Source: an uncultured Methylomirabilota bacterium
GTDB taxonomy: Bacteria; Methylomirabilota; Methylomirabilia; Methylomirabilales; 2-02-FULL-66-22
Assembly: GCA_963705305.1 (NCBI GenBank)
Contig: OY970067.1
Span: 4,896,001 to 4,960,000 of the forward strand
Length of the DNA: 64,000 nt
Reading direction: 5' to 3'
Part shown: positions 1 through 64,000 of the stretch, one piece after another
How the letters are laid out: every line of letters starts with the position of its first letter
Numbering within the stretch: position 1 is the first letter of the stretch
Notes under the pieces: generated by a model
Told to the model about the DNA's origin: nothing
Seen by the model: only the letters and a program-made list of their open reading frames with translations
Databases searched by the model: none
Position numbers and translations under genes: made by a program

Positions 1-1361
1 AGCCGGGAGGCGACGTTCACCTCATCGCCCAGCAGCGTATAGTCAAATCGTGTCCGCGACCCCACATTTCCCACGATCGCCACGCCGGTGTTCACCCCGA
101 TCCCGACCTCAAGTCGCGGGAAACCCTCCGTTGCCCCTTTGTCGTTGAGGTCGGAGAGGCGCTTCATCATCTTCACCGCTGTTGTGACTGCCCGATCTGC
201 CTTATCCAATTGATCCATTGGAGCCCCCCAGAAGGCCATGATCGCATCCCCGATGAATTTATCAACCACCCCGTCGGTCGCGAGGATTTCTGTCGTCATC
301 TCCGTGAAGTACTTCTGCAGCAGTTCGGTCAACCGCTTCGGTGGCAGCCGCTCGCTGAGGCTCGTAAACGATCGGATATCCGCGAAGAGAATGGAGACCT
401 CCCGTCTCTCGCCGCCCAGTCCTATCCGCTGGGGGTCCTTCAGGATGGCCTCCATCACCTGCGGGGAAAAGTACCCCTGGATTCTCTGCTTGAAGGCGTT
501 CTTTTCTTCTTCTGTTTTCTTCCAGCCGTACACGACTTGGAACAGGAAGAAGGACCAAGTGAGCCCCGTCACGATAAGAATCAGCAAGAGTTGATTCCTG
601 ATGATTCCCTCTTCCAATTGGATGTCTTTGGGAATGATGACCAACCCCATTTGTTTGCCAGAAGCATTGAATATGGGATCGTACAGCACCTTATAGCGCC
701 GACCATCGCCGGCCTGCATCAGTCGGGTCGTCGGTTTGGGGTAGTCGAAAATACTCTGGTCGGTTCGGACCGGCAGCACGCCAATTCCGGCCTTCAGGTT
801 GTAGAACAGGTCGATGACGGCGTAGCTGATGTTCTCCGTCGTGTCCCGGGGTTCCACCCTGCAAGCGGTTTCTAGGGATGGGCCGAATTTGGGGACGTTC
901 GCCCGCAGCTCTCGGTCGGCCGATGCCGTATCTACGGGATTGTCCACTCCCAGGATCACATAGCCATCCGTTAATCTCTTGACATAAATCCGCCACATGC
1001 CGGCGGCTGTCCTGACGGTCTCCGGTTGATCGCTGGTGATGGATCTCACTAGCCGAACCTGTCTGACCAAGCCTGGAACAAAACCATATATGTCAATAAA
1101 GTCGGCGTCTGTCAGCACGATGTAGCGGGGCACCTTGGGAGCAATTTGGTCATACCGCCGGACATCCCATTTGATCTGGGGGCCGAGTTCGTGCGACATC
1201 TCAGCTCCCCAATTCTTCAATTCGGCGTCGATTTTCTCGTTGAGCTGACGCTTGCCAAGGAAGAACTGGGCAAACGCACTAATCGTGAAGAACAGGCAGC
1301 ACAGGAGTGCAATCCACCGCATCTTCAACCAGACCGATTTGGAGAAAAGACGCACGGCCAT
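1..1361 (-). CDS. Membrane-bound class III adenylate/guanylate cyclase (partial, runs off the left edge)
   Basis: Not in the ORF track; translated by hand. ATG at 1361 follows AGGAG. Two hydrophobic segments flank an extracytoplasmic domain, then VSILFADIRSFTSLSE, VDKFIGDAIMAFWGAP, GIGVNTG and GNVGSRTRFDYTLLGDEVNVASRL. Confidence 0.92.
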   Translation of the reverse strand, partial: MAVRLFSKSVWLKMRWIALLCCLFFTISAFAQFFLGKRQLNEKIDAELKNWGAEMSHELGPQIKWDVRRYDQIAPKVPRYIVLTDADFIDIYGFVPGLVRQVRLVRSITSDQPETVRTAAGMWRIYVKRLTDGYVILGVDNPVDTASADRELRANVPKFGPSLETACRVEPRDTTENISYAVIDLFYNLKAGIGVLPVRTDQSIFDYPKPTTRLMQAGDGRRYKVLYDPIFNASGKQMGLVIIPKDIQLEEGIIRNQLLLILIVTGLTWSFFLFQVVYGWKKTEEEKNAFKQRIQGYFSPQVMEAILKDPQRIGLGGERREVSILFADIRSFTSLSERLPPKRLTELLQKYFTEMTTEILATDGVVDKFIGDAIMAFWGAPMDQLDKADRAVTTAVKMMKRLSDLNDKGATEGFPRLEVGIGVNTGVAIVGNVGSRTRFDYTLLGDEVNVASR

Positions 1362-1714
1362 CGTCTGGCTCCTGACGAAGGACCCCCGAATCCGATAGTC
1401 CCGATTCAATTCCTCGGCCACAACTCCGATGCCACCGCCTCCTTCAGTGCCTTGCCATCGAACTGCGGCAGCAAATTAGCCCCGTCAAACCCTCCATCTC
1501 TCGGATGCTCAAGGCATGGGTGGCCAGGAACGCGTCACTGGCCTTGGCACTGATCTTCTGGGCCGTGCCCCCCGCGGTGCCCGGCGGGGGAGGCAGCCCC
1601 TCCACGAGATTCGGGAGATAGACGGACAGGGCTGCGACGATGGCCCCGGAGGCTGGAGAATCCCTTCGGGGACGAGCACGAAAAGGGGAAGCGCCCCATA
1701 CCGTCTTACTCTTT

Positions 1715-2338
1715 TCATTTGCGGTCGGGCTCCTGCGCGCTCGCCGGCACTTGTCTCTTCGCCATATACTCCTTAACGAAGCGGTAGACATCGTCCCACG
1801 TCTTCGCCCGAGGTTCATCGAAGCCCCCATTAGTGGAATTGGCGAAGCAGATCGTGTAGAGGCCACGGCCGCGCAGCAGCTTGAGTGTATCTGGGGAATC
1901 ATCGACATACACATCCGCGCCAACCTGGTCCTTTTCGCGCATAAAGCACAAGTCCCAATACGGGATGGCGTTCTCGTCCAGCCACTCTATGGTCTGTTGT
2001 ATCGCGGTGGCGTGAAAGTGCGAGATGAAAAGCCGGTGAGTGATGATTCTGATACGCACGTCCTCGTCCGAGAGCCTTCTCAGCACCCTTCGAGCGCCTG
2101 GAAACATTGCCTCATTTTTGAAGAGCGCGCGCTGAGTAACCGCCCACCCGTGGAGACTCCGGTACTGATCCCTCCCCTTGATGCCCCACCCTGGCAGCCC
2201 CCAAGATACTTCGGTAGGCAACTCTCCCACTGGACGTTCGAGCCGCTCTGCCGCCATTTCGCGCATCTTGCCGTAGAAATCAGCGACCACACCATCGAGG
2301 TCAACACCAAGTACCAAGGGGTCTGCGGGAAATGTCAT
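1715..2338 (-). CDS. HAD-superfamily 5'(3')-deoxyribonucleotidase-like (NT5C-type) phosphatase
   Basis: HAD motif [14 protein letters not shown] and motif [10 protein letters not shown]; 207 aa; starts 18 bp after the HNH gene stop. Confidence 0.8.
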
Positions 2339-2356
2339 CGCTGGTCTCCCTTTGTC

Positions 2357-3283
2357 TCAGGCCGCCCTCTGGAACAGTACGAACCGCTCCTCCAGGAACT
2401 CTCGCCTCGGCCGCAACCGCTCCGCATGCGGCACGACAATCCGGCTCCCTTGCAGCTCCTGCAGCCCGTACTTAAGCATCGGCCCATCCACTTCCTTCAA
2501 GATGTCCAACCTGACCTCTACCGCAAGATCGGGCCGCACCCCGAGGATGTGCCGGTCGAAGGCGGCATGGTGGAGCTTGCACAGAGCAAGGCCATTCGGA
2601 ACAACCGGCTCCCCCTTGGGGTGGCCATCGGGGAGGATATGGGCGGCCTCCAGGAGTTCGGCGTGGCGAAGGCGACACATGGCACACTGGGTCTGGTAGG
2701 CCTGGAGGACCCGCTGCCGGAAGCTCTCCTGGTGGAGCCGGCGCTGGATAAGGGTAGTGATGTATTGTCGGCGGGCCTCGACGGTGGCCCCCGCCACCTC
2801 CTGGTCGAGGGTGGCGTGCTTGGCATCATCCACAGCCACGCTGAAGAAGAGGTGGGCGGGATCGTCGCCCACGATATAGACAGGCCAGACAGGGAGATGC
2901 TGGCCGGGGACTACTCCGAAGAGGTAGACCAGGGGCACGCGGCAGTGCATGGCCAGCCGGAGACCAGCGTTGTCACGGTGGGAGGGGTCGGTGCCTCGAT
3001 AGCGGTAGAGGAGGAGGCCTCCTGGCCCAACCCCGTCCTCGTAGGGGCGGGGCTTCCCCTCCACGATTGGTGCAGTGGCGATGCTGAGCGGCATCACAGG
3101 GAGGAGACCCGGCTTGAAGATGCCCTGGGGACCGATCGGGGGGATGCGGGTGCCGTCGAAGGTGAACCCGCTGGCCAGGGTGGTACGGGGAAGCACCTCC
3201 CCGTGCAGCCGGGTCTGTTCCGTGAGGAAGCCGAAGGCCGCCAGCCGGACGCGTTGGTCCAGATCAACCGCGGTTCCGTCCAC
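2357..3283 (-). CDS. HNH endonuclease (predicted restriction-endonuclease type) with N-terminal putative SRA/PUA-like domain
   Basis: C-terminal FRQRVLQAYQTQCAMC...LEAAHILP...NGLALCKLHHAAFD. GTG start at 3283 after GGAGGAG...GGA. The N-terminal domain assignment is inference. Confidence 0.85.
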   Translation of the reverse strand: MDGTAVDLDQRVRLAAFGFLTEQTRLHGEVLPRTTLASGFTFDGTRIPPIGPQGIFKPGLLPVMPLSIATAPIVEGKPRPYEDGVGPGGLLLYRYRGTDPSHRDNAGLRLAMHCRVPLVYLFGVVPGQHLPVWPVYIVGDDPAHLFFSVAVDDAKHATLDQEVAGATVEARRQYITTLIQRRLHQESFRQRVLQAYQTQCAMCRLRHAELLEAAHILPDGHPKGEPVVPNGLALCKLHHAAFDRHILGVRPDLAVEVRLDILKEVDGPMLKYGLQELQGSRIVVPHAERLRPRREFLEERFVLFQRAA

Positions 3284-3664
3284 TCCGGCTCCTCCGCTGT
3301 GGCGGCGATCGCTGCCGCGTTGGCCGAGGCAAGAAGTGTGCGGGCCAGAGAGAGCCCGGGAGACGCGTCGGCTGGGATGGTGAAGCCGCCCTTTGGGAGA
3401 TGATGGAATCGGGTGGCTGAGGGGGAGCGTACTCCTCGCCGGGGGGTCAGTCAAGAATCAAGACGGGGTAGGAATGGATCCTGGCATCTTGCTCTGGCCT
3501 CTGTCCTTTCTATGAATCATAACCATTCAGAATCACTGGAACCAGCCTAGGCTTTCTGCTATGCTACGCCGTCTTTGGGACCATCCAATCTAATTGGCGG
3601 TGACACACGGTGTGCTGTGACCCGCCCCCCCACGCCCTCTTTGCTGGAGGGAGGAGAGGAACCA

Positions 3665-3919
3665 ATGCCAACTGAGCTCACCACCACCCTACGGAAGGCC
3701 TTGGCCGAGCTACAGGCAGAGCAGGCACGGCTGGACCGGCAGATTGTGGCGGTCCGGCAGATTCTCGCGGGAGATAAGCGCAGGCAAGTTCGGCGTGCCC
3801 CCGTGAAGCAGCGGGCCAAGGGACGGAAGCCGATGAGCGCTAAGGCCCGGAAGGCGCTGAGCCGGCGGATGAAGGCGTTCTGGGCGAAGCGGCGGGCGGC
3901 GAAGGCCAAGGCATCCTGA
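3665..3919 (+). CDS. Small very basic protein (coiled coil plus Lys/Arg/Ala-rich tail), possible nucleoid-associated protein
   Basis: Strong RBS GGAGGGAGGAGAGG; 84 aa; heptad-like LRKALAELQAEQARLDRQI followed by MSAKARKALSRRMKAFWAKRRAAK. Confidence 0.7.
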   Translation: MPTELTTTLRKALAELQAEQARLDRQIVAVRQILAGDKRRQVRRAPVKQRAKGRKPMSAKARKALSRRMKAFWAKRRAAKAKAS

Positions 3920-4171
3920 ACGTAGGGGGGGCAGCGGCACCTCCCGCTCTCTTCGCGTAGGAGCCCCTCGTCCCAGATCGCTAAAATCCCGATTGGTCGT
4001 GCGGCTTTGATCCTGACTCCTCATCCGCCCAGTTCTTCCGAGGGGTTGCTCATACTTTTCTGCTGGTACATTCTACCTGGGTTGCTCTCGCGGTCGTCGC
4101 ATGCGACGAATCAACTCCAGTATGCTGAGACAGCACTTGTTGAATACTCGCTGAATGCCTCAAAATACTTC

Positions 4172-4199
4172 TTGACAAATAAAGAGGCCAGCGCAGAAT
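4172..4199 (+). promoter_or_regulatory. Candidate sigma70 promoter of the hxs operon
   Basis: TTGACA (4172-4177), 16 bp, CAGAAT, about 50 bp before the hxsA ATG; AT-rich context. Confidence 0.45.
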
Positions 4200-4250
4200 T
4201 AATGGCACGCTGATGTATCCCTACCTTTCGAATGCGCCAGGAGGGGAGCC

Positions 4251-4562
4251 ATGGCAATCATTCCAAAGGTGAACAAGGGGCTCGGTTCTGGTCTCACCAG
4301 ATCCGAGAAGATCCGAAAGACCATCCTCGGCGTCGCTCTCGCAGTCGGCGCGGGAGCCACCGCGCTGGCTGCTTTCCCTGCGACCGCCGCCGCCAACGTT
4401 CCTAGTGTTGGCCCCCCAAGCGTGGACCGGGGGGCCCTTGTGCTCAGCCAGCCATCCGCGCAATCGGCCCAGGGACAGGTGGCTCAGGCCACTGACCACT
4501 ACTCCCACGCGTCTCACGAGTCACATGCGTCTCACTCTTCGCACTATTCGAGCAGCTATTAG
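4251..4562 (+). CDS. hxsA: His-Xaa-Ser repeat precursor peptide
   Basis: RBS AGGAGGGGAG; C-terminus HYS-HAS-HES-HAS-HSS-HYS-SSY; first gene before hxsD and two radical SAM genes. Confidence 0.9.
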   Translation: MAIIPKVNKGLGSGLTRSEKIRKTILGVALAVGAGATALAAFPATAAANVPSVGPPSVDRGALVLSQPSAQSAQGQVAQATDHYSHASHESHASHSSHYSSSY

Positions 4563-4570
4563 GAAGACAG

Positions 4571-5038
4571 GTGGACGGTCCCGAAGGAAGGAGGGCTGAC
4601 ACCGCTCTCCAGTCTGGAACAGATGAATTAGGGGTCTACGCGTGGGTCAGCGTAGACCCCTCATTGTTTAGTCAGACCGTAGTCTTCAAGACGGCGTACT
4701 GGTTCTCAGAGCGCTTCTACCTTTACCTCTCCAAGGCGCCCGACGGGCGGCTCCTCGTGGAACTCCGCCATAAGACCACTGGCACCGCGGAAGAACTCAC
4801 CGTCGCCTGCCGTGAGTTCTGCAACAGTTTGCTCGACCACGCCGTGCGGCAGCAGGTTCTCCAGGAAACCTCTGCCACCCGCGACGCGCTGATTCGCAAG
4901 GCATTCTTTGATGTGCGAAGTCCGGACGCGGCCCGCCAGGTCCAGGCGAATGAAGGGTCGGTGCCACGGGAGGGGCAGAGCTACCGGGAAGATCCCCTCG
5001 GGATCGGAATGCGACCACAACAGGCAACCGACCAATGA
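4571..5038 (+). CDS. hxsD: His-Xaa-Ser system protein HxsD
   Basis: VFKTAYWFSERFYL...EFCNSLLDHAVRQQVLQETSATRDALIRKAF matches the recalled HxsD pattern; GTG start 8 bp after hxsA. Confidence 0.85.
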   Translation: MDGPEGRRADTALQSGTDELGVYAWVSVDPSLFSQTVVFKTAYWFSERFYLYLSKAPDGRLLVELRHKTTGTAEELTVACREFCNSLLDHAVRQQVLQETSATRDALIRKAFFDVRSPDAARQVQANEGSVPREGQSYREDPLGIGMRPQQATDQ

Positions 5039-5274
5039 GATTTGCCCGAACCATCGACACCACGATCTATCCTCGGGGGGCGCTGGCCGACATGCGACAG
5101 GCGTATCGCGACTTCTGCTCCATCTCCGTCACGCCCGGCAATATCCCCGACCTCGTTGATCTCACCATCGACGTTCGAGAACAGTACGAATCCAACGGGC
5201 GCCAGATCGTGCTCGAAGCGTGGAACTATCTGCTGGATCGCGCCTGTCAGATCCACTTCGAGCACCCCACGTAG
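5035..5274 (+). CDS. HxsD-like small protein
   Basis: ATGA overlap with hxsD; 79 aa; IDTTIYP...AYRDF...IVLEAWNYLL parallels the N-terminal half of HxsD. Confidence 0.7.
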   Translation: MRFARTIDTTIYPRGALADMRQAYRDFCSISVTPGNIPDLVDLTIDVREQYESNGRQIVLEAWNYLLDRACQIHFEHPT

Positions 5275-5308
5275 CCCCACGGGGGCAGCACCGAGTCCCG
5301 ATCCGCTC

Positions 5309-6838
5309 ATGGACATGCACGCGGCCCATCCGTTCTGCTCGCCCTCGGAGGGAGCGTCAAGCTCTTCATCGTACCGCCTGCTTCCCTTCACCTTCGAGCG
5401 CTGGTCGCCAGGGGAATACCTGCTGGTCAACGAGGCGGGGGAGTTCCTGCGCTGCCCGTCCGAGGGGTTCTTGGCCTTCGTGGGGCATGCCTTGCCGGCC
5501 ACCGACACCCTGTACCTGGATCTGAAGGCCAAGCACTTCCTGGCGGACGGTGTCTCGTCGGCCTGCCTCGATATGCTCGCCGCGAAGTACCGCGCGAAGA
5601 AAGGCTTCATCGAGGGATTCACCAAGCTCCACATGCTCGTCCCGACCATTCGCTGCAATAACGCCTGTTCCTACTGCCAGGTCTCGCGGCGGGACCGGGA
5701 CACCTCCCCGGCCTCCGACATGACGGAGGCGATCCTGCATCGATCGGTCGATCTGATGCTGACCTCCCCGAGCCCCCATCTCACGATGGAGTTCCAGGGG
5801 GGCGAACCGCTCCTCCGGTTCGATCTGGTCAAGGAGGCCGTAGAATATGCCAAGGAGCGCAACGTCTCAGGGAGGAAGCAGATCACCATGGTGGTCTGCA
5901 CCAACCTCACGTTGCTGGAAGACGAGCATCTCAACTTCTTCCGCCAGCACGGCGTCCTGATTTCCACCTCGGTCGATGGGCCGGCCTTCCTCCACGAGTT
6001 GAACCGACCTCCCCGGTCACCCGCGTCCGGTTACGCGACGGTGGAGCGCAACATCCGCCGCGCTCAGGAGGCACTCGGGCGTGAGGCCGTCTCGGCCCTC
6101 ATGACCACCACCCGCGCAAGCTTGAAGTTCCCGCGGGAGATTGTCGATGAGTATCTCCGGCTAGACCTGGGGTCCCTATTCGTCCGAGAGCTCAACCCGT
6201 ACGGGTACGCGGTTCGAGCGGCAGCCCAAATTGGCTACACCCCGGAGGAGTTCTTCCGCTTCTACACGAATGTCCTGGACTACATCCTGGACATCAACCG
6301 GCGGGGGCGCACCTTTGCCGAGAGTTACGCGGGACTCGTCCTCCGGAAGATACTCACCCCCTGGTCCGTGGGCTTCGTGGACCTCCAGTCGCCAGCCGCC
6401 GCCGGCATCGGGGCTGTTTTGTATAACTTCGACGGCAACGTCTACCCCTCGGACGAGGCGCGCATGCTCGCCGAGGCGGGAGACTGCACCTTCCGCTTGG
6501 GGAATGTCCTGGAAGGCGACTTTGCCGCGATCTTCTTGGGCGAGACCATGGAGGCGATGGTGCCGGCCGCCTGCAACGAATCGCTGGCTGGCTGCTCCGA
6601 GTGCGCCTACCGCGTCTATTGCGGGGCGGACCCCGTCCGCCATTACGCCACCCAGCGGGACCTCTTCGGGAACCGACCGGCGAGCGGGTTTTGCAAGAAG
6701 AATAGGGCCATCATCCGGCACCTGTTCGAGCTGGTGTTCGCCGCCGAGAAGGATCAGGACTTGGAGCGGATCCTGTGGAGCTGGATCTCCCGGGAAGACC
6801 AGTCGCGCCTCAAGATCCCGGAGGTGTGCCTCCCATGA
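5309..6838 (+). CDS. hxsB: His-Xaa-Ser system radical SAM/SPASM maturase HxsB
   Basis: YRLLPFTFER N-terminus, CNNACSYC, EFQGGEPLL, VYPSDEARML and SPASM-type CSECAYRVYCGADP...FC. Start at 5309 or 5315. Confidence 0.9.
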   Translation: MDMHAAHPFCSPSEGASSSSSYRLLPFTFERWSPGEYLLVNEAGEFLRCPSEGFLAFVGHALPATDTLYLDLKAKHFLADGVSSACLDMLAAKYRAKKGFIEGFTKLHMLVPTIRCNNACSYCQVSRRDRDTSPASDMTEAILHRSVDLMLTSPSPHLTMEFQGGEPLLRFDLVKEAVEYAKERNVSGRKQITMVVCTNLTLLEDEHLNFFRQHGVLISTSVDGPAFLHELNRPPRSPASGYATVERNIRRAQEALGREAVSALMTTTRASLKFPREIVDEYLRLDLGSLFVRELNPYGYAVRAAAQIGYTPEEFFRFYTNVLDYILDINRRGRTFAESYAGLVLRKILTPWSVGFVDLQSPAAAGIGAVLYNFDGNVYPSDEARMLAEAGDCTFRLGNVLEGDFAAIFLGETMEAMVPAACNESLAGCSECAYRVYCGADPVRHYATQRDLFGNRPASGFCKKNRAIIRHLFELVFAAEKDQDLERILWSWISREDQSRLKIPEVCLP

Positions 6839-8031
6839 AGCTCTCGGCAATCGGCACCCCTCGCGGCTTGACCGCCAGTCCGATCGCGCGAGTCACCCGG
6901 AGGTCCCACGATCCGGCCGAGCGTTCCCTGTACTATCGCGTCCTGGAGGACGGGACCGCGCCCGGCTCTCCAGAGGAGATTCAGGGGTACCTCGGCGTGC
7001 TGGTCGCCGCGAACGCGCCCCCCTGGGTCCCCCCGAGAGATGTGCCGGTCATCTCCGGCTTCCGGGATCTGTCCTTCCTTGAGGAGGACGCCATTGTCAA
7101 GATCGGGGCCTCCACGGGACGGCTCAGAGTGCTCTACCGCCCCAGCTCGGCCCATAATGCGCTCTTGGTGACCTCGGCCTGCAATAACCGGTGCATCATG
7201 TGCTCCCAGCCCCCCACGAAAGAGCCCGACGATCCCCTCGACGAGCAGTTGCGGGTCATCGACCTCATCTCGGGCCAGCCCGAGTCCCTTGCCATCACCG
7301 GGGGGGAGCCGACCCTCCTCAAGGAGGGGCTGTTCACGCTTCTGGCGCGTCTCCGAGACCGCCTCCCGCATACCGCAGTCCACCTCCTCACCAATGGACG
7401 CCTGTACGCCTACGAGGACTACGTCCGGCATCTCTCGGAGATCGCACATCCCCACTTTACCTCCGCCATCCCCCTCTACGCCGATGTCGCCCCCCTGCAT
7501 GATGCCATCGTGGGTGCTCCCGGGGCGTTCGATCAGGCCGTCCATGGCCTCTACAATGCCGCCAAGTACGCCCTGAGCTTGGAAATTCGGGTGGTCTTGC
7601 AGCGCCCAACGATCCGGCGGCTGCCCCAGCTGGCGGAATTCATCTACCGGAACTTTCCCTTTGTGAATCACATCGCCTTCATGGGCTTGGAAAACATGGG
7701 GTATGCCGTCAAGAACTGGGACACGCTGTGGGTGGACCCCGTCGAATATGCGCCCACCCTCGAAGCGTGCGTACGGTCCCTCTTTGTCCGCCGGATGAGT
7801 GTGTCCCTCTACAACCTGCAGCTCTGCACCCTGCCCAGATCGCTCTGGTGGTTCGCGAGAAAGAGCATCTCGGAATACAAGAGCATTTACGTCGAGGAGT
7901 GCGTGGCTTGCGGCGCCAAAGACTTGTGTGGCGGCCTCTTCGCTTCCACAAAGCGGAGGCACAGCGCATTCCTGCATCCCATCCGGCGGAGTTCTGCGGG
8001 TCCACCCCTGCTTTCGCCTCGCCTGGCTTGA
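6835..8031 (+). CDS. hxsC: His-Xaa-Ser system radical SAM maturase HxsC
   Basis: ATGA overlap with hxsB; HNALLVTSACNNRCIMCSQPP, ITGGEPTL, LLTNGR, C-terminal ECVACGAKDLCGG. Confidence 0.9.
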   Translation: MKLSAIGTPRGLTASPIARVTRRSHDPAERSLYYRVLEDGTAPGSPEEIQGYLGVLVAANAPPWVPPRDVPVISGFRDLSFLEEDAIVKIGASTGRLRVLYRPSSAHNALLVTSACNNRCIMCSQPPTKEPDDPLDEQLRVIDLISGQPESLAITGGEPTLLKEGLFTLLARLRDRLPHTAVHLLTNGRLYAYEDYVRHLSEIAHPHFTSAIPLYADVAPLHDAIVGAPGAFDQAVHGLYNAAKYALSLEIRVVLQRPTIRRLPQLAEFIYRNFPFVNHIAFMGLENMGYAVKNWDTLWVDPVEYAPTLEACVRSLFVRRMSVSLYNLQLCTLPRSLWWFARKSISEYKSIYVEECVACGAKDLCGGLFASTKRRHSAFLHPIRRSSAGPPLLSPRLA

Positions 8032-8065
8032 CGACTCCGGTCAAACATCGCTCCTAGGGTGCCCG

Positions 8066-8153
8066 AACTCGCAACAGAAGAGCGAAAGTGGTGCGAGCTG
8101 CCTCCGGCGACGACCCCTAACTCTTTGAAATCCGTAACGAACTGTTGCGAGTT
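8066..8153. repeat. Copy 1 of the CTCGCA-core palindromic site with an accessory half-site
   Basis: AACTCGCAACA-12bp-TGGTGCGAGCT, then TGTTGCGAGTT 54 bp further on. Confidence 0.75.
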
Positions 8154-8322
8154 TGTGAGATGGTTCGTCGCGAAGGAGGGGGGTCCTTGTCCTGGGGTCT
8201 TCCCCTAGCCCCACAAGGTAATCCACCCCAGGTCCTGAGCGAGGGGTGGCAGCCGCACGGCACCCAGATCCTGCCCCGCGGTGCCATAGAGTACCGTCTC
8301 TCGGCTCCCGAAGCCCATCCCT

Positions 8323-9842
8323 CCCTAATCTCCGGCTAAGAAGTTGAGGGGGATCGCGAATCACGCAGCGGCCCGCAGTGCGCGCGGCCCGCGGGGTTGG
8401 CATCGGCCTTGCTTGGTTTCACCCAGTGGGTGCAAACACCACAAGGAGGAGAGCGATGCCCGACACCTCGCCCCGGTTGCCGTTCGAGATCGATGACGCG
8501 ATCGACCCCACGCTGGTCACGGGCCGGGCCGGGGTCCCGCTCGTGATCGAGCTGTTCCGCCAGCTCGGGGTGGCCCAGGCCGTCGACACCCACGTTGCGG
8601 TCAAGCAGCGGCAGCGCGGATTACCCCCCTCGCAGCTCGTGGAGAGTCTCGTCGCGTTGTGGACGAGCGGCGGGGACCGCTGCCAGGACCTCACGACGCT
8701 CCGGGAGGATCAGGCCCTGGCCACGCTGCTCGGCTACCCCCTGCCGGCCGCGACCACGGTCCGGGACTTCCTCGAGGCCTTCCACGTGGAGGACGGGCCG
8801 CTCTGGGTGGCCGGGCCCGCGGCCACGGTCCCCCTGGAGTCCGCCCCCTTGGCGGGCCTCGGACAGGCGAACCGGACGCTGGTCGCGGGCGTCCAGCGCG
8901 GGGCCCGGGCGGCGACGGCCACCCTGGATGTGGACGCGACGCTCGTCGAGAGCCACAAGGACGCGGCGACCGTGGCCTACGACGGGACCCGGGGCTACCA
9001 GCCCGTCGTGGTCCTCTGGGCCGAGCACGATGTCATCGTGCACGACCAGTTCCGCGATGGCCAGGTGCCCGCCGGGTGCGGCAACGTGCGCGTCCTCGAA
9101 CAGGCGGTGGCCAACTTGCCCCAGGGCGTGGACCGCATCTCCCTGCGGGCCGACAGCGCCCTCTACGAGACGGAGGTCCTCCGCTGGTGCGAGGAGAAGA
9201 AAATCGCCTACGCGATTAGCGCCGATATGTCCGCGCAGCTCCAGGCCGAGATCCGGCGCCTCCCCGCGGCCGCCTGGCAGCTCGAGCGGGAGGAGCCCGA
9301 GGCGATCCGGGCCTGGGCCGAAGTCCCCTACGTCCCCGAGGATGGCGATCACCGGAAGGCGCGGCCGTGCGTTCGCCGCTACCTCGCGGTGCGTATCCAG
9401 CGACGCCAGGGGAGCCTCTTCGCCGACGGGAGTAGCGTGCAGTACTTCGCCGTGGTCACCAATCGGCCGGAGGATGGGCTCACGATCCTCCGGTGGCACC
9501 GGGAGAAAGCAGGGACCATCGAGCACACCCATCACGTCCTCAAGACCGAGCTGGCGGCCGCCGCGCTGCCCAGTGGGAAGTTCGGGGCGAACGCCGCCTG
9601 GTTCCGGCTGAACGTGCTCACCTACAACCTGCTCACCGCGCTCAAGCGGTTGACCTTACCCGGAGATCTCCGGACCGCCCGGCCGAAGCGTCTCCGGTTC
9701 CTGCTGTTCAACACCGTCGGGAAGGTCGTCGCGCATGCCCGACGGACGCTCTTGCGGCTCTCGGGCGCCCTGCAGCACGCCTTGCTCGTCCGGGCGCGGC
9801 GCAAGATCGCCCGGCTGGCCACCGCTTAGCCGGAGATTAGGG
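8323..9842 (+). mobile_element. IS1380-family insertion sequence
   Basis: Perfect 18-bp terminal inverted repeats CCCTAATCTCCGGCTAAG (8323-8340) and CTTAGCCGGAGATTAGGG (9825-9842); flanks TCCCT/GCCCT form an imperfect 5-bp target duplication. Confidence 0.9.
8456..9829 (+). CDS. IS1380-family DDE transposase
   Basis: ATG after AAGGAGGAGAG; TLDVDAT, GYQP, LRADSALY, IEHTHHVLK, LPSGKFGANAAW, LRFLLF motifs. Confidence 0.9.
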   Translation: MPDTSPRLPFEIDDAIDPTLVTGRAGVPLVIELFRQLGVAQAVDTHVAVKQRQRGLPPSQLVESLVALWTSGGDRCQDLTTLREDQALATLLGYPLPAATTVRDFLEAFHVEDGPLWVAGPAATVPLESAPLAGLGQANRTLVAGVQRGARAATATLDVDATLVESHKDAATVAYDGTRGYQPVVVLWAEHDVIVHDQFRDGQVPAGCGNVRVLEQAVANLPQGVDRISLRADSALYETEVLRWCEEKKIAYAISADMSAQLQAEIRRLPAAAWQLEREEPEAIRAWAEVPYVPEDGDHRKARPCVRRYLAVRIQRRQGSLFADGSSVQYFAVVTNRPEDGLTILRWHREKAGTIEHTHHVLKTELAAAALPSGKFGANAAWFRLNVLTYNLLTALKRLTLPGDLRTARPKRLRFLLFNTVGKVVAHARRTLLRLSGALQHALLVRARRKIARLATA

Positions 9843-10038
9843 GCCCTCGCCCCTGCTTGCATTGCCCCCGCTATCAGAGGTAGAGTGTCGCCGCTCGGAA
9901 CTGCCCTCAGGATGGACCAATCCGTGGGGGCAGGCCGGAGGAGGCGGCGAGGTTGGAGGGCCCAAGCCTCGCAACCGGGCAAGCGTCATCGGATGTACGG
10001 ACAAGTGGCCAGGGCGCAAGGCGCGAAAGGAGAAGGAA

Positions 10039-11208
10039 ATGACCCGAAGGATTGTTGGCGTCGGTATTGTTGCGGCATTGATCTCGCTCGCGCTCGCGAG
10101 CGTGAGCAGCGCGGCCGAGCCCGTCAAGATCGGCATCGTGAGCGAGCTGACAGGCTCCGGCGCAACGGCCGGCATCCGCTTTCAGCGGGGCGTGCTCATG
10201 GCGATGGACGATATCAACGCGAAGGGCGGAATGCTCGGGCGGCAGGTCGAGCAATTCAGCCTCGACACCAGGACAGAGCCGGCGGTCTCGGTCGCCGCGA
10301 TGATGAAAGCGGTGGAACAGAAGCCGTTTGTCGTCATGGGGACTGTGTACAGCGGCTCCACCATTGTCAATATGAAGGTGTTGGAACGGGCAGGCATTCC
10401 GCAAATCACGGCTTCCGGCGCACCCGAAATAACCGAGCAGGGGAATCTGAATATCTTCCGGATGGAGCTCAACAGCGCGCTCGAAATGAAGGAGACCGCC
10501 AAGTGGCTCACGGATGTCTTGAAGACCAAGAAGCTGGCGATCCTTTACAGCAGTGACGCCATGGGGAAGGGGTTGCGAGACGCACTCGTAGAGCTCCTCA
10601 AGCCCCAGGGTGTGCAGATTGTTGCGGATGTCACGAGCGAAGTTGGACAAAGCGACTTCACGGGGGAGCTGGCACGGATCAAGGCATCGGGAGCCGACAC
10701 ATTCTTTTTGTATGTGCACGAGGAGGAAACCGGCCGGGTATTTCGCCAAGCGCGGGAAATCGGCCTGAACAAGATGATGCGGTTTGTCGGATCCAGCACC
10801 CTTTTGACCGCCAACGTCTTGCGGCTGGCAGGCGATGCCGCGGACGGGGCGCTCGCGCATGTTGGCCTGACCAATACCTCCCCGGCGATCATGCCGGTAG
10901 CGGCGCGATACGAGAAGAAGTACCAGGAGCAGCCGGACCACAACTTCATGAAAGGGTATATTGGGCTGCAGATCGCGAACGCCGTCGTCGAGGAGACGAA
11001 ATCGTTTGACCAGCAGAAGTTCCGGGATTTCCTCCATAACCGGACCCTGTGCGTCAAAAAGCACCCGGGCATTCTGCTGGACGTCCATTACGACGGGAAG
11101 GGGGATTTTGACCGGGACACGTTCATCATCACCACCAAGAATGGCAAGCAGGTTCTGCAGGGGACTCTCCCCGCGCTGGAGCCGGCACTGCTCGCGGAAT
11201 GCAAATAG
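10039..11208 (+). CDS. Branched-chain amino acid-type ABC transporter substrate-binding protein (orphan)
   Basis: Signal peptide ending VSSA-AEP; VKIGIVSELTGSGA, DINAKGGMLGRQVE, DFTGELARIKASGAD. Confidence 0.9.
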   Translation: MTRRIVGVGIVAALISLALASVSSAAEPVKIGIVSELTGSGATAGIRFQRGVLMAMDDINAKGGMLGRQVEQFSLDTRTEPAVSVAAMMKAVEQKPFVVMGTVYSGSTIVNMKVLERAGIPQITASGAPEITEQGNLNIFRMELNSALEMKETAKWLTDVLKTKKLAILYSSDAMGKGLRDALVELLKPQGVQIVADVTSEVGQSDFTGELARIKASGADTFFLYVHEEETGRVFRQAREIGLNKMMRFVGSSTLLTANVLRLAGDAADGALAHVGLTNTSPAIMPVAARYEKKYQEQPDHNFMKGYIGLQIANAVVEETKSFDQQKFRDFLHNRTLCVKKHPGILLDVHYDGKGDFDRDTFIITTKNGKQVLQGTLPALEPALLAECK

Positions 11209-11510
11209 CCGCCGCGGGCCGATTCTGCTCGTGCAACCTCTCGGCTGCTGGTCCGATCTCGGGTGATCGCGCGCTGGGCCCGCACCGTGGAAACCGACTT
11301 TGTTGACGAAGGGGGAAGACCTGTGGTACCTGCGCTCTGCCGGGACGAGTGTCCAGGCGGATAGGATGCCGGGGGAGGGAATCGGACCCCCATGGGTCCC
11401 TCGGGCGGGCAATTCGGGTCATGCCTACGCGGCCGATCCACGGTTACGGGCGCTACCGCAGGGGTCAGGCCGTGCGAGGACCTCGAGGCCGCGAGAAAGA
11501 GAGGCTCAGG

Positions 11511-11652
11511 AACTCGCAACACTTCCTGACGGAATTGCTGGACTTCCGGGGCGCCGGAGGAGCCAACTCGCACCATTTCTCCCAATCTGGTGCGAGCCCG
11601 AGCCGCGGGATGCTCCTAAGTGCCGATACGCGGGCACAGAAGGTTGCGAGTT
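11511..11652. repeat. Copy 2 (fully symmetric) of the CTCGCA-core site
   Basis: AACTCGCAAC (11511), AACTCGCACCA (11565), 12 bp, TGGTGCGAG (11588), GGTTGCGAGTT (ends 11652). Confidence 0.75.
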
Positions 11653-12251
11653 TCGGAGGGATTTCGAGAGACAGGATCGTGGGGATCAAATGGCAACACC
11701 TTGTCTACCGACAGCGGGATCGGTGCAGGGTGGATCCGTGCCGCAGGTCGGCACAACCTAGTGCGAGTCCTAGCTGGTTCGCCAACCGCGACTCGCACTC
11801 CGGATGTGAGAGGCGCTTGCGTGGATACGGTTCGAGGCCCTCGCGTGATGCGCGGGGGGTGGGCCCACACATGGCAGATCGCCCACCAGGCCCAGGAACC
11901 CGGAGCGCACCGCCACCGAGCCCGCCACATTAAAATCGGCCGGCCCTAAATATTGAGATTCGGATGAGTACCGGGTCCGCCCTCGCGCTCGGCAGCTGCA
12001 GGGCGTGCCTCCGGGGAGTCTCTGTGGTTTCGTCACCTCCCGACTTCAACCGACGAACAGGGCAGAGCACCCTCGCCCCGTCGGCTCGTCCGCCCAGCCC
12101 AAGTCCCCGGCTGGTCTCCCACCGAGGCCGATCCCTGGGAGTATGCCCCCACCCGCTGACGGAACCCGGATGCCCCTGGGCGGCCCGCCGCGGTCTCTCT
12201 CCGTGCGCGGCCTCCCCTCGACCCTCCTCGGGCACGGGGCCGCCTTTCTCA

Positions 12252-12280
12252 TTGACAGGCCAGCCGGTGTTTTATACGGT
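12252..12280 (+). promoter_or_regulatory. Candidate sigma70 promoter
   Basis: TTGACA-17bp-TACGGT upstream of the sensor kinase. Confidence 0.45.
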
Positions 12281-12432
12281 GGCCTGGCACGAAGCGAGGG
12301 GCAACCCGCGGTGCCTCGCCCGACGGCCATGTGGCGCCGGGGACGCCGTGCGGCGTCGCTGGCACCTTCGGCGAGCGTCGGCACCTGGCGCACCCCCCCG
12401 AGGCGCCGCACCCTGATGGGGGAGGAATGGCG

Positions 12433-14988
12433 ATGGATCGATCGGTAGCGAACCCGGGTGAGGCTGGCAGGGGCTCCCGACTGGTCGCCCATGTGACCGA
12501 GGAGGCGTTGTACGATCGGGATCCGTCGACGGGCGAGACCTGGCGGAGTGAGGCCCACCAGAGGCTGTTCGGATCCTCGGCGGAGACGGCGGGGAACGAA
12601 TGGTGGCAGGAGAGGATCCACCCGGCGGACAGGGAGAGCGTCACCGCCAGCCTGCAGGCGGCCCTCGCGGGGACCGGCCAATCCTGGACCCGGGAGTACC
12701 GGTTCCGCCGGGCCGACGAGTCGTACGCCCGCGTCCTTGACCGCGCCTGGGTCGTGCGGGGGGACACCGGGAACCCGGTCCGGGTGATCGGGGCGATGGT
12801 GGACCTCTCGGGCCGGAAGCAGGCGGAGGACGCCCTGCGGGTTCGAGCGCACCAGCTCGACGCCATCCGCACGGTCACCGAGGAGATCACCCGGGAGCTG
12901 GATCTCACCACCATCCTGGACCTGATCCACCAACGGGCGGTGGCGTTGGTCGGCGCGGAGGGGGGGACCATCTACCTCTGGGAGGAAGCGGCCGAGTGTC
13001 TCGCCCCAGCGATTTGGCACGGGCACGGGGACTGGCTCGGTGCGGCGCGCCTGAAGCGCGGCGATGGGCTGGCCGGGGTCGTCGCAGAGCGCCGGGAGGG
13101 CCTGATCGTCAACGACTACCGGCACTCCCCGCACGCCCATCCCTTCATCCTGGAGCACAGTCAGGTCTCCGCGGTCCTCGGCGAGCCCCTCCTCTACCAG
13201 GGGCGCCTCTTGGGGGTCATCACCCTGGTCCACGAGGATCCCCGGCGCGTCTTCACGGAGCAGGATCGCGAGCTCCTGGCCCTCTTCGCCAGTCCGGCGG
13301 CCATCGCCATCGAGAACGCCCGGCTCTACACGGCGACCTCCCAGCGCCTCCGGGAGATGACGGCACTCTACGACGTGAGCCGCGCGACCACCTCCACCCT
13401 GGACCTCGACGCGCAACTGGAGGCGCTCCTCCAGCGGCTGATCCAGGCGGGCGCCCAGCGCGCGATGGTCAGCCTCGTGGAGGCGGGGGGCGGGGGGCAG
13501 CCCCACTTGCGCCTCGCGTACGACGCCTCCCGGGCCGATCCCTGGCTCCGCGACCTCGACCTGGCCCCGGACACGTACCCGGAGGTCCAAGTGGTGGGGC
13601 GGACCCGCCAGCCCCTCCTGATCCCCGATGTCCGCTCGGCACCTCTCCTGGAGGCCGTCCGGGACCGCCTGGAGGCCGTCGGCCTCCGAACGTTGGCGAT
13701 CCTCCCCTTGCTCGTCCGGGACGAGGCCATCGGCGCCATCAGTCTGGGCTTCAGGGGCCCGGGTCGGACCGTCAGCGACGCGGACCTCCGGTTCTACCAG
13801 AGCCTGGCCGACCTCGCCGCCATGGCCATCGCCAACTCGCGGCTGTTCGCCCAGGCGTCCCGCGCGCAGGCGGACTGGGAGAACACCTTCAATTCCCTCA
13901 GCGAGCTGGTGGCAGTCATCGACGCCGACCGCCGCCTGCTCCGGGTCAACCGGGCCCTGGCGGATCGGCTCCAGACGGCCCCCGCGGCCCTGGTGGGGCA
14001 GCACTGTTACACCGCCCTCCATGGGACCGATTGCCCGTGGCCGCAGTGCCCCCATGCCGACACCCTTGCCACGGGACAGCATTCGACCAGGGACGTCGAG
14101 GACCCGCATCTCGGCGGGATTTTCCACGTGACCACCTCGCCCCTGCGCGATGCCGAGGGCCGGGCCCTGGGCGCCGTGCACATCGCCCGGGACATCACGG
14201 AGGAGCGGCGGCTCGAGGGGGAATCCCGGCAACGCCAGCGGTTCGAGGATCTCAGCCGGGCCAAGTCGGCCTTCATCGCGAGCATGTCCCACGAGCTCCG
14301 GTCGCCGCTGAACGCCATCCTCGGCTTCGCCGACCTGTTGCTCGAGCAGGCGCCGGACCCGCTCTCCGAGAAGCAGGCGCGCCACCTCGGCCACATCCGC
14401 AAAGCCGGCCAGCACCTCCTCCAGCTCATCAGTGACATCCTGGACCTCGCCAGGGTGGAGGCGGGGAAAATCGAGCTCCACCGGGAGCCCCTGCCGGTGG
14501 CCGCCACCGTGGAGGACATCCTGGCGATTGCCCGGGGGCAGGCGAACAAGAAGGCCCAGAGTCTCCTGATGGAGATCGCCCCGGACCTCCCCTTGCTCTC
14601 GGCGGATCCCGTGCGCTTCAAGCAGATCTGCTTCAACCTCCTCAGCAACGCCGTGAAGTTCACCCCGGAGCACGGCAGGATCACGCTCACGGCGCAGCGT
14701 GCGCCCACGGATCCGGCGCTCCTGGAGATCCGCGTGACGGACACCGGGGCCGGCATCCGGCCGGAGGATCTGCCGCGCCTGTTCACAGAGTTCACCCAGC
14801 TCGAGACCACCCGCGAGCAGCACCGCGAGGGCACCGGCCTGGGCCTCACCCTGACGAAGCAGCTCGTCGAGCTGCACGGCGGCCGGATCTGGGCGGAATC
14901 CGACGGCGCGGGCCGGGGGAGCACCTTCGCGGTCCTCCTGCCATTGGGCGGACCGCCGGAGGGCCCAGCCGGATCCCCGTCCTCCTGA
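12433..14988 (+). CDS. Cytoplasmic PAS-GAF-GAF-PAS sensor histidine kinase
   Basis: PAS (WQERIHPADRE), two GAF domains, H-box FIASMSHELRSPLNAILGF, NLLSNAVKFT, DTGAGI, GTGLGL; RBS GGAGG. Confidence 0.93.
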   Translation: MDRSVANPGEAGRGSRLVAHVTEEALYDRDPSTGETWRSEAHQRLFGSSAETAGNEWWQERIHPADRESVTASLQAALAGTGQSWTREYRFRRADESYARVLDRAWVVRGDTGNPVRVIGAMVDLSGRKQAEDALRVRAHQLDAIRTVTEEITRELDLTTILDLIHQRAVALVGAEGGTIYLWEEAAECLAPAIWHGHGDWLGAARLKRGDGLAGVVAERREGLIVNDYRHSPHAHPFILEHSQVSAVLGEPLLYQGRLLGVITLVHEDPRRVFTEQDRELLALFASPAAIAIENARLYTATSQRLREMTALYDVSRATTSTLDLDAQLEALLQRLIQAGAQRAMVSLVEAGGGGQPHLRLAYDASRADPWLRDLDLAPDTYPEVQVVGRTRQPLLIPDVRSAPLLEAVRDRLEAVGLRTLAILPLLVRDEAIGAISLGFRGPGRTVSDADLRFYQSLADLAAMAIANSRLFAQASRAQADWENTFNSLSELVAVIDADRRLLRVNRALADRLQTAPAALVGQHCYTALHGTDCPWPQCPHADTLATGQHSTRDVEDPHLGGIFHVTTSPLRDAEGRALGAVHIARDITEERRLEGESRQRQRFEDLSRAKSAFIASMSHELRSPLNAILGFADLLLEQAPDPLSEKQARHLGHIRKAGQHLLQLISDILDLARVEAGKIELHREPLPVAATVEDILAIARGQANKKAQSLLMEIAPDLPLLSADPVRFKQICFNLLSNAVKFTPEHGRITLTAQRAPTDPALLEIRVTDTGAGIRPEDLPRLFTEFTQLETTREQHREGTGLGLTLTKQLVELHGGRIWAESDGAGRGSTFAVLLPLGGPPEGPAGSPSS

Positions 14989-15102
14989 GACGCGTGGGCT
15001 CCATTCTGACCGGGGCTTGCCTCCGCTCGAGGCTGCGCCGAGTACGAAGGGGGCGTTTCGGGTCTCCGTTGGCTCACCACTGTGGTTCCAAGGCATCCGC
15101 CG

Positions 15103-15327
15103 TTAAAGGGGACGTTGCATTATCTGTCATATCTTGCCTTCCCCGGACCACTTCTCCCGAGGAGGGGAAGGACTCGGATGGCGCGCACAGCCGGGTCTAG
15201 CCCACCATGCCTGCATCCTGCGGACTACCCACCCCCCCTCCCTTGCCCTAACCCGCGGGCTTCCCCTATTGCTCCCGCTGGCCAGAAACGCAGAAGATTA
15301 TACAAATAATGCTACGTCCCGTATTTC
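15103..15327 (+). repeat. ~225-bp IR-bounded miniature element, copy A
   Basis: Near-identical to 23449-23672; ends GGGACGTTGCATTAT ... ATAATGCTACGTCCC are inverted repeats. Confidence 0.85.
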
Positions 15328-15434
15328 AGAAACGGCAGGGTCCCCCTTCACGATGCGAGCACGAGGGCCTACCCCGCGAACGAAGCCGCGCTAGTGAATG
15401 TGCAGCCAACCTCCGCGCTGCCGAGTAGCTGGCC

Positions 15435-16991
15435 CTACTCTTCTTTCCAAGTATCCTTGGTGCAGTACACCAATTCCAGCGGCGAGTTGACGACGTTGTG
15501 AACCTTCAGCGACATGCCCACGGTCTCTTTGGTCGCCAGGAGGTAGATGGCCATGGGATCTTGGGCCAGGATCTCCTGGGCCTTTTGCATGTAGGCGTCT
15601 CGCTCCTTCACGTTCCGCGAGGCCACAGCCTTGTCAACCGTCTCGTCGAGCGCCTTGTTGCAGTAGTACCCCGCATTGTTGCCGGTAGGGCCCCACTGCG
15701 TGCAGTTGCTGAGGCCGAAGATCACCCAGCGGGCCTCGCCGGTGGAGGCGGCGAACCCCAAGAGCCACATCTCTTGCTTCGCCTCCTCCTTCGGCTTCCG
15801 AAGTGTGGAGAGGTAAGTCCCCCAGTCGAAGGTCTCCAGCTTGGCGTCGATCCCGACGTCCCGGAGCTGCTGCTGGATCGCCTGGGCGAGCTCATAGTCC
15901 TTCAAGTAGCGCCCCTTGGGGGTCCAGAGCGTGGTCTTGAAGCCGTTGGGGTAGCCGGCCTCGGCCAAGAGCCGCTTGGCCTTGGTTGGATCATAGCCGT
16001 ACCCCTTCACCGGCGCATACCCGACGTTGAGGGGGCCAACCACGGTCGGGACCACCGCGGCTCGATCCTGGTAGATGTTCTTCACGATGGAGTTCTTATC
16101 CACCGCGTAGTTCAAGGCCTGCCGCACGCGGACGTTGTCGAATGGCTTCTTGGTGACGTTGAATCCGATGTAAAGGACGCGGTTGCTCTGTTCCGCATAG
16201 ACCCGGACCTTCCCCTCACGCATGAGCTGTGGTACCTCTTCCGGCGGGATGCGGACGATCAAGTCGTAGTCCCCCGCCTCCAGGCCCAGCACCCGGGCGG
16301 AGTCCTCGCGGACCGTCTTCACGATGATTTTATCCAGGTACGGCTTTCCTGCGTAGTAGTCGTCGTTTCGCACCAGGGTGACGTGATCGCCGCGCACCCA
16401 CTCCACGAACTTGAAGGGGCCGGTCCCCACCGGATGCAGGGTCAGGTCCTTCCCCCACTTCTTGTGGGCCGTGGGGCTGACGATACCCGAGGCGCTGTGG
16501 GCCAGGTTGTTCAGGAAGAAGGCGAAGGGGACCTTGAGGTGAAAGCGCACCGTGTACTCGCCCACCACCTCCACCGACTTGATGATGGGAGCATGCAGGC
16601 CCGACTTCAGAGGCCTGTCTGGTCCGAGGAATCGATCGAAGGTGTACTTCACTGCCTCCGCGTCCAGGGGCGTGCCGTCGTGGAAGGTCACGCCCTTGCG
16701 CAGGGTGAAAGTCCAGGTGAGCCCGTCCGCGGACTGGCGCCACTGCGTGGCCAGGTCGGGCACGATGTGCATTTGAGGGTCGAATTTCACTAGGTAGTTG
16801 TAGAGCATGTGGCCGACGGCCTCACCGGTGTTGCTGTCGGTGTTGGCCGGATCCAGGTTGTCGGGGTCCGCTCCGGCAGCGTAGATCAGCGTGCCGCCGC
16901 TCTGCGGCTGCGTCGCCGTCCAGGCACCGGGTGCCAGGGCAAGTACCGCGATCAAGAGCACCGACCAGAAACTCCATCCTCTTTGTGGCAT
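15435..16991 (-). CDS. Peptide/glutathione-type (family 5) ABC substrate-binding protein, orphan paralog
   Basis: PDLATQW...WTFTLRKGVTFHDGTPLDAEAVKYTFDR, PVGTGPFKFVEW, VRQALNYAVD; closely similar to 45676-47232. Confidence 0.92.
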   Translation of the reverse strand: MPQRGWSFWSVLLIAVLALAPGAWTATQPQSGGTLIYAAGADPDNLDPANTDSNTGEAVGHMLYNYLVKFDPQMHIVPDLATQWRQSADGLTWTFTLRKGVTFHDGTPLDAEAVKYTFDRFLGPDRPLKSGLHAPIIKSVEVVGEYTVRFHLKVPFAFFLNNLAHSASGIVSPTAHKKWGKDLTLHPVGTGPFKFVEWVRGDHVTLVRNDDYYAGKPYLDKIIVKTVREDSARVLGLEAGDYDLIVRIPPEEVPQLMREGKVRVYAEQSNRVLYIGFNVTKKPFDNVRVRQALNYAVDKNSIVKNIYQDRAAVVPTVVGPLNVGYAPVKGYGYDPTKAKRLLAEAGYPNGFKTTLWTPKGRYLKDYELAQAIQQQLRDVGIDAKLETFDWGTYLSTLRKPKEEAKQEMWLLGFAASTGEARWVIFGLSNCTQWGPTGNNAGYYCNKALDETVDKAVASRNVKERDAYMQKAQEILAQDPMAIYLLATKETVGMSLKVHNVVNSPLELVYCTKDTWKEE

Positions 16992-17287
16992 CACAAGACC
17001 CTCCTAACCTGTAAGTCTGGACGTAGCGCACTTATCGCACTTGTTCGAAGCTGGCTCGGGTCCCCCGACTATTCGCCCGAACAAAAGACGCCGATCCTCA
17101 TTCGAGAACCGGCGTTTCGATGCGCGTTGGCTCCCTCCACGAGAACGGGGACCGATGATCGGGGTCCGGAGAACAGGGCGCATGTGGACGCGTCCGATCT
17201 TCAGGCCCTTCCGCTTTCCGAGGGGGATTGTCGATTGTGGGTGGGTTATATCAAATGGCTGAGGGCAAAGCAAGCAAGGAGCAAGGA

Positions 17288-17437
17288 CCCAAATCTCCGG
17301 CTAACCTGTGCATCGCCTCTACGGGGCGCCACCCGTCGGGTGCGACCAGGTCCGAGGCGGGCAGCCGGCCCCGCAGCCATGAATGCGGGCGCGACTCATG
17401 TGCGCTACCGGCCTGCGACGTTAGCCGGAGATTAAGG
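17288..17437. mobile_element. 150-bp MITE with IS1380-like ends
   Basis: Terminal repeats CCCAAATCTCCGGCTAAC and GTTAGCCGGAGATTAAGG; perfect 5-bp target duplication AAGGA (17283-17287, 17438-17442). Confidence 0.88.
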
Positions 17438-17702
17438 AAGGAGGTCTGGCGGAACGTGGAACAAGGGCGAGGGGGTCAGCAACGGCACGAGGCGCAGGAG
17501 ATAGTGCCTCCTCGCTGGCAGACCTCTTTCCTCGGAGTTCACCTGAGCGGGCATGCATTTTGTTCAACTGGCCGCCCGTCCCTCCGCCGAGGTAGGCCCC
17601 GCGCCTCCCGCCCGCCGCCTCGTTTTGGTCCAGGACCGGGGAGACGGCAGCCGAGCAGACAGCAGCGCAGCCATCCCGACTGACGCCGGGAGTGCGGCCG
17701 GC

Positions 17703-18473
17703 TCAGCCTGGGACCGGGATCCGCCAGCCTGAGAAGCCATAGTCGGAGTTGTCCGGATCGAAGTCTCGACCCGGGAGGCCCGGATTGAGGCGCAAATGGG
17801 AGTAGGTGTAGTCCTCGACGAGTCGATCGTCCCAATCGTACACCACCACCCGAATGGGAAGGCCGCTCTCCTCGTCGAATGAAAGGAGGACTCGGTAGGC
17901 GTAATAGCCTGCCCCCGCGTCTCGGGGCAGGATGCTTTCAATCGTGCGGACCGGGCGTCCGGCCACCTCCCCCGGACCGCGATCCACCACCTGCAGGACG
18001 CCGCTCCGGGCCGCCCGCCGGGCGTTGTCCCCTACGATCTCCAGCAACCGTCCAATGCCGACATCGGTCACCGGGTGCCTGCTCTTCTCCATGACCCGGC
18101 GGTCCCCCGGATCCAGGGCGGCGGTGAAGAGGCGCCGCAGCACCCCCCGCGGCTCGTACACGAGAAATCTCCCGTCGTAGGCGCCATTGACGTAGAGACC
18201 TTCCCGACCCTTTCCGGGGCCTTCGAGCCATTTCATGTACACTTTGAACGGACGCTGGAATTTCAAGAGGATTCTCTGTTCGGGAAGAAGGATACCCTGC
18301 ACGCGGTCCCGGCTGATCATAATGGACGTGTAGTCGTAGACCCCGGCGTAGGATCGCTCGGCTCGTTCCAGTAGCCGCACAAGCTCGGCGGGGCCGGCCG
18401 CCAGGATCGAGCCGGGCGCGCCGAGGATCAGCCCACACACCAACAGCAAGATGGTCTTCCACATCCGATACAT
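17703..18473 (-). CDS. Exported DUF1571-like protein
   Basis: Signal peptide; FQRPFKVYMKWLEGPGKGREGLYVNG, SRHPVTDVGIGRL, EDYTYSHLRLNPGL...DFDPDNSDY. Confidence 0.75.
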   Translation of the reverse strand: MYRMWKTILLLVCGLILGAPGSILAAGPAELVRLLERAERSYAGVYDYTSIMISRDRVQGILLPEQRILLKFQRPFKVYMKWLEGPGKGREGLYVNGAYDGRFLVYEPRGVLRRLFTAALDPGDRRVMEKSRHPVTDVGIGRLLEIVGDNARRAARSGVLQVVDRGPGEVAGRPVRTIESILPRDAGAGYYAYRVLLSFDEESGLPIRVVVYDWDDRLVEDYTYSHLRLNPGLPGRDFDPDNSDYGFSGWRIPVPG

Positions 18474-19271
18474 GCAGACCTCGATGCGTGCCCGTGGCTT
18501 CACAGCCCCACGGCGAAGCGGATGCGAGACAGATCGTTACTCAAATGTGGATAGAGGCCGACCCATAGCGTGCATGACTCACGAGCCGCTGGAGCACAAG
18601 TTGGGTGAAATCTGGCGCATGAGTGGTGTTCTGGTGGAAGTCCGCCTGCGCGAGATGCTTCGGGAGGTGCGGCGGCGGAAGCTTCCGATGTCGCGCCCGC
18701 CGGGTTGGTTTCGTGTGAACCCGGGATATGCCCTGTTTATGCGTCGCTTGAGCTCTGATTCCTGGTTGGAAAACCCAGCGTGCCTGTCCTCTCGGTGTAC
18801 AACTCGAAGAGCCCCGTGAGATCATCGCGGAAGAAAACGGCCGGCCTGTTGAGGCGATGAACGGTGCGTCCTCGCAGGCACTTGAAGTCAAAGAGGCGAT
18901 CCTTCGGGCTGCCCGTGCGGTAGGTCTCCCACATCATCGAGAGGTACTCCGGATTCTCATCGTTCGGCCGACACCGCCAATATGAAGGATTCGGAGGGCT
19001 TCCTGCGTGACTCTCCTCCGCACACCCCGCACGGCAAAATCAGGTGGCGCTGACCCCACGAGGATGGCAAGGGGACGTCCCAGATGTAGCCGATGATTGC
19101 GTGACTCCCTCCTTGCTGACCCACGATGGAGAGGACATGCTCACCGGGATGCCATTCCTTGTGGGGGGGGCTGACTGCGTATTCCGGCGATCTCGGCCGC
19201 CCAGTCCGGCGGGATGTCGGCCACGCGTTCCGGCGCATGCCGGCCGGAGCGAAGCGACGCTGGGCGTTCGG

Positions 19272-20033
19272 TTATTTCTCACACACGGGCGGGGCTGTCA
19301 AGCCCGCCCGGGTCTTCCGCAGCGATCCGCCGGTCAGCGTGAGCTGATGGGCGTTGTGCACCAGCCGGTCGCAGATGGCATCGGCGATCGTCGGATCCCC
19401 GATGCACTCGTGCCAGTGGCTCACCGGGAGCTGCCCGGCCAAGAGCGTGGAGCGGGTCCCATGCCGGTCGTCCACCACCTCGAGGAAGTCCCGCCGCTCC
19501 GCATCACTCAGGGGGGCGATGCCCCAATCGTCCACCACGAGCAGCTCGGTCCGGGCGAGCTGGCCGAGCACCACCGGGTAGCTCCCCTCCCCCCGGGCCA
19601 GGGCGAGCTCCTGGAAGAGCCGCGGGGCGCGGAAGTAGCGGACCGTGTGCCCCTGCCGGCAGGCCTGGTGGGCCAAGGCGCAGGCCAGGAACGTCTTCCC
19701 CGTGCCGGTCGGCCCCACGCAGATCAGGTTCTGGTGCTGGGTGAGCCACTGGCCCGTGGCCAGGCTCCGGACGAGGGCCTTGTCGAGCCCGCGCGGGGTC
19801 CGGAAGTCGAGGTCCTCGACACAGGCCTGGGGGAGCTTGAGCTTGGCGGTCTTCAGCCGCTGGAGCTGCCGGCGGTTCTCCCGGGCGGTCCACTCGGCAT
19901 CCACCAGGAGCCCGAGCCGCTCGGCGAAGGTGAGGTCGGCGGCCTCCGGGGATCGCTCCTGCGCCTCCCAGGCGGCGAGGAGGCCGTGCAGGTGCAGGGC
20001 CTGGAGTTTCTCGACGGTCGGGCTACGCAACAT
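19272..20033 (-). CDS. istB: IS21 helper ATPase IstB
   Basis: Walker A GPTGTGKT, Walker B LLVVDDWG, ADAICDRLVHNAH. Confidence 0.95.
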   Translation of the reverse strand: MLRSPTVEKLQALHLHGLLAAWEAQERSPEAADLTFAERLGLLVDAEWTARENRRQLQRLKTAKLKLPQACVEDLDFRTPRGLDKALVRSLATGQWLTQHQNLICVGPTGTGKTFLACALAHQACRQGHTVRYFRAPRLFQELALARGEGSYPVVLGQLARTELLVVDDWGIAPLSDAERRDFLEVVDDRHGTRSTLLAGQLPVSHWHECIGDPTIADAICDRLVHNAHQLTLTGGSLRKTRAGLTAPPVCEK

Positions 20034-21582
20034 CGGACGTCTCCTTTCGGGTGTAGTAGGCCGACCCCCGCACATGGGCATGCGCGGGGCGCGGCGGGGT
20101 GGACACCGGCACGAGGGGGTGCTGATCCAGGCCGGTGCGCAGGATCGACTGCACGCTCTTGTACGACAGGGCGCGGATCGCCAGCGCCCGCGCGCAGGCG
20201 GCCTCGAGCCGGGCGGCCGGGTACTGCTGGCTCAACCGGAGCAGGCCGAGGCACGACCGGTACCCCTGCTCGGGGTGGGGGCGGCTCGCCAGGATCGCCG
20301 CGATCAGCGCGGCGGTGGCCGGCCCGATCGTCGCCCCCCAGTGCGCCAGGCGGGACGGCGTCCAGGCCAGGTGCCGCTGGTGGGCCTTGGGGCGGTGGGC
20401 CGGCTCGGTGGTGAAGCCGCCCCGCTGCGAGCTCCGGACATGGGAGGCCACGCGCTGCCCTCGGTGGAAGATCTCCACCACGGTGGCCGTATAGCGGAGC
20501 TCGACCTCGTGGTGGACGAGCTGGTAGGGCACGCTGTAGGAGTGCCCCGCCAGCTCCACGTGGTAATCGATGTTCGCCCGGGCGCGCTTCCACTCGGCGA
20601 AGACGTAGGGCGTGGCGGGCAGTGGCCGGAGCGCCGGCTTGTCCACGGTCTCGAAGAGCGTCCGGCGCGAGCCGGGCAGTTTGCGGAAGGGGCGGTTGTT
20701 GAGCTGATCCAGCAACTCCCAGACCGCCGTGTTCAGCGCGGCCAGGTGGAAGAACGTGCGGTGCCGGAGGGCGGCGACGATCCAGCGCTCGACGATGAGC
20801 ACGGCCGTCTCCACTTTGGCTTTATCGCGTGGCCGGCGGACGCGCGTGGGGAGGATGGTCGTGCCGTAGTGGGCCGCGAGGTCGAGGTACGTGGGGTGCA
20901 GATCGGGCTCGTAGCGGTCCGGATGGAGGACGGCGCTCTTGTGGTTATCCGGGATCAGGGCGGCCGGCACGCCCCCCAGGTATTCGAACGCGCGGACGTG
21001 GCTCCCGATCCAGGCCGGGAGATCGGCCGCGCGGGTGGCCTCGGCATAGGTGTAGTTGCTCGCGCCGAGGACGGCGACGAACAGCGCCACCGGGGCGCGG
21101 GCCCCCGTCGTGGGATCCGTCACCCAGAGCGACTGGCCGGCGTAATCGAGGAACAGCTTCTCGCCAGCCCGGTGCTCCTGGCGAAGGCAGAGGTCGAGGG
21201 CCTGGGCCCACTGGCGGTAGTGGACGCAGAACTGGCTGTACTGGAGCCCGGCGGGATCCCCGGCCTTGTACTCCCGCCAGAGGAGCTGGAGGGTGACCCC
21301 GGGGTGCGTGAGCTCCTGGTGGATGGTGGCCCAGTCGGGCAGCGGGTGCTGGCCTGGCGGGCGGCCCGGCCGGCGGTAGAGCCGTGCCTCGAGGGTCCCG
21401 TCATCGAGCTCGGGCGGGAGTGGCCACGTCAGGCCGGCGGCCGCGGCGCGGACGAGGCACTCGGCCACCGAGCTACGGGCGATCTTGCAACTCTGGGCGA
21501 TCTCGCGATTACTGCGCTGGCAGGTCCACTTCAGGCGGAGGATCTCTCGAATCGTGCGCATGGATAGTCGCTCAGCGGCCAC
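20023..21582 (-). CDS. istA: IS21 transposase IstA
   Basis: N-terminal HTH (MRTIREILRL...NREIAQSC), LFLDYAG, IPDNHK, PRDKAKVE. Confidence 0.95.
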   Translation of the reverse strand: MAAERLSMRTIREILRLKWTCQRSNREIAQSCKIARSSVAECLVRAAAAGLTWPLPPELDDGTLEARLYRRPGRPPGQHPLPDWATIHQELTHPGVTLQLLWREYKAGDPAGLQYSQFCVHYRQWAQALDLCLRQEHRAGEKLFLDYAGQSLWVTDPTTGARAPVALFVAVLGASNYTYAEATRAADLPAWIGSHVRAFEYLGGVPAALIPDNHKSAVLHPDRYEPDLHPTYLDLAAHYGTTILPTRVRRPRDKAKVETAVLIVERWIVAALRHRTFFHLAALNTAVWELLDQLNNRPFRKLPGSRRTLFETVDKPALRPLPATPYVFAEWKRARANIDYHVELAGHSYSVPYQLVHHEVELRYTATVVEIFHRGQRVASHVRSSQRGGFTTEPAHRPKAHQRHLAWTPSRLAHWGATIGPATAALIAAILASRPHPEQGYRSCLGLLRLSQQYPAARLEAACARALAIRALSYKSVQSILRTGLDQHPLVPVSTPPRPAHAHVRGSAYYTRKETSDVA

Positions 21583-21733
21583 CGGGTCCCTCCTGGTTTC
21601 GGGTTTCCAGGAGGATACCCTAGGCCCGCGCTATCCAGCGTCGCTTCTACGTGCTCCCGAGGTGGCCGGCATGCGCCGGAATGGGTGGCCGGCATCGACC
21701 GGAATCGGCGGCCGGCATGCGCCGGAATACGCA

Positions 21734-21854
21734 GTTGACCGGGCCCGGGCGCCTGCTGGGCCAGGGCGGCGCCCGCGCCGCCCATCGTCAAGCCGACCAG
21801 GAGCGCTCCTCCCAGCACCCAACCCCGATGCCTGAATCCCTTGCCTGTTGTCAT
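21734..21854 (-). pseudogene. 5' part of a secreted-protein ORF interrupted by IS21
   Basis: RBS AAAGGAG; MTTGKGFRHRGWVLGGALLVGLTMGGAGAALA-QQAPGPGQ runs directly into the IS end. Confidence 0.65.
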
Positions 21855-22177
21855 ACCGTGCTCCTTTTGTGAGAGAACACACTCGCCTTTCGAGGTAGCA
21901 CTGCCCTTTGGGTGAGGAGGGTCACCTAGACAGTACAGGCGCCGTCGCCCCGTTGTTTCACAGGGCGAGCCTCGTCCGTCCAGGTCCCCCACGAGGCCCC
22001 TGGGACCCTACCGGGGCCCGCAGTGCAGTCATGGCTTGACAGGAGGAAGGGGGATAACTGCTTGACAAAAGAGGGATCTTTGCTTCGGCAGGCTCCTTGC
22101 CGTTTCCCCGCGGCTACGCCTAATGGGAACCAGGGAGGACGAAACGGACGGCGGCCGGCCTCCTGGGGGGATTCTCC

Positions 22178-22951
22178 TCACGGAGTACGTCTGTCCGGTG
22201 CCGGATGTTCGGCCGTCTCCACCGGATGACGCCGCTGCCAGGCCGGCAGCGTGCGCACGATGCCGGACAGCGCATACAGCGTGAAGAAGAGGAGCAGGAA
22301 CAGGCTGGGCTGCGAGGCCATGACCAGGAACACCAGGAGCAGCGTCGTCAGGAGGGTGAAGGGCTGCCGTCTCCGCAGCTCCAGTCCCTTCAAGCTGCGG
22401 TAGCGGAGCTTGCTCACCATGAGGAACCCCAATCCGAACATCCCCAGCAAGAGACCGACGGCCGTCCACTGGGCCGGGACCACCCTGCGGCCGAGGACGA
22501 CCGCCGCCGGGGATCCCTGCATGAACAGCACGAACGCAGCCACCAGCGCGCTCGCGGCCGCAATGGGCAGCCCCACGAAGAAGCGCCTGTCCACGCTGCG
22601 CGGCTGGACGTTGAAGCGGGCCAAGCGGATTGCGCCGCAAGCGGTGAAGGCGAAGGCCGCCAAGCCGCCGACCCAGCCGAAGCGCTGCAGCGCATAGACA
22701 TAGGCCAAGAGGCCGGGGGCGACCCCAAAAGACACCAGATCGGCCAGCGAATCCAGCTCGATGCCGACTTCGCTGGTCGCGCCGGTCATCCGGGCCACGC
22801 CCCCGTCCAGATAGTCGAAGACCAGCGCCAGGAGGATGGCCACTGCGGCTGCCATGTACTCGTCGTCGTACACCGCCACCAGCGCATAGAAGCCGCAGGA
22901 CAGGTTCCCCAGCGTGAGGATGCTGGGGAGCAGATACACCCCCCGCCGCAT
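22178..22951 (-). CDS. pssA: CDP-diacylglycerol--serine O-phosphatidyltransferase
   Basis: LPSILTLGNL, FDYLDGGVAR...GIELDSLADLVSFGVAP, RLARFN, FVGLP. Confidence 0.92.
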   Translation of the reverse strand: MRRGVYLLPSILTLGNLSCGFYALVAVYDDEYMAAAVAILLALVFDYLDGGVARMTGATSEVGIELDSLADLVSFGVAPGLLAYVYALQRFGWVGGLAAFAFTACGAIRLARFNVQPRSVDRRFFVGLPIAAASALVAAFVLFMQGSPAAVVLGRRVVPAQWTAVGLLLGMFGLGFLMVSKLRYRSLKGLELRRRQPFTLLTTLLLVFLVMASQPSLFLLLFFTLYALSGIVRTLPAWQRRHPVETAEHPAPDRRTP

Positions 22952-23448
22952 GGTCACCCGCCCTGCCCGCATGAAATCACCCCCCTCGCCGTCGGCGCTC
23001 GGACCCTTGAGAATACCAGGCCACGGAATGTGTCAGAGAACGCCGACGCCCACGGGGCCTCCTGATGTGATGCTTCTGCGGATCGAGTGGCCCTCGGCGC
23101 TGCTGGTTTCCCCAATATCCGGCCCTTCCTTCCGCCAGCAGGACAGGAGGCTGCTGCAGGGGGCTCCATGCAGCTACCCACGGCGCACCGGGGGAGAGCG
23201 CCAGGACGACGGGGGTTCTCAGGGAACCCCAAGTCACCGGAGCATGTCTCCCGTCCTCAGCGCACCCGGTGCATCGTCCCTGCGCAGGCATCCCGGACAG
23301 CCGGGACATATCGGCAGGCCGCCCCCGCGATTCCACTGCTCAGCAGGGCTCCCGCCAAGATGTCAGAGGGAAAATGCGCCCCCTGGACCCCGTGCGGGTG
23401 GTGTCCTATTTTGGATTTTGAGCCTATTATTATCAATCTGCATCGTCA

Positions 23449-23685
23449 TTAAAGGGGACGTTGCATTATCTGTCATATCTTGCCTTCCCCGGACCACTTC
23501 TCCCGAGGAGGGGAGGGACTCGGATGGCGCGCACGGCCGGGTCTAGCCCATCATGCCTGCATCCTGCGGATTTCCCACCCCCCTCCCTTGCCCTAACCCG
23601 CGGGCTTCCCCTATTGCTCCCGCTGGCCAGAAACGCAGGAGATTATACAAATAATGCTACGTCCCGTATTTCCGTCCCGTATTTC
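23449..23685 (+). repeat. ~225-bp IR-bounded miniature element, copy B
   Basis: Near-identical to 15103-15327, with a tandem duplication of CGTCCCGTATTTC at its right end. Confidence 0.85.
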
Positions 23686-23845
23686 AGCCGCCCATGACGA
23701 CGTAGTCCCCCCCTTCCGGGAGGGACCGCGACCACCGGGCCTCCGTCGGGTGGCAACTTCGCGTGGAAGTGTCGGCCAAATCATAGCCCGTCAATCGTAT
23801 GGGCCGAGCCGTGCAAGGCACTCGGTGGCTGCAAGAGAAAGTGGC

Positions 23846-24070
23846 TCAGGAACTCGCAACAGTTCTGGACGGGTCTCCGAGACTTCCGGGGCGCTGGAGG
23901 GGCCAGCTCGCACCAGTGCTGCGATCCTGTTGCGGGGTCTGGAAGGCCTTCGCCAGCGCATTGGCGGCCTGCAGCTTGTCCTCCTTGGTGACCCTGGCGT
24001 AGATCGTGGTCGTCTTGATGCTCGCGTGCACCACTTACTCCTGGACGACCGCCAGGTCGTTTTCACATCG
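23846..24070 (-). pseudogene. Tyrosine recombinase/integrase C-terminal remnant
   Basis: DLAVVQE*VVHASIKTTTIYARV is a degenerate box II (VQxxLGHASxxTTxIY) containing a stop codon. Confidence 0.7.
23851..23937. repeat. Copy 3 of the CTCGCA-core site
   Basis: AACTCGCAACA (23851), AGCTCGCACCA (23905), 12 bp, TGTTGCGGGG. Confidence 0.72.
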
Positions 24071-24171
24071 CCCCGCCCTCGCCCAGGGCTTTCGCGCCCC
24101 TCGGCCGCTCGCAGGTGACCCTTGGGTGGCCATCAGCGTATGCTTTCTTGACCTCCACCGAAGATCTGGTC

Positions 24172-24545
24172 GCCGCGCTGAAACGGGAGTCAGGCCGGTC
24201 GCGTATTGTGAGGCAGGAGTGGGGGCTGCGGCTGCCCACGGCTGCGGGGTCGTGCGCGGGGCCAGGAGAGTCGCCCAGGGACCCGCCGGGTGAGGGTGCC
24301 GGCGGGGAACGGCTGGGCTCCTTCCCCGCCAGAGCACCCTCGGTGCGGCTCGCAGCCGCCGCCCCGCTCCTCCTGGCCGAGGTAGTGCAGCCGCTCATGG
24401 TGCGGGATGTGGGCGCTGAGCGCCTGCACCGGGCGCAGTGACGACGGCCCGTGCCCGCCGGCACCCCGCCTGCCGTAGACCGGAGCGAGCCAGAAGAACA
24501 GATGAGATCCGGGAGGACGTAGCCTTCCGGTGCGCGAGGCCCTGG
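24172..24545 (+). pseudogene. Internally deleted duplicate of the lipoprotein locus 27531-28400
   Basis: Leader matches 27531-27620; VRLAAAAPLLLAEVVQPLMVRDV matches the C-terminus of 27712-28290; the gene body is missing. Confidence 0.75.
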
Positions 24546-24938
24546 ATGTGGCGACCTCCTCCCTGTGCCCAGGGCCTCGTGGTTTTTTGGGGATCGGGCC
24601 GGGGCAGGAGAGCCGCGGCGCCTCGGGGCTGGACGGGAGCGGGGGGCGGCGGCCCGATGAACGGACGGGGCGGGCGGCATCGCCCGCACGACCTGGGCAA
24701 GGGGCGCGCGAGCGGGAGCACACGCGGAAGAAGTGGAGGAAGGAGGGCTGACCCGGGAAGCGCACCGGCATCGAGAAGGGCCGAGCGGTGCAGGGCGCCC
24801 TAAACTTCCCCCTCGAGCAGGCCAGTGCGAGCTGCCCGCCATCGACGCCAAGGTGCCTGCGCTCGCCCCCCCCCTGCAGGCGGACCAGCAGTTCGCGACG
24901 ATCAAGGCGGTTGCAACGGGGGAGGCGCTCCTCCGCGC

Positions 24939-25418
24939 TTACCTCTTCTTCGCGCTCAAGGGACCGACGGCAATCTCCACCTTGGTCATCCCCGTCCAGG
25001 TTTCCGTAATTCGGATGAGGCACGTTTTCTCCGGCTTGGAGAAGCTGAGGAGGGTCTCCTTGCCCTTGAAGGCGTTCACAAACGTCCACTGATCCTTTTC
25101 CATGTTAACCATAAAGAACTCGATCAGCCACGGCACATCGAGCCGCCATTTGGAAAACCGGAGAGTGCCCGCTTTAAAGGTGGGGGTTTCATAGACGATG
25201 GATTCATCCGCGTCATAGGCCAAGTCACTCGGGACCTGGACATCATCGAGGTAATACCGCCCCACCTCCTGCCCTGCTGCCGTCCCTTGTGGCGGTGGTC
25301 CCGTGACCGGTTGCCCCGATCGCTGTTCGGGGGCAGAGGTCGCACATCCCCCCCCTGCCAACAGGGCCACCAAGGCCAGCGCCATCACCACCTTCTTCTG
25401 CACGATCTCGGCCATCAT
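24939..25418 (-). CDS. Conserved-looking hypothetical lipoprotein
   Basis: RBS GGGAGG; lipobox-like ALLAGGG-C; globular body (DVQVPSDL...FFMVNMEKDQW...TKVEIAVGP). Confidence 0.75.
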   Translation of the reverse strand: MMAEIVQKKVVMALALVALLAGGGCATSAPEQRSGQPVTGPPPQGTAAGQEVGRYYLDDVQVPSDLAYDADESIVYETPTFKAGTLRFSKWRLDVPWLIEFFMVNMEKDQWTFVNAFKGKETLLSFSKPEKTCLIRITETWTGMTKVEIAVGPLSAKKR

Positions 25419-25487
25419 CGTTGCCTCCCGTTGTGTGAGAGATGCTGCCGTCGTGTACCAGTGACGAGGGAAAAAGGGCATGCGGAA

Positions 25488-25688
25488 TCACAGGGGACCC
25501 GGATGAACGGGCCACCGCCCGCCGGGGGTGGAGAGCGTGACATTGGAGTTCAGCGGGAAGGCGCCTCCCCCGAAGCCCGACACGGAGAAATCCCACCCGG
25601 GGAGCACTTGGGCCAGCGCCAAGGGTGGGATGGCCAGGAGAACCCCGACCGCCACCAGGGAAGCAGGGAACCACCGGAGCCTACGCAT
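25488..25688 (-). pseudogene. Truncated copy of the outer-membrane beta-barrel gene
   Basis: AQVLPGWDFSVSGFGGGAFPLNSNVTLSTPG matches the N-terminus of 28461-29183, then stops. Confidence 0.8.
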
Positions 25689-25892
25689 GATTGCCTCCCT
25701 TTAATAGGGTAGGAGATGATCACGACCCCCTGCGAGGCATCGCGCTCAAGAGAGCGCACATCATGCAGGATGGTGGTCAACGCAGGATGGCTTTTCGGTG
25801 ATCATCCCACTTCCCTCTGCCTCACGCAAGCGCGCACTGGGGATGCCCTCACGCTCTCCTAGCCCTCCCGCTGCCGGTAGCTAATCCCCCGG

Positions 25893-27041
25893 CTAGTACC
25901 CCCGCTCCGGGTCCACCACCGACAGCATCTTGTCGCCCGCCACGTACCGGCGGACGTTCTCCTTCACCACCGCGTCCAGGCGCTCCCGCGGGACGTCGGC
26001 GCGGCCCGCGACGTGGGGGGTGATGAGGACGTGGGGGGCGCGGAAGAGCGGATGGCCGTCCGGGAGCGGCTCCGGGTCGGTGACGTCGAGGCCGGCGCCC
26101 GCCAGTTTCCTGCTCGTGAGCGCCTCGATCAGGTCGGCCGTGACGACGCTCTTGCCCCGGGCGACATTGATGAAGAGCGCGGTCGGCTTCAGGACGGCGA
26201 AGAACGTCGCGTTGAACAGCCCGGTGGTTTCGGCGGTCAACGGCGTCGCATTCACGATGACGTCCGCGGCCCGCGCGAGCGGCAGCAGCTCGCCGGGCAG
26301 CCCGACGTAGCTCACGAACTCGGGCCCCTCGTGCCCGCTGTGCCGCGTCGCGAGCACCCGCATCCCCAGCGCGTGCGCCCGTTGCGCCACCTCGGTGCCG
26401 ATCCCGCCCAACCCGACCACGAGCAGCGTCTTGCCGGCGAGCACTTCCAGGCCGGCGGCCGGCGCGGCGGCCCGCGCCCAGTGCCCCGCCGCCTGCGCGG
26501 GCAGCCACACGGGGAGGCCCCGGCTGAGCCCGAACATCAGGGCCAGCACGTGCTCGGCGATGATCGGGGCCTGGACATGCTGCGCGTTGGTCAGGAGGAT
26601 CTTCCGCTGGCGCAGCTCCGGGCGCGCGACGCACCCCTCGACGCCGGCGCCGCCGGTCTGGAGCCAGAACAGGTGCGGCGCGGCGGCCAGGACGGCCGGA
26701 TCGCACGCGCCGATGTAGGCGTCGGCGTCCGCCACCGCGGCGAGCGTCTCCGCGCGATCCTCCGCCAGCACGATCTGGACGCCCGGCGCAGCGGCCCGCA
26801 GCTCCGCGATGCTGGCCCCGAGCCCCAGGGCGGCGCTGACGACGATCTTTCTCGGCGGCTTCCAGCCCGGCACCTGGCGGACCGGCGTGCTCGCCTCAAT
26901 GAGCCGCAGGTCCGACAGCACCGCGTGTTCCGAGGGCGCCGCCGGCTCCGCCGCCTGCGCCACCCCCATCGCGCCCGACACGACAACTATGATCGCAGCC
27001 GCGAGCGCCCACCCTCCAGCCGCCACACGTGATCGATCCAT
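25893..27041 (-). CDS. D-2-hydroxyacid dehydrogenase family protein with N-terminal signal-like peptide
   Basis: GLGGIG, INVARG, DVTDPEPLP, ITPHVAG; RBS GGAGG. Confidence 0.9.
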   Translation of the reverse strand: MDRSRVAAGGWALAAAIIVVVSGAMGVAQAAEPAAPSEHAVLSDLRLIEASTPVRQVPGWKPPRKIVVSAALGLGASIAELRAAAPGVQIVLAEDRAETLAAVADADAYIGACDPAVLAAAPHLFWLQTGGAGVEGCVARPELRQRKILLTNAQHVQAPIIAEHVLALMFGLSRGLPVWLPAQAAGHWARAAAPAAGLEVLAGKTLLVVGLGGIGTEVAQRAHALGMRVLATRHSGHEGPEFVSYVGLPGELLPLARAADVIVNATPLTAETTGLFNATFFAVLKPTALFINVARGKSVVTADLIEALTSRKLAGAGLDVTDPEPLPDGHPLFRAPHVLITPHVAGRADVPRERLDAVVKENVRRYVAGDKMLSVVDPERGY

Positions 27042-27711
27042 CGATGTCCTCCAGGCCTTCGGAGACCCTGGCCTGCCCGCACCGATCGGGCCACCCGCAT
27101 GGTAGTTCAAGTAGGGTTCTACCGCCAGCGCAGGGGGGCTCCCGGGCTGAGCAGGGACATGGGGGTTGAATTCGCGATGGGGCGCAGACGCACCGGGCAC
27201 CCCTTTCAGACCGATCGGGCACGGAGCGTGAGCCGATCCCCGGCGGAAATCGCCGAGGCTCATCCGCCGGTTAGAGAGGGGGTGTCCACGCGAAACATCC
27301 AAGGGCCCTCCGGGTGATCGGCGGGGAGGGAACAGAGGATATCCGCCACCTGCCACAGGGACTGGGCCGCGCTCCTGCCTTGCCGCCATTGCCCCGTGGT
27401 CGTCGAGGCGCCCCGCGTATACGGCGCCCGTGCACCTTCACGTACGCCCGCCTTCCCCGGCTTGTTTCGGGTGACTTCTTTGGGGGCTACGATTTTATGC
27501 TCCCTTGATCTCTGGCGGAGTTCCTGCCGTCACGCTGAAACGGGGATCAGGCCGTTCGCGTATTGTAATGCAGGAGTGCGGGCCGCGGCTGCCCTGGGCA
27601 GCGGGATCGTTCGGGGGGCGTGCTGCTATGTCCCGGCCGCCTGGGGAAGCGAGACACCCGCAGGGAGAGCGGCCGGCTGAGGGCGCGGTCGCCCCCGAGG
27701 AGGTGCGGAAG

Positions 27712-28290
27712 ATGAAGCGCATGGGCACGATTCGCCTGGGATTGCTGCTCTTCCTGGTGGGCGGCCTGGCGGCCTGCGCCGGAGCCGTCGGACCCCTGCC
27801 GCCGAACGCGGAGCAGTTCCCGTACCCGCCGCCGGGGTTCGCCCATCGGGTGGCCTCCCCCGCGGTGGAGCTGTTCTGGAACTGCGCCCGGCCGGCCCCG
27901 GACACCCTGGAGGTGGCGGGGCTCGCGTTCAACCCGTGGTCGGGAGAGGACATTCAATTCCTGAAGTTCGACCTGGTGGGAGTGGATGCGAGCGGGCGCA
28001 CCGTCTCCGAGGCCACGGGGATGGCGCGGGACCTCAGTGTTGGCACCATGGACGCCACGCCCTTCCAGCTGACGCTGCAGACCGCGGGGACCGAGACCCG
28101 CTTCGACCTGTTCTACCAGTACCGCTACCAGGAGCCCGGGGATACCGGGGGCGGCGGCGAGCGCAGCTCCCTGCCGGCCGGGGCGCTCCCGGTGCGGCTC
28201 GCGGCCGCCGGGCCGCTCCTCCTGGCCCAGGTGGTGCAGCCGCTCGTGGTGCGGGATGTGTGCGCTGAGACGATGCATCGGGCGCGGTGA
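27712..28290 (+). CDS. Hypothetical lipoprotein
   Basis: MKRMGTIRLGLLLFLVGGLAA-C lipobox; RBS GAGGAGG. Confidence 0.75.
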   Translation: MKRMGTIRLGLLLFLVGGLAACAGAVGPLPPNAEQFPYPPPGFAHRVASPAVELFWNCARPAPDTLEVAGLAFNPWSGEDIQFLKFDLVGVDASGRTVSEATGMARDLSVGTMDATPFQLTLQTAGTETRFDLFYQYRYQEPGDTGGGGERSSLPAGALPVRLAAAGPLLLAQVVQPLVVRDVCAETMHRAR

Positions 28291-28460
28291 CGACGGCCCG
28301 TGAGCTTGCCTGCCGGCAGTCCGCCTGCCGCAGATCCGAGCGAGCGGGAGCAACGGAAATGAGATCCGGGAGGCGGGAGCTTGCCAGTGCGCGAGGTCCT
28401 GGGTTTGTCTGCCCGCCGTGCGCCCGGAGTCTTGCTGTTTCTGACGAAGGAGGATGGGAC

Positions 28461-29183
28461 ATGCGAAGTCTGCGGATCTTTCTCGTTCCCCTGGTAGTCC
28501 TGGGCGTTCTCACTGTCCTCCCTCCGCATGCGTCCGCGCAGGTAGTTCCCGGCTGGGATTTCTCCGTGTCGGGCTTCGGGGGGGGCGCCTTCCCGATCCA
28601 CAACGATGTCACCCTCTCGGCCCCCGGGGTGAGGGCGACCATGCAGGACATGAAATTCGATACCTCGGCTTCATACGGGGGAAAGGTAACGGCCTGGACG
28701 ACGCTCTTCCGCCAAGCGACCGGCTTCGATTTGGGGGCGGAGGTGGACGTGACGCACTATGACCCCAACCTGAGCCCCCAGGCTTTCGGGATGACCGGCA
28801 CGATCAGTGGGGTTCCCTTTGCCACTGCAGCGCGCTTAACCCAGAAGGTGGATATCGATTCCACCATCGTGGCCGGGAATATCCTCGCCCGCTACCCCCT
28901 GTTCGTAAGCGGGTTGTTCCCGAATGGCCGCTGGCAACCCTACTTCGGCGTGGGCGGCGGCGCCGATGTCGCGACGGCATCGGTATTGGGGTACAAGGAC
29001 ACCGACACGGCCGGCGTGGTCCAAGTGCTCGGGGGAGTGAAGTTCCTCCTCACGAAGAACATCGGGCTCTTTGTGGAGTACAAGTTCACCGACGTTGAGC
29101 ACACCTTCACCCTCGCCGGGGTGAACACCAAGACCACGCTGGATATCAACCATGTAGTGAGCGGCCTTGCGTTCCACTTCTAG
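28461..29183 (+). CDS. Outer-membrane beta-barrel protein
   Basis: Signal peptide (ASA-Q), WQPYFGVGGG, amphipathic strands, C-terminal aromatic LAFHF. Confidence 0.85.
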   Translation: MRSLRIFLVPLVVLGVLTVLPPHASAQVVPGWDFSVSGFGGGAFPIHNDVTLSAPGVRATMQDMKFDTSASYGGKVTAWTTLFRQATGFDLGAEVDVTHYDPNLSPQAFGMTGTISGVPFATAARLTQKVDIDSTIVAGNILARYPLFVSGLFPNGRWQPYFGVGGGADVATASVLGYKDTDTAGVVQVLGGVKFLLTKNIGLFVEYKFTDVEHTFTLAGVNTKTTLDINHVVSGLAFHF

Positions 29184-29314
29184 CTCATGGCCGCGGTCCG
29201 ATGTGCTCCCTTGCGAAGAAGCATTTGCTGATCGAGGCTGAGACGGCGGGAGGTTAGAGGACCACTTGGGGGGTTCCACCCCTCCCGGCCGGTCCGCGGC
29301 TGAGGGCCGGGTTG

Positions 29315-30511
29315 TCAGTGGCGATCGGAGCCGCCCGCCCCGCGGACGATGTGACGCGCTGCGCCCGAGCCCAGGAAGAACAGGTCCTGGGGGAGCACCG
29401 GGCGCTCTGGGAGCTCGAACTCCACCTCCAGCGTCTCACCCTCCCGGACGAGGGTCAGGCGGACCGTATCGCCGACCCGCAGCGGCTGCAGGGCGCGCGT
29501 GAGCTCCTCCGCGGTGGTCACGGGCTGGTCATTCACCTGCGTGAGCACATCGCCACCGAGGAGCCAGGAGTCGCCGCCGAGAACCACATCGACCCGTCCC
29601 CCCCGCACTCCGGCGTGCGCGGCCGGGCTCTCCGGCTCCACGACCTCGACGAGGAGGCCGTCCGGCACAGCGCGGCCTAGCATCTCCTTGAGGGCGGGGG
29701 TGACGAGATGGCCATCGATCCCGAGCCAGGGGCGGATGACGTGCCCGTGCGCGAGCAAGTCTGGGAGGACGCCCTTCACGAGATCGATGGGAATGGCAAA
29801 GCCGATGTTCTGGGCATTGGCCAGGATCGCCGTGGTCACCCCCACGAACTCCCCGCAGCGCGTCAGCAACGGCCCGCCCGAATGGCCCGGATTGATCGGG
29901 GCATCCGTCTGGATCACCGGCGTCGTCCAGCTGAAGGGCGTCGCGGCCTCCCGGCGGTCCAAGGCCGACACCACGCCCGTAGTCAGCGTCTGGTCGAGGC
30001 CCAGCGGGGTGCCGATGGCGAGGACGACGTCCCCCACTTGGAGAGCCCCCGACCGCCCCAGGGCCAGCGCCGGCAGCGAGCCTCGGGCGGGCCGGGGGAT
30101 GCGCACGACCGCGAGATCCAAGAGCGGATCCGTGCCGACTACCTCGCCGGGCACGGCGGTCTCGCCGACGCGGGCGACCGTGAGCGCCTGCTGCCCGAGC
30201 ACGACATGGGCATTCGTCAGCACGAGCCCGGACGCGTCGATGATCACCCCCGTCCCGACCGTGCGGCTCACCTGCCCGCTGATGTCGTAGGGGTTGAAGG
30301 CCAGCCCGCTGATCGCTACCACGGCGGGGGCGATCCGCGCGTAGATCGTGCGGACGGCAGCGGGACAGGCGCTTACCTCCGGGCGTTCCTCGCTATCTGC
30401 GTGCGGCGCGCTGGCACAGGCGACCAGGCTGATGACCACCCCCAACATGATGCCGACGGTGGAACAGCGCGGTCTTGGGACCGGATGGGTCTCAGCGGGC
30501 ACAATCGCCAT
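29315..30511 (-). CDS. HtrA/DegS-like serine protease with PDZ domain (lipoprotein-like)
   Basis: LTNAHVV, DLAVV, IQTDAPINPGHSGGPL, RPWLGI, C-terminal PDZ. Confidence 0.9.
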   Translation of the reverse strand: MAIVPAETHPVPRPRCSTVGIMLGVVISLVACASAPHADSEERPEVSACPAAVRTIYARIAPAVVAISGLAFNPYDISGQVSRTVGTGVIIDASGLVLTNAHVVLGQQALTVARVGETAVPGEVVGTDPLLDLAVVRIPRPARGSLPALALGRSGALQVGDVVLAIGTPLGLDQTLTTGVVSALDRREAATPFSWTTPVIQTDAPINPGHSGGPLLTRCGEFVGVTTAILANAQNIGFAIPIDLVKGVLPDLLAHGHVIRPWLGIDGHLVTPALKEMLGRAVPDGLLVEVVEPESPAAHAGVRGGRVDVVLGGDSWLLGGDVLTQVNDQPVTTAEELTRALQPLRVGDTVRLTLVREGETLEVEFELPERPVLPQDLFFLGSGAARHIVRGAGGSDRH

Positions 30512-30879
30512 CCTTCTTTCTCCTCCCGAATGGTGCACGAATCTCTCACTGTCTTGCCGGATCGCCCGCCGATCCCGTGGGGGACGCGGGTGCCCCGTCA
30601 CACCCCTTCGCCGTCAACTCCCGGACCCCGACGGAGGGACTCTATCACACCAAGCGGTCGCGGAGAAGGCAGCCCGCGCCGGCCGCCCCAGCGGCACCAG
30701 GCCATGCCTCGGCCCGGTGAGGCGCCGCTGAAAGCAGCGATTGTCGGCGTAGCAACCCAGGACCGGGCGGGACCGGCTCTCGGCGGATTACGGCCTGGCT
30801 CCGGCTGCACGGGGGGCCTCGGCCTGCGGAGCGAGCCGCCCGGATCTGGCGGGTGGAGGGGCGGAAGGCGACGAAACGC

Positions 30880-31502
30880 TAGCCCAAGCGCGGCCGGCTT
30901 TCGCTCAATGAGGGTCCCTGCTCGCGGCGTCGGCCCGAGGCCCCATTCATGTCTGGGCGTATGCCAGCCTGACCGATCACACGCTCGACGGGATAGCGGT
31001 CCGGCTCCTCGCGGTCCTGGATGAGTGCACCCGGAAGCGCCTGGCGATCGGGGCGGCTCGCCGGCTCGCGGCCGATGATGTGCTGGCGACCCTGACCACG
31101 CCGTTCATCCAGCGCAGTGTCCCGCAGCACCTCCGCTCCGACGCCGGCCCCGAGCTCTGCGCGAAGGTCGTGCGCGGCTGGCGCCCCTGGCTGGGCATCC
31201 AGACCCTGGTCCTCCAACCCGGGAGCCCCTGGGAGACCGGCGACACGGAGTCCTGCGCCGGGAAGCTGCGAGACGAGTTCTTAGGCCGGGAGCCCTTCTT
31301 TACCCTGCAGGGGGCCGAGATCCTGGTCGAGCGGTGGCGGCAGCACTACAATACCGTGTGTCCCCACAGCGCCCTGGACTATCGGCCCCCGGCGCCCGAG
31401 GCGCGATTCTGGCCCCCACTTGCAATGTCTCACCGATCGGAGATAGAGTCACTCGTTGCCGTGCACTAACCTCGGAGTGGACCAATCAGTGGGGGCAGGC
31501 CA
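30880..31502 (+). pseudogene. Degenerate IS3-family transposase (rve) remnant with right IR
   Basis: PKRGRL..., HVWAY, VLDECTR, LRSDAGPEL, PGSPWETGDTES, WRQHYN..PHSALDYRPP; ends ...GGGGGCAGGCCA; 5' half absent. Confidence 0.82.
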
Positions 31503-31667
31503 GCACGGGCTTTCGGGGGCTGGTAGAATAAAGAGAGATCTCTGGTCCATGCGGCATCTGTCGCAACCCTAGATCTCATCCTTTAGGGCCTTCTCGGAGA
31601 ACGTCGAGGCTATCTCATCGAACGGGATAACCCTGGCCCTACTGGGCAGGGGGAGAGAGAAGATGAC

Positions 31668-32318
31668 ATGAGCAAGACGACCATCGTGCTGGCGGATGAC
31701 CATGCCATTGTCCGCCAGGGCTTGCGGGCCGTGCTCGAGGCAACGTCGGAGTTCGCCGTCGTGGGTGAAGTGGCCGACGGACTGCAGGTCCCTGAGGTCG
31801 TGGAACGGCTGCGGCCAAACGTATTGGTTCTCGACCTGATGATGCCCGGCCTGAACGGCCTGGAGATTACCCGACAGGTCGGCAAGCGCTGCCCGCAGAC
31901 CCGGGTCGTCATCCTTTCCATGCATGCCGATGAGTCGTACGTCCTGGAGGCGCTCCGGAACGGGGCCATGGGATATGTCCTAAAGGACGCCAGCACGACT
32001 GAAGTGGCGCAGGCAGTGCGAGAGGCGGCCGCGGGACGGCGATATCTGGGTCAGCCACTGTCGGCGCGTGCGATCGAGGCCTATGCCGAGAAGGCCCAGG
32101 CCGCCCCCCTGGACCTCTACGAGACGCTCACGACCCGGGAGCGGGAGATTCTGCAGTTAGCCGCGGAGGGCTTTAGCAGCACCGAAATGGCCGCCAGACT
32201 CGGCATCAGTCCCCGGACAGCGGACACCCACCGGGCCAACATCATGCGAAAGCTCGGTCTTCAAGGCCAAACTGACTTGGTTCGCTACGCCTTGCGGCGG
32301 GGGATCTTGCCCCCGTAG
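31668..32318 (+). CDS. NarL/LuxR-family response regulator
   Basis: LADDHAIVRQGL, LDLMMPGLNG, LTTREREILQL...ISPRTADTHRANIMRKL. Confidence 0.95.
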   Translation: MSKTTIVLADDHAIVRQGLRAVLEATSEFAVVGEVADGLQVPEVVERLRPNVLVLDLMMPGLNGLEITRQVGKRCPQTRVVILSMHADESYVLEALRNGAMGYVLKDASTTEVAQAVREAAAGRRYLGQPLSARAIEAYAEKAQAAPLDLYETLTTREREILQLAAEGFSSTEMAARLGISPRTADTHRANIMRKLGLQGQTDLVRYALRRGILPP

Positions 32319-32642
32319 GACCGGGCCAGAGAACGAACCGAACATCCCGAAAGGGACTGTCTTCCATCTGGTCGTTCGCTTGCCTGATGTCACCTGCCTC
32401 CCCCTTATCCGCAGTTAGTTCTGCCCCGAAAATTTTCGCTTCCAGCGCACGTGATCCTAGAGAGCGGCGTTCCCGTGGGCGAAGTAGGAATGCCTGGGCC
32501 ATGCCTGCCAAAAATGCGAAAAGTTTGCGCGAGAAATACGTTGATCTACGGATGGACAAGCCGGATGGAAAGGAGCACATTGCGTGTCACAGACACCCAA
32601 AGTCCTTATCCAACACAAGGCAATCAGGGTCGCGGAGGGTAA

Positions 32643-33062
32643 TTGGCCCAAATCTCAGTCCTCCTGGTGGACGATAACCCTGGCTTCCTCCGCACCCTGG
32701 CCAGCTTTCTGGAGAGGTCTGCCCAGGGTGAGCTCGTTATCGCCGGCACCGCCCTGGGGGGGAAGGAAGCCCTGACAAAAGTCCAAAGCCTCCGGCCGCA
32801 GGTCATCCTCATTGATCTCGCCATGCCGGATCTCCATGGCTTGGAAGCCATTCCCCAGTTGCGAAGCATGCTGCCCGATGCGGGAATCGTTGCTCTAACC
32901 TTCCTTGATTCAGAATGTTACCGGCAGGCGGCTCTAGAAGCGGGCGCGAACGACTTCGTCTCGAAGACCAGATTGGATACCGAGCTCCTGCCGGCCATCT
33001 GGAAGCTCGGAGAGGGTAGCCGCCCCCGGCAAGGGCGGCGGAACGATCCTGGACCGGCATAG
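32643..33062 (+). CDS. Single-domain response regulator receiver
   Basis: TTG start after GGAGGG; LLVDDN, LIDLAMPD, FVSK. Confidence 0.85.
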   Translation: MAQISVLLVDDNPGFLRTLASFLERSAQGELVIAGTALGGKEALTKVQSLRPQVILIDLAMPDLHGLEAIPQLRSMLPDAGIVALTFLDSECYRQAALEAGANDFVSKTRLDTELLPAIWKLGEGSRPRQGRRNDPGPA

Positions 33063-33303
33063 CTCTAATCGACAACAACCTTCGATGCCCCTGTCTCGCC
33101 TTGGGGCTTTGGCGGAGGATGATGTCGGATGAGCGTAGATGTGAGGGCGGGGGCGAAGATGGGTGCGCAAATCTTGGAAGGTTCTGGGGCGGGGGGAGCC
33201 TTCCGGACGCTGACAGCACCATTTGACCGGGAGCGTGAACGAACAACTCGGCGCTAGGGTAAGCGCAGGCTGGCACACCCTCCTACGAGAGAGGGAGCAG
33301 AAG

Positions 33304-33582
33304 ATGGCGACCATTGTTGAGTACACCGACCAGAAGCCTCCTACGAACCAGTACCCGGCTCGCATCATCTCCCCCCTGCGCTCGGGCCCGTGCTGCTTCA
33401 CCAAGATGGAGGAAATCGGGACCCCCGAGCAGGACTGTCGTTGGCTTTTCCAGTACAGGCGCTGCAAGGAGTGTGGGTTTGCGGTGCGGGTGATCGTGCG
33501 GGAGCTTCCGGATGAGGCCCTGGCGGCCGAGCTGAGGAAGACTCTTGAGACTGCCTTCACCCGCAACGATCCGGATTTCTAA
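33304..33582 (+). CDS. Small Cys-containing (zinc-ribbon-like) hypothetical protein
   Basis: RBS GAGGGAG; PCC...YRRCKECG; 92 aa. Confidence 0.65.
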   Translation: MATIVEYTDQKPPTNQYPARIISPLRSGPCCFTKMEEIGTPEQDCRWLFQYRRCKECGFAVRVIVRELPDEALAAELRKTLETAFTRNDPDF

Positions 33583-34386
33583 GACTCATCGTCTGCTGCC
33601 GTGTCGCACACAAGGGGCGCTCCTGGCGTCGGCCTTTGCGCAGTTCGATGAGAATCACCGCCAGCCCGATGCGAGCGAACCGACGTTGTTGCACAGGGGC
33701 CAGGCGCGAACGGTTGCCTCTAGCAGGCCAAATGGGACACCAACCTGGTCTCTGTCATCCGGCGACTCGGCGAGGGCACCGCTCTCTGGCCAGGGCGACC
33801 GAAGGCTCCTGAGCCGGGGTAGCCCAGAACCGGGGACAACCGTCGGGGCCGCTGGCTGGTCTCGGCACCTTAATGGGGGAGGATGCCGGACGAGGAGAGG
33901 GGGGACGGCGCAGCGGCAAGGGGGTGAGCGCATCCTGGAAGACTCTCGAGGGGCTTTCCGGGGGGCTCGCATCGCCAGAGGAGCCCCTCGCACGTGCGAG
34001 ACCATTGGGGAATTGCTCCAGGCGAGGACATCTCGGACCGAGGGACGCCATACGCAAAGGGGCGTTCCGGAGGGGCCAAAGGGGCGATCTCGTTTCTACC
34101 ACGGAGAATATGCAGGATAGAATCAACGGGAATGGACCAGGGGGCAAGCCCCGGGCCCCCGTTCCGCGGCGAGCCGCGGGGTATCGACCCTCATCGAATC
34201 AAGGCCTTTCGGATGCCGGCCTTCTGTCTTGGGTGGAGGGGTGACGTCGGAATGGGGGATGCAGTCAAGAGCTCGCAGGGGACGGGTGCGGCCTCGCGGA
34301 GCCCGCGTCCCCGTCTCGGCGCCGGGGGGGTCGGTGAAATCGCCCCCCAGGAAGGGTGTGCCGCGCGGAACCAAACGGAGGATGCC

Positions 34387-34803
34387 ATGAGGGATTGCGG
34401 AGGGGATCCCCAACGTCTCTTAGTCATCGATGATGACCCCGGATGCCGATGTACCTTCGGTTGCCTGCTCCGGAAGCTCGGACACACCGTGGAGGAGGCA
34501 GAGAGTGGTTCGGTGGGTCTCGCGATGCTTCGGCAGATTCCGGTGGACCTAGTCCTCACGGATCTCAACATGCCGGGACTCACCGGGTGGGAGGTGGCCC
34601 GTCTCGCGAAAGCCATGCACCCGGGCCTACCGGTGATCCTCATGACCGGGGGCGCGGCCACAATTCCCCCCGACAAACCCGAGCGCACCTGGGTAGACGC
34701 GATCCTCGCGAAACCCTGCGGGGTGGCGGAGATGCAGCGGGCGATTGGCCGGCTGACGCGGGACCTCGCCGACGCCGTGGTCCCGGCGGCCTCGGGAGTG
34801 TGA
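34387..34803 (+). CDS. Single-domain response regulator receiver
   Basis: RBS GGAGG; LVIDDDP, LTDLNMPG, LMTG, LAKP. Confidence 0.85.
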   Translation: MRDCGGDPQRLLVIDDDPGCRCTFGCLLRKLGHTVEEAESGSVGLAMLRQIPVDLVLTDLNMPGLTGWEVARLAKAMHPGLPVILMTGGAATIPPDKPERTWVDAILAKPCGVAEMQRAIGRLTRDLADAVVPAASGV

Positions 34804-35326
34804 GACCCGGGACGGAGCTGGGGCTCCATGACCCCAGTGGTGCGGCTTTCGTGCCTCCTAGGAGCCACGGGAGACACACGATCTGCCCTGAACATGCACG
34901 GCTCCCCAAAGCGCGCGAGCGCTCCCCGAGGGGGCAGGCACCCGTCGTATCGGAGAGGGCCCAGTCCATGGCCACGAACCTCGATTACAGGGATCGGAAC
35001 AGCCCCCAGGACCTGTATCCAAGGCGAATCACCTCCCCCGGTCGTCCCCAGCGTCGCTGCCATTCGGCTGGATGTGACCCGACGTAGAGGGCGGAAACGC
35101 GGAGGGCAGTGCGCAGCGGGACAGAACCCCGGCCGGCACTCGCCACCCAGACGACCGCCGCGCCGAGGCGTTTCAAGGTCCACCGATTCTGATGACGGAC
35201 CAATGGGCGCAGGCAATCAGCCTTGGGGAGCTTTCTTGGAGGGCAGGACTTCGTGGCCTCTGCCACCGGCAGAAGCCGGGACCTCTGAGGGTGGGCAAGC
35301 GACGCTGAAGAAAAAAGAGGCATGCC

Positions 35327-35665
35327 ATGGGGAGCATCCGCGGTTTTCGGTGCGAGTGGTGTCACGCCGAGGTGCTGGCGACCTCAACACGGGCGGGGAT
35401 CGGTCGCCCAGACTGGACACCGCCGGTCCTCTGCTGCGGCCAGCCTCTTCGCCCGCTGGAGACCGGGCACCTGCTGGCCGGATGGGTACCCCCGCGGCGT
35501 CTGGCCCGGTGCGTCCGGTGTGGACTCGAGTTGTACATCATCGTGCACCCCGTGGAGCCCCTGGTCTGCGCCATCTGCCAAGCCGAGTTTGTGGTCGACG
35601 GTCCGGAGACTGGCGCTCTCCTGTCAGGCCGAGGAATGAGTCCCGGGCGGGCTTCGGGCCGATGA
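35327..35665 (+). CDS. Small multi-Cys metal-binding hypothetical protein
   Basis: CEWC...CCGQP...CVRC...CAIC; 112 aa. Confidence 0.55.
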   Translation: MGSIRGFRCEWCHAEVLATSTRAGIGRPDWTPPVLCCGQPLRPLETGHLLAGWVPPRRLARCVRCGLELYIIVHPVEPLVCAICQAEFVVDGPETGALLSGRGMSPGRASGR

Positions 35666-36096
35666 TCTCGAGTCGAGAGCGCGCGTGGGCCCAGCTTGAT
35701 CGGAAGCCGCCGGCCCGCGCATTGCCGGAGACTGGAGCCGGCGAGATCCACAAGGCCAAGTGGGTGTGCAGAACGCACAGGAAAGTCCATGGATCCCGAG
35801 CATCGAGGAGTACCGGGAGTCCTGCACGACCTTTCACTTCGCCCAATGCGCTTGGCTCACAGGGGAGGGTGAGACCGGCGGATCGGTCGAGGCCGAGGAG
35901 AAGGTCTCTCGGCCGTGCGGAAAAATAGCTCCCCCGGGGGTGCGGTCACCGACTCTTGGCGATACCCGCCGACGGGCATGGTAGCCACCAGGGAACGCAC
36001 GCTTCCATTGACGTTGACCCATTCCTGCATAGACCCGTCAACCTGTTTCTCTCTTGCGGCAGCCAGGCAGGCTCATCCGCTTTGCGCCAGCCGCCC

Positions 36097-39060
36097 CTAG
36101 CTCTTCCTCTGAGGTTCGCCGCGGTCCCGAATGGCTGCTAACAGCGCATCCACGGATCCACTCTTAGCCAGGTAGGCCACCGCTCCCGCCTCCCGCATAG
36201 CTATGACCTGCGCGCTCTCCTCGTGCACGGAAAGGCCGATCACGCGGACGGTGGGACACGCCGCATGGATGCACTGCGTCGCCTCGATGCCGTTCATCCC
36301 CGGCAGGTCGATGTCGATGGTCACCACGTCCGGTACCAGTTGGCGCGTCAGGGCCACGGCGGTCCGGCCATCCGAAGCCTCACCCACTACTTCGATGTCC
36401 GGCTCTTCTTTGAGGAGCCGAACGAAGCCCTGTCGCACCACGAGGTGGTCGTCCACCACGAGGACCCGGATCCTCCTTTCGCCCCGCCCCGACGGAGCTG
36501 TCCCTGCCCTTTCGACGGCTCCCGATAACTCCTCCGCCCCCACCGGAATGGTCGCGGGTCCGGCTTCGGCCCTCGCATGCCGGGCGGGGATCCATAACGT
36601 GAAGCGGCTGCCCTGGCCGGGGACGCTCTCGATCTCCATCCGCCCCCCGAGCAGTTCCAACCGCTCGTGAATGCTGAAGAGGCCAAAGCCACCCGCGGTG
36701 CCGCCCGCCACCCGGAGCTGCGCCGGGTCGAAGCCCACCCCCGCGTCGGAGACGATGACTTGCACCTGGTCCTCGTGGCGGGTAAGCTCGACCTGGGCGG
36801 TCTCCACCTTTGCATGCTTCACGGCGTTGAGGAGCAGTTCCCGAATGGCCTGGAAGACCAGAGCGGCCGTTTCCTCGGTCTCCACCACGGTTGCCCCGTT
36901 CACCCGTAGAATGACAGCCAGGTTGTGCTTCTCCCCCATCCAGCGGGCCAACCATCCCAGGGCGGAGAGTAGGTTGCCTCGGTGCAGGATGGGCGGACTG
37001 AGTTCCTCGGTGAGCGACCGCGACGCCTGAATGGCCTGGAGGATCAGCTCCGTGGCCTCCTGACAGGTCTGGCGCACCGCAGGGTCGGCCGCTTGCGTTA
37101 GCGGGCCCACGAGCAGCTTCGCCCCCACAAGCAACTGCTGGAGGTCCCCGTGCAGCACCTCGGCCACCCGTCGGCGTTCCCGCTGCTCGGCCAGCGTCAG
37201 CTCCGCGGCCAGGGCCCGCAATTGGTCGTGGCTGTCGCGCAAGGCTGCGCGCGTCCGGACCGCCGTCATGGCGAGGACCAGGGTCTCCGCCAGTTCGCTG
37301 AGGGCCTGGATCTCGGGCGCCTGGAAGGCGTAGGGGTCCGGGGCGTAGATGGTCAGCGCCCCGAGGACCGTCTCCCCCTGGCGCAAGGGCAGCGCGATGG
37401 ATGACCGGTAGCCGCGCGCGAGGGCCTCCGCCCGCCACGGCGCCAGGCGCGGCTCGGTAAGGAAGTTCCCCCCGACCTGCGGCTCACCCCGGCGGATGGC
37501 CGCGCCGGTGGGCCCCTGGCCGCGCTCGGTGTCGGCCCAGCTGATCTGCGCGGCTTCGAGGTAGCCGTCGGCGACTCCCGCGGCAGCGGCCGGGACGACG
37601 CTCTGGCCGGCGTCATCGTGGGCCAGGCCCACCCAGGCCATCCGGTAGCCGCCGACCTCCACGGCGATGCGGCAGATCTCCTGCATCAGGCGCGGCTCGT
37701 CGTCGATGCGGGCGACCGCCTCATTGCAGGCGCTGAGCATGCGCAGGAGCTGGTTGGCCTGCCGGAGGTGGGCCTCGGTCTGTCGCCGCTGCACCGCTTC
37801 GTCTTGGAGGCTCGCCACCGTGTCGCGGAGCTCGGCGGTGCGCTCGCCCACCGTCCGCTCCAGCACGGCGTGGGCGTGCTCCAGGGCGGCCTGGGCCTTC
37901 TTGATCCCAGTGATGTCTGCCCCGGTCGTGATGAAGTAGTCCCCGAGCGGAACGCTGGTAAACCGGAAGTACTTGTCCAAATGGGGAAAGTAGTCCTCGA
38001 AGGACTCCGGCTCGCCGGTGGCCAGGATCTTCTCCACGACCGGCCGGTAGTGCGCGGCCGCGCCGGGGCCGAAGATCTCATCCGTGGTCTTCCCCCGGAT
38101 GGCGTCGAGCGGTTTGCCCCAGGTCGTGAGGGCGGGGGGGTTGGCGTCCACCAGGCGCCAGGTCATGATCCGCCCAGCCGCATCGCGGACGACCTCCCAG
38201 AAATGCACCTCCTCAGCCATGTGCTCAAACAGGGTTCGATACTTCGCCTCGCTCTCCCGCAGCGCCGCCTGGGCGCGCCGCCTTTCGGTGACGTCGTGGA
38301 ACACGATCACGACGCCTGCGATCGCGCCGGCCGCGTCCCGAATCGGGGCCGCGCTGTCTTCGATCAGGATCTCGTGCCCGTCGCGGGTCACGAGCGCGGC
38401 GTCGTTGGCCAACCGGACGGTCGTCCCCTCGCGCCGGACGCGGGCGGCGAGGTCCTCGGCTGGGCGACGGGTGCGCGCGTTGACGATTCGGAAGACCTCG
38501 GGGACCGGCTGCCCTGCCGCCTCGGCCTGGCGCCAGCTAGTCAGCCGCTCGGCCTCGCCGTTCAGGAACGTGACGTCGCCGTGGGGATCGGTCGCGATCA
38601 CCGCGTCGCCGATGCTGGCCAAGGTCACCGCCAGCAGTTGCCGTTGGCGCGCGATCTCGGCCGCCCCGCGGGCCTGTTCCACCTGCACCGCCAGGTCCTG
38701 GGCGTAGGTCGCCGCCCGCTGCCGGGCACGGTGATACTGCTCGGCAATGAGGCTCATGCCCCCGCCCAGGAGAACGAACAGCGTGAGCCCTACGGCATCC
38801 ACCCGGCCCGCAATCATGAACTGCCCCACGGGCGGCAGCACCCAGTAGTCGGCCAGCAGCGCCGACGCCGCTGTGGCCACCAGGCCCGCCCCCCACCCCC
38901 AGAGCGTAGCCGCGAGCATCACCGCGGGGTAGAAGGTGATGTATGACGGGAGGCCGGCGCCGAGGACGCCGGTCAGCCCGAAGCGCACGAGCAGCGCCGC
39001 CCCGCTTACCAGGACAGCAAGCCCGTACCGGGCCATCGGTCGCGTGCTGAAGGGCGTCAT
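36097..39060 (-). CDS. Hybrid membrane sensor kinase (4-TM DUF4118-like, PAS x2, GAF, NarX-type HisKA_3/HATPase, receiver)
   Basis: N-terminal TM region; TLASIGDAVIATD; EQRERRRVAEVLHGDLQQ; ELLLNAVKHA; DAGVGFD; C-terminal LVVDDH...TIDIDLPG. Confidence 0.92.
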   Translation of the reverse strand: MTPFSTRPMARYGLAVLVSGAALLVRFGLTGVLGAGLPSYITFYPAVMLAATLWGWGAGLVATAASALLADYWVLPPVGQFMIAGRVDAVGLTLFVLLGGGMSLIAEQYHRARQRAATYAQDLAVQVEQARGAAEIARQRQLLAVTLASIGDAVIATDPHGDVTFLNGEAERLTSWRQAEAAGQPVPEVFRIVNARTRRPAEDLAARVRREGTTVRLANDAALVTRDGHEILIEDSAAPIRDAAGAIAGVVIVFHDVTERRRAQAALRESEAKYRTLFEHMAEEVHFWEVVRDAAGRIMTWRLVDANPPALTTWGKPLDAIRGKTTDEIFGPGAAAHYRPVVEKILATGEPESFEDYFPHLDKYFRFTSVPLGDYFITTGADITGIKKAQAALEHAHAVLERTVGERTAELRDTVASLQDEAVQRRQTEAHLRQANQLLRMLSACNEAVARIDDEPRLMQEICRIAVEVGGYRMAWVGLAHDDAGQSVVPAAAAGVADGYLEAAQISWADTERGQGPTGAAIRRGEPQVGGNFLTEPRLAPWRAEALARGYRSSIALPLRQGETVLGALTIYAPDPYAFQAPEIQALSELAETLVLAMTAVRTRAALRDSHDQLRALAAELTLAEQRERRRVAEVLHGDLQQLLVGAKLLVGPLTQAADPAVRQTCQEATELILQAIQASRSLTEELSPPILHRGNLLSALGWLARWMGEKHNLAVILRVNGATVVETEETAALVFQAIRELLLNAVKHAKVETAQVELTRHEDQVQVIVSDAGVGFDPAQLRVAGGTAGGFGLFSIHERLELLGGRMEIESVPGQGSRFTLWIPARHARAEAGPATIPVGAEELSGAVERAGTAPSGRGERRIRVLVVDDHLVVRQGFVRLLKEEPDIEVVGEASDGRTAVALTRQLVPDVVTIDIDLPGMNGIEATQCIHAACPTVRVIGLSVHEESAQVIAMREAGAVAYLAKSGSVDALLAAIRDRGEPQRKS

Positions 39061-39706
39061 GACACGCTCCTGTCTGGGGCCGTCGGGCTCCGGCCGGAGG
39101 CCGGCCCAGCGCCGGACGGGGGCGAGGCGCCGGGCCGGGACCTCCGCGTTGATTGGGAGGAGTGCCTCGGAGACTATCGCCGGCCGATTCCGGCGTCAAG
39201 GTGGGGGCGGAGCGTGGGTGGGAGAGCAGACGACGCAGACTGGGTGGCGTCCATCGACAGGGCGGAGGGAGAGCGGCCGAGACACATCCTGGTCCTGACC
39301 ACCGGTGTTCTGGCAGACCATGGCTAGATCCGGGGATGGTTGGAATCGTGGTGGCCGCGGACGAAAGGAGGATGCTCCTGGCCAGCCGGATGGGGCCCTG
39401 GGGGGGTGAGCGGAACCGCAGTCCCCTCTGAGTCCAGTTGACGGCCCGGAGCTTGCCCTCGCTGCGGCCATCCAGGATGTGTCAGACCCCGATGCGGTGC
39501 CGTGGCCTCGCCGGCGGGGCCGCGCCCGGACCTCCGGTCTGTACCGGCAACAAGAGGTTCGCCCGGGGGCCCAGATCGGTATATACTCTATGCCTAGGGG
39601 AAGCCCTCGCCGGAGGGCAGCGGGGACTCATCCGGCACTGGAACGGGCGATCAGAAGTGTCAGTGGGCCTGCCGCGGCGGCGCGGAGGTCGAAGGGGAGG
39701 CAGCCC

Positions 39707-40627
39707 ATGCGACGGGGGAGTGTCGCGGCATTCGTGGTGACGACGGCGCTCGGCCTCGGCCTGGCCGGGATCGGGTTTGCAGAGCGGGGCGATATGTGGC
39801 ATCCACGGGGTGCCCCGCCGCCCGCGCCCTCTCGGAGCATATCATCGCCCGCCCCTTCAGAGGGTATACCGCCGCTCCCGTCCTCGGGGGATCCCCCGCT
39901 GCCTGCCTGGCATCGGGGCCTCCACAGCCCCCCGGCGGTCCGGGAGCCGGTGATCGTCGGCCCCAGCATTTGGTGGGGGGAGCCCTGGTGGGGGGAGCCG
40001 AATTACTTTGACTATCCCTACGAGGCCCCGCCGGTGCTCGTCCAGGAGGCTCCGCCCGTCTTCCTCGTGCAGGAGGCCCCCGCGCCGCAGGTTTCGTATT
40101 GGTACTACTGCCCGAATCCCCCCGGCTATTACCCCTACGTTCGAACCTGCCCGGCTGGCTGGATGAAGGTCGTCCCGTCCCCCGCGGCCAGCCCGCCGGG
40201 GGCACCGGCCGCGCGGCCCAGCGTCTCGACCTACGAGGGCTCGCTCACCACCCTCATCCTGGCCCATCCCCCGGAGCTGGGGCTGACGCCCGAGCAGCTC
40301 GAGAAACTCCAGGCCTTGCGGGCCAGCTTCGAGCAGGCGGCGGCTCCGCGGGGCGCGGCCATCCAGGCGGCGGAGACCGATCTCCAGACGGAGCTGGCCA
40401 AGGAGCACTGGGATCTGCCCGCGATCGACGCCCTGGTCCGGCAGCTCGCCACCCTGCAGGGGGGGCTCCGCATGGAGCGGCTCAAGACGCTGGCCGCCGC
40501 GCAGGCCCTCCTCACGCCCGAGCAGCTGCAGAAGCTGCAGGCGATCGCGGGGGGGACGGCCCCCGCGGGCGCCCCGGGAGTGCCAGCCCCAAGCGCCCCG
40601 GGCGCACCGCCGCCCCCGCCGCAGTAG
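39707..40627 (+). CDS. Exported Pro-rich protein fused to a Spy/CpxP-like LTxxQ domain
   Basis: Signal peptide; YWYYCPNPPGYYPYVRTCPAGW; LGLTPEQ ... LLTPEQ. Confidence 0.7.
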   Translation: MRRGSVAAFVVTTALGLGLAGIGFAERGDMWHPRGAPPPAPSRSISSPAPSEGIPPLPSSGDPPLPAWHRGLHSPPAVREPVIVGPSIWWGEPWWGEPNYFDYPYEAPPVLVQEAPPVFLVQEAPAPQVSYWYYCPNPPGYYPYVRTCPAGWMKVVPSPAASPPGAPAARPSVSTYEGSLTTLILAHPPELGLTPEQLEKLQALRASFEQAAAPRGAAIQAAETDLQTELAKEHWDLPAIDALVRQLATLQGGLRMERLKTLAAAQALLTPEQLQKLQAIAGGTAPAGAPGVPAPSAPGAPPPPPQ

Positions 40628-41110
40628 GCCGCGCCTGACCGAAAACGAGTTTTTCAGCAGCCTGTTAGGCCCTCGCGGCCACTCACACCGCTGGGTCTAC
40701 CGGTGAGGATTGCCGCCGGGCCAGCGTCCGCCGCCCGGCTGATACCGTTGCGGGGCCTGGAAGGCCTTTGCTACAGTCATTCGAGCTTCCGGCTTCACTC
40801 CGGCCAGGGGGAGCAGATGTGCGCCTGCCGATCCTGGCGGCCGAGCCGGATTGTGACTCCCATCTTGTCCTGCGAGTTCCCACCGTAGTTCATCCGGTCT
40901 CCTTTTCCGGTTGCGCGGGGGCTGTGTCTTTGTGCATCGGTGTGCAATGTTCTGCCGGCCTTGTCCCTCTATGCTCCCGTCCTTTCAGCCCCATTTTGCA
41001 AGATGCCGCTTGACCTCTCCGTAACGGCGTGCTACAGGAGACGCGCATCTATGAGCGAAGACAGGGTCTTCGCGAATAATCCGGGCTAAGAGGCGGGAGG
41101 AGGATCTCTC

Positions 41111-41938
41111 ATGACCACCGACGACATCATGGAAGTGGCCCTGGATCTGGCGCAGCTCAAGGAGGTTCCGAGCGATTCCGGGGTGCACGTCCCCAGCGAC
41201 AACATCAAGAGGCTTTTTGCCACCATCGACTGCGACGTGGCCGACCTGCTCCTCGCGCGGGAGCTCAAGTGCGACGCGGTATTGACCCACCACCCCGAGG
41301 GGACGGCCTCCCTGAACGGCTGGATGGAGATCCGGCGCCAGATCGAGCAGATGGAGGAGTACGGCGTCCCGGTGACTTGGGCCGAGGCGGCCATCCAGCG
41401 GCGGATGCGGGCGGTGGAAATCGGCAGCCACACCCGGAATTACGGGCGGGTGGTGCAAGCCGCCCAGCTCCTGAAGATGCCCCTGCTGAACGTCCATCTG
41501 CCCTGTGATATTATCACGCGCCGGATGTTGACAGAAAAGATGGGCCCCTTCACCCTCCCCCAGAACAACGCCAAAGTGGCCGACGTTGTGGCCACCCTCC
41601 AGGAGTTTCCCGAGCTGAAGCAGGCCGCCACGCGGCCCAAGGTCTGCCTCGGCGCCCCGGAGCATCTGGCCGGACGGGTGGCCGTTGCCATGGCCGGCTA
41701 CACCAACGGCGGGGTGGATGTCCTCAAGGCCTACTTCGAGGCGGGCATCGGGACCGTCCTCATGATGCACTTCCCCGATGCAGACCTGCGCGAGGCCCGC
41801 GAGCAAAAGCTGGCCGGCAACCTGGTCATCACCGGTCATATGGCCACCGACTCGATCGGCCTGAATATCTTCTTGGACGAGCTGGAGCGCCATGGCTTGA
41901 AGATGGTCCGGGCTGGCGGCATCATCTCCGCCCGCTAA
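41111..41938 (+). CDS. NIF3-like metal-binding hypothetical protein
   Basis: IDCD...DAVLTHHPEG, NVHLPCD, ITGHMATDSIG; RBS GGAGGAGG. Confidence 0.65.
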   Translation: MTTDDIMEVALDLAQLKEVPSDSGVHVPSDNIKRLFATIDCDVADLLLARELKCDAVLTHHPEGTASLNGWMEIRRQIEQMEEYGVPVTWAEAAIQRRMRAVEIGSHTRNYGRVVQAAQLLKMPLLNVHLPCDIITRRMLTEKMGPFTLPQNNAKVADVVATLQEFPELKQAATRPKVCLGAPEHLAGRVAVAMAGYTNGGVDVLKAYFEAGIGTVLMMHFPDADLREAREQKLAGNLVITGHMATDSIGLNIFLDELERHGLKMVRAGGIISAR

Positions 41939-42107
41939 TTCAGCATCTTGCTGGTCCTCCGTCCCCGAAGTTCGCGTGATGATTCGCCGCCCCAACGGCC
42001 ACTCCTCCCGGCCCCGGGACCACATCCACCCGTTTGGGTGGGTATCCGGCGCTGTTCGGCCTGCGTCCGGTCTCCGGCTGGGCACCCGAGACTCCCGCTA
42101 TTCTCCT

Positions 42108-42136
42108 TTGACCTGACGAACCTATTGCGCTAGAGT
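42108..42136 (+). promoter_or_regulatory. Candidate sigma70 promoter
   Basis: TTGACC-17bp-TAGAGT upstream of the M20 peptidase. Confidence 0.45.
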
Positions 42137-42188
42137 CTCGCCTCGTCGAGTCCCCGTCCCTCTACTCCCCCTTTGCCTGGAGGACCCT

Positions 42189-43565
42189 ATGCACCCGGCG
42201 ATCGGTTACATCCAGGAGCGGCGCGAGGCCTTTCTCGAAGAGCTGAAGGTCTTCCTCCGCATCCCCAGCGTCAGCACCACCCCCGAGCACAAGCCGGACG
42301 TCCAGCGGGCGGCCGAATGGTTGTGCGACCACATGCGGGCCATCGGCCTCGAGCATGTCCAGATCTTCCCGACTGCCGGCCACCCGGTGGTGTACGCGGA
42401 CTGGCTGCACGCCCCCGGGAAGCCCACCGCCCTCGTCTACGGCCATTACGACGTGCAGCCCGCCGAACCCCTCGACCTCTGGCTCACCGGCCCCTTCGAC
42501 CCCACCATCCGCAAGGGAGAGCTGTACGCCCGGGGGGCCGTGGACGATAAGGGGCAGGTGTTCATGCACCTCAAGGCGTTGGAGGCACACCTCAAGACGC
42601 GAGCGAGCCTGCCGGTGAACGTGAAGCTCCTCATCGAGGGGGAAGAGGAGATCGGCAGCCCCAACCTGGATCCCTTCATCCAGGCGCGCCAAGCCCTTCT
42701 CAAGACCGACGTGATCGTGGTCTCCGATTCGAGCATGATCGCCAAGGGCGTTCCCGGCATCACCCACGGTCTGCGGGGATTGATCTATTTCCAGATCGAT
42801 GTCGAGGGAACCAAGAGCGATCTGCACTCCGGCGGATTCGGGGGCGCGGTGATCAACCCCGCGTATGCCCTGGCCCAGATCCTGTCCCAGCTCAAGGACA
42901 AGAACGGTCGCATCACCGTCCCGGGATTCTACGACAGCGTGCGACGGCTGACCCCCGCCGAGCGGCGGGCCCTGGCCCGGCTTCCCTTCAACGAGCGGAA
43001 GTTCCAGAAAGAGCTCGGCGCCCCGGCCCTCTTCGGCGAGAAGGGCTTCACCACGTTGGAGCGCATCTGGACCCGCCCCACGATGGAGATCAACGGCATG
43101 CTCAGCGGCTTCACCGGCGAAGGGTCCAAAACGGTGCTCCCGGCCCGCGCCATGGCCAAGGTCAGCATGCGGCTGGTTCCCGACCAGGATCCCAAGAAGA
43201 TCGCCCGGCTCTTCACGCAGCATGTCGTGCGGCTGAGCCCCAAGAGCGTGCGCGTCACAGTGCGGGAGATCTCCGGCCGCGGGACCCCCTGGCTGGCCCC
43301 CACCGACGACCCCGCCGTGCAGGCGCTGGCGCGGGCCATCCAGAAGGGCTTCGGCAAGAAGCCGGTCTACACGAGGATGGGCGGCACCATCCCGATCGTC
43401 CCCACGCTGGCCCGGGTTCTCAAGGCTTCCTGCCTGCTCATGGGCATCGGCCTCCCCGACGAGAACGCCCACGCCCCCAACGAGAAGCTGAACCTGGACA
43501 ACCTCCACCACGGGATGCTGTCCGCCGTTCACCTCTTGGACGAGCTGGCCACCGCGTCGCTGTAG
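42189..43565 (+). CDS. M20-family metallodipeptidase
   Basis: YGHYDVQP, ARGAVDDKGQ, EGEEEIGS, DLHSG, GGTIP, HAPNEK. Confidence 0.93.
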   Translation: MHPAIGYIQERREAFLEELKVFLRIPSVSTTPEHKPDVQRAAEWLCDHMRAIGLEHVQIFPTAGHPVVYADWLHAPGKPTALVYGHYDVQPAEPLDLWLTGPFDPTIRKGELYARGAVDDKGQVFMHLKALEAHLKTRASLPVNVKLLIEGEEEIGSPNLDPFIQARQALLKTDVIVVSDSSMIAKGVPGITHGLRGLIYFQIDVEGTKSDLHSGGFGGAVINPAYALAQILSQLKDKNGRITVPGFYDSVRRLTPAERRALARLPFNERKFQKELGAPALFGEKGFTTLERIWTRPTMEINGMLSGFTGEGSKTVLPARAMAKVSMRLVPDQDPKKIARLFTQHVVRLSPKSVRVTVREISGRGTPWLAPTDDPAVQALARAIQKGFGKKPVYTRMGGTIPIVPTLARVLKASCLLMGIGLPDENAHAPNEKLNLDNLHHGMLSAVHLLDELATASL

Positions 43566-43704
43566 GCGGCTCGCGCCCCTCGTGTTCACACATCGACGGC
43601 CCGGAGGGATCCCCCCTTCGGGCCGTTGGCGTCTCCGGGAAAGGAAAGGAGCATCGCCCGGGCAGGCCCTGCCGAGCCGAGCACCACAGCACCTGGCGGT
43701 CGGG

Positions 43705-44637
43705 TTACTGCCGGAGGCGGGGGTCCAGGGTGTCGCGCAGGCCGTCGCCGAAGAGGTTGAAGCCGACCACCACGACCATGATGGCCAGGCCGGGGATGGT
43801 GGCCACGTGGGGGGCCACGATCAGGTAGCTGCGGGCGTTGGACAGCATGGCGCCCCACTCCGGCGTAGGAGGCTGCACGCCGAGCCCGAGGAAGCTAAGG
43901 CCCGCGGCTGTGAGGAGGACCGTGGCCATGCGGAGGGTGGCCTGCACGATCAGAGGCGCCAGGCTGTTGGGCAGCAGGTGCCGGAACAGGATGCGCCCGC
44001 TCCTGCTCCCCAGCGCCAGGGCCGCTTCCACGAACTCCCGCTCCTTGAGCTGCAGGATGGAGCCGCGGACGATGCGGGCGAAGGCCGGGATGGTGCTGAT
44101 GCCCGCCGCCAGCATGAGGTTGAAGAGCCCGGTTCCCAGGGCCGCGATAATCGCCAAAGCGAGGAAGATGCTGGGAAAGGCCAGGAGGACGTCCATGGCC
44201 CGCATGATGAGGTTGTCCACCTGGCCGCCCAGGTACGCGCCCACGGCCCCCAGCGTGACCCCGATCAGCAGCGACAGAGACACCGCCACGATCTGGATCT
44301 GGAGCGAGATGCGGGCCCCGTAGATGATGCGGCTGAACAGGTCCCGGCCCAGCTCGTCCGTCCCGAACCAGTGGGCGAGGCTGGGTGTCTGGAGCCGATC
44401 CTGGAGCCGGCCCTGGAGCGGATCATAAGGAACGAGCAGGGGAGCGAAGATCGCCAGGAGGACAAAGACGGCGACGACGGCGGCCCCCACAACGGCGGCC
44501 CGGTTGCGCCGCAGGCGCCGCCACAGCTCGGCCAGCTCCCCGCGACGGTGCGCCATTCTCGAGGCCTGCTCCGCTCCGGTCCGAGCCGCGGCATTCCCCG
44601 CCGCCGTCTCGCCCGCCCCCTCGTCGTGTTCACTCAT
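43705..44637 (-). CDS. Peptide ABC transporter permease (DppC/GsiD-like)
   Basis: HWFGTDELGRDLFSRIIYGARISL, EFVEAALALG, LSFLGLG...PEWG. Confidence 0.93.
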   Translation of the reverse strand: MSEHDEGAGETAAGNAAARTGAEQASRMAHRRGELAELWRRLRRNRAAVVGAAVVAVFVLLAIFAPLLVPYDPLQGRLQDRLQTPSLAHWFGTDELGRDLFSRIIYGARISLQIQIVAVSLSLLIGVTLGAVGAYLGGQVDNLIMRAMDVLLAFPSIFLALAIIAALGTGLFNLMLAAGISTIPAFARIVRGSILQLKEREFVEAALALGSRSGRILFRHLLPNSLAPLIVQATLRMATVLLTAAGLSFLGLGVQPPTPEWGAMLSNARSYLIVAPHVATIPGLAIMVVVVGFNLFGDGLRDTLDPRLRQ

Positions 44638-45550
44638 ACCGGATCCGTGGATCAAAGAAGGCGTAGGTCAAGTCGGTCAGGAGGTTCACCAGGACAAAGG
44701 TCGCGGCCACCACCATCATGGCCCCCTGGACCACCTGGTAGTCCCGGGCGAAGATCCCTTCGACCAGAAGCCGCCCGATCCCCGGCAGGGAGAAGACCGT
44801 CTCGGTGAGGACCGCCCCCCCCAGCATCTGCCCGAACTCCAGCCCAAACACGGTCAGGATCGGGATCATGGCGTTCTTCAGCGCGTGGCGGAAGATGACC
44901 ACCGCCTCCCGGTAGCCCGTCGCCCGCGCCGTCCGAATATAGTCCTGGCGGGTCACCTCGAGCATGGAGGCTCGGGTCATGCGGGCGATCACCGCCGCCG
45001 AGGCGCTCCCCAGGGCCACGGCGGGCAGGATGAGATGGCCGAGGCCGCCGGTCCCTCCTGCGGGGAACCAGTGCAGCCTCACCGAGAAGACCAGGATCAG
45101 CAGGAGCGCCAGCCAGAAGATCGGCATCGAGATGCCGAAGAGGGCGCCCAGCATGCTGGCGGTGTCGAACAGGGAGTACTGGCGGATGGAGGAGATGATC
45201 CCGGCCAGCAACCCGATGAGCGAGGCCACCAGGATGCTGACCAGGGAGAGCTGCAGGGTGAAGGACAGGCGCTGCAGCAGGAGCTCCTTCACCGGGTGGC
45301 GGGTCTCGATGGAGATCCCCAGGTCCCCGTGCGCCGTGTTCCACACGAACCGGCCGAACTGCACGACCAGCGGCTTGTCCAGGCCGTACTCGTGTCGGAT
45401 CCGCGCGATATCCTGCGCCGTGGCCTCCTGTCCCCCCAGAATCTCGGCCGGATCCCCCGGCACGAGATGCAGCAGGGAGAACGAGACGAGGGCCACCCCG
45501 AACAGGACAGGGATCAACATGAAGATGCGTCGCAGGATATAGGCAGCCAT
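44630..45550 (-). CDS. Peptide ABC transporter permease (DppB/GsiC-like)
   Basis: YILRR...PGDPA, DYIRTARA, HALKNA, ETVFSLPGIG. Confidence 0.93.
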   Translation of the reverse strand: MAAYILRRIFMLIPVLFGVALVSFSLLHLVPGDPAEILGGQEATAQDIARIRHEYGLDKPLVVQFGRFVWNTAHGDLGISIETRHPVKELLLQRLSFTLQLSLVSILVASLIGLLAGIISSIRQYSLFDTASMLGALFGISMPIFWLALLLILVFSVRLHWFPAGGTGGLGHLILPAVALGSASAAVIARMTRASMLEVTRQDYIRTARATGYREAVVIFRHALKNAMIPILTVFGLEFGQMLGGAVLTETVFSLPGIGRLLVEGIFARDYQVVQGAMMVVAATFVLVNLLTDLTYAFFDPRIRYE

Positions 45551-45675
45551 GAGCGCGGGGGTCCGGAATCACGGCTCAAGGTTCGGATGAGGACGAGGTG
45601 GGATGGAGGGTGGGCCCCCCGACACCCGGAGCCCACCCTCACGATCCGAACCCGGAATGATGCTCGTGAGCGGAG

Positions 45676-47232
45676 CTACTTCTCCTTCCAGGTATCCTTG
45701 GTGGCGTACACCAGCTCCAAGGGGGAGTTCACGATGTCGTGGACTTTCAGGGACATCCCCACGGTCTCCTTGGTCGCCAGCAGGTAGATCCCCTCCGGGT
45801 CCTTGACCAGGATCTCCTGGGCCTCCCTCAGGTACTTGTCCCGCTGCTGCATGGTGGTGGAGGCCACCGCCCTGGCGATATCTTCGTCCATCTGTTTGTT
45901 GCAGTAGAAGGAGTCGTTCGAGCCCTGGGGGCGCCACTGGTCGCAGGAGGCGATGGGGTAGATCCCCCAGCGGACCTCCCCCGTGGATGGCGCCCAGCCG
46001 ATCAGGTACAGCTCCTGCTTGGCCTCATCCTTCGGCTTGCGCATGATCGCCATGTAGTTCCCCCACTCGAATGTCTCCAGCTTGGCCTTGACGCCGACCG
46101 CCGCCAGTTGCTGCTGGACGGCCTGGGCCAACTCGTAGTCCTTCAGGTACCGACCCTTGGGGGTCCACAGGCTGATCTCGAACCCGTTGGGATAGCCCGC
46201 CTCGGCCAAGAGCTCCTTGGCCTTGGCCGGGTCATAGGGGTAGCCCTTCACGGGGGCGTACCCGGTCACCAGGGGGCCCACCAGGGTGGGGACCACCGCC
46301 GCCATCCCCTGGTAGATGTTGTCCACGATGGACTGCTTGTTCACCGCGTAGTTCAACGCCTGGCGCACCCGGACATCATCCAGGGGCTTCTTGGTCACGT
46401 TGAAGGCGATCCGCAGGGCGCGGTTGCTCTGCTCGGCGTAGATCCGGACCTTCCCCTCGCGCATCAGCCGCGGCACCTCCTCCGGCGGGATGCGGACGAT
46501 CAGGTCGTAGTCCCCGGCCTCCAGGCCCAGCACCCGGGCGGAGTCCTCGCGGACCGTCTTCACGATGATTTTCTCCAACAGCGGCTTCCCTGCGTAGTAG
46601 TCGTCGTTCCGCACCAAGGTGACGTGATCGCCGCGTACCCACTCCACGAATTTGAACGGGCCGGTCCCCACCGGATGCAAGGTAAGGTCTTTACCCCATT
46701 TCTTGTGGGCCGTCGGGCTGACAATCCCCGACGCGCTGTGGGCCAGGTTGTTCAGGAAAAAGGCGTAGGGGACCTTCAAGTTGAAGCGCACCGTGTACTC
46801 GTCCACCACGTCCACCGACTTGATGATGGGATCGTGGAGACCGGACTTGAGAGGCTTCTCCGGCCCCAGGAAGCGGTCGAAGTTGTACTTGACCGCCTCC
46901 GCGTTGAACGGCGTGCCGTCGTGGAATTTGACGCCCTTCCGCAGCTTGAAGGTCCAGGTGAGCCCGTCCTTCGACTGGGTCCATTCCGTCGCCAGGTCGG
47001 GATGGATCTTCACCTTGGCGTCGAAGGCCACCAGGTAGTTGTACATCATGTGGCCGAAGGCTTCCCCGGTATTGCTGTCCGTGTTGGCCGGGTCCAGGCT
47101 GTCGGGGTCGGCCCCGGCAGCGTAGATCAGCGTGCCGCCGCTCTGCGGCTGCATCGCCGCCCAGGCGGCCGGCGAGAGCGCCAGCGCCCCCACCAGGACT
47201 GCGGACAGAAACCACCATTCTGCGCGTCGCAT
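45676..47232 (-). CDS. Peptide/glutathione-type (family 5) ABC substrate-binding protein
   Basis: Signal peptide; LRKGVKFHDGTPFNAEAVK, VGTGPFKF; heads the permease operon. Confidence 0.93.
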   Translation of the reverse strand: MRRAEWWFLSAVLVGALALSPAAWAAMQPQSGGTLIYAAGADPDSLDPANTDSNTGEAFGHMMYNYLVAFDAKVKIHPDLATEWTQSKDGLTWTFKLRKGVKFHDGTPFNAEAVKYNFDRFLGPEKPLKSGLHDPIIKSVDVVDEYTVRFNLKVPYAFFLNNLAHSASGIVSPTAHKKWGKDLTLHPVGTGPFKFVEWVRGDHVTLVRNDDYYAGKPLLEKIIVKTVREDSARVLGLEAGDYDLIVRIPPEEVPRLMREGKVRIYAEQSNRALRIAFNVTKKPLDDVRVRQALNYAVNKQSIVDNIYQGMAAVVPTLVGPLVTGYAPVKGYPYDPAKAKELLAEAGYPNGFEISLWTPKGRYLKDYELAQAVQQQLAAVGVKAKLETFEWGNYMAIMRKPKDEAKQELYLIGWAPSTGEVRWGIYPIASCDQWRPQGSNDSFYCNKQMDEDIARAVASTTMQQRDKYLREAQEILVKDPEGIYLLATKETVGMSLKVHDIVNSPLELVYATKDTWKEK

Positions 47233-47428
47233 CAGCACATCCTCCTCTCTTCGTGTCGGGCCCGCCGTGGGGTCCTCGATCCGTGCGAGAGCGATAGGGA
47301 GACGGAGCATATCAGACACGTCACGGGACAGGCAAGCACCTTGTGGGCCAGCATCCCGGCGGCGGGGCGGACGCGGCGCGAGGCCCGGCAGCCCGCCCGG
47401 CATCCCGGGCCTCGCAGGCCGGATACGC

Positions 47429-48337
47429 TTACACCTTGGCCCAGGCGTCCATCAGGGTTCGCTTGGCGTTGGCGATGACCACGCCAGACGTCTCGTCGCC
47501 GTAGGGCTTCACCTCGAAGGCCACCACGGGCCGGCGCCCCCTGGCCAGGTACTCGATCTCGAAGAGGGCCTTCAAATACTCGACCAGCTGGGGCACGTCG
47601 TTCTCGCCCCCGGGCGTACCGAAGCGGGGGTGCAGGTCGCCGTACAGGGAGTGCCCCTGCTGCTTCACGGCGTTCCCGATGTGGATGTGGGCGATGTTGG
47701 ATTTCTTGAGGGTGCCGAAGACCTTCTTGGGACTCTCGTCCTGGATGGGCAGGTGGCTCAGGTCGATCATGATCCCGAAGTCGGGGAACTCCTTGCGCAC
47801 GGCCTGCGCCAGCTTCAGGGCGTCCCTGGCGGGGCCGATCAGGCATTTCTTGTCGTACTTCGAATCGAAGCTCTCCACGATGAAGCGGAGCCCCCGCGCC
47901 TTGCTGTAGGCGCACAGCTCCTTGACCGTGTCGATGAAGATCTTCATGGCCTCGTCGCGCCGCTCGCCCGGATCCACGCCGCTCAGGACCGCCAGCGCCG
48001 AGGCCCCCACCTCGGCCGCCTCGTCGGCGCACGCCTTCACCTGGTCCACCGCCCGCTTCCGCTCGGTCGCGTCGAAGCTGTTCAGGTTCAGCTTCTGGGA
48101 CAGCAGACACGGCTGCGCCCCGTAGCCAACGGTCATGTGGCTGGCGGCCAGCAGCTTCTTGACGCGCTGGCGCTCGGCCGTGTCCTTGATCCAGGTGATC
48201 TCCACCGCCGAAAAGAATTCGTCCTCCACGATCCTCGTGAGCGTGTCGTAGACGGGCCCCTCGCCCTTCGTGCACTCGGGAAACGCCATGAAGTGAACGA
48301 TGCCGACCTGCATGTAGCTCTGGAGCGAATCGCGCAT
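47429..48337 (-). CDS. Sugar phosphate isomerase/epimerase (xylose isomerase-like TIM barrel)
   Basis: RBS GAGGAGG; IVESFD, IDLSHL, HIHIGN, AFEVKP. Confidence 0.8.
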   Translation of the reverse strand: MRDSLQSYMQVGIVHFMAFPECTKGEGPVYDTLTRIVEDEFFSAVEITWIKDTAERQRVKKLLAASHMTVGYGAQPCLLSQKLNLNSFDATERKRAVDQVKACADEAAEVGASALAVLSGVDPGERRDEAMKIFIDTVKELCAYSKARGLRFIVESFDSKYDKKCLIGPARDALKLAQAVRKEFPDFGIMIDLSHLPIQDESPKKVFGTLKKSNIAHIHIGNAVKQQGHSLYGDLHPRFGTPGGENDVPQLVEYLKALFEIEYLARGRRPVVAFEVKPYGDETSGVVIANAKRTLMDAWAKV

Positions 48338-48489
48338 GGGGTATTCCTCCTCGTGCAGAGAAAGAGACCGAACACGCCGAAGCCGATCCGCGGGCGGCTT
48401 CCGTATGCGACCTCCCGTCCGCCTGGACCGCGGAGGGCGCCCTCTCCGTGCGGCACCCTCTGGACCGGCCCGGCCTCCCGGGAGGGGAA

Positions 48490-49170
48490 TTAGCGCTCCC
48501 CGTCGCGGGCCGCCTCCAGGAGCCGGACCGCCCGGGTCGGGTTGAAGATCCCGCAGGAGCAGAAGCGGGCCAGGGTGGCGGCGGCGGCGGCCGGGGACCG
48601 GCGCCCCTCTTTCACCCAGTCGCACATCTTCTGGGCCAGGGCATGGCTGACCATGCCGTGGCCGCACATGCTGGACAGCGCCAGGACGGTCGGCGGAGGC
48701 AGCTGGCCGAGGTCCCCCCGGAAGCCCAGGGAGTACTCCACGCTGTGCCGGGGGCACCCGACCTGCTGGGCGCACGCCTGCACCGGGGCGGTGAGACCGC
48801 TCACGTTGATCGAGAGGCCGAGGTCGGCGGCCTTCAGGTCGGCCAGGCAGGCCCGCACGGCGGCCAGGTTGTCGAAGACGGCGGCGACCACGGAGGGGCT
48901 GTCGATGCTCGCGAGGACCGCCTGGGGGTCGCGCTCGTCCAGGCGATGCCAATGGATCCCGGGGGTGAGGGAAGGACTCGGGTGGTACAGCCCCCCCTTC
49001 ACGCCGTTCCCGACGTTCACGGGGCGATGTCCTAGGGCGCACGCCAGGAAGGCCCGAAGCTTGGCGGGGGCGTCGGCGTCATCGTTCAGCCCCCGGGCGG
49101 GCATGGCGAAGACGATATAGTCGTCTTGGAAGCTCGCCGGGGGCCCGGCGCGGTGCAAGGTGTTGGTCAT
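48490..49170 (-). CDS. Uncharacterised Cys-motif protein
   Basis: ATGA-coupled to the upstream gene; MTNTLHR, SMCGHGMV, FCSCGIFNPTRA. Confidence 0.75.
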   Translation of the reverse strand: MTNTLHRAGPPASFQDDYIVFAMPARGLNDDADAPAKLRAFLACALGHRPVNVGNGVKGGLYHPSPSLTPGIHWHRLDERDPQAVLASIDSPSVVAAVFDNLAAVRACLADLKAADLGLSINVSGLTAPVQACAQQVGCPRHSVEYSLGFRGDLGQLPPPTVLALSSMCGHGMVSHALAQKMCDWVKEGRRSPAAAAATLARFCSCGIFNPTRAVRLLEAARDGER

Positions 49171-49985
49171 GGGGTCGCCTCCGGGGGCCGGGTCCGGCGC
49201 CCCAAGCCGAGGTTGGTCTTCCCGCGGACGACGGCGTAGCCCTCCCGCGTGAGAAGGGGAGCCAAAGCGTCGCTCCCGTCGGCCTCGCAGCGGGCGGCCA
49301 CCCCCACCGCCACAACCGTCTCCAGGGTAGCCGCCACTTCTTCCACACGTCGGAGGACGGCGGGAAGGTGGCCCAGCGAGGTCTTCAGCTCCACGATGGC
49401 CGAGAGGACTTTTTCGTCCAAGATATCGGGCCGGATGGTGCCGGCGACCGGGTCGTCCAGCAGGCTGAAGACGGGGTTCTTGGGCTCGAAGGTGATGGGG
49501 AGGGCGGCCAGGGCACGAGTCATGGTCTGGACGTCGCGGAAGCGAACTCCCACTCCGGGGCGGCCGAATTCCACGGTGAGGCCCGCCTCCCCCTGTTGGA
49601 CGCGGCCGGTGACGTCGTTGGTCTTGACCTCCTCGGTCCCCCGGCCGTGGACCCCGGTGGACTCGTGGGGGACCAACGGGTCGCTGAAGGCCCGCCGGAT
49701 GATTCGGGGCCACGTCAGCTCCTGGGGGGTGAGGGCGTCGGTGGGGCAGACATCGGGCTCCGGCTCGAAGCGGAAGCGGGCCGCTTTTGCGAGGGCCCGG
49801 AGCGCTCGGACCAGGGGCGGCCATAGGTGCTCCTTACTCATCCCCCGGTAGCAGGTGTAGCACTCCACACAGGCGTCCTCCACCACCGTGGCCCGGCGGG
49901 TCTCCGGATCGATGTGAATGGCGCCCATGGGGCAGATGGGCACACAGTTCGCACAGGCCACGCACTTGAAGTGGTCGATGCGCAT
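49167..49985 (-). CDS. 4Fe-4S ferredoxin-domain protein of unknown function
   Basis: CVACANCVPICP and CVECYTC...VCP; GRGTEEVKTNDVTGR; EFGRPGVG. Confidence 0.85.
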   Translation of the reverse strand: MRIDHFKCVACANCVPICPMGAIHIDPETRRATVVEDACVECYTCYRGMSKEHLWPPLVRALRALAKAARFRFEPEPDVCPTDALTPQELTWPRIIRRAFSDPLVPHESTGVHGRGTEEVKTNDVTGRVQQGEAGLTVEFGRPGVGVRFRDVQTMTRALAALPITFEPKNPVFSLLDDPVAGTIRPDILDEKVLSAIVELKTSLGHLPAVLRRVEEVAATLETVVAVGVAARCEADGSDALAPLLTREGYAVVRGKTNLGLGRRTRPPEATP

Positions 49986-50064
49986 GTAGGAACCCCTTCT
50001 AACGGCTTGCGCCGATTGAGATCGAGACAGAGAAGGCGCATGTTGCTGGTTCCAACCAGCGCTC

Positions 50065-50094
50065 ATCATACTCAGCGGGCGAAGGCAGTGTCAA
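50065..50094 (-). promoter_or_regulatory. Candidate sigma70 promoter of the Fe-S operon
   Basis: Minus-strand TTGACA-18bp-TATGAT. Confidence 0.55.
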
Positions 50095-50245
50095 GCCTAG
50101 CAGCCCGCACGAAAGGCGATCCGCACATCCGCTGTCTGTCGATATGAGCCGTCTATTTCGTCCCCCGAGAAGGCGGTCCGCCCTGCCTCCAGTCCATGAG
50201 CGTGCCGGCATACTCCGGGAGGTCTCCGGCGGGCCAGAATCCCGC

Positions 50246-50275
50246 TTGACAGGCCCCGGACGCCGGGCCTAATGT
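50246..50275 (+). promoter_or_regulatory. Candidate sigma70 promoter of the sugar ABC operon
   Basis: TTGACA-18bp-TAATGT. Confidence 0.45.
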
Positions 50276-50393
50276 CATATATCCGCTCTCTTCCACCTAC
50301 CGGGCGCCTTGAACGGGTGCCGCCACGGACCCGGCCGCAGGCCGACGGCGGGTCTGGAACTTCCCCTCGGCCAATCGAACCAGGAGGTAGCAC

Positions 50394-51737
50394 ATGAAGA
50401 AACAGTCATCCTGGGAGATGGATCGGCGGGAATTCCTGAAGGCCACAGGGGTGGGACTCGTCGGCGCGAGCTTGGCCGGCGCAGGTGTCCCGACCATCGC
50501 GGGCGCTGCCGAGGTCAAGCCCCCCCACATCGTCCCCGAGAAAGGCGCCTCCCTCAAACTCCTCCGCTGGTCGGGCTTTGTGAAAAGCGACGAGGAGAGC
50601 TGGAACGCCAACACCAAGAAATGGGAGCAGGCGACCGGGTGCAAGATGGAGGTCGAGTACATTGGCTGGGAGGACGTCCGGCCCAAGGCGGCCATGGCGG
50701 CCTCCGTGGGGGCCGGGCCGGACATCGTGCTGGGGTGGTATGACGACCCCCACCTCTACCCCAACAAGCTCATCGACGTCACCGACATCTGCGAATATCT
50801 GGGGAAGAAGTACGGAGGATGGTACCCGGTCTTCCATGACTACGGGTGGAGCCCCACCCTCAAGCACTGGGTCGGCATCCCCATCGGTACGCCGGCCGGC
50901 GTCCAGAACTACCGGGTGAGCTGGCTCAAGGAAGCGGGCTACGAGAAGCCGCCGGAAAAGATGGGCGAGCTTCTCGCCTGCTGCAAGAAGCTGAAGGCCA
51001 TCGGGCATCCCGCCGGGTACAGCTTCGGCCACGCTGTGGGCGATGGAAACGGCGTGTGCTACTGGATCCTGTTCTCTTTCGGGGGCAAGACGGTGGAGAA
51101 GGACAACAGGACCATCGCTATCAACCGCCAGCCGACCTGGGACGCATTGGAATTCGGCCGGGAGTTCTACGAGCAGCTGGTCCCCGGGGTCATTGGCTGG
51201 CAGGACCCCGACAACAACAAGGCGTTCCTGGCCAGCCAGATCTCCCTGACCCGGAATGCCGTGAGTATCTACTACGTCGCCCTGGACCAATTCCCCGACG
51301 TGGCCAAAGATATGGACCATGCCAATTTGGCCGTCGGCCCGCTGGGGCGCCCGTCGCAGATCGACAATGTGACTTTGGGGTTCATCTTCAAGCACACCCG
51401 GTTCCCCAATGCCGCCAGACACTACCTCCTTTACATGATGGAGCAGGAGCAGTACGGGCCGTGGGTCACTGCCATGAAGGGGTATCTGGTTCAGACCCTG
51501 AAAGCGTACGAGAAGCTCCCCATCTGGACCAGCGACCCCAAGCTCACGATCTTCCGGGAGCAGCCCCCGCGGATGTTCCCCCATTTCTATGCCGGACAGC
51601 CGGGGCCGCAGTCGGCCGCGGCGCTGGCCGAGTACATTGTCGTGGACATGTTCCAGGATGTGGTCACCGGCCGCAAGACGGCCAAGGAGGCGGCCCGGAC
51701 GGCCGAGCAGCGCCTGGCCAGGATCTACCACGCTTAA
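50394..51737 (+). CDS. Carbohydrate ABC transporter substrate-binding protein with Tat signal
   Basis: MDRREFLK twin-arginine motif; GAGPDIV; DNNKAFL; followed by two MalF/MalG-type permeases. Confidence 0.9.
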   Translation: MKKQSSWEMDRREFLKATGVGLVGASLAGAGVPTIAGAAEVKPPHIVPEKGASLKLLRWSGFVKSDEESWNANTKKWEQATGCKMEVEYIGWEDVRPKAAMAASVGAGPDIVLGWYDDPHLYPNKLIDVTDICEYLGKKYGGWYPVFHDYGWSPTLKHWVGIPIGTPAGVQNYRVSWLKEAGYEKPPEKMGELLACCKKLKAIGHPAGYSFGHAVGDGNGVCYWILFSFGGKTVEKDNRTIAINRQPTWDALEFGREFYEQLVPGVIGWQDPDNNKAFLASQISLTRNAVSIYYVALDQFPDVAKDMDHANLAVGPLGRPSQIDNVTLGFIFKHTRFPNAARHYLLYMMEQEQYGPWVTAMKGYLVQTLKAYEKLPIWTSDPKLTIFREQPPRMFPHFYAGQPGPQSAAALAEYIVVDMFQDVVTGRKTAKEAARTAEQRLARIYHA

Positions 51738-51960
51738 GCTGAAGGCTAAGGGCTATCCGGTCGGGTACACCTTCGGTCACGGCGTGGGCGACGGCAACGG
51801 CGTCTGTTACTGGCTGCTGTTCCAGTTCGGCGGCAAGATCGTCGAGGCCAACAGCAAGGCCTTCCTATCCGGCCAGATCTCGGCGACCTACAACGGGATC
51901 AGCATCTACTACGCTGCCAAGGAGGCCGCGCGGCGACTCGTCAACATTTACGGCGGCTGA
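51736..51960 (+). pseudogene. Collapsed paralog remnant of the upstream binding protein
   Basis: Three non-contiguous segments of the binding protein joined in one frame; no start codon. Confidence 0.8.
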
Positions 51961-52044
51961 TCTGCCCTAGCCTCCAAGTTGCCTCTGGGGGGCCGCCTGG
52001 CCCCCCAGAGGCAACCCGCGCTCCGCCGAACGAGAGGGAATCGC

Positions 52045-52971
52045 GTGGCAGAATCCACCGTAGCGGCAGCCAATCGAACGCACCCGCACCGGCCGCTCGC
52101 GAATATCCTTGAGAACCGACAGTTTCTGGGGATCGCGCTCGTCATCCCGGCGGTCCTGATCCTGGGGATATTCCTGGCGTACCCGTTCATCCTGGGCCTG
52201 TGGCTGAGCGTGACGGATACGATCCTGGGAAGCACGGCCGGCCATTTTGTCGGGTTCACGAACTACCTCCAGCTATTCGAGGACTCCGTTTTCCGGTTAG
52301 CCACCTTCAATACCATCCTTTATACGGTGGTGGCCGTCTGGTTCAAGCTTGTGTTCGGCCTGATTCTCGCGCTGGTCCTCAACTGGGAGTTCCGCTTCAA
52401 GGGCCTCGTTCGCGCCACCATCCTCCTGCCCTGGATCGTTCCCACAGCCTTCAGCGCCTTGGTCTTCTGGTGGATGTTCGATCCCACCTTCAGCCCCTTC
52501 AATTGGCTGCTCGTCAACGCGGGTCTGATCCATATTCGGATCGACTACCTGGGAGACCCGAACCTGGCGCGGGCATGCGTCATTGCCGCGAACGTCTGGC
52601 GCGGCACCCCCTTCTTTGCCATCGGCTTCCTGGCGGGCCTGCAGACCATCAACCCCAGCCTGTACGAGGCGGCCGCCGTGGATGGCGCCACCGAATGGCG
52701 CCAGTTCTGGCACCTCACGCTCCCGCTCCTGGGGCCTCTGCTGGCCATCATCACCACGTTCTCCACTATCTGGACCTTCGGCGACTTCCAGCTGGTGTGG
52801 ATCATGACCCGCGGCGGCCCAGCCAATGCCACCCAGATCTACGGGACCATGGCGTACCAGCGGGCCATCCTGGGTGGGGCCTTCGGTCAGGGGGCAGCCA
52901 TCTCCATGTGCATTCTTCCCGTGCTCGTCATCAGCGTCACGATCTGCGTCCTCTACCTCCGGCGGGAGTAG
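52045..52971 (+). CDS. Carbohydrate ABC permease (MalF-like)
   Basis: FVGFTNY, LLPWIVP, LYEAAAVDGA, MTRGGP; GTG start. Confidence 0.92.
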   Translation: MAESTVAAANRTHPHRPLANILENRQFLGIALVIPAVLILGIFLAYPFILGLWLSVTDTILGSTAGHFVGFTNYLQLFEDSVFRLATFNTILYTVVAVWFKLVFGLILALVLNWEFRFKGLVRATILLPWIVPTAFSALVFWWMFDPTFSPFNWLLVNAGLIHIRIDYLGDPNLARACVIAANVWRGTPFFAIGFLAGLQTINPSLYEAAAVDGATEWRQFWHLTLPLLGPLLAIITTFSTIWTFGDFQLVWIMTRGGPANATQIYGTMAYQRAILGGAFGQGAAISMCILPVLVISVTICVLYLRRE

Positions 52972-52974
52972 CCC

Positions 52975-53817
52975 ATGCTGTCGGGATCCAGGCTGCTGAA
53001 GCGAATCGCCCTCTTCAACATCCCGCTCGGGGTGGCGATGATCCTTCTGTTGTTCCCCTTCTACTGGATGCTCATCACCTCCTTCAAGCCCAATCCCGAG
53101 CTGTACAACGTGAGGCTGGATCCCCTCCTCATCCAGCATCCCACCCTGGCCCACCTCCGGCAACTGCTCTGGGCCACGCCCTATTTGCGCTGGCTGTACA
53201 ACACCATGTTTATCGCCGTGGCCGCCACCACCATCTCCCTCGCGGCCAGTCTGCTGGCCGCGTACGGCATCCAGCGGCTCCAGTTCCGCGGGTCGGGCGC
53301 CCTGGGGGTGGCCATCTTCCTGAGCTACCTCGTGCCCCCGACGATCCTCTTCATCCCCCTGGCCCATGTCGTCTTCCGGCTGCACATCTACGACTCGCCC
53401 TGGTCGCTCATCCTGGTGTACCCGACGTTTCTCATCCCCTTCTGCACCTGGCTCCTCATGGGATACTTCAAGACCCTCCCCAAAGAGCTGGAGGAGTGCG
53501 CCATGATTGACGGCGCCACCCGGCTCGGCGTCTTGATCCGCATCGTGATCCCGATCTCTGTGCCTGGGATTCTCTCCTGTGGGATCTTCTGCTTTACCCT
53601 GTCCTGGAACGAGTACCTGTACGCCCTGGTCTTCCTATCCTCGACCCTGCAGAAGACCGTTCCCATTGGAGTGGTCACAGAGCTGATCCGCGGGGACGTG
53701 TATTCCTGGGGGCCCCTCATGGCCGGGGCCCTGCTGGGCTCGGTGCCTGTGGCGCTGGTGTACTCGTTCTTCGTCGAGTATTATGTGGCCGGCATGACCG
53801 GCGCCCTGAAGGAGTAG
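52975..53817 (+). CDS. Carbohydrate ABC permease (MalG-like)
   Basis: PFYWMLITSFK, ELEECAMIDGA, SWNEYL. Confidence 0.92.
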   Translation: MLSGSRLLKRIALFNIPLGVAMILLLFPFYWMLITSFKPNPELYNVRLDPLLIQHPTLAHLRQLLWATPYLRWLYNTMFIAVAATTISLAASLLAAYGIQRLQFRGSGALGVAIFLSYLVPPTILFIPLAHVVFRLHIYDSPWSLILVYPTFLIPFCTWLLMGYFKTLPKELEECAMIDGATRLGVLIRIVIPISVPGILSCGIFCFTLSWNEYLYALVFLSSTLQKTVPIGVVTELIRGDVYSWGPLMAGALLGSVPVALVYSFFVEYYVAGMTGALKE

Positions 53818-53846
53818 CCAACCCGCACACGCCTCCAAGACCGCAG

Positions 53847-54680
53847 ATGCCTATACACATCACGATTGCCCACAGTCCCGACGCCGACGACGCCTTCATG
53901 TTCTACGCCCTGGCGCGAGGAAAGGTGTTGGACCCGGCGTTCGAGTTCGAGCACGTCCTGGAGGATATCCAGTCGCTCAACGAGCGTGCGTCCCGCGGCG
54001 AGTACGAGGTCACCGCCGTCTCCTTCCACGCCTATGCCTACCTCACCGACCGCTATGCCCTGCTTCCGCACGGGGCCAGCATGGGGGACGGCTACGGACC
54101 CATGGTAGTGGCCCGCCGGCCGTACCGGGCGGACGACCTGGGGGGCAAACGGATCGCCGTTCCCGGGACCCTGACGACCGCGGTCCTGGCCCTGCGCCTC
54201 TGGAAGACCGGCCTGGACCAGGTGGTCATCCCGTTCGACCGGATCCTGGAAGCGGTGCGCACGGGCGAGGTGGACGCCGGTCTGATCATCCACGAGGGCC
54301 AGGTGACTTACGCCGACCACGGATTTCACAAAGTGGTGGATCTGGGTGAGTGGTGGGGCCGGCAAACGGGGCTCCCGCTTCCCCTGGGCGGAAACGTCAT
54401 CCGGAAGGACCTGGGTCCCGCCGTGATGCGGCGGGTCTCGAATCTGCTCTACCAGAGCATCCAGTATGCCCTCACACATCGCGAAGAGGCTCTGGCCTAT
54501 GCGATGCAGTACGGCCGCGACCTGGACCGGCCGCTGGCCGACCGGTTCGTCGGGATGTACGTCAACGACCTTACGCTGGATTACGGCGCGCGGGGACGCG
54601 CCGCGGTGGAGCGGCTGCTGGCCGCGGCCTACGAGCAGGGTCTGCTTCCCCGTCGCGTGACGCCCGAGTTCGTCGAATAG
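53847..54680 (+). CDS. mqnD: 1,4-dihydroxy-6-naphthoate synthase (futalosine menaquinone pathway)
   Basis: IAHSPDADDAFMFYAL, DIQSLN, IAVPGTLTTA, IIHEGQ, LPLPLGG, MYVN. Confidence 0.82.
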   Translation: MPIHITIAHSPDADDAFMFYALARGKVLDPAFEFEHVLEDIQSLNERASRGEYEVTAVSFHAYAYLTDRYALLPHGASMGDGYGPMVVARRPYRADDLGGKRIAVPGTLTTAVLALRLWKTGLDQVVIPFDRILEAVRTGEVDAGLIIHEGQVTYADHGFHKVVDLGEWWGRQTGLPLPLGGNVIRKDLGPAVMRRVSNLLYQSIQYALTHREEALAYAMQYGRDLDRPLADRFVGMYVNDLTLDYGARGRAAVERLLAAAYEQGLLPRRVTPEFVE

Positions 54681-54800
54681 GCGAGCGGCGCGGCGGACGG
54701 CCGCCGCCCTCGACGCGACCGCGGATGGCCTTGCCGGGGCGTCGGCCCCACATTCGGCCGCCCGGGTTGCGCGGGCGAGCGGGGAGGGAGGCATTCCGCG

Positions 54801-55835
54801 ATGAAGGCGATGATCTTGAGCCGACTCTCCCGCTTGGCGGACGAGCCCGCCCCGTTGCGGCTGGTCGACGATCTGCCGGAGCCGGTCCCCGGGGCCGGCG
54901 AGCTCTTGATCGGGGTCTCCGCCTGCGGGATCTGCCATACCGACATCGACGAGATCGAAGGCCGCACACCCCCCCCGCGCCTTCCTGCGATCCTCGGGCA
55001 CCAGATCGTCGGGAGGGTGCGGCGCGCAGGGGGCGATGCCGGCCGATTCGAGGTGGGGGACCGGGTAGGAGTCGCCTGGATCCACTCCGCCTGCGGCCGG
55101 TGCGCGTTCTGCCGGGAGGGCCGGGAAAACCTCTGCCCCGAGTTCGCGGCCACCGGCCGAGACGCCCCCGGCGGCTATTGCCAGCAGACCGTCGTGGCCG
55201 AGGAGTTCGCCTACAGGATTCCCGACGTCTTCTCCGACGCCGAGGCGGCCCCGCTCCTGTGCGCCGGCGCCGTCGGGTACCGCGCCCTGCGGCTGGCCGG
55301 CATGGAAAACGGGCGCACGCTCGGCCTCGCCGGCTTCGGCGCCTCGGCCCATTTGGTGATCCAGGCCGCCCGGCACGCGTATCCCGATGCCGCGATCTTC
55401 GTGTTCAGCCGAAGCGAGGGCGAGCGGCGCTTCGCCAGAGAGCTGGGGGCCGACTGGGCCGGCGCGATCGACGAGAGGGCGCCCGCGCCCATGGATTGCG
55501 CCATCGACACGACCCCGGTCTGGCTGCCGATCGTGCATATGCTGGCCGGGCTGGCCCCCGGGGGCCGGCTGGTCGTCAACGCCATCCGGAAGGAGGACGC
55601 CGACAAGGCATCGCTCCTCCACCTCGACTATTCCCGACACCTCTGGCTAGAGAAGGAAGTGATCAGTGTGGCCAACGTGACCCGGAAGGATGTGAGCGAA
55701 TTCCTCCGGCTGGCCGCCGAGATCCCCCTGAAGCCCCGCGTGCAGGAGTACGAGCTGGAGCAGGCCAACGAGGCGCTCCAGGAGATCCGGCAGCGGAAGA
55801 TCCGGGGCGGCAAGGTGCTCCGGATCGCATCATAG
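54801..55835 (+). CDS. Zinc-dependent alcohol dehydrogenase
   Basis: CGICHTD, LGHQIVG, CGRCAFC...ENLC, APLLCAG, GFGASA. Confidence 0.92.
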   Translation: MKAMILSRLSRLADEPAPLRLVDDLPEPVPGAGELLIGVSACGICHTDIDEIEGRTPPPRLPAILGHQIVGRVRRAGGDAGRFEVGDRVGVAWIHSACGRCAFCREGRENLCPEFAATGRDAPGGYCQQTVVAEEFAYRIPDVFSDAEAAPLLCAGAVGYRALRLAGMENGRTLGLAGFGASAHLVIQAARHAYPDAAIFVFSRSEGERRFARELGADWAGAIDERAPAPMDCAIDTTPVWLPIVHMLAGLAPGGRLVVNAIRKEDADKASLLHLDYSRHLWLEKEVISVANVTRKDVSEFLRLAAEIPLKPRVQEYELEQANEALQEIRQRKIRGGKVLRIAS

Positions 55836-55836
55836 C

Positions 55837-55920
55837 GCCAGCCGGATCGCTGGCGGCGCAGATCCTGGGGGTGTACTATTCGGCCCAGATCCTGTTTCTG
55901 GGCGCCGAGGTCTCTCAGGG
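55837..55920 (+). pseudogene. YihY/BrkB-family membrane protein fragment
   Basis: AGSLAAQILGVYYSAQILFLGAEV resembles the family's C-terminal motif; no upstream gene body. Confidence 0.55.
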
Positions 55921-56001
55921 ATCCGGCATCCGGCCGGGCTGGCGGTGATGATGCCCCCGGCCGCGACCCGCCCGGGGTCACGTTTCGGAGGAGCCTGAAG
56001 G

Positions 56002-57129
56002 GTGTTGGCCCTCTTTTCCGATCACTATGTGATCGACCTGCCGCCCAACCACAGCTTCCCCATCCAGAAATACCGGCTACCCGCTACACAAAGGTGTTGA
56101 AGATTCGCTTGTCAATAGGCGCGATTCCTCTGTGGTTACAGCGCATTCCGTCCTTTTCGGATTGAGCTGACATCGAGGAAGATTTCTTCCCCGACAAGGC
56201 GTTCCGATTCGGTCAACCAATTCATGCCGTTACTAGCGAAACGCCGACCGTTATCAACACCTTTGTGTAACGGCTAGAAATACCGGCTGATCCGGGAGCA
56301 ACTTCTCGCCGAGGGAACCCTGGCTCCCGACGAGCTCCTCGAACCCGGCCTCATCGAGCCGCCCGACGTCCGTCTGGTCCACACCCCGGCCTACTGGGAG
56401 CAGCTCGCTACGGGGAGCCTTTCCCCCGCCGCCGCCCGCCGCATGGGGCTGCCCTGGTCGGAATCCCTGCTGCGCCGCGCCCGGGCCTCGGTGCAGGGCA
56501 CGCTCACGGCCGGGCGCATCGCCATCCGGGAGCGCGTGGCCGTCAACCTCGCCGAGGGCACACACCACGCCTTTCCCGACCGGGGCGAGGGGTATTGCGT
56601 CCTCAACGACATCGCCATTGCCATCCGCTGTCTGCAATATGACGCCTGGATGCAGCGCATGGCCGTCATCGATTGCGACGTGCACCAGGGTAACGGCACT
56701 GCCGCCGTCTTCGCCGTCGAGCCCGATGTCTTCACCTTCTCCATCCACGGCGCCAACAACTACCCGTTGGTGAAGGTGCCGGGCAGCCTGGACATCCCCC
56801 TGCCCGACGGCACGGGGGACGCGGAGTACCTGACCCGCCTGGAGTCGGCGCTGCCGGAGATCCTGGAGGGGTTCCGGCCCGGACTGGTCTTCTACCTGGC
56901 CGGGGTCGATCCCCACGAGGGCGACCGCATGGGCCGGCTCCGCCTCACCCATGCAGGTCTGCGCCGGCGCGACGAGCTGGTCCTGACCGCCTGCCGGGAT
57001 GCCGGCATCCCGGTGGCCATCGCCCTGGGCGGGGGGTATGGAAAGGAGCTGCGGGGCACCGTCGAGGCCCACTGCAACACGGTCCGCGCCGCCCGGGCGG
57101 TGTTCGACGGCACCCCGCCGGCTCCATAG
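56002..57129 (+). pseudogene. Histone deacetylase-family (AcuC/AphA-like) gene disrupted by a MITE
   Basis: GTG after GGAGGAG; LPPNHSFPIQKYRL / insertion / IREQL; GTHHA, GYCVLNDIA, DCDVHQGNGT, AGVD, LGGGY. Confidence 0.88.
56078..56276. mobile_element. ~200-bp MITE
   Basis: 23-bp terminal repeats TACCCGCTACACAAAGGTGTTGA and TCAACACCTTTGTGTAACGGCTA (2 mismatches); duplicated target GAAATACCGGC (11 bp, extendable to 13). Confidence 0.9.
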
Positions 57130-57217
57130 CCTTCGGCGTGCGACGAACGTCCGTCCTCCCACACCGCCTTCCGTCCACGGTCCCGGCACCGTCGTCTATG
57201 GCGGGCCGGACCGCCGC

Positions 57218-57979
57218 TCACGACTTGCCCGGCGGGGGCGGCGCGAATTCTCCATCGTCCCACAGCCGGTTCCGCTGGGGGTCCGCCCCTCCACAGTGAA
57301 CGATCCCCTGTCGGCAGAGCGCAGAGCGCCACTCGTATTTGATGAAGATCTTCTCCGCTGCCGTGCTCTCCGGGTCGAAGGCCACCACCCGCACCGGAGC
57401 ATACTCCCGCCCGCCAAAGCCCGTGCCGGCACTTTGGCGCTCCGCCTTGGCGGACGGCGCGGTTCGCGAGGGAAAGCCCGAGGAACCCGGGGACAGGCCC
57501 GGGGGGGGCTGGGGCCGCTGCACCTCGGGATAGACGGCCACCGCAATCACCCCCATCGCCGACTCGTCGCCAAAGGCCGCCGCGTAGGAGTCAGCCGCAT
57601 GGGTGAAGTAGAAGCGGTTGATGCTATCCAGACTGGTCCGCCATCCTTTGAACTCTCCCTCCTGGTACGGTTCCAGGATGTACATCCGCTCGTCGCCGGC
57701 CAGCCAGGACTGCCGGCCGGAGATGATGTTCCGCCCGTCCACCGCCACCACCACCCCGATGCGCCGGTTCAGCACATTCCGGACGACGATGCTGTAGTGA
57801 TCCCCGTACACCGCCTCGGCGTACGCCTTGCGATTCGGGAAGCTCGCCGCCGCCGCATACAGCGGCAACATTTGCCCGCTCTCCGACCGGATCTGCACAT
57901 CGACCGCCGTCCCCCCCACTCCGGCCCACGCGCCCGTGGCGATCCCCACCAGGCACACGCACAGCGCCGCGATCTTCAT
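57218..57979 (-). CDS. Exported hypothetical protein
   Basis: RBS AAGGAGG; signal peptide (AWA-G); YSIVVRN...VVVAVDGRNIISG, GVIAVAVYPE, GTGFG. Confidence 0.75.
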   Translation of the reverse strand: MKIAALCVCLVGIATGAWAGVGGTAVDVQIRSESGQMLPLYAAAASFPNRKAYAEAVYGDHYSIVVRNVLNRRIGVVVAVDGRNIISGRQSWLAGDERMYILEPYQEGEFKGWRTSLDSINRFYFTHAADSYAAAFGDESAMGVIAVAVYPEVQRPQPPPGLSPGSSGFPSRTAPSAKAERQSAGTGFGGREYAPVRVVAFDPESTAAEKIFIKYEWRSALCRQGIVHCGGADPQRNRLWDDGEFAPPPPGKS

Positions 57980-58290
57980 GCATCCCTCCTTGTCTCGTGG
58001 TTCCAACGGCCTCCTGCCGCCTTGCCCCATTAGACACGCCCCTCCGCCAGAAGTTCCCCGGCAAGAGGGAGCGGGCGGTCCGGGCCTCTCCTGCGCACGG
58101 ATCCCGCCACGGAATCTTCCCGCTTCAGCTGCCGTTTTCAGATGTCAGGCAGAAGCTCGATCAGGGGAAGGTCTTGCTGCGGATCTGAGACGTCACGGAA
58201 GGAAACGAGCGGAACCGATCGGCGGATCGATCGGCGCCGGCCGGTGTATCCGGCGCGACCTTGCGGCAGGCCGGGGTGCGCCCCCGCCGA

Positions 58291-59265
58291 TTACGCCGCG
58301 GCCCGGCAAAGGAAATCGTTCACCGCGGCCCGCTGCTCGGCCGCGGTCCGGAGGTGATTCGCCGCATGGCGGAAGGACGCGGAGTTCGCCAGCCCCCTCG
58401 TGTACCAGCCGATGTGCTTCCGGGCGATGCGCACGCCGGCGTACTCGCCGTAAAAGCGGTAGAGCTCCTCGAGATGGTTGAGCAGCAGGGCGCGGATCTC
58501 GTCCACCGACGGCGGCGCTATCCGCCTCCCGGTCGTCAGGAAATGACCGATCTCGCGAAAAATCCAGGGACGGCCCAGCGCTGCGCGGCCGACCATGATG
58601 CCATCCGCCCCCGTGCGATCGAGCACAGCTTTGGCCTTCTCGGGTCCGTCCACGTCCCCGTTGGCGATGACCGGGATCCCGACCGACGCCTTCACCGCGG
58701 CGATGGTGTCGTACTCGGCCTCCCCGCCGAACATGCAGGCCCGCGTCCGCCCGTGGATGGCCAGCGCCCGGATGCCCGCAGCCTCGGCGATCTGCGCCAC
58801 CCGCAGGGCGTTCTTGTGCCCCCGGTCCCAGCCCGTGCGGATCTTGAGGGTGACGGGCACGTCCACCGCCCCGACCACCGCCTCCAGGATCCGCCCCACC
58901 AGGGCCTCGTCGCGCAAGAGGGCGGAGCCCGCCATCACGCTGCAGACCTTCTTGGCAGGGCAGCCCATGTTGATGTCGATGATCTGGGCCCCCTCCGCCG
59001 CGTTGTGGCGGGCCGCCTCCGCCATGAGGCGGGGGTCCGCGCCGGCGATCTGCACCGAGACGGGCGACGGCTCTCCCTCGTGGTCGGCGCGCCGCCGCGT
59101 CTTGGCCGCCCCGGAAAGGAGGGAGTTGCTGGTCACCATCTCCGAAACCGCCAACCCGGCCCCCAGCGATCGGCAGAGCTTCCGGAACGGACGGTCCGTC
59201 ACGCCGGCCATGGGAGCCAGGATCAGATTGTTGTCGAGCTGGTAGGAACCGATGCGCACCGACAC
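58291..59265 (-). CDS. dusB: tRNA-dihydrouridine synthase B
   Basis: LAPMAGVTD, IDINMGCPAKKV, TLKIRTG, IHGRT, IANGD, ARKHIGWY. Confidence 0.93.
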   Translation of the reverse strand: MSVRIGSYQLDNNLILAPMAGVTDRPFRKLCRSLGAGLAVSEMVTSNSLLSGAAKTRRRADHEGEPSPVSVQIAGADPRLMAEAARHNAAEGAQIIDINMGCPAKKVCSVMAGSALLRDEALVGRILEAVVGAVDVPVTLKIRTGWDRGHKNALRVAQIAEAAGIRALAIHGRTRACMFGGEAEYDTIAAVKASVGIPVIANGDVDGPEKAKAVLDRTGADGIMVGRAALGRPWIFREIGHFLTTGRRIAPPSVDEIRALLLNHLEELYRFYGEYAGVRIARKHIGWYTRGLANSASFRHAANHLRTAAEQRAAVNDFLCRAAA

Positions 59266-59292
59266 ACTCCGCCGGCCAGCCAGCGCCGGCCG

Positions 59293-59826
59293 TCACTCCG
59301 CCAGATACTTGCGGTCGGCGGGGGACCAGGCGCGCTGGTTGAGCAGCTTCGCGCCGCGGCCCATGAACACCGCCCCGGTGCGCGCCTGCTCTTTGATCCC
59401 GAACGGACGCAGCACCTCCAGCAGCTTGTCCAGCTTGTCCGGCTCCCCCGTCGCCTCCAGGATCAGCGTGGTCGTGGAGACATCCACGATGCGGGCCTTG
59501 AACAGGTCGGCGAGGCTGACCACCTCCGGCCGGGTCTTGGCGGTCACCCCCACCTTGACCAGCAGCATCTCGTAGGCCAGCTGGTCGCGGTCGGCCGTCA
59601 CGTCCGCCACCTTGACCGCGCCGATGAGCTTGCGGAACTGCTTGGCCACCTGATCCAGGGCCGTGCTGGGCCCGTCCACCACGATGGTGATCCGGGTCAG
59701 CCCCGGCAGCTCGGACGCCCCGGCAGTGAAGCTCTCCACGTTATACCCGCGCCGGGCGAACAGGTTGCCCATGCGGGCCAGCATGCCCGGCTCGTCCTGC
59801 ACCAATGCCACCAAAACGTGCCTCAT
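59293..59826 (-). CDS. ilvH: Acetolactate synthase small (regulatory) subunit
   Basis: VQDEPGMLARMGNLFARRGYNVES, EQARTG; ATGA overlap with the large subunit. Confidence 0.92.
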   Translation of the reverse strand: MRHVLVALVQDEPGMLARMGNLFARRGYNVESFTAGASELPGLTRITIVVDGPSTALDQVAKQFRKLIGAVKVADVTADRDQLAYEMLLVKVGVTAKTRPEVVSLADLFKARIVDVSTTTLILEATGEPDKLDKLLEVLRPFGIKEQARTGAVFMGRGAKLLNQRAWSPADRKYLAE

Positions 59827-61511
59827 CGCTTCGGCGCCCTCCCCCTCGGATCCTCCATGAAATCGGCGTTGCTGGTCCCCGGCTGGACCATGGGGTAGAC
59901 GTTCTCGGCCCCCTCCACCAGGCAGTCCAGGAGGAAGGGGCCGCTGTGCTCCGCTGCGGCGGCGAACGCGGCCGGCAGCTCGCTCGTGGCGGTGACGCGC
60001 CGCGCCGGGATGCCGTAGCTGGCGGCCAACTGGACGTAGTCGGGGCTGCTGATGGGGGTGCCGATGTACCGGGCCCCGTGGAACAGCTCCTGCCACTGCC
60101 GAACCATGCCCAGGTACCCGTTGTTCATGATGACGATCTTGAGCGGCAGCCGCTCCTGGGTCACCGTGGCCAACTCCTGGAGGTTCATCTGGAAGCTTCC
60201 GTCCCCGACGACGACCCAGACCGGCTCGCCGATGCGGGCGGCCTGCACCCCCAGCGCGGCGGGCAGCGAGTACCCCATGGTGCCCAGGCCGCCGGAGGTG
60301 AAGAAGCTGTTGAGGCGCCGGAACTGGTAGAACTGGGCCACCCACATCTGGTGCTGGCCGACATCGCTCACCACGGCGGCCTCCCCCCCCGTGGCCCGGT
60401 GCAGCGCGCGGATAACCTCCTGCGGGGGCAGGGCGCCCTGGCTGTGGACCTCCAACGGGTGGCCCTGCCGGAAGGTCTCGATGTGCGCCAGCCAGTCGCG
60501 GTGGTCCAGCTCGGGTAGCTCCGCCGTCAGCGCCTCCAGCACCAGCTTGACGTCGCCCACCATGGGCAGGGTGGCGGGCACCCGCTTGCCGATCTCGGCG
60601 GGATCGATGTCCACGTGCAGCAGCTTGGCCTTGGGGGCAAAGTGCGGGAGGCTGCCGGTGAACCGGTCGTCCATCCGCATTCCCAGAGCGATGAGCAGGT
60701 CGGCGTCCTGCACGGCCAGGTTGGCCCAGGCCACCCCGTGCATGCCCGCCATCCCGAGGTGGAGCGGGTGGTCCGCCGAGAGGGCGCTCAGCCCCAGCAG
60801 GGTGCTCACCACGGGGGTGGTGGTCCGCTCGGCAAACCGGCGCAGCTCTTCCCAGGCCTTGCCCACGTGGACGCCGTGCCCGGCGATCACGACGGGGCGC
60901 TGAGCATCCGCGATCAGCTCCGCCGCGCGCTTGATCTGGTAGGGGGCGGAGCGCACCACCGGGCGATACCCCGGACGCGCGATCCGCTCCGGCTCTTTGA
61001 GGGCGCAGGGGGCCGTGAGGACGTCCTTGGGGATATCCACCAGCACCGGGCCGGGCCGGCCGGTCCGCGCCAGGAAGAAGGCCTCCCGGAGGACGCGCGC
61101 CAGGTCTTGACCCTGCCGCACCAGGTAGTTGTGCTTGGTGATGGGCAAGGTGATGCCCGTGATGTTGATCTCTTGGAAGGCGTCTGTCCCGATCACCGGA
61201 TCGGCAACCTGCGCCGTGACGGCCAGCATCGGCACGGAGTCCAGCATGGCCGTGGCAATGCCGGTGACCAGATTGGTGGCCCCCGGTCCCGAGGTCGCCA
61301 CGCAGACCCCCACCCGGCCGGTGGCCCGTGCATAGCCGTCGGCCGCGTGGGCGGCGGCCTGCTCGTGCCGCACCAGGACGTGATGGATCTGCGGGTACTT
61401 GCCGAGCGCGTCGAACATGGGGAGGGCGGCCCCGCCAGGATACGCCCAGATGACATCCACCCCCTCACGGACGAGGCATTCCCAGAGCACTTCCCCACCG
61501 GTGTAGCGCAT
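59823..61511 (-). CDS. ilvB: Acetolactate synthase large subunit
   Basis: YPGGAALP, RHEQAAAHAADGYAR, TSGPGATN, GMHG, DVGQHQMW, GDGSFQMN...NNGYLG. Confidence 0.95.
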   Translation of the reverse strand: MRYTGGEVLWECLVREGVDVIWAYPGGAALPMFDALGKYPQIHHVLVRHEQAAAHAADGYARATGRVGVCVATSGPGATNLVTGIATAMLDSVPMLAVTAQVADPVIGTDAFQEINITGITLPITKHNYLVRQGQDLARVLREAFFLARTGRPGPVLVDIPKDVLTAPCALKEPERIARPGYRPVVRSAPYQIKRAAELIADAQRPVVIAGHGVHVGKAWEELRRFAERTTTPVVSTLLGLSALSADHPLHLGMAGMHGVAWANLAVQDADLLIALGMRMDDRFTGSLPHFAPKAKLLHVDIDPAEIGKRVPATLPMVGDVKLVLEALTAELPELDHRDWLAHIETFRQGHPLEVHSQGALPPQEVIRALHRATGGEAAVVSDVGQHQMWVAQFYQFRRLNSFFTSGGLGTMGYSLPAALGVQAARIGEPVWVVVGDGSFQMNLQELATVTQERLPLKIVIMNNGYLGMVRQWQELFHGARYIGTPISSPDYVQLAASYGIPARRVTATSELPAAFAAAAEHSGPFLLDCLVEGAENVYPMVQPGTSNADFMEDPRGRAPKR

Positions 61512-61674
61512 GGTCGGCTGCCGCCCTCCTCCTGGATTGCCCCCGGCCGGCGCGCGGGCGGGCCGGACAGACGGCAGTTCACATTGATGGGCCGAATCGG
61601 ATCTGCGGACCACCCGAAAGGCGTCCGGGCCAGGACAAGAATCGCAGCCCCCCCTCGCCTCCGGCGTGAGGGGG

Positions 61675-61703
61675 ACCATACCAGCGGCCGCCGCTCCGGT
61701 CAA
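61675..61703 (-). promoter_or_regulatory. Candidate sigma70 promoter of ilvB
   Basis: Minus-strand TTGACC-17bp-TATGGT. Confidence 0.5.
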
Positions 61704-61765
61704 GGGCGGAGTGACCCCCGACGGTTCCCGGCACCCTCAGGGCGAGACCGGCTCTCCCCGTTGCT

Positions 61766-62061
61766 CTGGCAGGTTGCTGAAAAGCTCTTTTCGCTGAGGC
61801 TGCTCAAAAAGGCCCAGATGTCCCTCGACTTCGCTCGGGACCGTGAGCGGTTCGACTGTGCTCACCGCCCTGAGCTTGTCGAAGGGCCTGTCGAACGGCA
61901 AGGCGGCCTCACCCATCCAGCGGGATGGGTACCCGGGGCGGGGCACCCGCCACAGGCGGGTCAAGGCGTACTTCCACTACGCCGCAGCGAGTGCCCGAGC
62001 GCGGGGGTACCCATCCGGAGGATGGGTCTCCGCAGATGGGCCTTTTTCAGCAGCCTGCCAG
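61766..62061. repeat. Nested palindromic (REP/MITE-like) element
   Basis: Outer inverted repeat GGCAGGTTGCTGAAAA / TTTTCAGCAGCCTGCC enclosing several hairpins; partial copies at 40650-40664 and 63890-63929. Confidence 0.8.
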
Positions 62062-62847
62062 GAACTCGTCCACCACCCGCCGGGTCTGCTCCAGCGTTTC
62101 CCGGGTGTGCAGCTCCAGCACCCAGAAGTCGCAGCCGGCGGCGACCAGGCCGTCAAGGGCTTCGCGGATGTCCGCCAGGCCCTGGGGGGCAAAGTGGACG
62201 TCGTGTCGCTCCACGAGATACACGTGGCTGGACAAGATGGGCGTGGGAATGCTCCGCAGGAACTCGATGGCCGTCCCCCGCCCCTCCCGCACCCAGGCAC
62301 TTCCCTGGGCGTGACCGAGATCGAAGGTCACCGGCGCCCCCGTGGCCTTGAGCAGCCGGCCGAATGTCTCGGGATCGCTGGTCGGCCCGCCCCGCAAATT
62401 CTCCAGGGTGATGCGGGTGCCCCGCCGTGCGGCATGCTCCGACAGGCGCCCGACATTCTTGAGCAGGGTCTCCCAGGACAGCTCCTCCGGCTCCGGTGCG
62501 AAGGAGCCGACGTGAAGGTTCAAATGATGGACGCCCAGCTCCGCGGCGGCGTCAACGTACGCTTCGAGGACACGGGAGGCCGCCGCCGCGTGATCCGGGT
62601 CCCGGTGGCCGATCTCCAGGTCGGTGTAGGGGGCATGCGCCGAGGAGAGCGGGCTGGCCGTTCGCAGCTCTTCCAGCCGTCGCTCGCGCCGCTTCCGCGG
62701 AACCATCAGCCGCCAGCCGTCCCAGGCCCACTCCACCCCGTCGTAGGCATGCGAGACGGCATATTCCTGAATGGCGCGCAGATCCTTCCCGAACGGGGTC
62801 TGGCAAAACAAGAGATGTGGACGCATGTTCCCCATTTCCCCCCCCAT
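62047..62847 (-). CDS. Sugar phosphate isomerase/epimerase (TIM barrel) family protein
   Basis: SAHAP, NLHVG, TLENL, TFDLGHA, VLELH; start at 62847 or 62826. Confidence 0.8.
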   Translation of the reverse strand: MGGEMGNMRPHLLFCQTPFGKDLRAIQEYAVSHAYDGVEWAWDGWRLMVPRKRRERRLEELRTASPLSSAHAPYTDLEIGHRDPDHAAAASRVLEAYVDAAAELGVHHLNLHVGSFAPEPEELSWETLLKNVGRLSEHAARRGTRITLENLRGGPTSDPETFGRLLKATGAPVTFDLGHAQGSAWVREGRGTAIEFLRSIPTPILSSHVYLVERHDVHFAPQGLADIREALDGLVAAGCDFWVLELHTRETLEQTRRVVDEFLAGC

Positions 62848-62849
62848 GA

Positions 62850-63695
62850 TCACGGCGCCAGGAGGCTGGCGACCACCTCCGAGAGGGGGGGTTGCTGCCC
62901 GGCATCCTTGTAGCCGGCAAGGCGCCGGTACGCCTCCGCCGCCGCCCGCGAGAACCCGTCCGGCAGTCCTGCCGCGGCGAAAGTGTCCGCGCTCTCCTCC
63001 ATCTCGCCCACGAATCGCCAGGCCTTCCGCACGCTCCCGCGCAGGGCGGCTTCGACCCGCGCCGGAAGATCGGGCAGCGACCGTGCCCATTCCTGGAGCA
63101 AGGGTTCGTCCACCCCCTCCTTGACGGCCAGCGCACGGACTGTCAGGAGCAGGGCCGCCGCGCCCTTCGTGTAGGCTGCATAGGCCACCTTCAGGGTCGA
63201 CGCCGCTCCGACTGGACCGTCCAGGACGATCGTCTCCATGGGCCCGGACCCGAAGATGGCGGCGACGCGGCGGGCCTCCGTTCCCGAGAGATAGAGCCGG
63301 GTCGTGCCGGCTGCCTTCGGAGGCGGACCCACGATGCCCCCGTCCACACACCGGGCTCCCACCGATTCCAGTAGGGCTCCGATCGCGCGCGCCGTCGCGG
63401 GCGAGACGGCGTTGGCGTCCAGATACATCCCCGCAAACCCCAGGGCGGCGACCTTGCCGGCGAGGCCGAGCGCCGCCTGCGGCGGACAGACCGAAACGAT
63501 CACCTCGCTCTCCCGGACAATCACCGGAAGCGTGCCGGCGTCGACCAGACCGGCCGCTTCGGCACGGGCGCGGCTCTCGCGGCTCCGCCCCTCTGAGCAC
63601 CAGGACACCTTCGCACCGCCGCTCCGAAGAGCGACCCCTATGATGCTCCCCATTTCTCCCGGGTGCAGCAGACCGACCGCGATCTGACTCATCAT
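62850..63695 (-). CDS. NAD(P)-dependent oxidoreductase, 6-phosphogluconate/3-hydroxyisobutyrate DH-like (DUF1932-type C-terminus)
   Basis: GLLHPGEMG, DANAVSP, VDGGIVGPPP, ASTLKVAYAAYTKG, KAWRFVGEMEE. Confidence 0.85.
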   Translation of the reverse strand: MMSQIAVGLLHPGEMGSIIGVALRSGGAKVSWCSEGRSRESRARAEAAGLVDAGTLPVIVRESEVIVSVCPPQAALGLAGKVAALGFAGMYLDANAVSPATARAIGALLESVGARCVDGGIVGPPPKAAGTTRLYLSGTEARRVAAIFGSGPMETIVLDGPVGAASTLKVAYAAYTKGAAALLLTVRALAVKEGVDEPLLQEWARSLPDLPARVEAALRGSVRKAWRFVGEMEESADTFAAAGLPDGFSRAAAEAYRRLAGYKDAGQQPPLSEVVASLLAP

Positions 63696-63937
63696 TCCCC
63701 TCCGCGTCACGTCCAGGCAATCCTCCGATATCCCCCGCTCGAACCGCATCATAGCGGATGAAGCCCCGGTTGTCGCTCGGAAGTCCTGCCCCCAGAGGAG
63801 CCGGCCCGCCGGACTTCCACATAGCCGGAGCCTGGGGATCCACAGCGACGAACCCCCTGACATGATGCTGAAATACCTGCTTTCACCCCGGCTGCTCAAG
63901 CTGTAGATGGGCCTTTTTCAGCAGCCTGCGATCCAGC

Positions 63938-64000
63938 CTACACCTCGATCACAACTTTGCCGATGCTCTCGCCGCTCTGAAGATACCGGAGAGCCGTCGG
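63938..64000 (-). CDS. C-terminus of an MDR-family oxidoreductase (partial)
   Basis: PTALRYLQSGESIGKVVIEV* resembles MDR C-termini; only 20 codons visible. Confidence 0.55.
   Translation of the reverse strand, partial: PTALRYLQSGESIGKVVIEV

Follow-up and report, generated by a model that had tools for sequence, protein, structure and literature searches.

The closest described counterpart of the locus analyzed here is the His-Xaa-Ser (HXS) system of E. coli, which blocks phage DNA entry (Li et al., Nat Commun 2026, PMC13128918). The original bioinformatic definition of HXS is credited to Haft and Basu (PMC13128918, PMC9062424). The E. coli operon restricted 110 of 113 coliphages, and defense required all four genes as well as the signal peptide of HxsA (PMC13128918). 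HxsB, HxsC and HxsD process HxsA, with N-terminal processing seen, and a pull-down recovered HxsC and HxsD together (PMC13128918). The only modification detected was a single +8 Da change, corresponding to +C/-4H, at the SHRSS of the last HxsA repeat (PMC13128918). The effector is periplasmic and peptidoglycan-anchored, mutation of its peptidoglycan-binding region abolishes defense, and the DNA-binding model proposed for it rests on its basic repeats (PMC13128918). A D-B-C-A four-gene layout is found in 99.6% of surveyed systems, and 99.7% of HxsA-defined systems occur in Pseudomonadota (PMC13128918). A sequence-only reading of the present locus had treated the family as uncharacterized, a view made out of date by the antiphage function shown in E. 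coli in 2026; its suggestion of a defense-related product now looks like a good guess by analogy with that system (PMC13128918).

The window, the whole 64,000-nucleotide stretch of DNA that was analyzed, carries five genes, hxsA, hxsD, hxsD-like (D'), hxsB and hxsC, at positions 4251-8031 of the plus strand, in the order A-D-D'-B-C. The features of the locus are as follows.

4172..4199 (+): sigma-70-like promoter candidate; TTGACA, 16 nt, CAGAAT; about 50 nt 5' of the hxsA start
4251..4562 (+): hxsA; 103 aa; ATG start preceded by AGGAGG
4251..4562 (+): features of the hxsA product; N-terminal M..(L/I)PKV.K, hydrophobic signal-like segment, G-A-L-V-L, six HxS repeats, HYSSSY end
4251..4394 (+): signal-peptide-like region, HxsA residues 1-48; basic n-region 1-24, hydrophobic core 25-42, A-A-A 46-48
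4497..4550 (+): six tandem His-Xaa-Ser triplets, HxsA residues 83-100; x = Y, A, E, A, S, Y
4539..4553 (+): terminal S-H-Y-S-S, HxsA residues 97-101; putative radical-SAM modification site
4571..5038 (+): hxsD; 155 aa; GTG start
4631..4660 (+): RNA hairpin inside the 5' part of hxsD; 11-bp core stem, 8-nt loop, then a T-rich tract
5035..5274 (+): hxsD-like; 79 aa; ATGA overlap with hxsD at 5035-5038
5309..6838 (+): hxsB; 509 aa; ATG start; hxsD-like stop 35 nt before
6835..8031 (+): hxsC; 398 aa; ATGA overlap with hxsB at 6835-6838

Every element named by the sequence-only reading is found in the sequence at these coordinates, including both ATGA overlaps. All five reading frames are intact and the operon is translationally coupled, with a GC content of 63.2% against 66.7 +/- 2.4% in windows of equal size. 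The promoter candidate (10 of 12 matches) is the sole hit across 3400-8500; since shuffled sequences yield 0.7 +/- 0.7 hits, its position alone supports it. The hairpin 3' of hxsA has a dG of -25.7 kcal/mol and a z of -5.5 in a 45-nt window. A stem with at least 9 of 11 pairs is present in 13 of 27 aligned loci, 11 of these 13 having at least five T in the next 8 nt, and in both pairing and covariation it surpasses each of 500 shuffles and every slid control. This hairpin is a candidate leaky terminator or mRNA stabilizer just after the precursor gene and, with its T-tract, probably lets hxsA mRNA exceed the enzyme mRNAs.

The locus shares with E. coli HXS a paired HxsB and HxsC above equivalog cut-offs together with HxsD, an HxsA with His-Xaa-Ser repeats and a signal-like N-terminus, a last-repeat S-H-x-S-S motif (here S97-H98-Y99-S100-S101), and the lack of any protease or exporter gene. 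However, the gene order is A-D-D'-B-C rather than D-B-C-A, and HxsA has 103 residues with its repeats at the extreme C-terminus, compared with 214 residues in E. coli. Unlike its E. coli counterpart, the window HxsA has no peptidoglycan-binding domain, and its six repeats contain no basic residue, whereas the five E. coli repeats are ‘basic-enriched’. The 79-aa HxsD paralogue is an addition to the E. coli gene set. Furthermore, the closest rpoB relatives of the host, at 60-70% identity over the best-matching segment, are labelled Nitrospirae/Nitrospirota, in contrast to the mostly Pseudomonadota HXS systems of PMC13128918.

Membership in the HXS family, as the sequence-only reading had claimed, is borne out by three proteins that exceed their curated NCBIfam cut-offs: HxsB (TIGR03978, 572.9 bits, cut-off 370, full model 1-466 covered), HxsC (TIGR03977, 353.2 bits, cut-off 267.9) and HxsD (TIGR03976, 69 bits, cut-off 50). 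The HMM search it had proposed for all HxsA-D proteins falls short for HxsA and the HxsD-like protein, which lie below their cut-offs. Likewise, its match to the TIGRFAM-defined layout stands for system membership and fails for the A-D-D'-B-C order, the small size of HxsA and the presence of a second HxsD.

HxsB, the product of the single HxsB gene in the 5.65-Mb genome, has a Pfam Radical_SAM match. HxsB and HxsC alike combine a CX3CX2C motif with a second cysteine cluster. The two motifs that had been noted, CNNACSYC in HxsB and CNNRCIMC in HxsC, are each confirmed at residues 116-123, and the SPASM-type cysteines ascribed to HxsB correspond to C-terminal cysteines at 393, 422, 429, 432, 438 and 462. 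In 77 HxsB sequences, C197, C429, C432, C438 and C462 are invariant, as are C116/C120/C123 and C331/C356/C359/C365 in 50 HxsC sequences. The closest solved relative of HxsB by sequence is the anaerobic sulfatase-maturating enzyme 4K37 (E 5.7e-14), and its radical SAM core aligns to 4K36-4K39, CteB (5WGG) and ChlB (9GM3) with E-values of 5.7e-14 to 1.9e-9; its C-terminal Cys-rich auxiliary-cluster region is also as in radical SAM/SPASM maturases. However, HxsB scores far below the cut-offs of the sulfatase-maturating, CteB and ChlB family models and, unlike those maturases, partners a second radical SAM enzyme and HxsD-type helpers. To our knowledge, the +C/-4H product chemistry of E. coli HXS matches no known reaction of those maturases. 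For HxsC, a sequence search at E <= 1e-3 retrieved no protein of solved structure.

No unrelated radical SAM family scores better for HxsB, the next best being PapB (98.7 bits, cut-off 340). The likeness to triceptide enzymes that had been drawn from the three-residue periodicity fails as family membership, as HxsB lies far below the cyclophane maturase cut-offs: GrrM/OscB (72.2 bits, cut-off 310), YhhB (68.9, 445), FxsB (47.7, 370) and XyeB (42.8, 450) were all rejected. The serial -2 Da His-to-Ser crosslinks suggested along with it are at odds with the E. coli work, which found a single +8 Da change instead (PMC13128918).

HxsD is predicted by AlphaFold2 (mean pLDDT 83.5) to have a folded core at residues 13-112 and a disordered tail at 113-155; Foldseek with this model retrieved no solved fold at E <= 1e-3. 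Its alignments show A-Y-W and L-L-D...R, the counterparts of the LYW and LLNDYxLRE motifs described in PMC13128918. The HxsD-like protein is a truncated HxsD paralogue without the first strand and the end of the long helix, and its AlphaFold2 model has a mean pLDDT of 95.3. Against NF038315 (HxsD_rel), the NCBIfam ‘HxsD-like protein’ class, it scores 22.9 bits, under the cut-off of 41, which only two of its five relatives pass (57 and 42.3 bits). With a six-member profile built from the window protein and these five relatives, the window protein is found at E 1.2e-30, and of 241 candidates 84 reach E <= 1e-3. C28 and C71 are near-invariant. By these profile matches, the window protein is classed as a divergent member of the HxsD-like family.

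The sequence-only reading had called the HxsA precursor apparently exportable, and on inspection of hydropathy, charge and the -3/-1 rule it looks so, with signal-like n-, h- and c-region features: residues 1-24 hold six K/R and one D/E, and the nearest relatives carry A-N-A at the place aligned with A-A-A 46-48. The six perfect triplets that had been described, HYS HAS HES HAS HSS HYS, are confirmed at residues 83-100 at the C-terminus, and neither HxsA alignment shows any variation in their H and S columns. The protein contains no Pfam family at E <= 0.1 and no peptidoglycan-binding domain, for which the ~55 residues past the signal region are too small. The predicted mature part holds one K/R against three D/E. 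Searching with a family profile retrieves the window protein at E 1.2e-33, along with at least 120 relatives at E-values up to 6.8e-19; the 120 LPKV-type relatives listed are all unnamed or ‘hypothetical’, and none has a precomputed Pfam domain.

Within this family, the last repeat has a special status. Its x position is Y in 114 of the 120 members listed, with SHYSS present in 112, whereas x at the other repeats varies. Only 28 of the 120 have K/R at any x position. SHYSS parallels SHRSS, the +8 Da site of E. coli HxsA (PMC13128918), and by this analogy residues 97-101 may be the radical-SAM modification site.

NCBIfam already distinguishes the variant classes HxsA2 (NF038296), HxsA3 (NF038309) and HxsA4 (NF038313). 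However, the window HxsA falls below all four curated cut-offs, with 20.4 bits for TIGR03979 (cut-off 121.65), 20.0 for NF038296 (48), 12.5 for NF038309 (65) and, at best, 21.9 for NF038313 (55), and aligns to these models over the repeat region only. The LPKV-type short family as such exceeds none of these cut-offs, nor do the five related HxsA proteins. Of 80 genome loci, 5 have the A-D-D'-B-C order. This order, an HxsA of reduced length and an additional truncated HxsD paralogue set the locus apart as a distinct HXS subtype, for which no counterpart was found in the four curated HxsA models or in the available text of PMC13128918. In metagenomes, D-D'-B occurs in 23 of 27 loci; 17 of these 23 have hxsA directly upstream, and the other six lie on contigs that start no more than 84 nt before hxsD. 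A single clade of 23 rows in the HxsB tree, with an SH-aLRT of 100, contains all 19 subtype rows, and the subtype label is more clustered on the HxsB tree than in any of 500 shuffles. An open reading frame with at least three tandem His-Xaa-Ser triplets accompanies 74 of the 80 HxsB loci. Recurrence of the same five-gene layout and peptide design in unrelated genomes argues for more than chance.

Genomic neighborhood analysis places the operon among genes for an NT5C nucleotidase, an HNH endonuclease, a 114-aa basic protein without a family and an IS transposase. The IS element is intact and lies 291 bp downstream of the operon, and the upstream HNH endonuclease gives a PADLOC HNH hit of 74.5 bits. 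The flanks of related loci hold mostly housekeeping or mixed genes rather than defense genes, and the six subtype loci have no flanking ORF of at least 70 aa in common. Since PADLOC-DB 2.0.0 lacks an HXS model, it offers no independent defense call. HxsB was not found in 40 related genomes of 63-100% completeness, 20 being from the genus and 20 from the order of the host. Among plasmid records, 588 carry HxsB-like matches, and 399 of these span at least 80% of the query. The patchy distribution of HxsB, the plasmid matches, the IS element, the HNH gene and the GC content together give the locus the accessory, mobile character expected of a defense system.

HxsA could instead be a conventional RiPP precursor, with an N-terminal leader and its last ~25-40 residues secreted as an antimicrobial or signal. 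Motifs within the ‘signal’ region are conserved (LPKV.K-like in 108 and G-A-(LIV)-(LIV)-L in 94 of the 120 family members listed), which is unusual for plain signal peptides, and the sequence relatives of HxsB are peptide maturases. Lantibiotic operons carry a hairpin after the precursor gene, as does the operon described here. However, the hydrophobic segment followed by A-x-A resembles a Sec signal, and the E. coli product remains periplasmic (PMC13128918). The absence of a protease or exporter, part of the original description, holds for the operon and its flanks, and none of the six loci has an ABC exporter, a leader protease or an immunity gene within it or nearby. We consider secretion of such a peptide unlikely.

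Alternatively, the same enzymes could make a small, soluble, His-rich modified peptide for metal handling (Zn, Ni, Cu, Fe) rather than defense, which would bind or buffer metal in the periplasm or extracellularly. Six histidines within 18 residues, the free C-terminus of HxsA, its lack of an anchor domain and its non-basic mature part fit such a role, as do a P-type ATPase and a TerC-family protein flanking one related locus (L012). However, the six loci share no flanking ORF, the cassette has no conserved transporter, TonB-dependent receptor or metal regulator beside it, the absence of HxsB from the 40 relatives fits an accessory trait and is nothing metal-specific, and the sole tested homologous system is antiphage (PMC13128918). 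A metal-handling role is accordingly judged quite improbable.

It is very improbable that the operon is a passenger of recent origin, now silent or in decay in its host genome: the adjoining IS element, the lower-GC stretch, the missing HxsB in the 40 relatives searched and the sub-threshold hxsA and hxsD-like products would suit it, but the five frames are open, the catalytic and auxiliary cysteines, Shine-Dalgarno sequence and overlaps are preserved, and the low HMM scores are common to the five genome-locus relatives of the subtype, pointing to a lack of suitable models and not to decay.

By homology with E. coli HXS, we consider it reasonably probable that the locus is a complete, intact HXS member of a separate subtype that works as an antiphage system. 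The gene content, family membership and conservation of the subtype are observed, as are the special status of the last repeat and the conserved hairpin with its T-tract after hxsA; the antiphage role, the export, the chemistry and the function of the hairpin are inferred. Against an antiphage role count the lack of any Pfam domain in HxsA, given that E. coli defense needs the peptidoglycan-binding region, as well as the non-basic repeats, the scores of HxsA and the HxsD-like protein below their cut-offs, and the non-defense flanks. Since the window HxsA has no peptidoglycan-binding domain and no basic residue in its repeats, neither anchoring nor electrostatic DNA binding can be transferred from E. 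coli, and the mode of action of the mature peptide is the weakest step of the proposal. The genome encodes BamA (608 bits), so an outer membrane is present. In the proposed working, HxsA would be made as a pre-protein, and cytoplasmic HxsB and HxsC, aided by HxsD and the HxsD-like protein, would carry out the putative modification of S97-H98-Y99-S100-S101 and drive the N-terminal processing of HxsA. The resulting product of ~55 residues would then be exported into the periplasm and may there hinder the entry of phage DNA.

The operon at 4251–8031 of the window consists of five genes tightly packed on the plus strand, and every gene and motif that a sequence-only reading had listed for it is present in the sequence:

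4251–4562, plus strand: hxsA, 103 aa, ATG start with AGGAGG ahead
4571–5038, plus strand: hxsD, 155 aa, GTG start
5035–5274, plus strand: hxsD-like gene, encoding the 79-aa protein D′, ATGA overlap with hxsD
5309–6838, plus strand: hxsB, 509 aa
6835–8031, plus strand: hxsC, 398 aa, ATGA overlap with hxsB

The operon belongs to the His-Xaa-Ser (HXS) family and encodes an intact catalytic apparatus. HxsA ends in six perfect H-x-S triplets (residues 83 to 100) followed by S-S-Y. HxsB and HxsC each carry a CX3CX2C motif (residues 116 to 123 in both) and a C-terminal cysteine group that is invariant in the respective alignments (C429, C432, C438 and C462 in 77 HxsB sequences; C331, C356, C359 and C365 in 50 HxsC sequences). 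In NCBIfam, HxsB (TIGR03978, 572.9 bits, cut-off 370), HxsC (TIGR03977, 353.2 bits, cut-off 267.9) and HxsD (TIGR03976, 69 bits, cut-off 50) all pass, so that the assignment made from the sequence stood for these three proteins; HxsA falls under the cut-offs of all four curated HxsA models, the repeats being the sole aligned part. NCBI curators already model an ‘HxsD-like protein’ (NF038315), which D′ matches at 22.9 bits, below the cut-off of 41. A better score to an unrelated radical SAM family, named beforehand as the outcome that would speak against the assignment, did not occur: for HxsB the runner-up is PapB, at 98.7 bits where the cut-off is 340, and no unrelated family therefore competes. 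The suggested likeness of the repeat spacing to triceptide-type motifs is not matched by family membership of the enzymes, the cyclophane (‘triceptide’) maturase models in NCBIfam all scoring far under their cut-offs. In Pfam, the two enzymes give only Radical_SAM and Fer4_12, while HxsA, HxsD and D′ give no family. A viperin identity for HxsB and HxsC was rejected as generic radical SAM similarity, their only PADLOC matches being weak ones to viperin models (35.8 and 25.2 bits; 2023 library, which contains no HXS model). HxsB is single in the genome (5.65 Mb, one contig). The next-best matches to its model are two neighboring radical SAM genes (L002 and L005; 4172587–4175193 of the same genome, minus strand), which at 73.8 and 47.9 bits are far under the cut-off and may represent another peptide-maturation locus.

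The earlier statement that product and role were uncharacterized is out of date. Full-text searching turned up a single experimental study, together with its preprint: Li et al. 2026 (PMC13128918) studied the HXS system of E. coli, and the accessible part of that article bears out, for the family, the guess of a defense-related product. According to this part, the E. coli operon (hxsD-hxsB-hxsC-hxsA) restricts 110 of 113 coliphages without blocking adsorption, requires all four genes, and is by its authors' account the first defense system shown to stop phage DNA ejection. Its HxsA (214 aa) combines a signal peptide (residues 1 to 22), five HxS repeats and a peptidoglycan-binding domain, and defense is lost when the signal peptide is swapped or the domain mutated. 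A +8.0 Da change (‘+C/−4H type’) was found on the SHRSS motif of the last repeat; this single site, the sole mass spectrometry result for the family, is not the serial His-Ser crosslinking of every repeat that had been proposed for the window peptide and that might still occur in this subtype. HxsD is pulled down by Strep-HxsC. The authors' proposal is electrostatic binding of incoming DNA by the basic repeats; they describe the chemistry, export route and mechanism as unsolved; HxsA alone is insoluble, which in part explains why reconstitution failed (PMC13128918). In the accessible text of a 2022 JBC paper, HxsB is mentioned only as an annotated, uncharacterized cluster (PMC9062424).

The window HxsA represents a short family of its own. 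A profile built from six subtype HxsA sequences (A3) retrieved 2077 of 8000 scored candidates at E ≤ 1e-3; other HxsA types, caught through their repeats, will account for many of the 2077. The best 120 of the 2077, which include the window protein (E up to 6.8e-19, 92 to 160 aa), all lack a proper name or are called ‘hypothetical’, and without exception they have no precomputed Pfam domain. Among these 120, an N-terminal (L/F)PK(V/L).K-like motif occurs in 108, giving the LPKV-type its name, and a G-A-(LIV)-(LIV)-L motif lies about 20 residues ahead of the repeats in 94; the repeats number 6 to 8, with one exception. The last repeat is singular: SHYSS is present in 112 of the 120 and its x residue is Tyr in 114, while the remaining x positions are variable (Y 192, S 179, A 97, R 48, Q 41, E 37, others) and K or R at any x position is restricted to 28 members. 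No curated HxsA model matches above its cut-off, and the family is new in this respect; the HxsA proteins of the five relatives at genome loci also fail every curated cut-off, which points to a missing model rather than to decay. By inspection, residues 1 to 24 of the window HxsA contain 6 K/R and 1 D/E, residues 25 to 42 are hydrophobic, and A-A-A at 46 to 48 aligns with A-N-A of the closest relatives, which predicts a mature part of about 55 residues with 6 His, 14 Ser, 1 K/R and 3 D/E. The n-region is conserved in sequence across the family, which is unusual for a plain signal peptide and suggests that the region may also be read by the maturation proteins.

LPKV-type HxsA is strictly paired with a truncated HxsD paralog, D′, and this pairing is new here. 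A profile search places 84 of 241 candidates (74 to 88 aa) in the HxsD-like family at E ≤ 1e-3. D′ aligns to the HxsD core and keeps the A-Y and N..L(L)D motifs, C28 and C71 are near-invariant in its family, and the Arg mutated in HxsD in the accessible part of PMC13128918 is absent. AlphaFold2 models D′ as strand-helix-strand-strand-helix (mean pLDDT 95.3) and HxsD as a D′-like core to which one more strand at the N-terminus, a helix of 40 residues and, at residues 113 to 155, a disordered tail are added (mean pLDDT 83.5). Foldseek returned no solved structure at E ≤ 1e-3 for either. Its weak rows, which list KH domains and circularly permuted S6 for D′ and, for HxsD, type III secretion chaperones and Rpb11-type subunits, do not suffice to assign a fold, and a PqqD-like peptide-recognition domain appears in neither list. 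Predicted complexes of HxsB, HxsD(1–115) and D′, with D′ as the scored partner, gave 0.65, 0.67 and 0.70; replacing D′ gave 0.00 and 0.00, and replacing HxsB by an unrelated protein gave 0.72, a set of scores that speaks neither for nor against a complex with D′.

Genomic neighborhood analysis reveals that the window locus is one representative of a distinct, conserved HXS subtype, defined by a short HxsA without a Pfam domain, HxsD, D′ and the order A-D-D′-B-C. Across the best 80 of 129 HxsB relatives (one genome per species, at most 59% identity to the window HxsB), 74 loci contain an ORF with at least three tandem HxS triplets, and D′ relatives occur in only five (L009, L010, L011, L012 and L084). 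All five have the order A-D-D′-B-C, and they are the closest HxsB relatives among the genome loci. Scanning metagenomes with the HxsD-like profile gave 27 loci, 23 of which have D, D′ and B together; hxsA lies directly upstream in 17 of these 23, and is not visible in the other six because the contig starts at most 84 nt before hxsD. The remaining four comprise two frameshifted fragments and two matches (E 7e-4) that are spurious. With 81% HxsB identity, the metagenome contig L176 is the nearest relative. Two metagenome relatives (L178 and L200) appear frameshifted, hxsB or hxsA being split into several short ORFs, possibly through sequencing error or decay.

A maximum-likelihood tree built on 90 HxsB sequences groups all 19 rows of the subtype within a single 23-row clade (SH-aLRT 100), which is distinct from a second clade of 67 rows, mostly Bacteroidota. 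Besides the subtype, the 23-row clade contains two D-B-C-A loci from Vibrionaceae and two loci with the order A-D-B-C. The subtype label requires two changes on the tree, a clustering matched by none of 500 shuffles, and the HxsB sequences could still accommodate a single origin. The nearest 80 HxsB loci are mostly from Bacteroidota (L017–L088), usually with the order A-D-B-C, and many encode a long HxsA that is similar in its C-terminal part to peptidoglycan-binding repeats. Some Sphingobacteriaceae loci (L024, L029, L061 and L074) encode two or three different HxS-repeat ORFs per HxsD-B-C set, one type closing with a hydrophobic, Gly-rich stretch that looks like a membrane anchor at the C-terminus. 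This taxonomic composition is at odds with the published survey, which was based on HxsA and reports D-B-C-A order in 99.6%, four proteins in 99.8% and Pseudomonadota in 99.7% of systems; the terms ‘HxsA2’, ‘Bacteroid’ and ‘TIGR03979’ are absent from the accessible text of that article (PMC13128918). HXS-type systems thus occur far outside the Pseudomonadota tallied by searches with HxsA models. A full-text literature search found nothing on the LPKV-type subtype.

A hairpin embedded in hxsD, behind hxsA, is a further feature new here:

4631–4660: hairpin within the first 90 nt of hxsD, 11-bp stem, 8-nt loop, then a T-rich stretch

The 45-nt hairpin window folds at −25.7 kcal/mol (z −5.5). Across 27 subtype loci aligned by codon without gaps (A8) and tested against a stem structure derived from the window sequence, at least 9 of 11 pairs are kept in 13 loci, 11 of which have at least five T in the 8 nt just past the stem; the stem is weak or absent in the other 14, and 16 of 28 segments fold at z ≤ −3. 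Paired cells amount to 73.4% versus 67.9 ± 1.1% in shuffles (0/500 reach this) and 34–57% with the stem partner slid; since the shuffle baseline is high, conserved residues (G-V-Y-A ... V-D-P) account for much of the pairing. Two-sided changes are seen in 24 cells versus 8.6 ± 3.3 in shuffles (again 0/500), with double changes in 6 of the 11 pairs, some of which join a synonymous Tyr/Asp third position to a Val/Ile first position. With chances that we put at about even, the hairpin acts as a leaky terminator or stabilizer that would raise hxsA mRNA over enzyme mRNA. Such a role would fit the finding that HxsB, HxsC and HxsD are undetectable at native levels in E. coli, where the gene order differs (PMC13128918, accessible part).

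The surroundings of the operon contain the following features:

1715–2338, minus strand: NT5C-family 5′ deoxynucleotidase, 207 aa, upstream of the operon
2357–3454, minus strand: HNH_2 endonuclease, 365 aa (PADLOC HNH model, 74.5 bits)
3575–3919, plus strand: ORF of 114 aa, rich in Lys/Arg over its C-terminal half, located 330 nt upstream of hxsA
8323–9842: intact insertion sequence with perfect 18-nt inverted ends (8323–8340 and 9825–9842), 291 bp downstream of hxsC
8378–9829: DDE_Tnp_1_4 transposase, 483 aa, within the insertion sequence

The adjacent NT5C and HNH_2 genes (1715–3454) may form a second defense-type pair beside the operon. The basic 114-aa protein was considered as a system component and rejected, as it belongs to no Pfam or PADLOC family and related loci lack a counterpart. 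The immediate flanks of the insertion sequence show no obvious target-site duplication. Operon GC is 63.2% against 66.7 ± 2.4% in same-sized windows (11% of which are lower), HxsB was not found in the genomes of 40 relatives (20 from its genus and 20 from its order; completeness 63–100%), and 588 plasmid records contain HxsB-like matches, of which 399 span 80% or more of the query. Together with the insertion sequence, these features indicate an accessory cassette that was probably acquired horizontally in this genome. The host rpoB is closest to records labeled Nitrospirae/Nitrospirota (60–70% identity over the best-matching segment), which places the host only roughly, and relatives of a periplasmic binding protein bear mixed labels; the presence of BamA (608 bits) indicates that the host has a periplasm. 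Among listed sequencing runs, none of RNA contains the stretch and a single DNA run does (share of words 0.55), which may be the source sample. Flanks differ between related loci and no flanking ORF is common to them, so the five genes are the whole conserved unit. Staphylococcal-nuclease/thermonuclease genes lie directly beside Hxs cassettes in two unrelated loci, of interest as exported nucleases adjoining a system that reportedly stalls phage DNA within the periplasm:

L010, 1686–2417: nuclease gene upstream of hxsA
L175 (Methylobacter plasmid NZ_CP091425.1), 6088–6804: nuclease gene just after hxsC

A role in antiphage defense is the reading of the window operon that we moderately favor. 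By homology with E. coli, HxsB and HxsC with HxsD-type helpers would modify S97-H98-Y99-S100-S101 in the cytoplasm, HxsA would be processed at its N-terminus, and its product would be exported into the periplasm and may there interfere with phage DNA entry. Both systems share the S-H-x-S-S motif in the last repeat, on a far smaller substrate in the window. Unlike the peptidoglycan-anchored E. coli HxsA, however, the window protein has no such domain in Pfam, and whereas the E. coli repeats are basic, none of its x residues is; neither anchoring nor charge-based DNA binding is transferable. The alternatives are that the short peptide acts differently (free, membrane-held or with another partner) or that the subtype has another role. 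Secretion of the peptide as a RiPP is unlikely; a conserved sixth gene (protease, exporter or immunity gene) was sought at the related loci and none was found. Metal handling by the peptide is improbable. That this accessory, catalytically intact cassette is a silent passenger is very improbable.

We tentatively propose, as one joint and rather doubtful claim, that the LPKV-type cassette is a separate functional HXS class whose product, once mature, is a small peptide in the periplasm, free or membrane-proximal, working without peptidoglycan anchoring and without basic residues, and that a leaky terminator inside hxsD sets the peptide-to-enzyme ratio. The kind of system is already known, bioinformatically and, since 2026, experimentally, and is not a new kind of biology; what is new is the mismatch of the subtype with two pillars of the published model, anchoring and basic repeats. 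With no cell-wall anchor and no basic repeats, the subtype is a natural experiment that offers a direct test of the electrostatic, anchored model. If LPKV-type systems still block phages, the modified terminal S-H-Y-S-S, and not electrostatic DNA binding, would be the active principle, and the minimal substrate of about 55 residues would be the best handle on the +C/−4H chemistry.

Follow-up and report, generated by a model that had tools for sequence, protein, structure and literature searches.

In integrons, gene-less sites persist as CALINs, and attC sites have a consensus of GTTRRRY boxes and long imperfect hairpins. The integron recombinase stands at the head of further sites with cargo between them (PMC8138268). 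The IRS of Tn4430, the site of TnpI, spans about 100 bp in total: it has a pair of 14-bp motifs in inverted orientation, with cuts 6 bp from each other, and, on one side, the directly repeated accessory motifs DR1-DR2 with a shared 9-bp core (PMC2847244). Identical overlaps are required by most tyrosine recombinases, and IntDOT of CTnDOT offers a precedent for the exchange of mismatched ones (PMC2817482). The integrases of Mx8 and Mx9 have their site inside the integrase gene, and recombination of phage attP with host attB alters their C-terminus (PMC6070905). According to published descriptions, a tyrosine recombinase needs a core-binding domain, those without it being relaxases or unassigned (PMC8138268, PMC8152469). 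The relaxases MobK, TcpM and MpsA, with which our comparison is by published description, comprise the catalytic domain only, lacking core- and arm-binding domains, and have beside the gene an oriT rich in repeats, both inverted and direct (PMC8152469, PMC6414798).

The window analysed here is a stretch of 64,000 nucleotides of an uncultured Methylomirabilota bacterium (contig C1 of genome G000; L-numbers designate other loci with related genes or sites). The initial annotation had described inverted pairs with a 12-bp spacer at three places, and all three were found. Scanning the window with up to two mismatches gave six strand matches against a shuffle mean of 0.14, and chance fails as an explanation because none of 100 shuffles reached six. 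The further half-site exactly 54 bp away was likewise confirmed (on the right in copy 1, on both sides in copy 2, on the left in copy 3), as were the start of copy 1 at 8066, 34 bases behind the hxsC stop at 8031, and the overlap of copy 3 with the 3' end of a remnant recombinase gene, the reading frame of which includes both core and arm and closes with a stop at 23848-23846. The fixed spacing stood, but the 12-bp spacer of variable sequence had to be narrowed: each conserved half extends over about 14 bp, which leaves 6 bp in the centre as the variable part. A strict arm-plus-core pattern matched nine times in the whole genome and never in the reversed or the complemented genome; looser scoring gave 11 loci, three of them with a spacer 3 bp shorter.

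The site is ordered as an armless half (O), six variable bases, the half on the arm side (I), a bending-type middle box and, at 54 bp from I, a repeat. Cores are written O|I or I|I, and a core of two armless halves would be O|O. Copy 1, on the forward strand, has O at 8066-8079, the six bases, presumably the strand-exchange overlap, at 8080-8085, I at 8086-8099, the conserved middle box at 8117-8130 and the accessory repeat at 8140-8153. The box resembles the IHF consensus, and we take it to be a putative bending-protein site. Copy 2 is an I|I fusion around a six-base centre (11579-11584). Its left module of repeat, linker and half I (11511-11578, reverse strand) is a gene-less recombinase tail equal to the site G000:C1:3829256-3829329 at 65 of 68 bases, and its right module of half I, linker and repeat (11585-11652, forward strand) is 80% like the site G000:C1:4780145-4780224. 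Copy 3 lies on the reverse strand (23851-23938), with O at 23925-23938, the six bases at 23919-23924, I at 23905-23918 and the repeat at 23851-23864, and constitutes the last 30 codons of the recombinase remnant, a 3' piece of the short enzyme's gene with one internal stop (23846-24058, reverse strand) that corresponds to residues 168-236 of the intact relative. Among 88 rows of sites, 40 different six-mers occur and 67 rows have an arm score of at least 9 (repeat at 54 bp); a second accessory repeat is at best degenerate. Predicted folds of the site reflect short inverted motifs and vary between copies (z -1.6 to -4.8). Judged by its sequence, the site has a predicted 6-bp exchange region between inverted core motifs and, on one side, an accessory direct repeat of the core motif, as TnpI/IRS has. 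It differs from that system in having one strong repeat and the bending-type box instead of DR1-DR2, in lying inside the 3' end of the gene for an enzyme without a core-binding domain, in the absence of a Tn3 transposase from the ORFs scanned near the sites and in a centre that varies between copies in one genome.

The recombinases in question are proteins of 230-237 aa without core-binding and arm-binding domains. The intact relatives are, by their alignments, members of the tyrosine recombinase superfamily: PF00589 matches residues 10-193 of 237 in one of them (E 3e-29), and the catalytic R54, K81, H151, R154, H178 and Y187 are invariant or nearly so in 41 aligned rows. XerD and XerA align only from their own residues 102-120 onward, the N-terminal core-binding domain being missing in the family. 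A structure model (41 rows, mean pLDDT 53) had no Foldseek match at E<=0.001. The site core is encoded in 32 of 44 distinct family 3' ends, that of the intact gene L027:876-1589 included, and in three more an inverted site directly follows the stop. The encoded site is conserved at the DNA level, and its motifs hold on to rare codons. Counted over 14 open genes, Gln is CAA in 12/12 cases within the motifs vs 15/50 in the gene body, Ser is AGT in 11/11 vs 2/59, and Val is GTT in 11/12 vs 5/106. The family occurs in 3 of 251 genomes, and these contain 7, 8 and 11 cores vs 0-2 elsewhere. The three repeats are very probably copies of a recombination-type site of about 90 bases with which a small tyrosine recombinase gene ends, and the proposed link to an undescribed family of these enzymes is upheld by the position in gene 3' ends and by the co-occurrence.

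No family members were found in viral contigs, where six core matches included two scoring on the matrix and none with the 54-bp repeat, and plasmids and phages yielded distant relatives only (<60% identity). A wide clade of catalytic-only proteins of 200-250 aa shares 35-46% identity with the family. Every recombinase copy in G000 is broken, so without the arrival of an intact one the sites there are likely frozen. A deleted head module at 40723-40927 (reverse strand) retains the start of the 104-aa gene preceding the recombinase, joined directly to a few 3' codons and to a possible decayed site of weak score. At 11367-11396 (reverse strand) lies a tRNA-Leu(CAA) 3'-end relic of a kind that follows such recombinase tails at many loci. 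A tRNA-Leu or tRNA-Asn relic behind some tails was considered as the true crossover point and rejected, since it is missing after many tails and chimeric sites switch inside the core.

A transcription-factor operator could also present inverted and direct repeats at fixed spacing, and XRE-type HTH genes often precede the recombinase. We regard this as highly improbable: the sites lie in coding 3' ends or behind stop codons, the next gene start is 1 to >1000 bases away in both directions, and their halves are exchanged at the centre. The promoter placement that the initial annotation had named as its alternative did not materialise, there being no consistent promoter position and no sigma-70-like promoter in 7900-12100.

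Comparison of sequences shows that left and right halves of related sites occur in swapped combinations that switch at the six bases, which places the sites at chimera breakpoints. L175@9790 and L180@8153, from the same genome, are identical over 60 bases and O and diverge from the first of the six bases, and L171@10063 and L178@7085 share 91-93% of their right side with recombinase tails and have unrelated left flanks. The nine informative chimera pairs amount to three independent cases, and some pairs switch behind I instead of at the six bases. Pairs with the recombinase on both left sides could have arisen by homologous crossover. The 29 gene-less sites retain the whole site, and conservation begins sharply at O. 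The O halves have 0-2 mismatches in 33/33 cases, 23 of them being perfect, where chance expects about one perfect O per genome. Three I|I fusions (copy 2, L054 and L088) keep the exact spacing, and two of them lie directly behind a recombinase.

RIT elements, known from PMC3414803 and PMC5737581, occur here as passengers with their own ends, both within the recombinase gene and in the site core; the portions of these papers that we cite do not describe RIT elements that target the core belonging to a different recombinase. At L064, L102 and L177 the junction with RIT-type ends falls exactly after O and the six bases, with three different six-mers, and at L102 and L177 the six-mer is repeated before I. 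Both edges of the 6-bp centre are used, by chimeras and by RIT joints. RIT copies in two sites could generate the same chimeras through homologous recombination and excision.

The latter route enters into an unlikely alternative, namely a resolvase with its res site, which would resolve dimers of the island's free circle at a single site whose overlaps match, the arrays being relics of piled-up islands and the chimeras accidents or products of RIT. The site anatomy matches IRS in the published description (PMC2847244), the gene lies 350-520 bp inside the island end at most loci, L051 carries satellite-like genes (DnaB and an excisionase-type HTH), sites are preceded by recombinase remnants of all lengths, the shortest of 30 bp and the longest the complete gene, and RIT elements enter the core in both orientations. 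However, near-perfect O halves are kept in the 36 of 83 O|I rows that lack a recombinase on their left, the sites between which chimeras switch at the six bases differ in their overlaps, and G000 has an I|I fusion yet no end of the core-targeting RIT. A Tn3 transposase was also absent among the ORFs scanned near the sites, a heuristic search over incomplete ORF lists.

A recombinase-like relaxase of the MobK, TcpM or MpsA type, with the gene-less copies as oriT-only islands, would be in keeping with an island-borne family that likewise lacks both domains. We consider it improbable, as the coupling protein (PF02534) and VirB4 (PF03135) were found in 0/5 genomes, the three site-rich ones included (G019 being 72% complete), although conjugative helpers may be present only transiently. 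In contrast to those relaxases, no conjugation genes were found in the hosts searched and the family shows signs of two-strand exchange, with both edges of the centre in use; an oriT centre would not be expected to vary freely.

Since the site forms the recombinase tail and related copies are joined at the six-base centre, the enzyme likely swaps and stacks blocks of foreign genes in islands. We lean slightly towards the reading that the repeats are the site in the recombinase's last 30 codons and that the enzyme exchanges copies across the six bases, by which multi-gene blocks would be excised, inserted and stacked; that cargo exchange and stacking are the role of the family has, in our judgement, roughly even chances. 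One pair of subunits would occupy O and I, with cleavage positions 6 bp from each other, others would sit on the 54-bp repeat, arranged about a bending protein of the host on the middle box, in the manner of TnpI at IRS, and mismatched overlaps would be tolerated, unlike in most tyrosine recombinases and as in IntDOT. A circle with one O|I site would insert at a resident O|I site, so that cargo would accumulate behind the gene and the recombinase would gain a new in-frame tail per event. Copy 2 may be the product of an exchange in opposite alignment or, alternatively, the scar left by the exit of a block bounded by two O halves, for example the Hxs block.

The arrays themselves are consistent in part with such stacking. 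Around the recombinase gene, ten extra sites lie downstream (147 kb) vs none upstream (139 kb); L171 was selected because it carries sites, and leaving it out gives seven sites in five loci vs none. A gene position at the island edge may also cause this excess. The extra sites are 1-14 kb apart inside islands, with multi-gene blocks between them; one array of four sites lies in a 15.3-kb tRNA-Arg island and another of three in a 27-kb tRNA-Leu island of G000. Counting against stacking, the blocks occur as I..O, I..I and O..O, which exceeds what one reaction alone explains, and no cargo block was found to recur in two different arrays. Further points against it are the 40 different six-mers, given that most tyrosine recombinases require identical overlaps, and the flat gene direction next to O.

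Classical att sites with arms inside, I|I being attP or a tandem joint and O|O the host attB, would make the blocks 8086-11578 and 11585-23918 two elements in tandem insertion. The cores do read O|I, then I|I, then I|O across the window, I|I joints exist, and Mx8 provides a case of attP inside int (PMC6070905), but O|O is absent among 86 sites and in G000, chance host targets would be neither as exact nor as clustered as the O halves, adjacent sites are mostly one-armed direct repeats, and sites are lacking in 139 kb upstream of the gene. Unlike in Mx8/Mx9, the exchanged tails are homologous and in frame, and no armless, attB-like host site was found. A reading of the 54-bp repeat as a lambda-type arm site did not hold, because the repeat and the core share one motif and an arm-binding domain is missing from the enzyme. 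We hold the chances of classical att sites to be slim.

The one-sided array and the persistence of gene-less sites are likenesses to integrons, and under our preferred reading of exchange across the six bases the system could, more tentatively and with rather less than even chances, be an integron analogue of separate origin: a catalytic-only recombinase with its primary site in its tail, mismatched double-stranded exchange, Hxs among the cargo and a RIT specialist. The recombinase would swap its own C-terminus at each event, and one RIT lineage would have specialised on the site. Compared with integrons, each secondary site repeats the primary site in full and is no attC hairpin, and the attC consensus halves do not fit; the recombinase scores 91.4 bits with the IntI model TIGR02249, below the cut-off of 265; and the blocks hold several genes over 1-14 kb in either direction (17 genes next to O read toward it and 11 away, without direction bias), vs mostly single-gene one-way cassettes.

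No description of this family or site was found in the literature, nor any report on an integrase and genomic island in Methylomirabilota, closed-access papers and supplements being outside the scope of the search. With its 90-bp site defined, its six-base centre mapped and an intact gene at hand, one catalytic-only protein now makes the function of the catalytic-only clade directly testable. If mismatched overlaps are truly exchanged, this recombinase would be small and flexible and would offer a second way to build cassette-like arrays.

A reading of the copies as island ends does not hold: the surrounding island of about 46.7 kb runs between the inverted ends of another integrase, and the three copies are internal. 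Its left end, at G000:C1:4890253, adjoins a long-integrase remnant, and its right end, at 40974-40991 (reverse strand), matches the left in inverted orientation at 16/18 bases. A fourth site (G000:C1:4891858-4891945), 4 kb left of the window, brackets with copy 1 a block of 12.1 kb that includes the His-Xaa-Ser cluster (hxsA-like, hxsD, hxsD-like, hxsB and hxsC; 4251-8031, forward strand). Delivery of Hxs by these sites, as first suggested, is possible but was not corroborated. The six-base centres of copy 1 and the fourth site differ; four contig-only sequencing runs of low cover, compared with G000:C1:4890001-4909000, gave neither a circle, nor an empty allele, nor a joint at any site; and a second HxsC, the sole other one among 251 genomes, comes without a site in the 3.9 kb covered there. 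A SRAP gene directly adjoins the fourth site. SE elements, which carry 19-bp C/C' ends and two long integrases in the cited part of PMC9345347, were considered in connection with this gene and rejected, neither feature being matched. The 233-bp repeat left of copy 3 is a multi-copy element, and its interpretation as a circular permutation was dropped. An IS1380 copy at 8323-9841 (forward strand), 170 bp right of copy 1, is a recent, unrelated insertion.

The three rigidly spaced sites described in the initial annotation, at window 8066-8153 (copy 1), 11511-11652 (copy 2) and 23851-23938 (copy 3), are present and withstood both shuffling and genome controls. The half-motif pair pattern gave six strand matches in the window, against a mean of 0.14 in 100 shuffles, none of which reached six; among spacings of 0-99 between half-motifs in the 5.65-Mb genome (G000, contig C1), the commonest were 12 and 66 (12+54), with six occurrences each. 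The proposed genome-wide scan with fixed spacing returned nine matches to the strict arm-plus-core pattern and none in the reversed or the complemented genome. Looser scans gave 11 loci, three with a centre shorter by 3 bp; this in-frame shortening is common to the sites at C1:2851750, 3156429 and 4766866, which are probably one inherited, inactive variant. The only matched inverted site pair noticed in G000, C1:4780214-4780247 and window 8066-8099, lies 124 kb apart, with the same armless half-site, the same six central bases and nearly the same arm-side half.

Site anatomy was drawn from 27 strict units plus 47 gene-joined and 29 gene-less sites. The order is an armless half-site (O, approx. 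14 bp), six variable bases, an arm-side half-site (I), a 40-bp linker and, 54 bp from I, the motif once more; the first three elements form the core. The linker contains a conserved TAAGT-type box similar to the IHF consensus, which we take to be a putative bending-protein site. A parallel architecture (inverted halves of about 14 bp, 6-bp centre, accessory repeat) is found in the IRS of Tn4430, which has 14-bp inverted motifs, cuts 6 bp apart and accessory repeats with 9 bp in common (PMC2847244).

In five of the 11 G000 loci the site falls within the 3' end of a short, broken tyrosine recombinase gene; the other six, in three clusters, are no more than 28 kb from a remnant, and the area so defined makes up 5.8% of the genome (the match at 4891859 being the site itself). 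The suspected linkage to recombinases holds for all loci, but not with an intact gene in G000, where every copy has an internal stop or is a fragment. That the sites are transcription-factor operators is highly improbable. The relative G019 has an intact gene of 237 aa, whose final 30 codons are the site. Among 44 distinct family 3' ends (loci L038-L115), the core was found in 32; three others end in a decayed tail that an inverted site follows, and nine show neither. The stop falls at one common codon position in 34 of the 47 gene-joined tails. Across 14 open, de-replicated genes the motif keeps to the codons CAA, AGT and GTT, which the gene body seldom uses, and on sequence grounds the constraint on the tail is one acting on DNA. 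We consider it very likely from such comparisons that the repeats are a site belonging to a family of tyrosine recombinases, catalytic-only and previously undescribed.

An alignment of 41 rows shows conserved catalytic residues, and PF00589 spans residues 10-193, leaving no core- or arm-binding domain. A database search (E<=0.001) gave 176 proteins, the best mostly of 230-238 aa and three with Methylomirabilota names, and the full search a wide clade of 200-250-aa relatives with 35-46% identity. Within the phylum the family was found in three of 251 genomes (11 candidates scored per genome); these bear 7, 8 and 11 cores, and seven other genus members one or two. Outside the genus the pattern was present in six genomes, fewer than the control. 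G006, G010 and G014 have sites and lack the family gene. The superfamily has been divided into core-plus-catalytic and arm-bearing groups, with no catalytic-only group in the accessible part of that account (PMC8138268), and no published description of the family or its site was found in the openly accessible literature searched, supplements aside.

A 104-aa gene without Pfam family (window 40772-40927; L060:9565-9879) alternates with an XRE gene before the recombinase; its look-alikes in the Atlas, small proteins without a name, come most often from phages and Bacillota. Together with a pseudogene it forms a broken module of approx. 1.06 kb, unable to encode a whole enzyme, with identical copies at C1:3833663-3834725, 4765781-4766843 and 2851797-2855843, one split by an IS21-type insertion. 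In a sub-lineage (L050, L070, L078, L085-L087, L110, L054, L088) a decayed tail site is followed directly behind the stop by a second, inverted site, a fusion of two arm-bearing halves (I|I) in L054 and L088; in L078 an opposite site follows 4.7 kb on.

Of 89 collected rows one artefact was removed, and 83 O|I rows and five rows for three I|I fusions were kept. Comparison of 85 rows revealed nine pairs, representing three cases (L171@10063, L178@7085, L070/L110), with a common right side and unlike left flanks; in each the six bases differ and the match runs from I onward. The reverse, a common left flank with unlike linkers, was seen in 73 non-independent pairs. One such group, which includes two sites of the same genome sharing 60 identical bases and O, loses identity from the first central base on, and another does so behind I; homologous recombination could also be the source of the latter. 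Copy 2 consists of two arm-bearing modules joined at normal spacing, the left equal to the site at G000:3829310 in 65 of 68 bases and the right 80% identical to G000:4780145-4780224. A core of two armless halves (O|O) was seen neither in the collected sites nor in G000.

Directly behind O and six bases, with three different six-mers, lie RIT-type ends at L064, L102 and L177; in L102 and L177 (one mismatch in the latter) a second copy of the six-mer precedes I, and two of the three left flanks were found elsewhere with an ordinary I module. These ends mark the centre of the site, yet offer a rival route to the chimeras; G000 has no core-targeting RIT end. The elements themselves (a three-recombinase RIT and a 0.5-kb derivative; L102:7063-10520, L177:9801-10330, L064:5647-5700) occupy precisely the six-base centre; their very short, palindromic end-junction lies between inverted copies of the six bases, and they look like a RIT lineage targeting the core of another recombinase. 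Other RITs, with the same end-junction structure, lie in the recombinase gene at its H-x-x-R-H codons (L079:10470-13890; L180:4547-7945; L175:9990-13400; L124; L092).

We favour a model in which the short recombinase would exchange site with site, tolerating unlike overlaps, as IntDOT does (PMC2817482). Circles would insert at resident sites, cargo would stack behind the recombinase gene, and each insertion would swap the recombinase tail in frame, for which Mx8 offers a comparison (PMC6070905); binding, cutting, directionality and circles are inferred. TnpI/IRS is similar in build, but the present system falls outside it, and a resolvase with relic sites is unlikely. The system likewise falls outside lambda-type att systems, and a classical att system is improbable. 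A relaxase with its oriT (compare PMC8152469 and PMC6414798) is equally improbable; no conjugation genes were found in the five genomes searched. Integrons are somewhat similar in arrangement, although the system is not one of them; an integron analogue of separate origin is conceivable, at a little under even chances.

In 43 gene-joined-site loci the 147 kb downstream of the gene contain 10 further sites, the 139 kb upstream none; without L171, which was chosen for its sites, seven remain in five loci, against none upstream. The recombinase gene starts 350-520 bp inside the homology border, behind the XRE or 104-aa gene, so an island edge may account for the asymmetry. Inter-site blocks (1-14 kb) hold transport, signalling and defence-like genes, with no bias in gene direction, and the arrays are located in tRNA islands. 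O halves of gene-less sites lack any mismatch in 23 of 33 cases, against about one chance copy per genome; they are therefore carried by mobile DNA rather than being targets in the host. The genome also has many scattered relics of the tRNA-Leu(CAA) 3' end, at C1:354581, 473218, 516890, 915796, 2851574, 3829134, 4044223 and 4907391, several preceding similar short sequences.

The genes at G000:4888354-4888652 and window 41109 are 48.5 kb apart here and 4-5 kb apart in the relatives G005, G010 and G020. The island between them ends in inverted 18-bp motifs (16 matching; G000:4890253 and window 40974-40991), with a long-integrase remnant on the left and a deleted head module of the short-recombinase family on the right; its border rests on position, as the end motif alone is common. 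From the right end follow a possible decayed site (weak score), copy 3, copy 2 (I|I), copy 1 (reversed) and a fourth site (G000:4891858-4891945). The 12.1-kb block from copy 1 to the fourth site carries SRAP, NT5C, HNH and hxsA-D, with O at both ends. HxsC occurs in only two of 251 phylum genomes and so is foreign. The suggestion that such sites may have delivered Hxs fits its position between two sites; against it, the centres are unlike, no joint was seen at sites in four contig-only sequencing runs, and the other HxsC copy has no site in the 3.9 kb examined. Delivery is no more than possible on this sequence evidence. The Hxs cluster (window 4251-8031) includes an extra small HxsD-like gene (5035-5274), and the SRAP gene (C1:4892025-4892702) stops 79 bases from the fourth site. 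The window also contains an IS1380 element (8323-9841; >20 near-identical or related genome copies) and an IS21-type element (19176-21733), a second copy of which is 99% identical.
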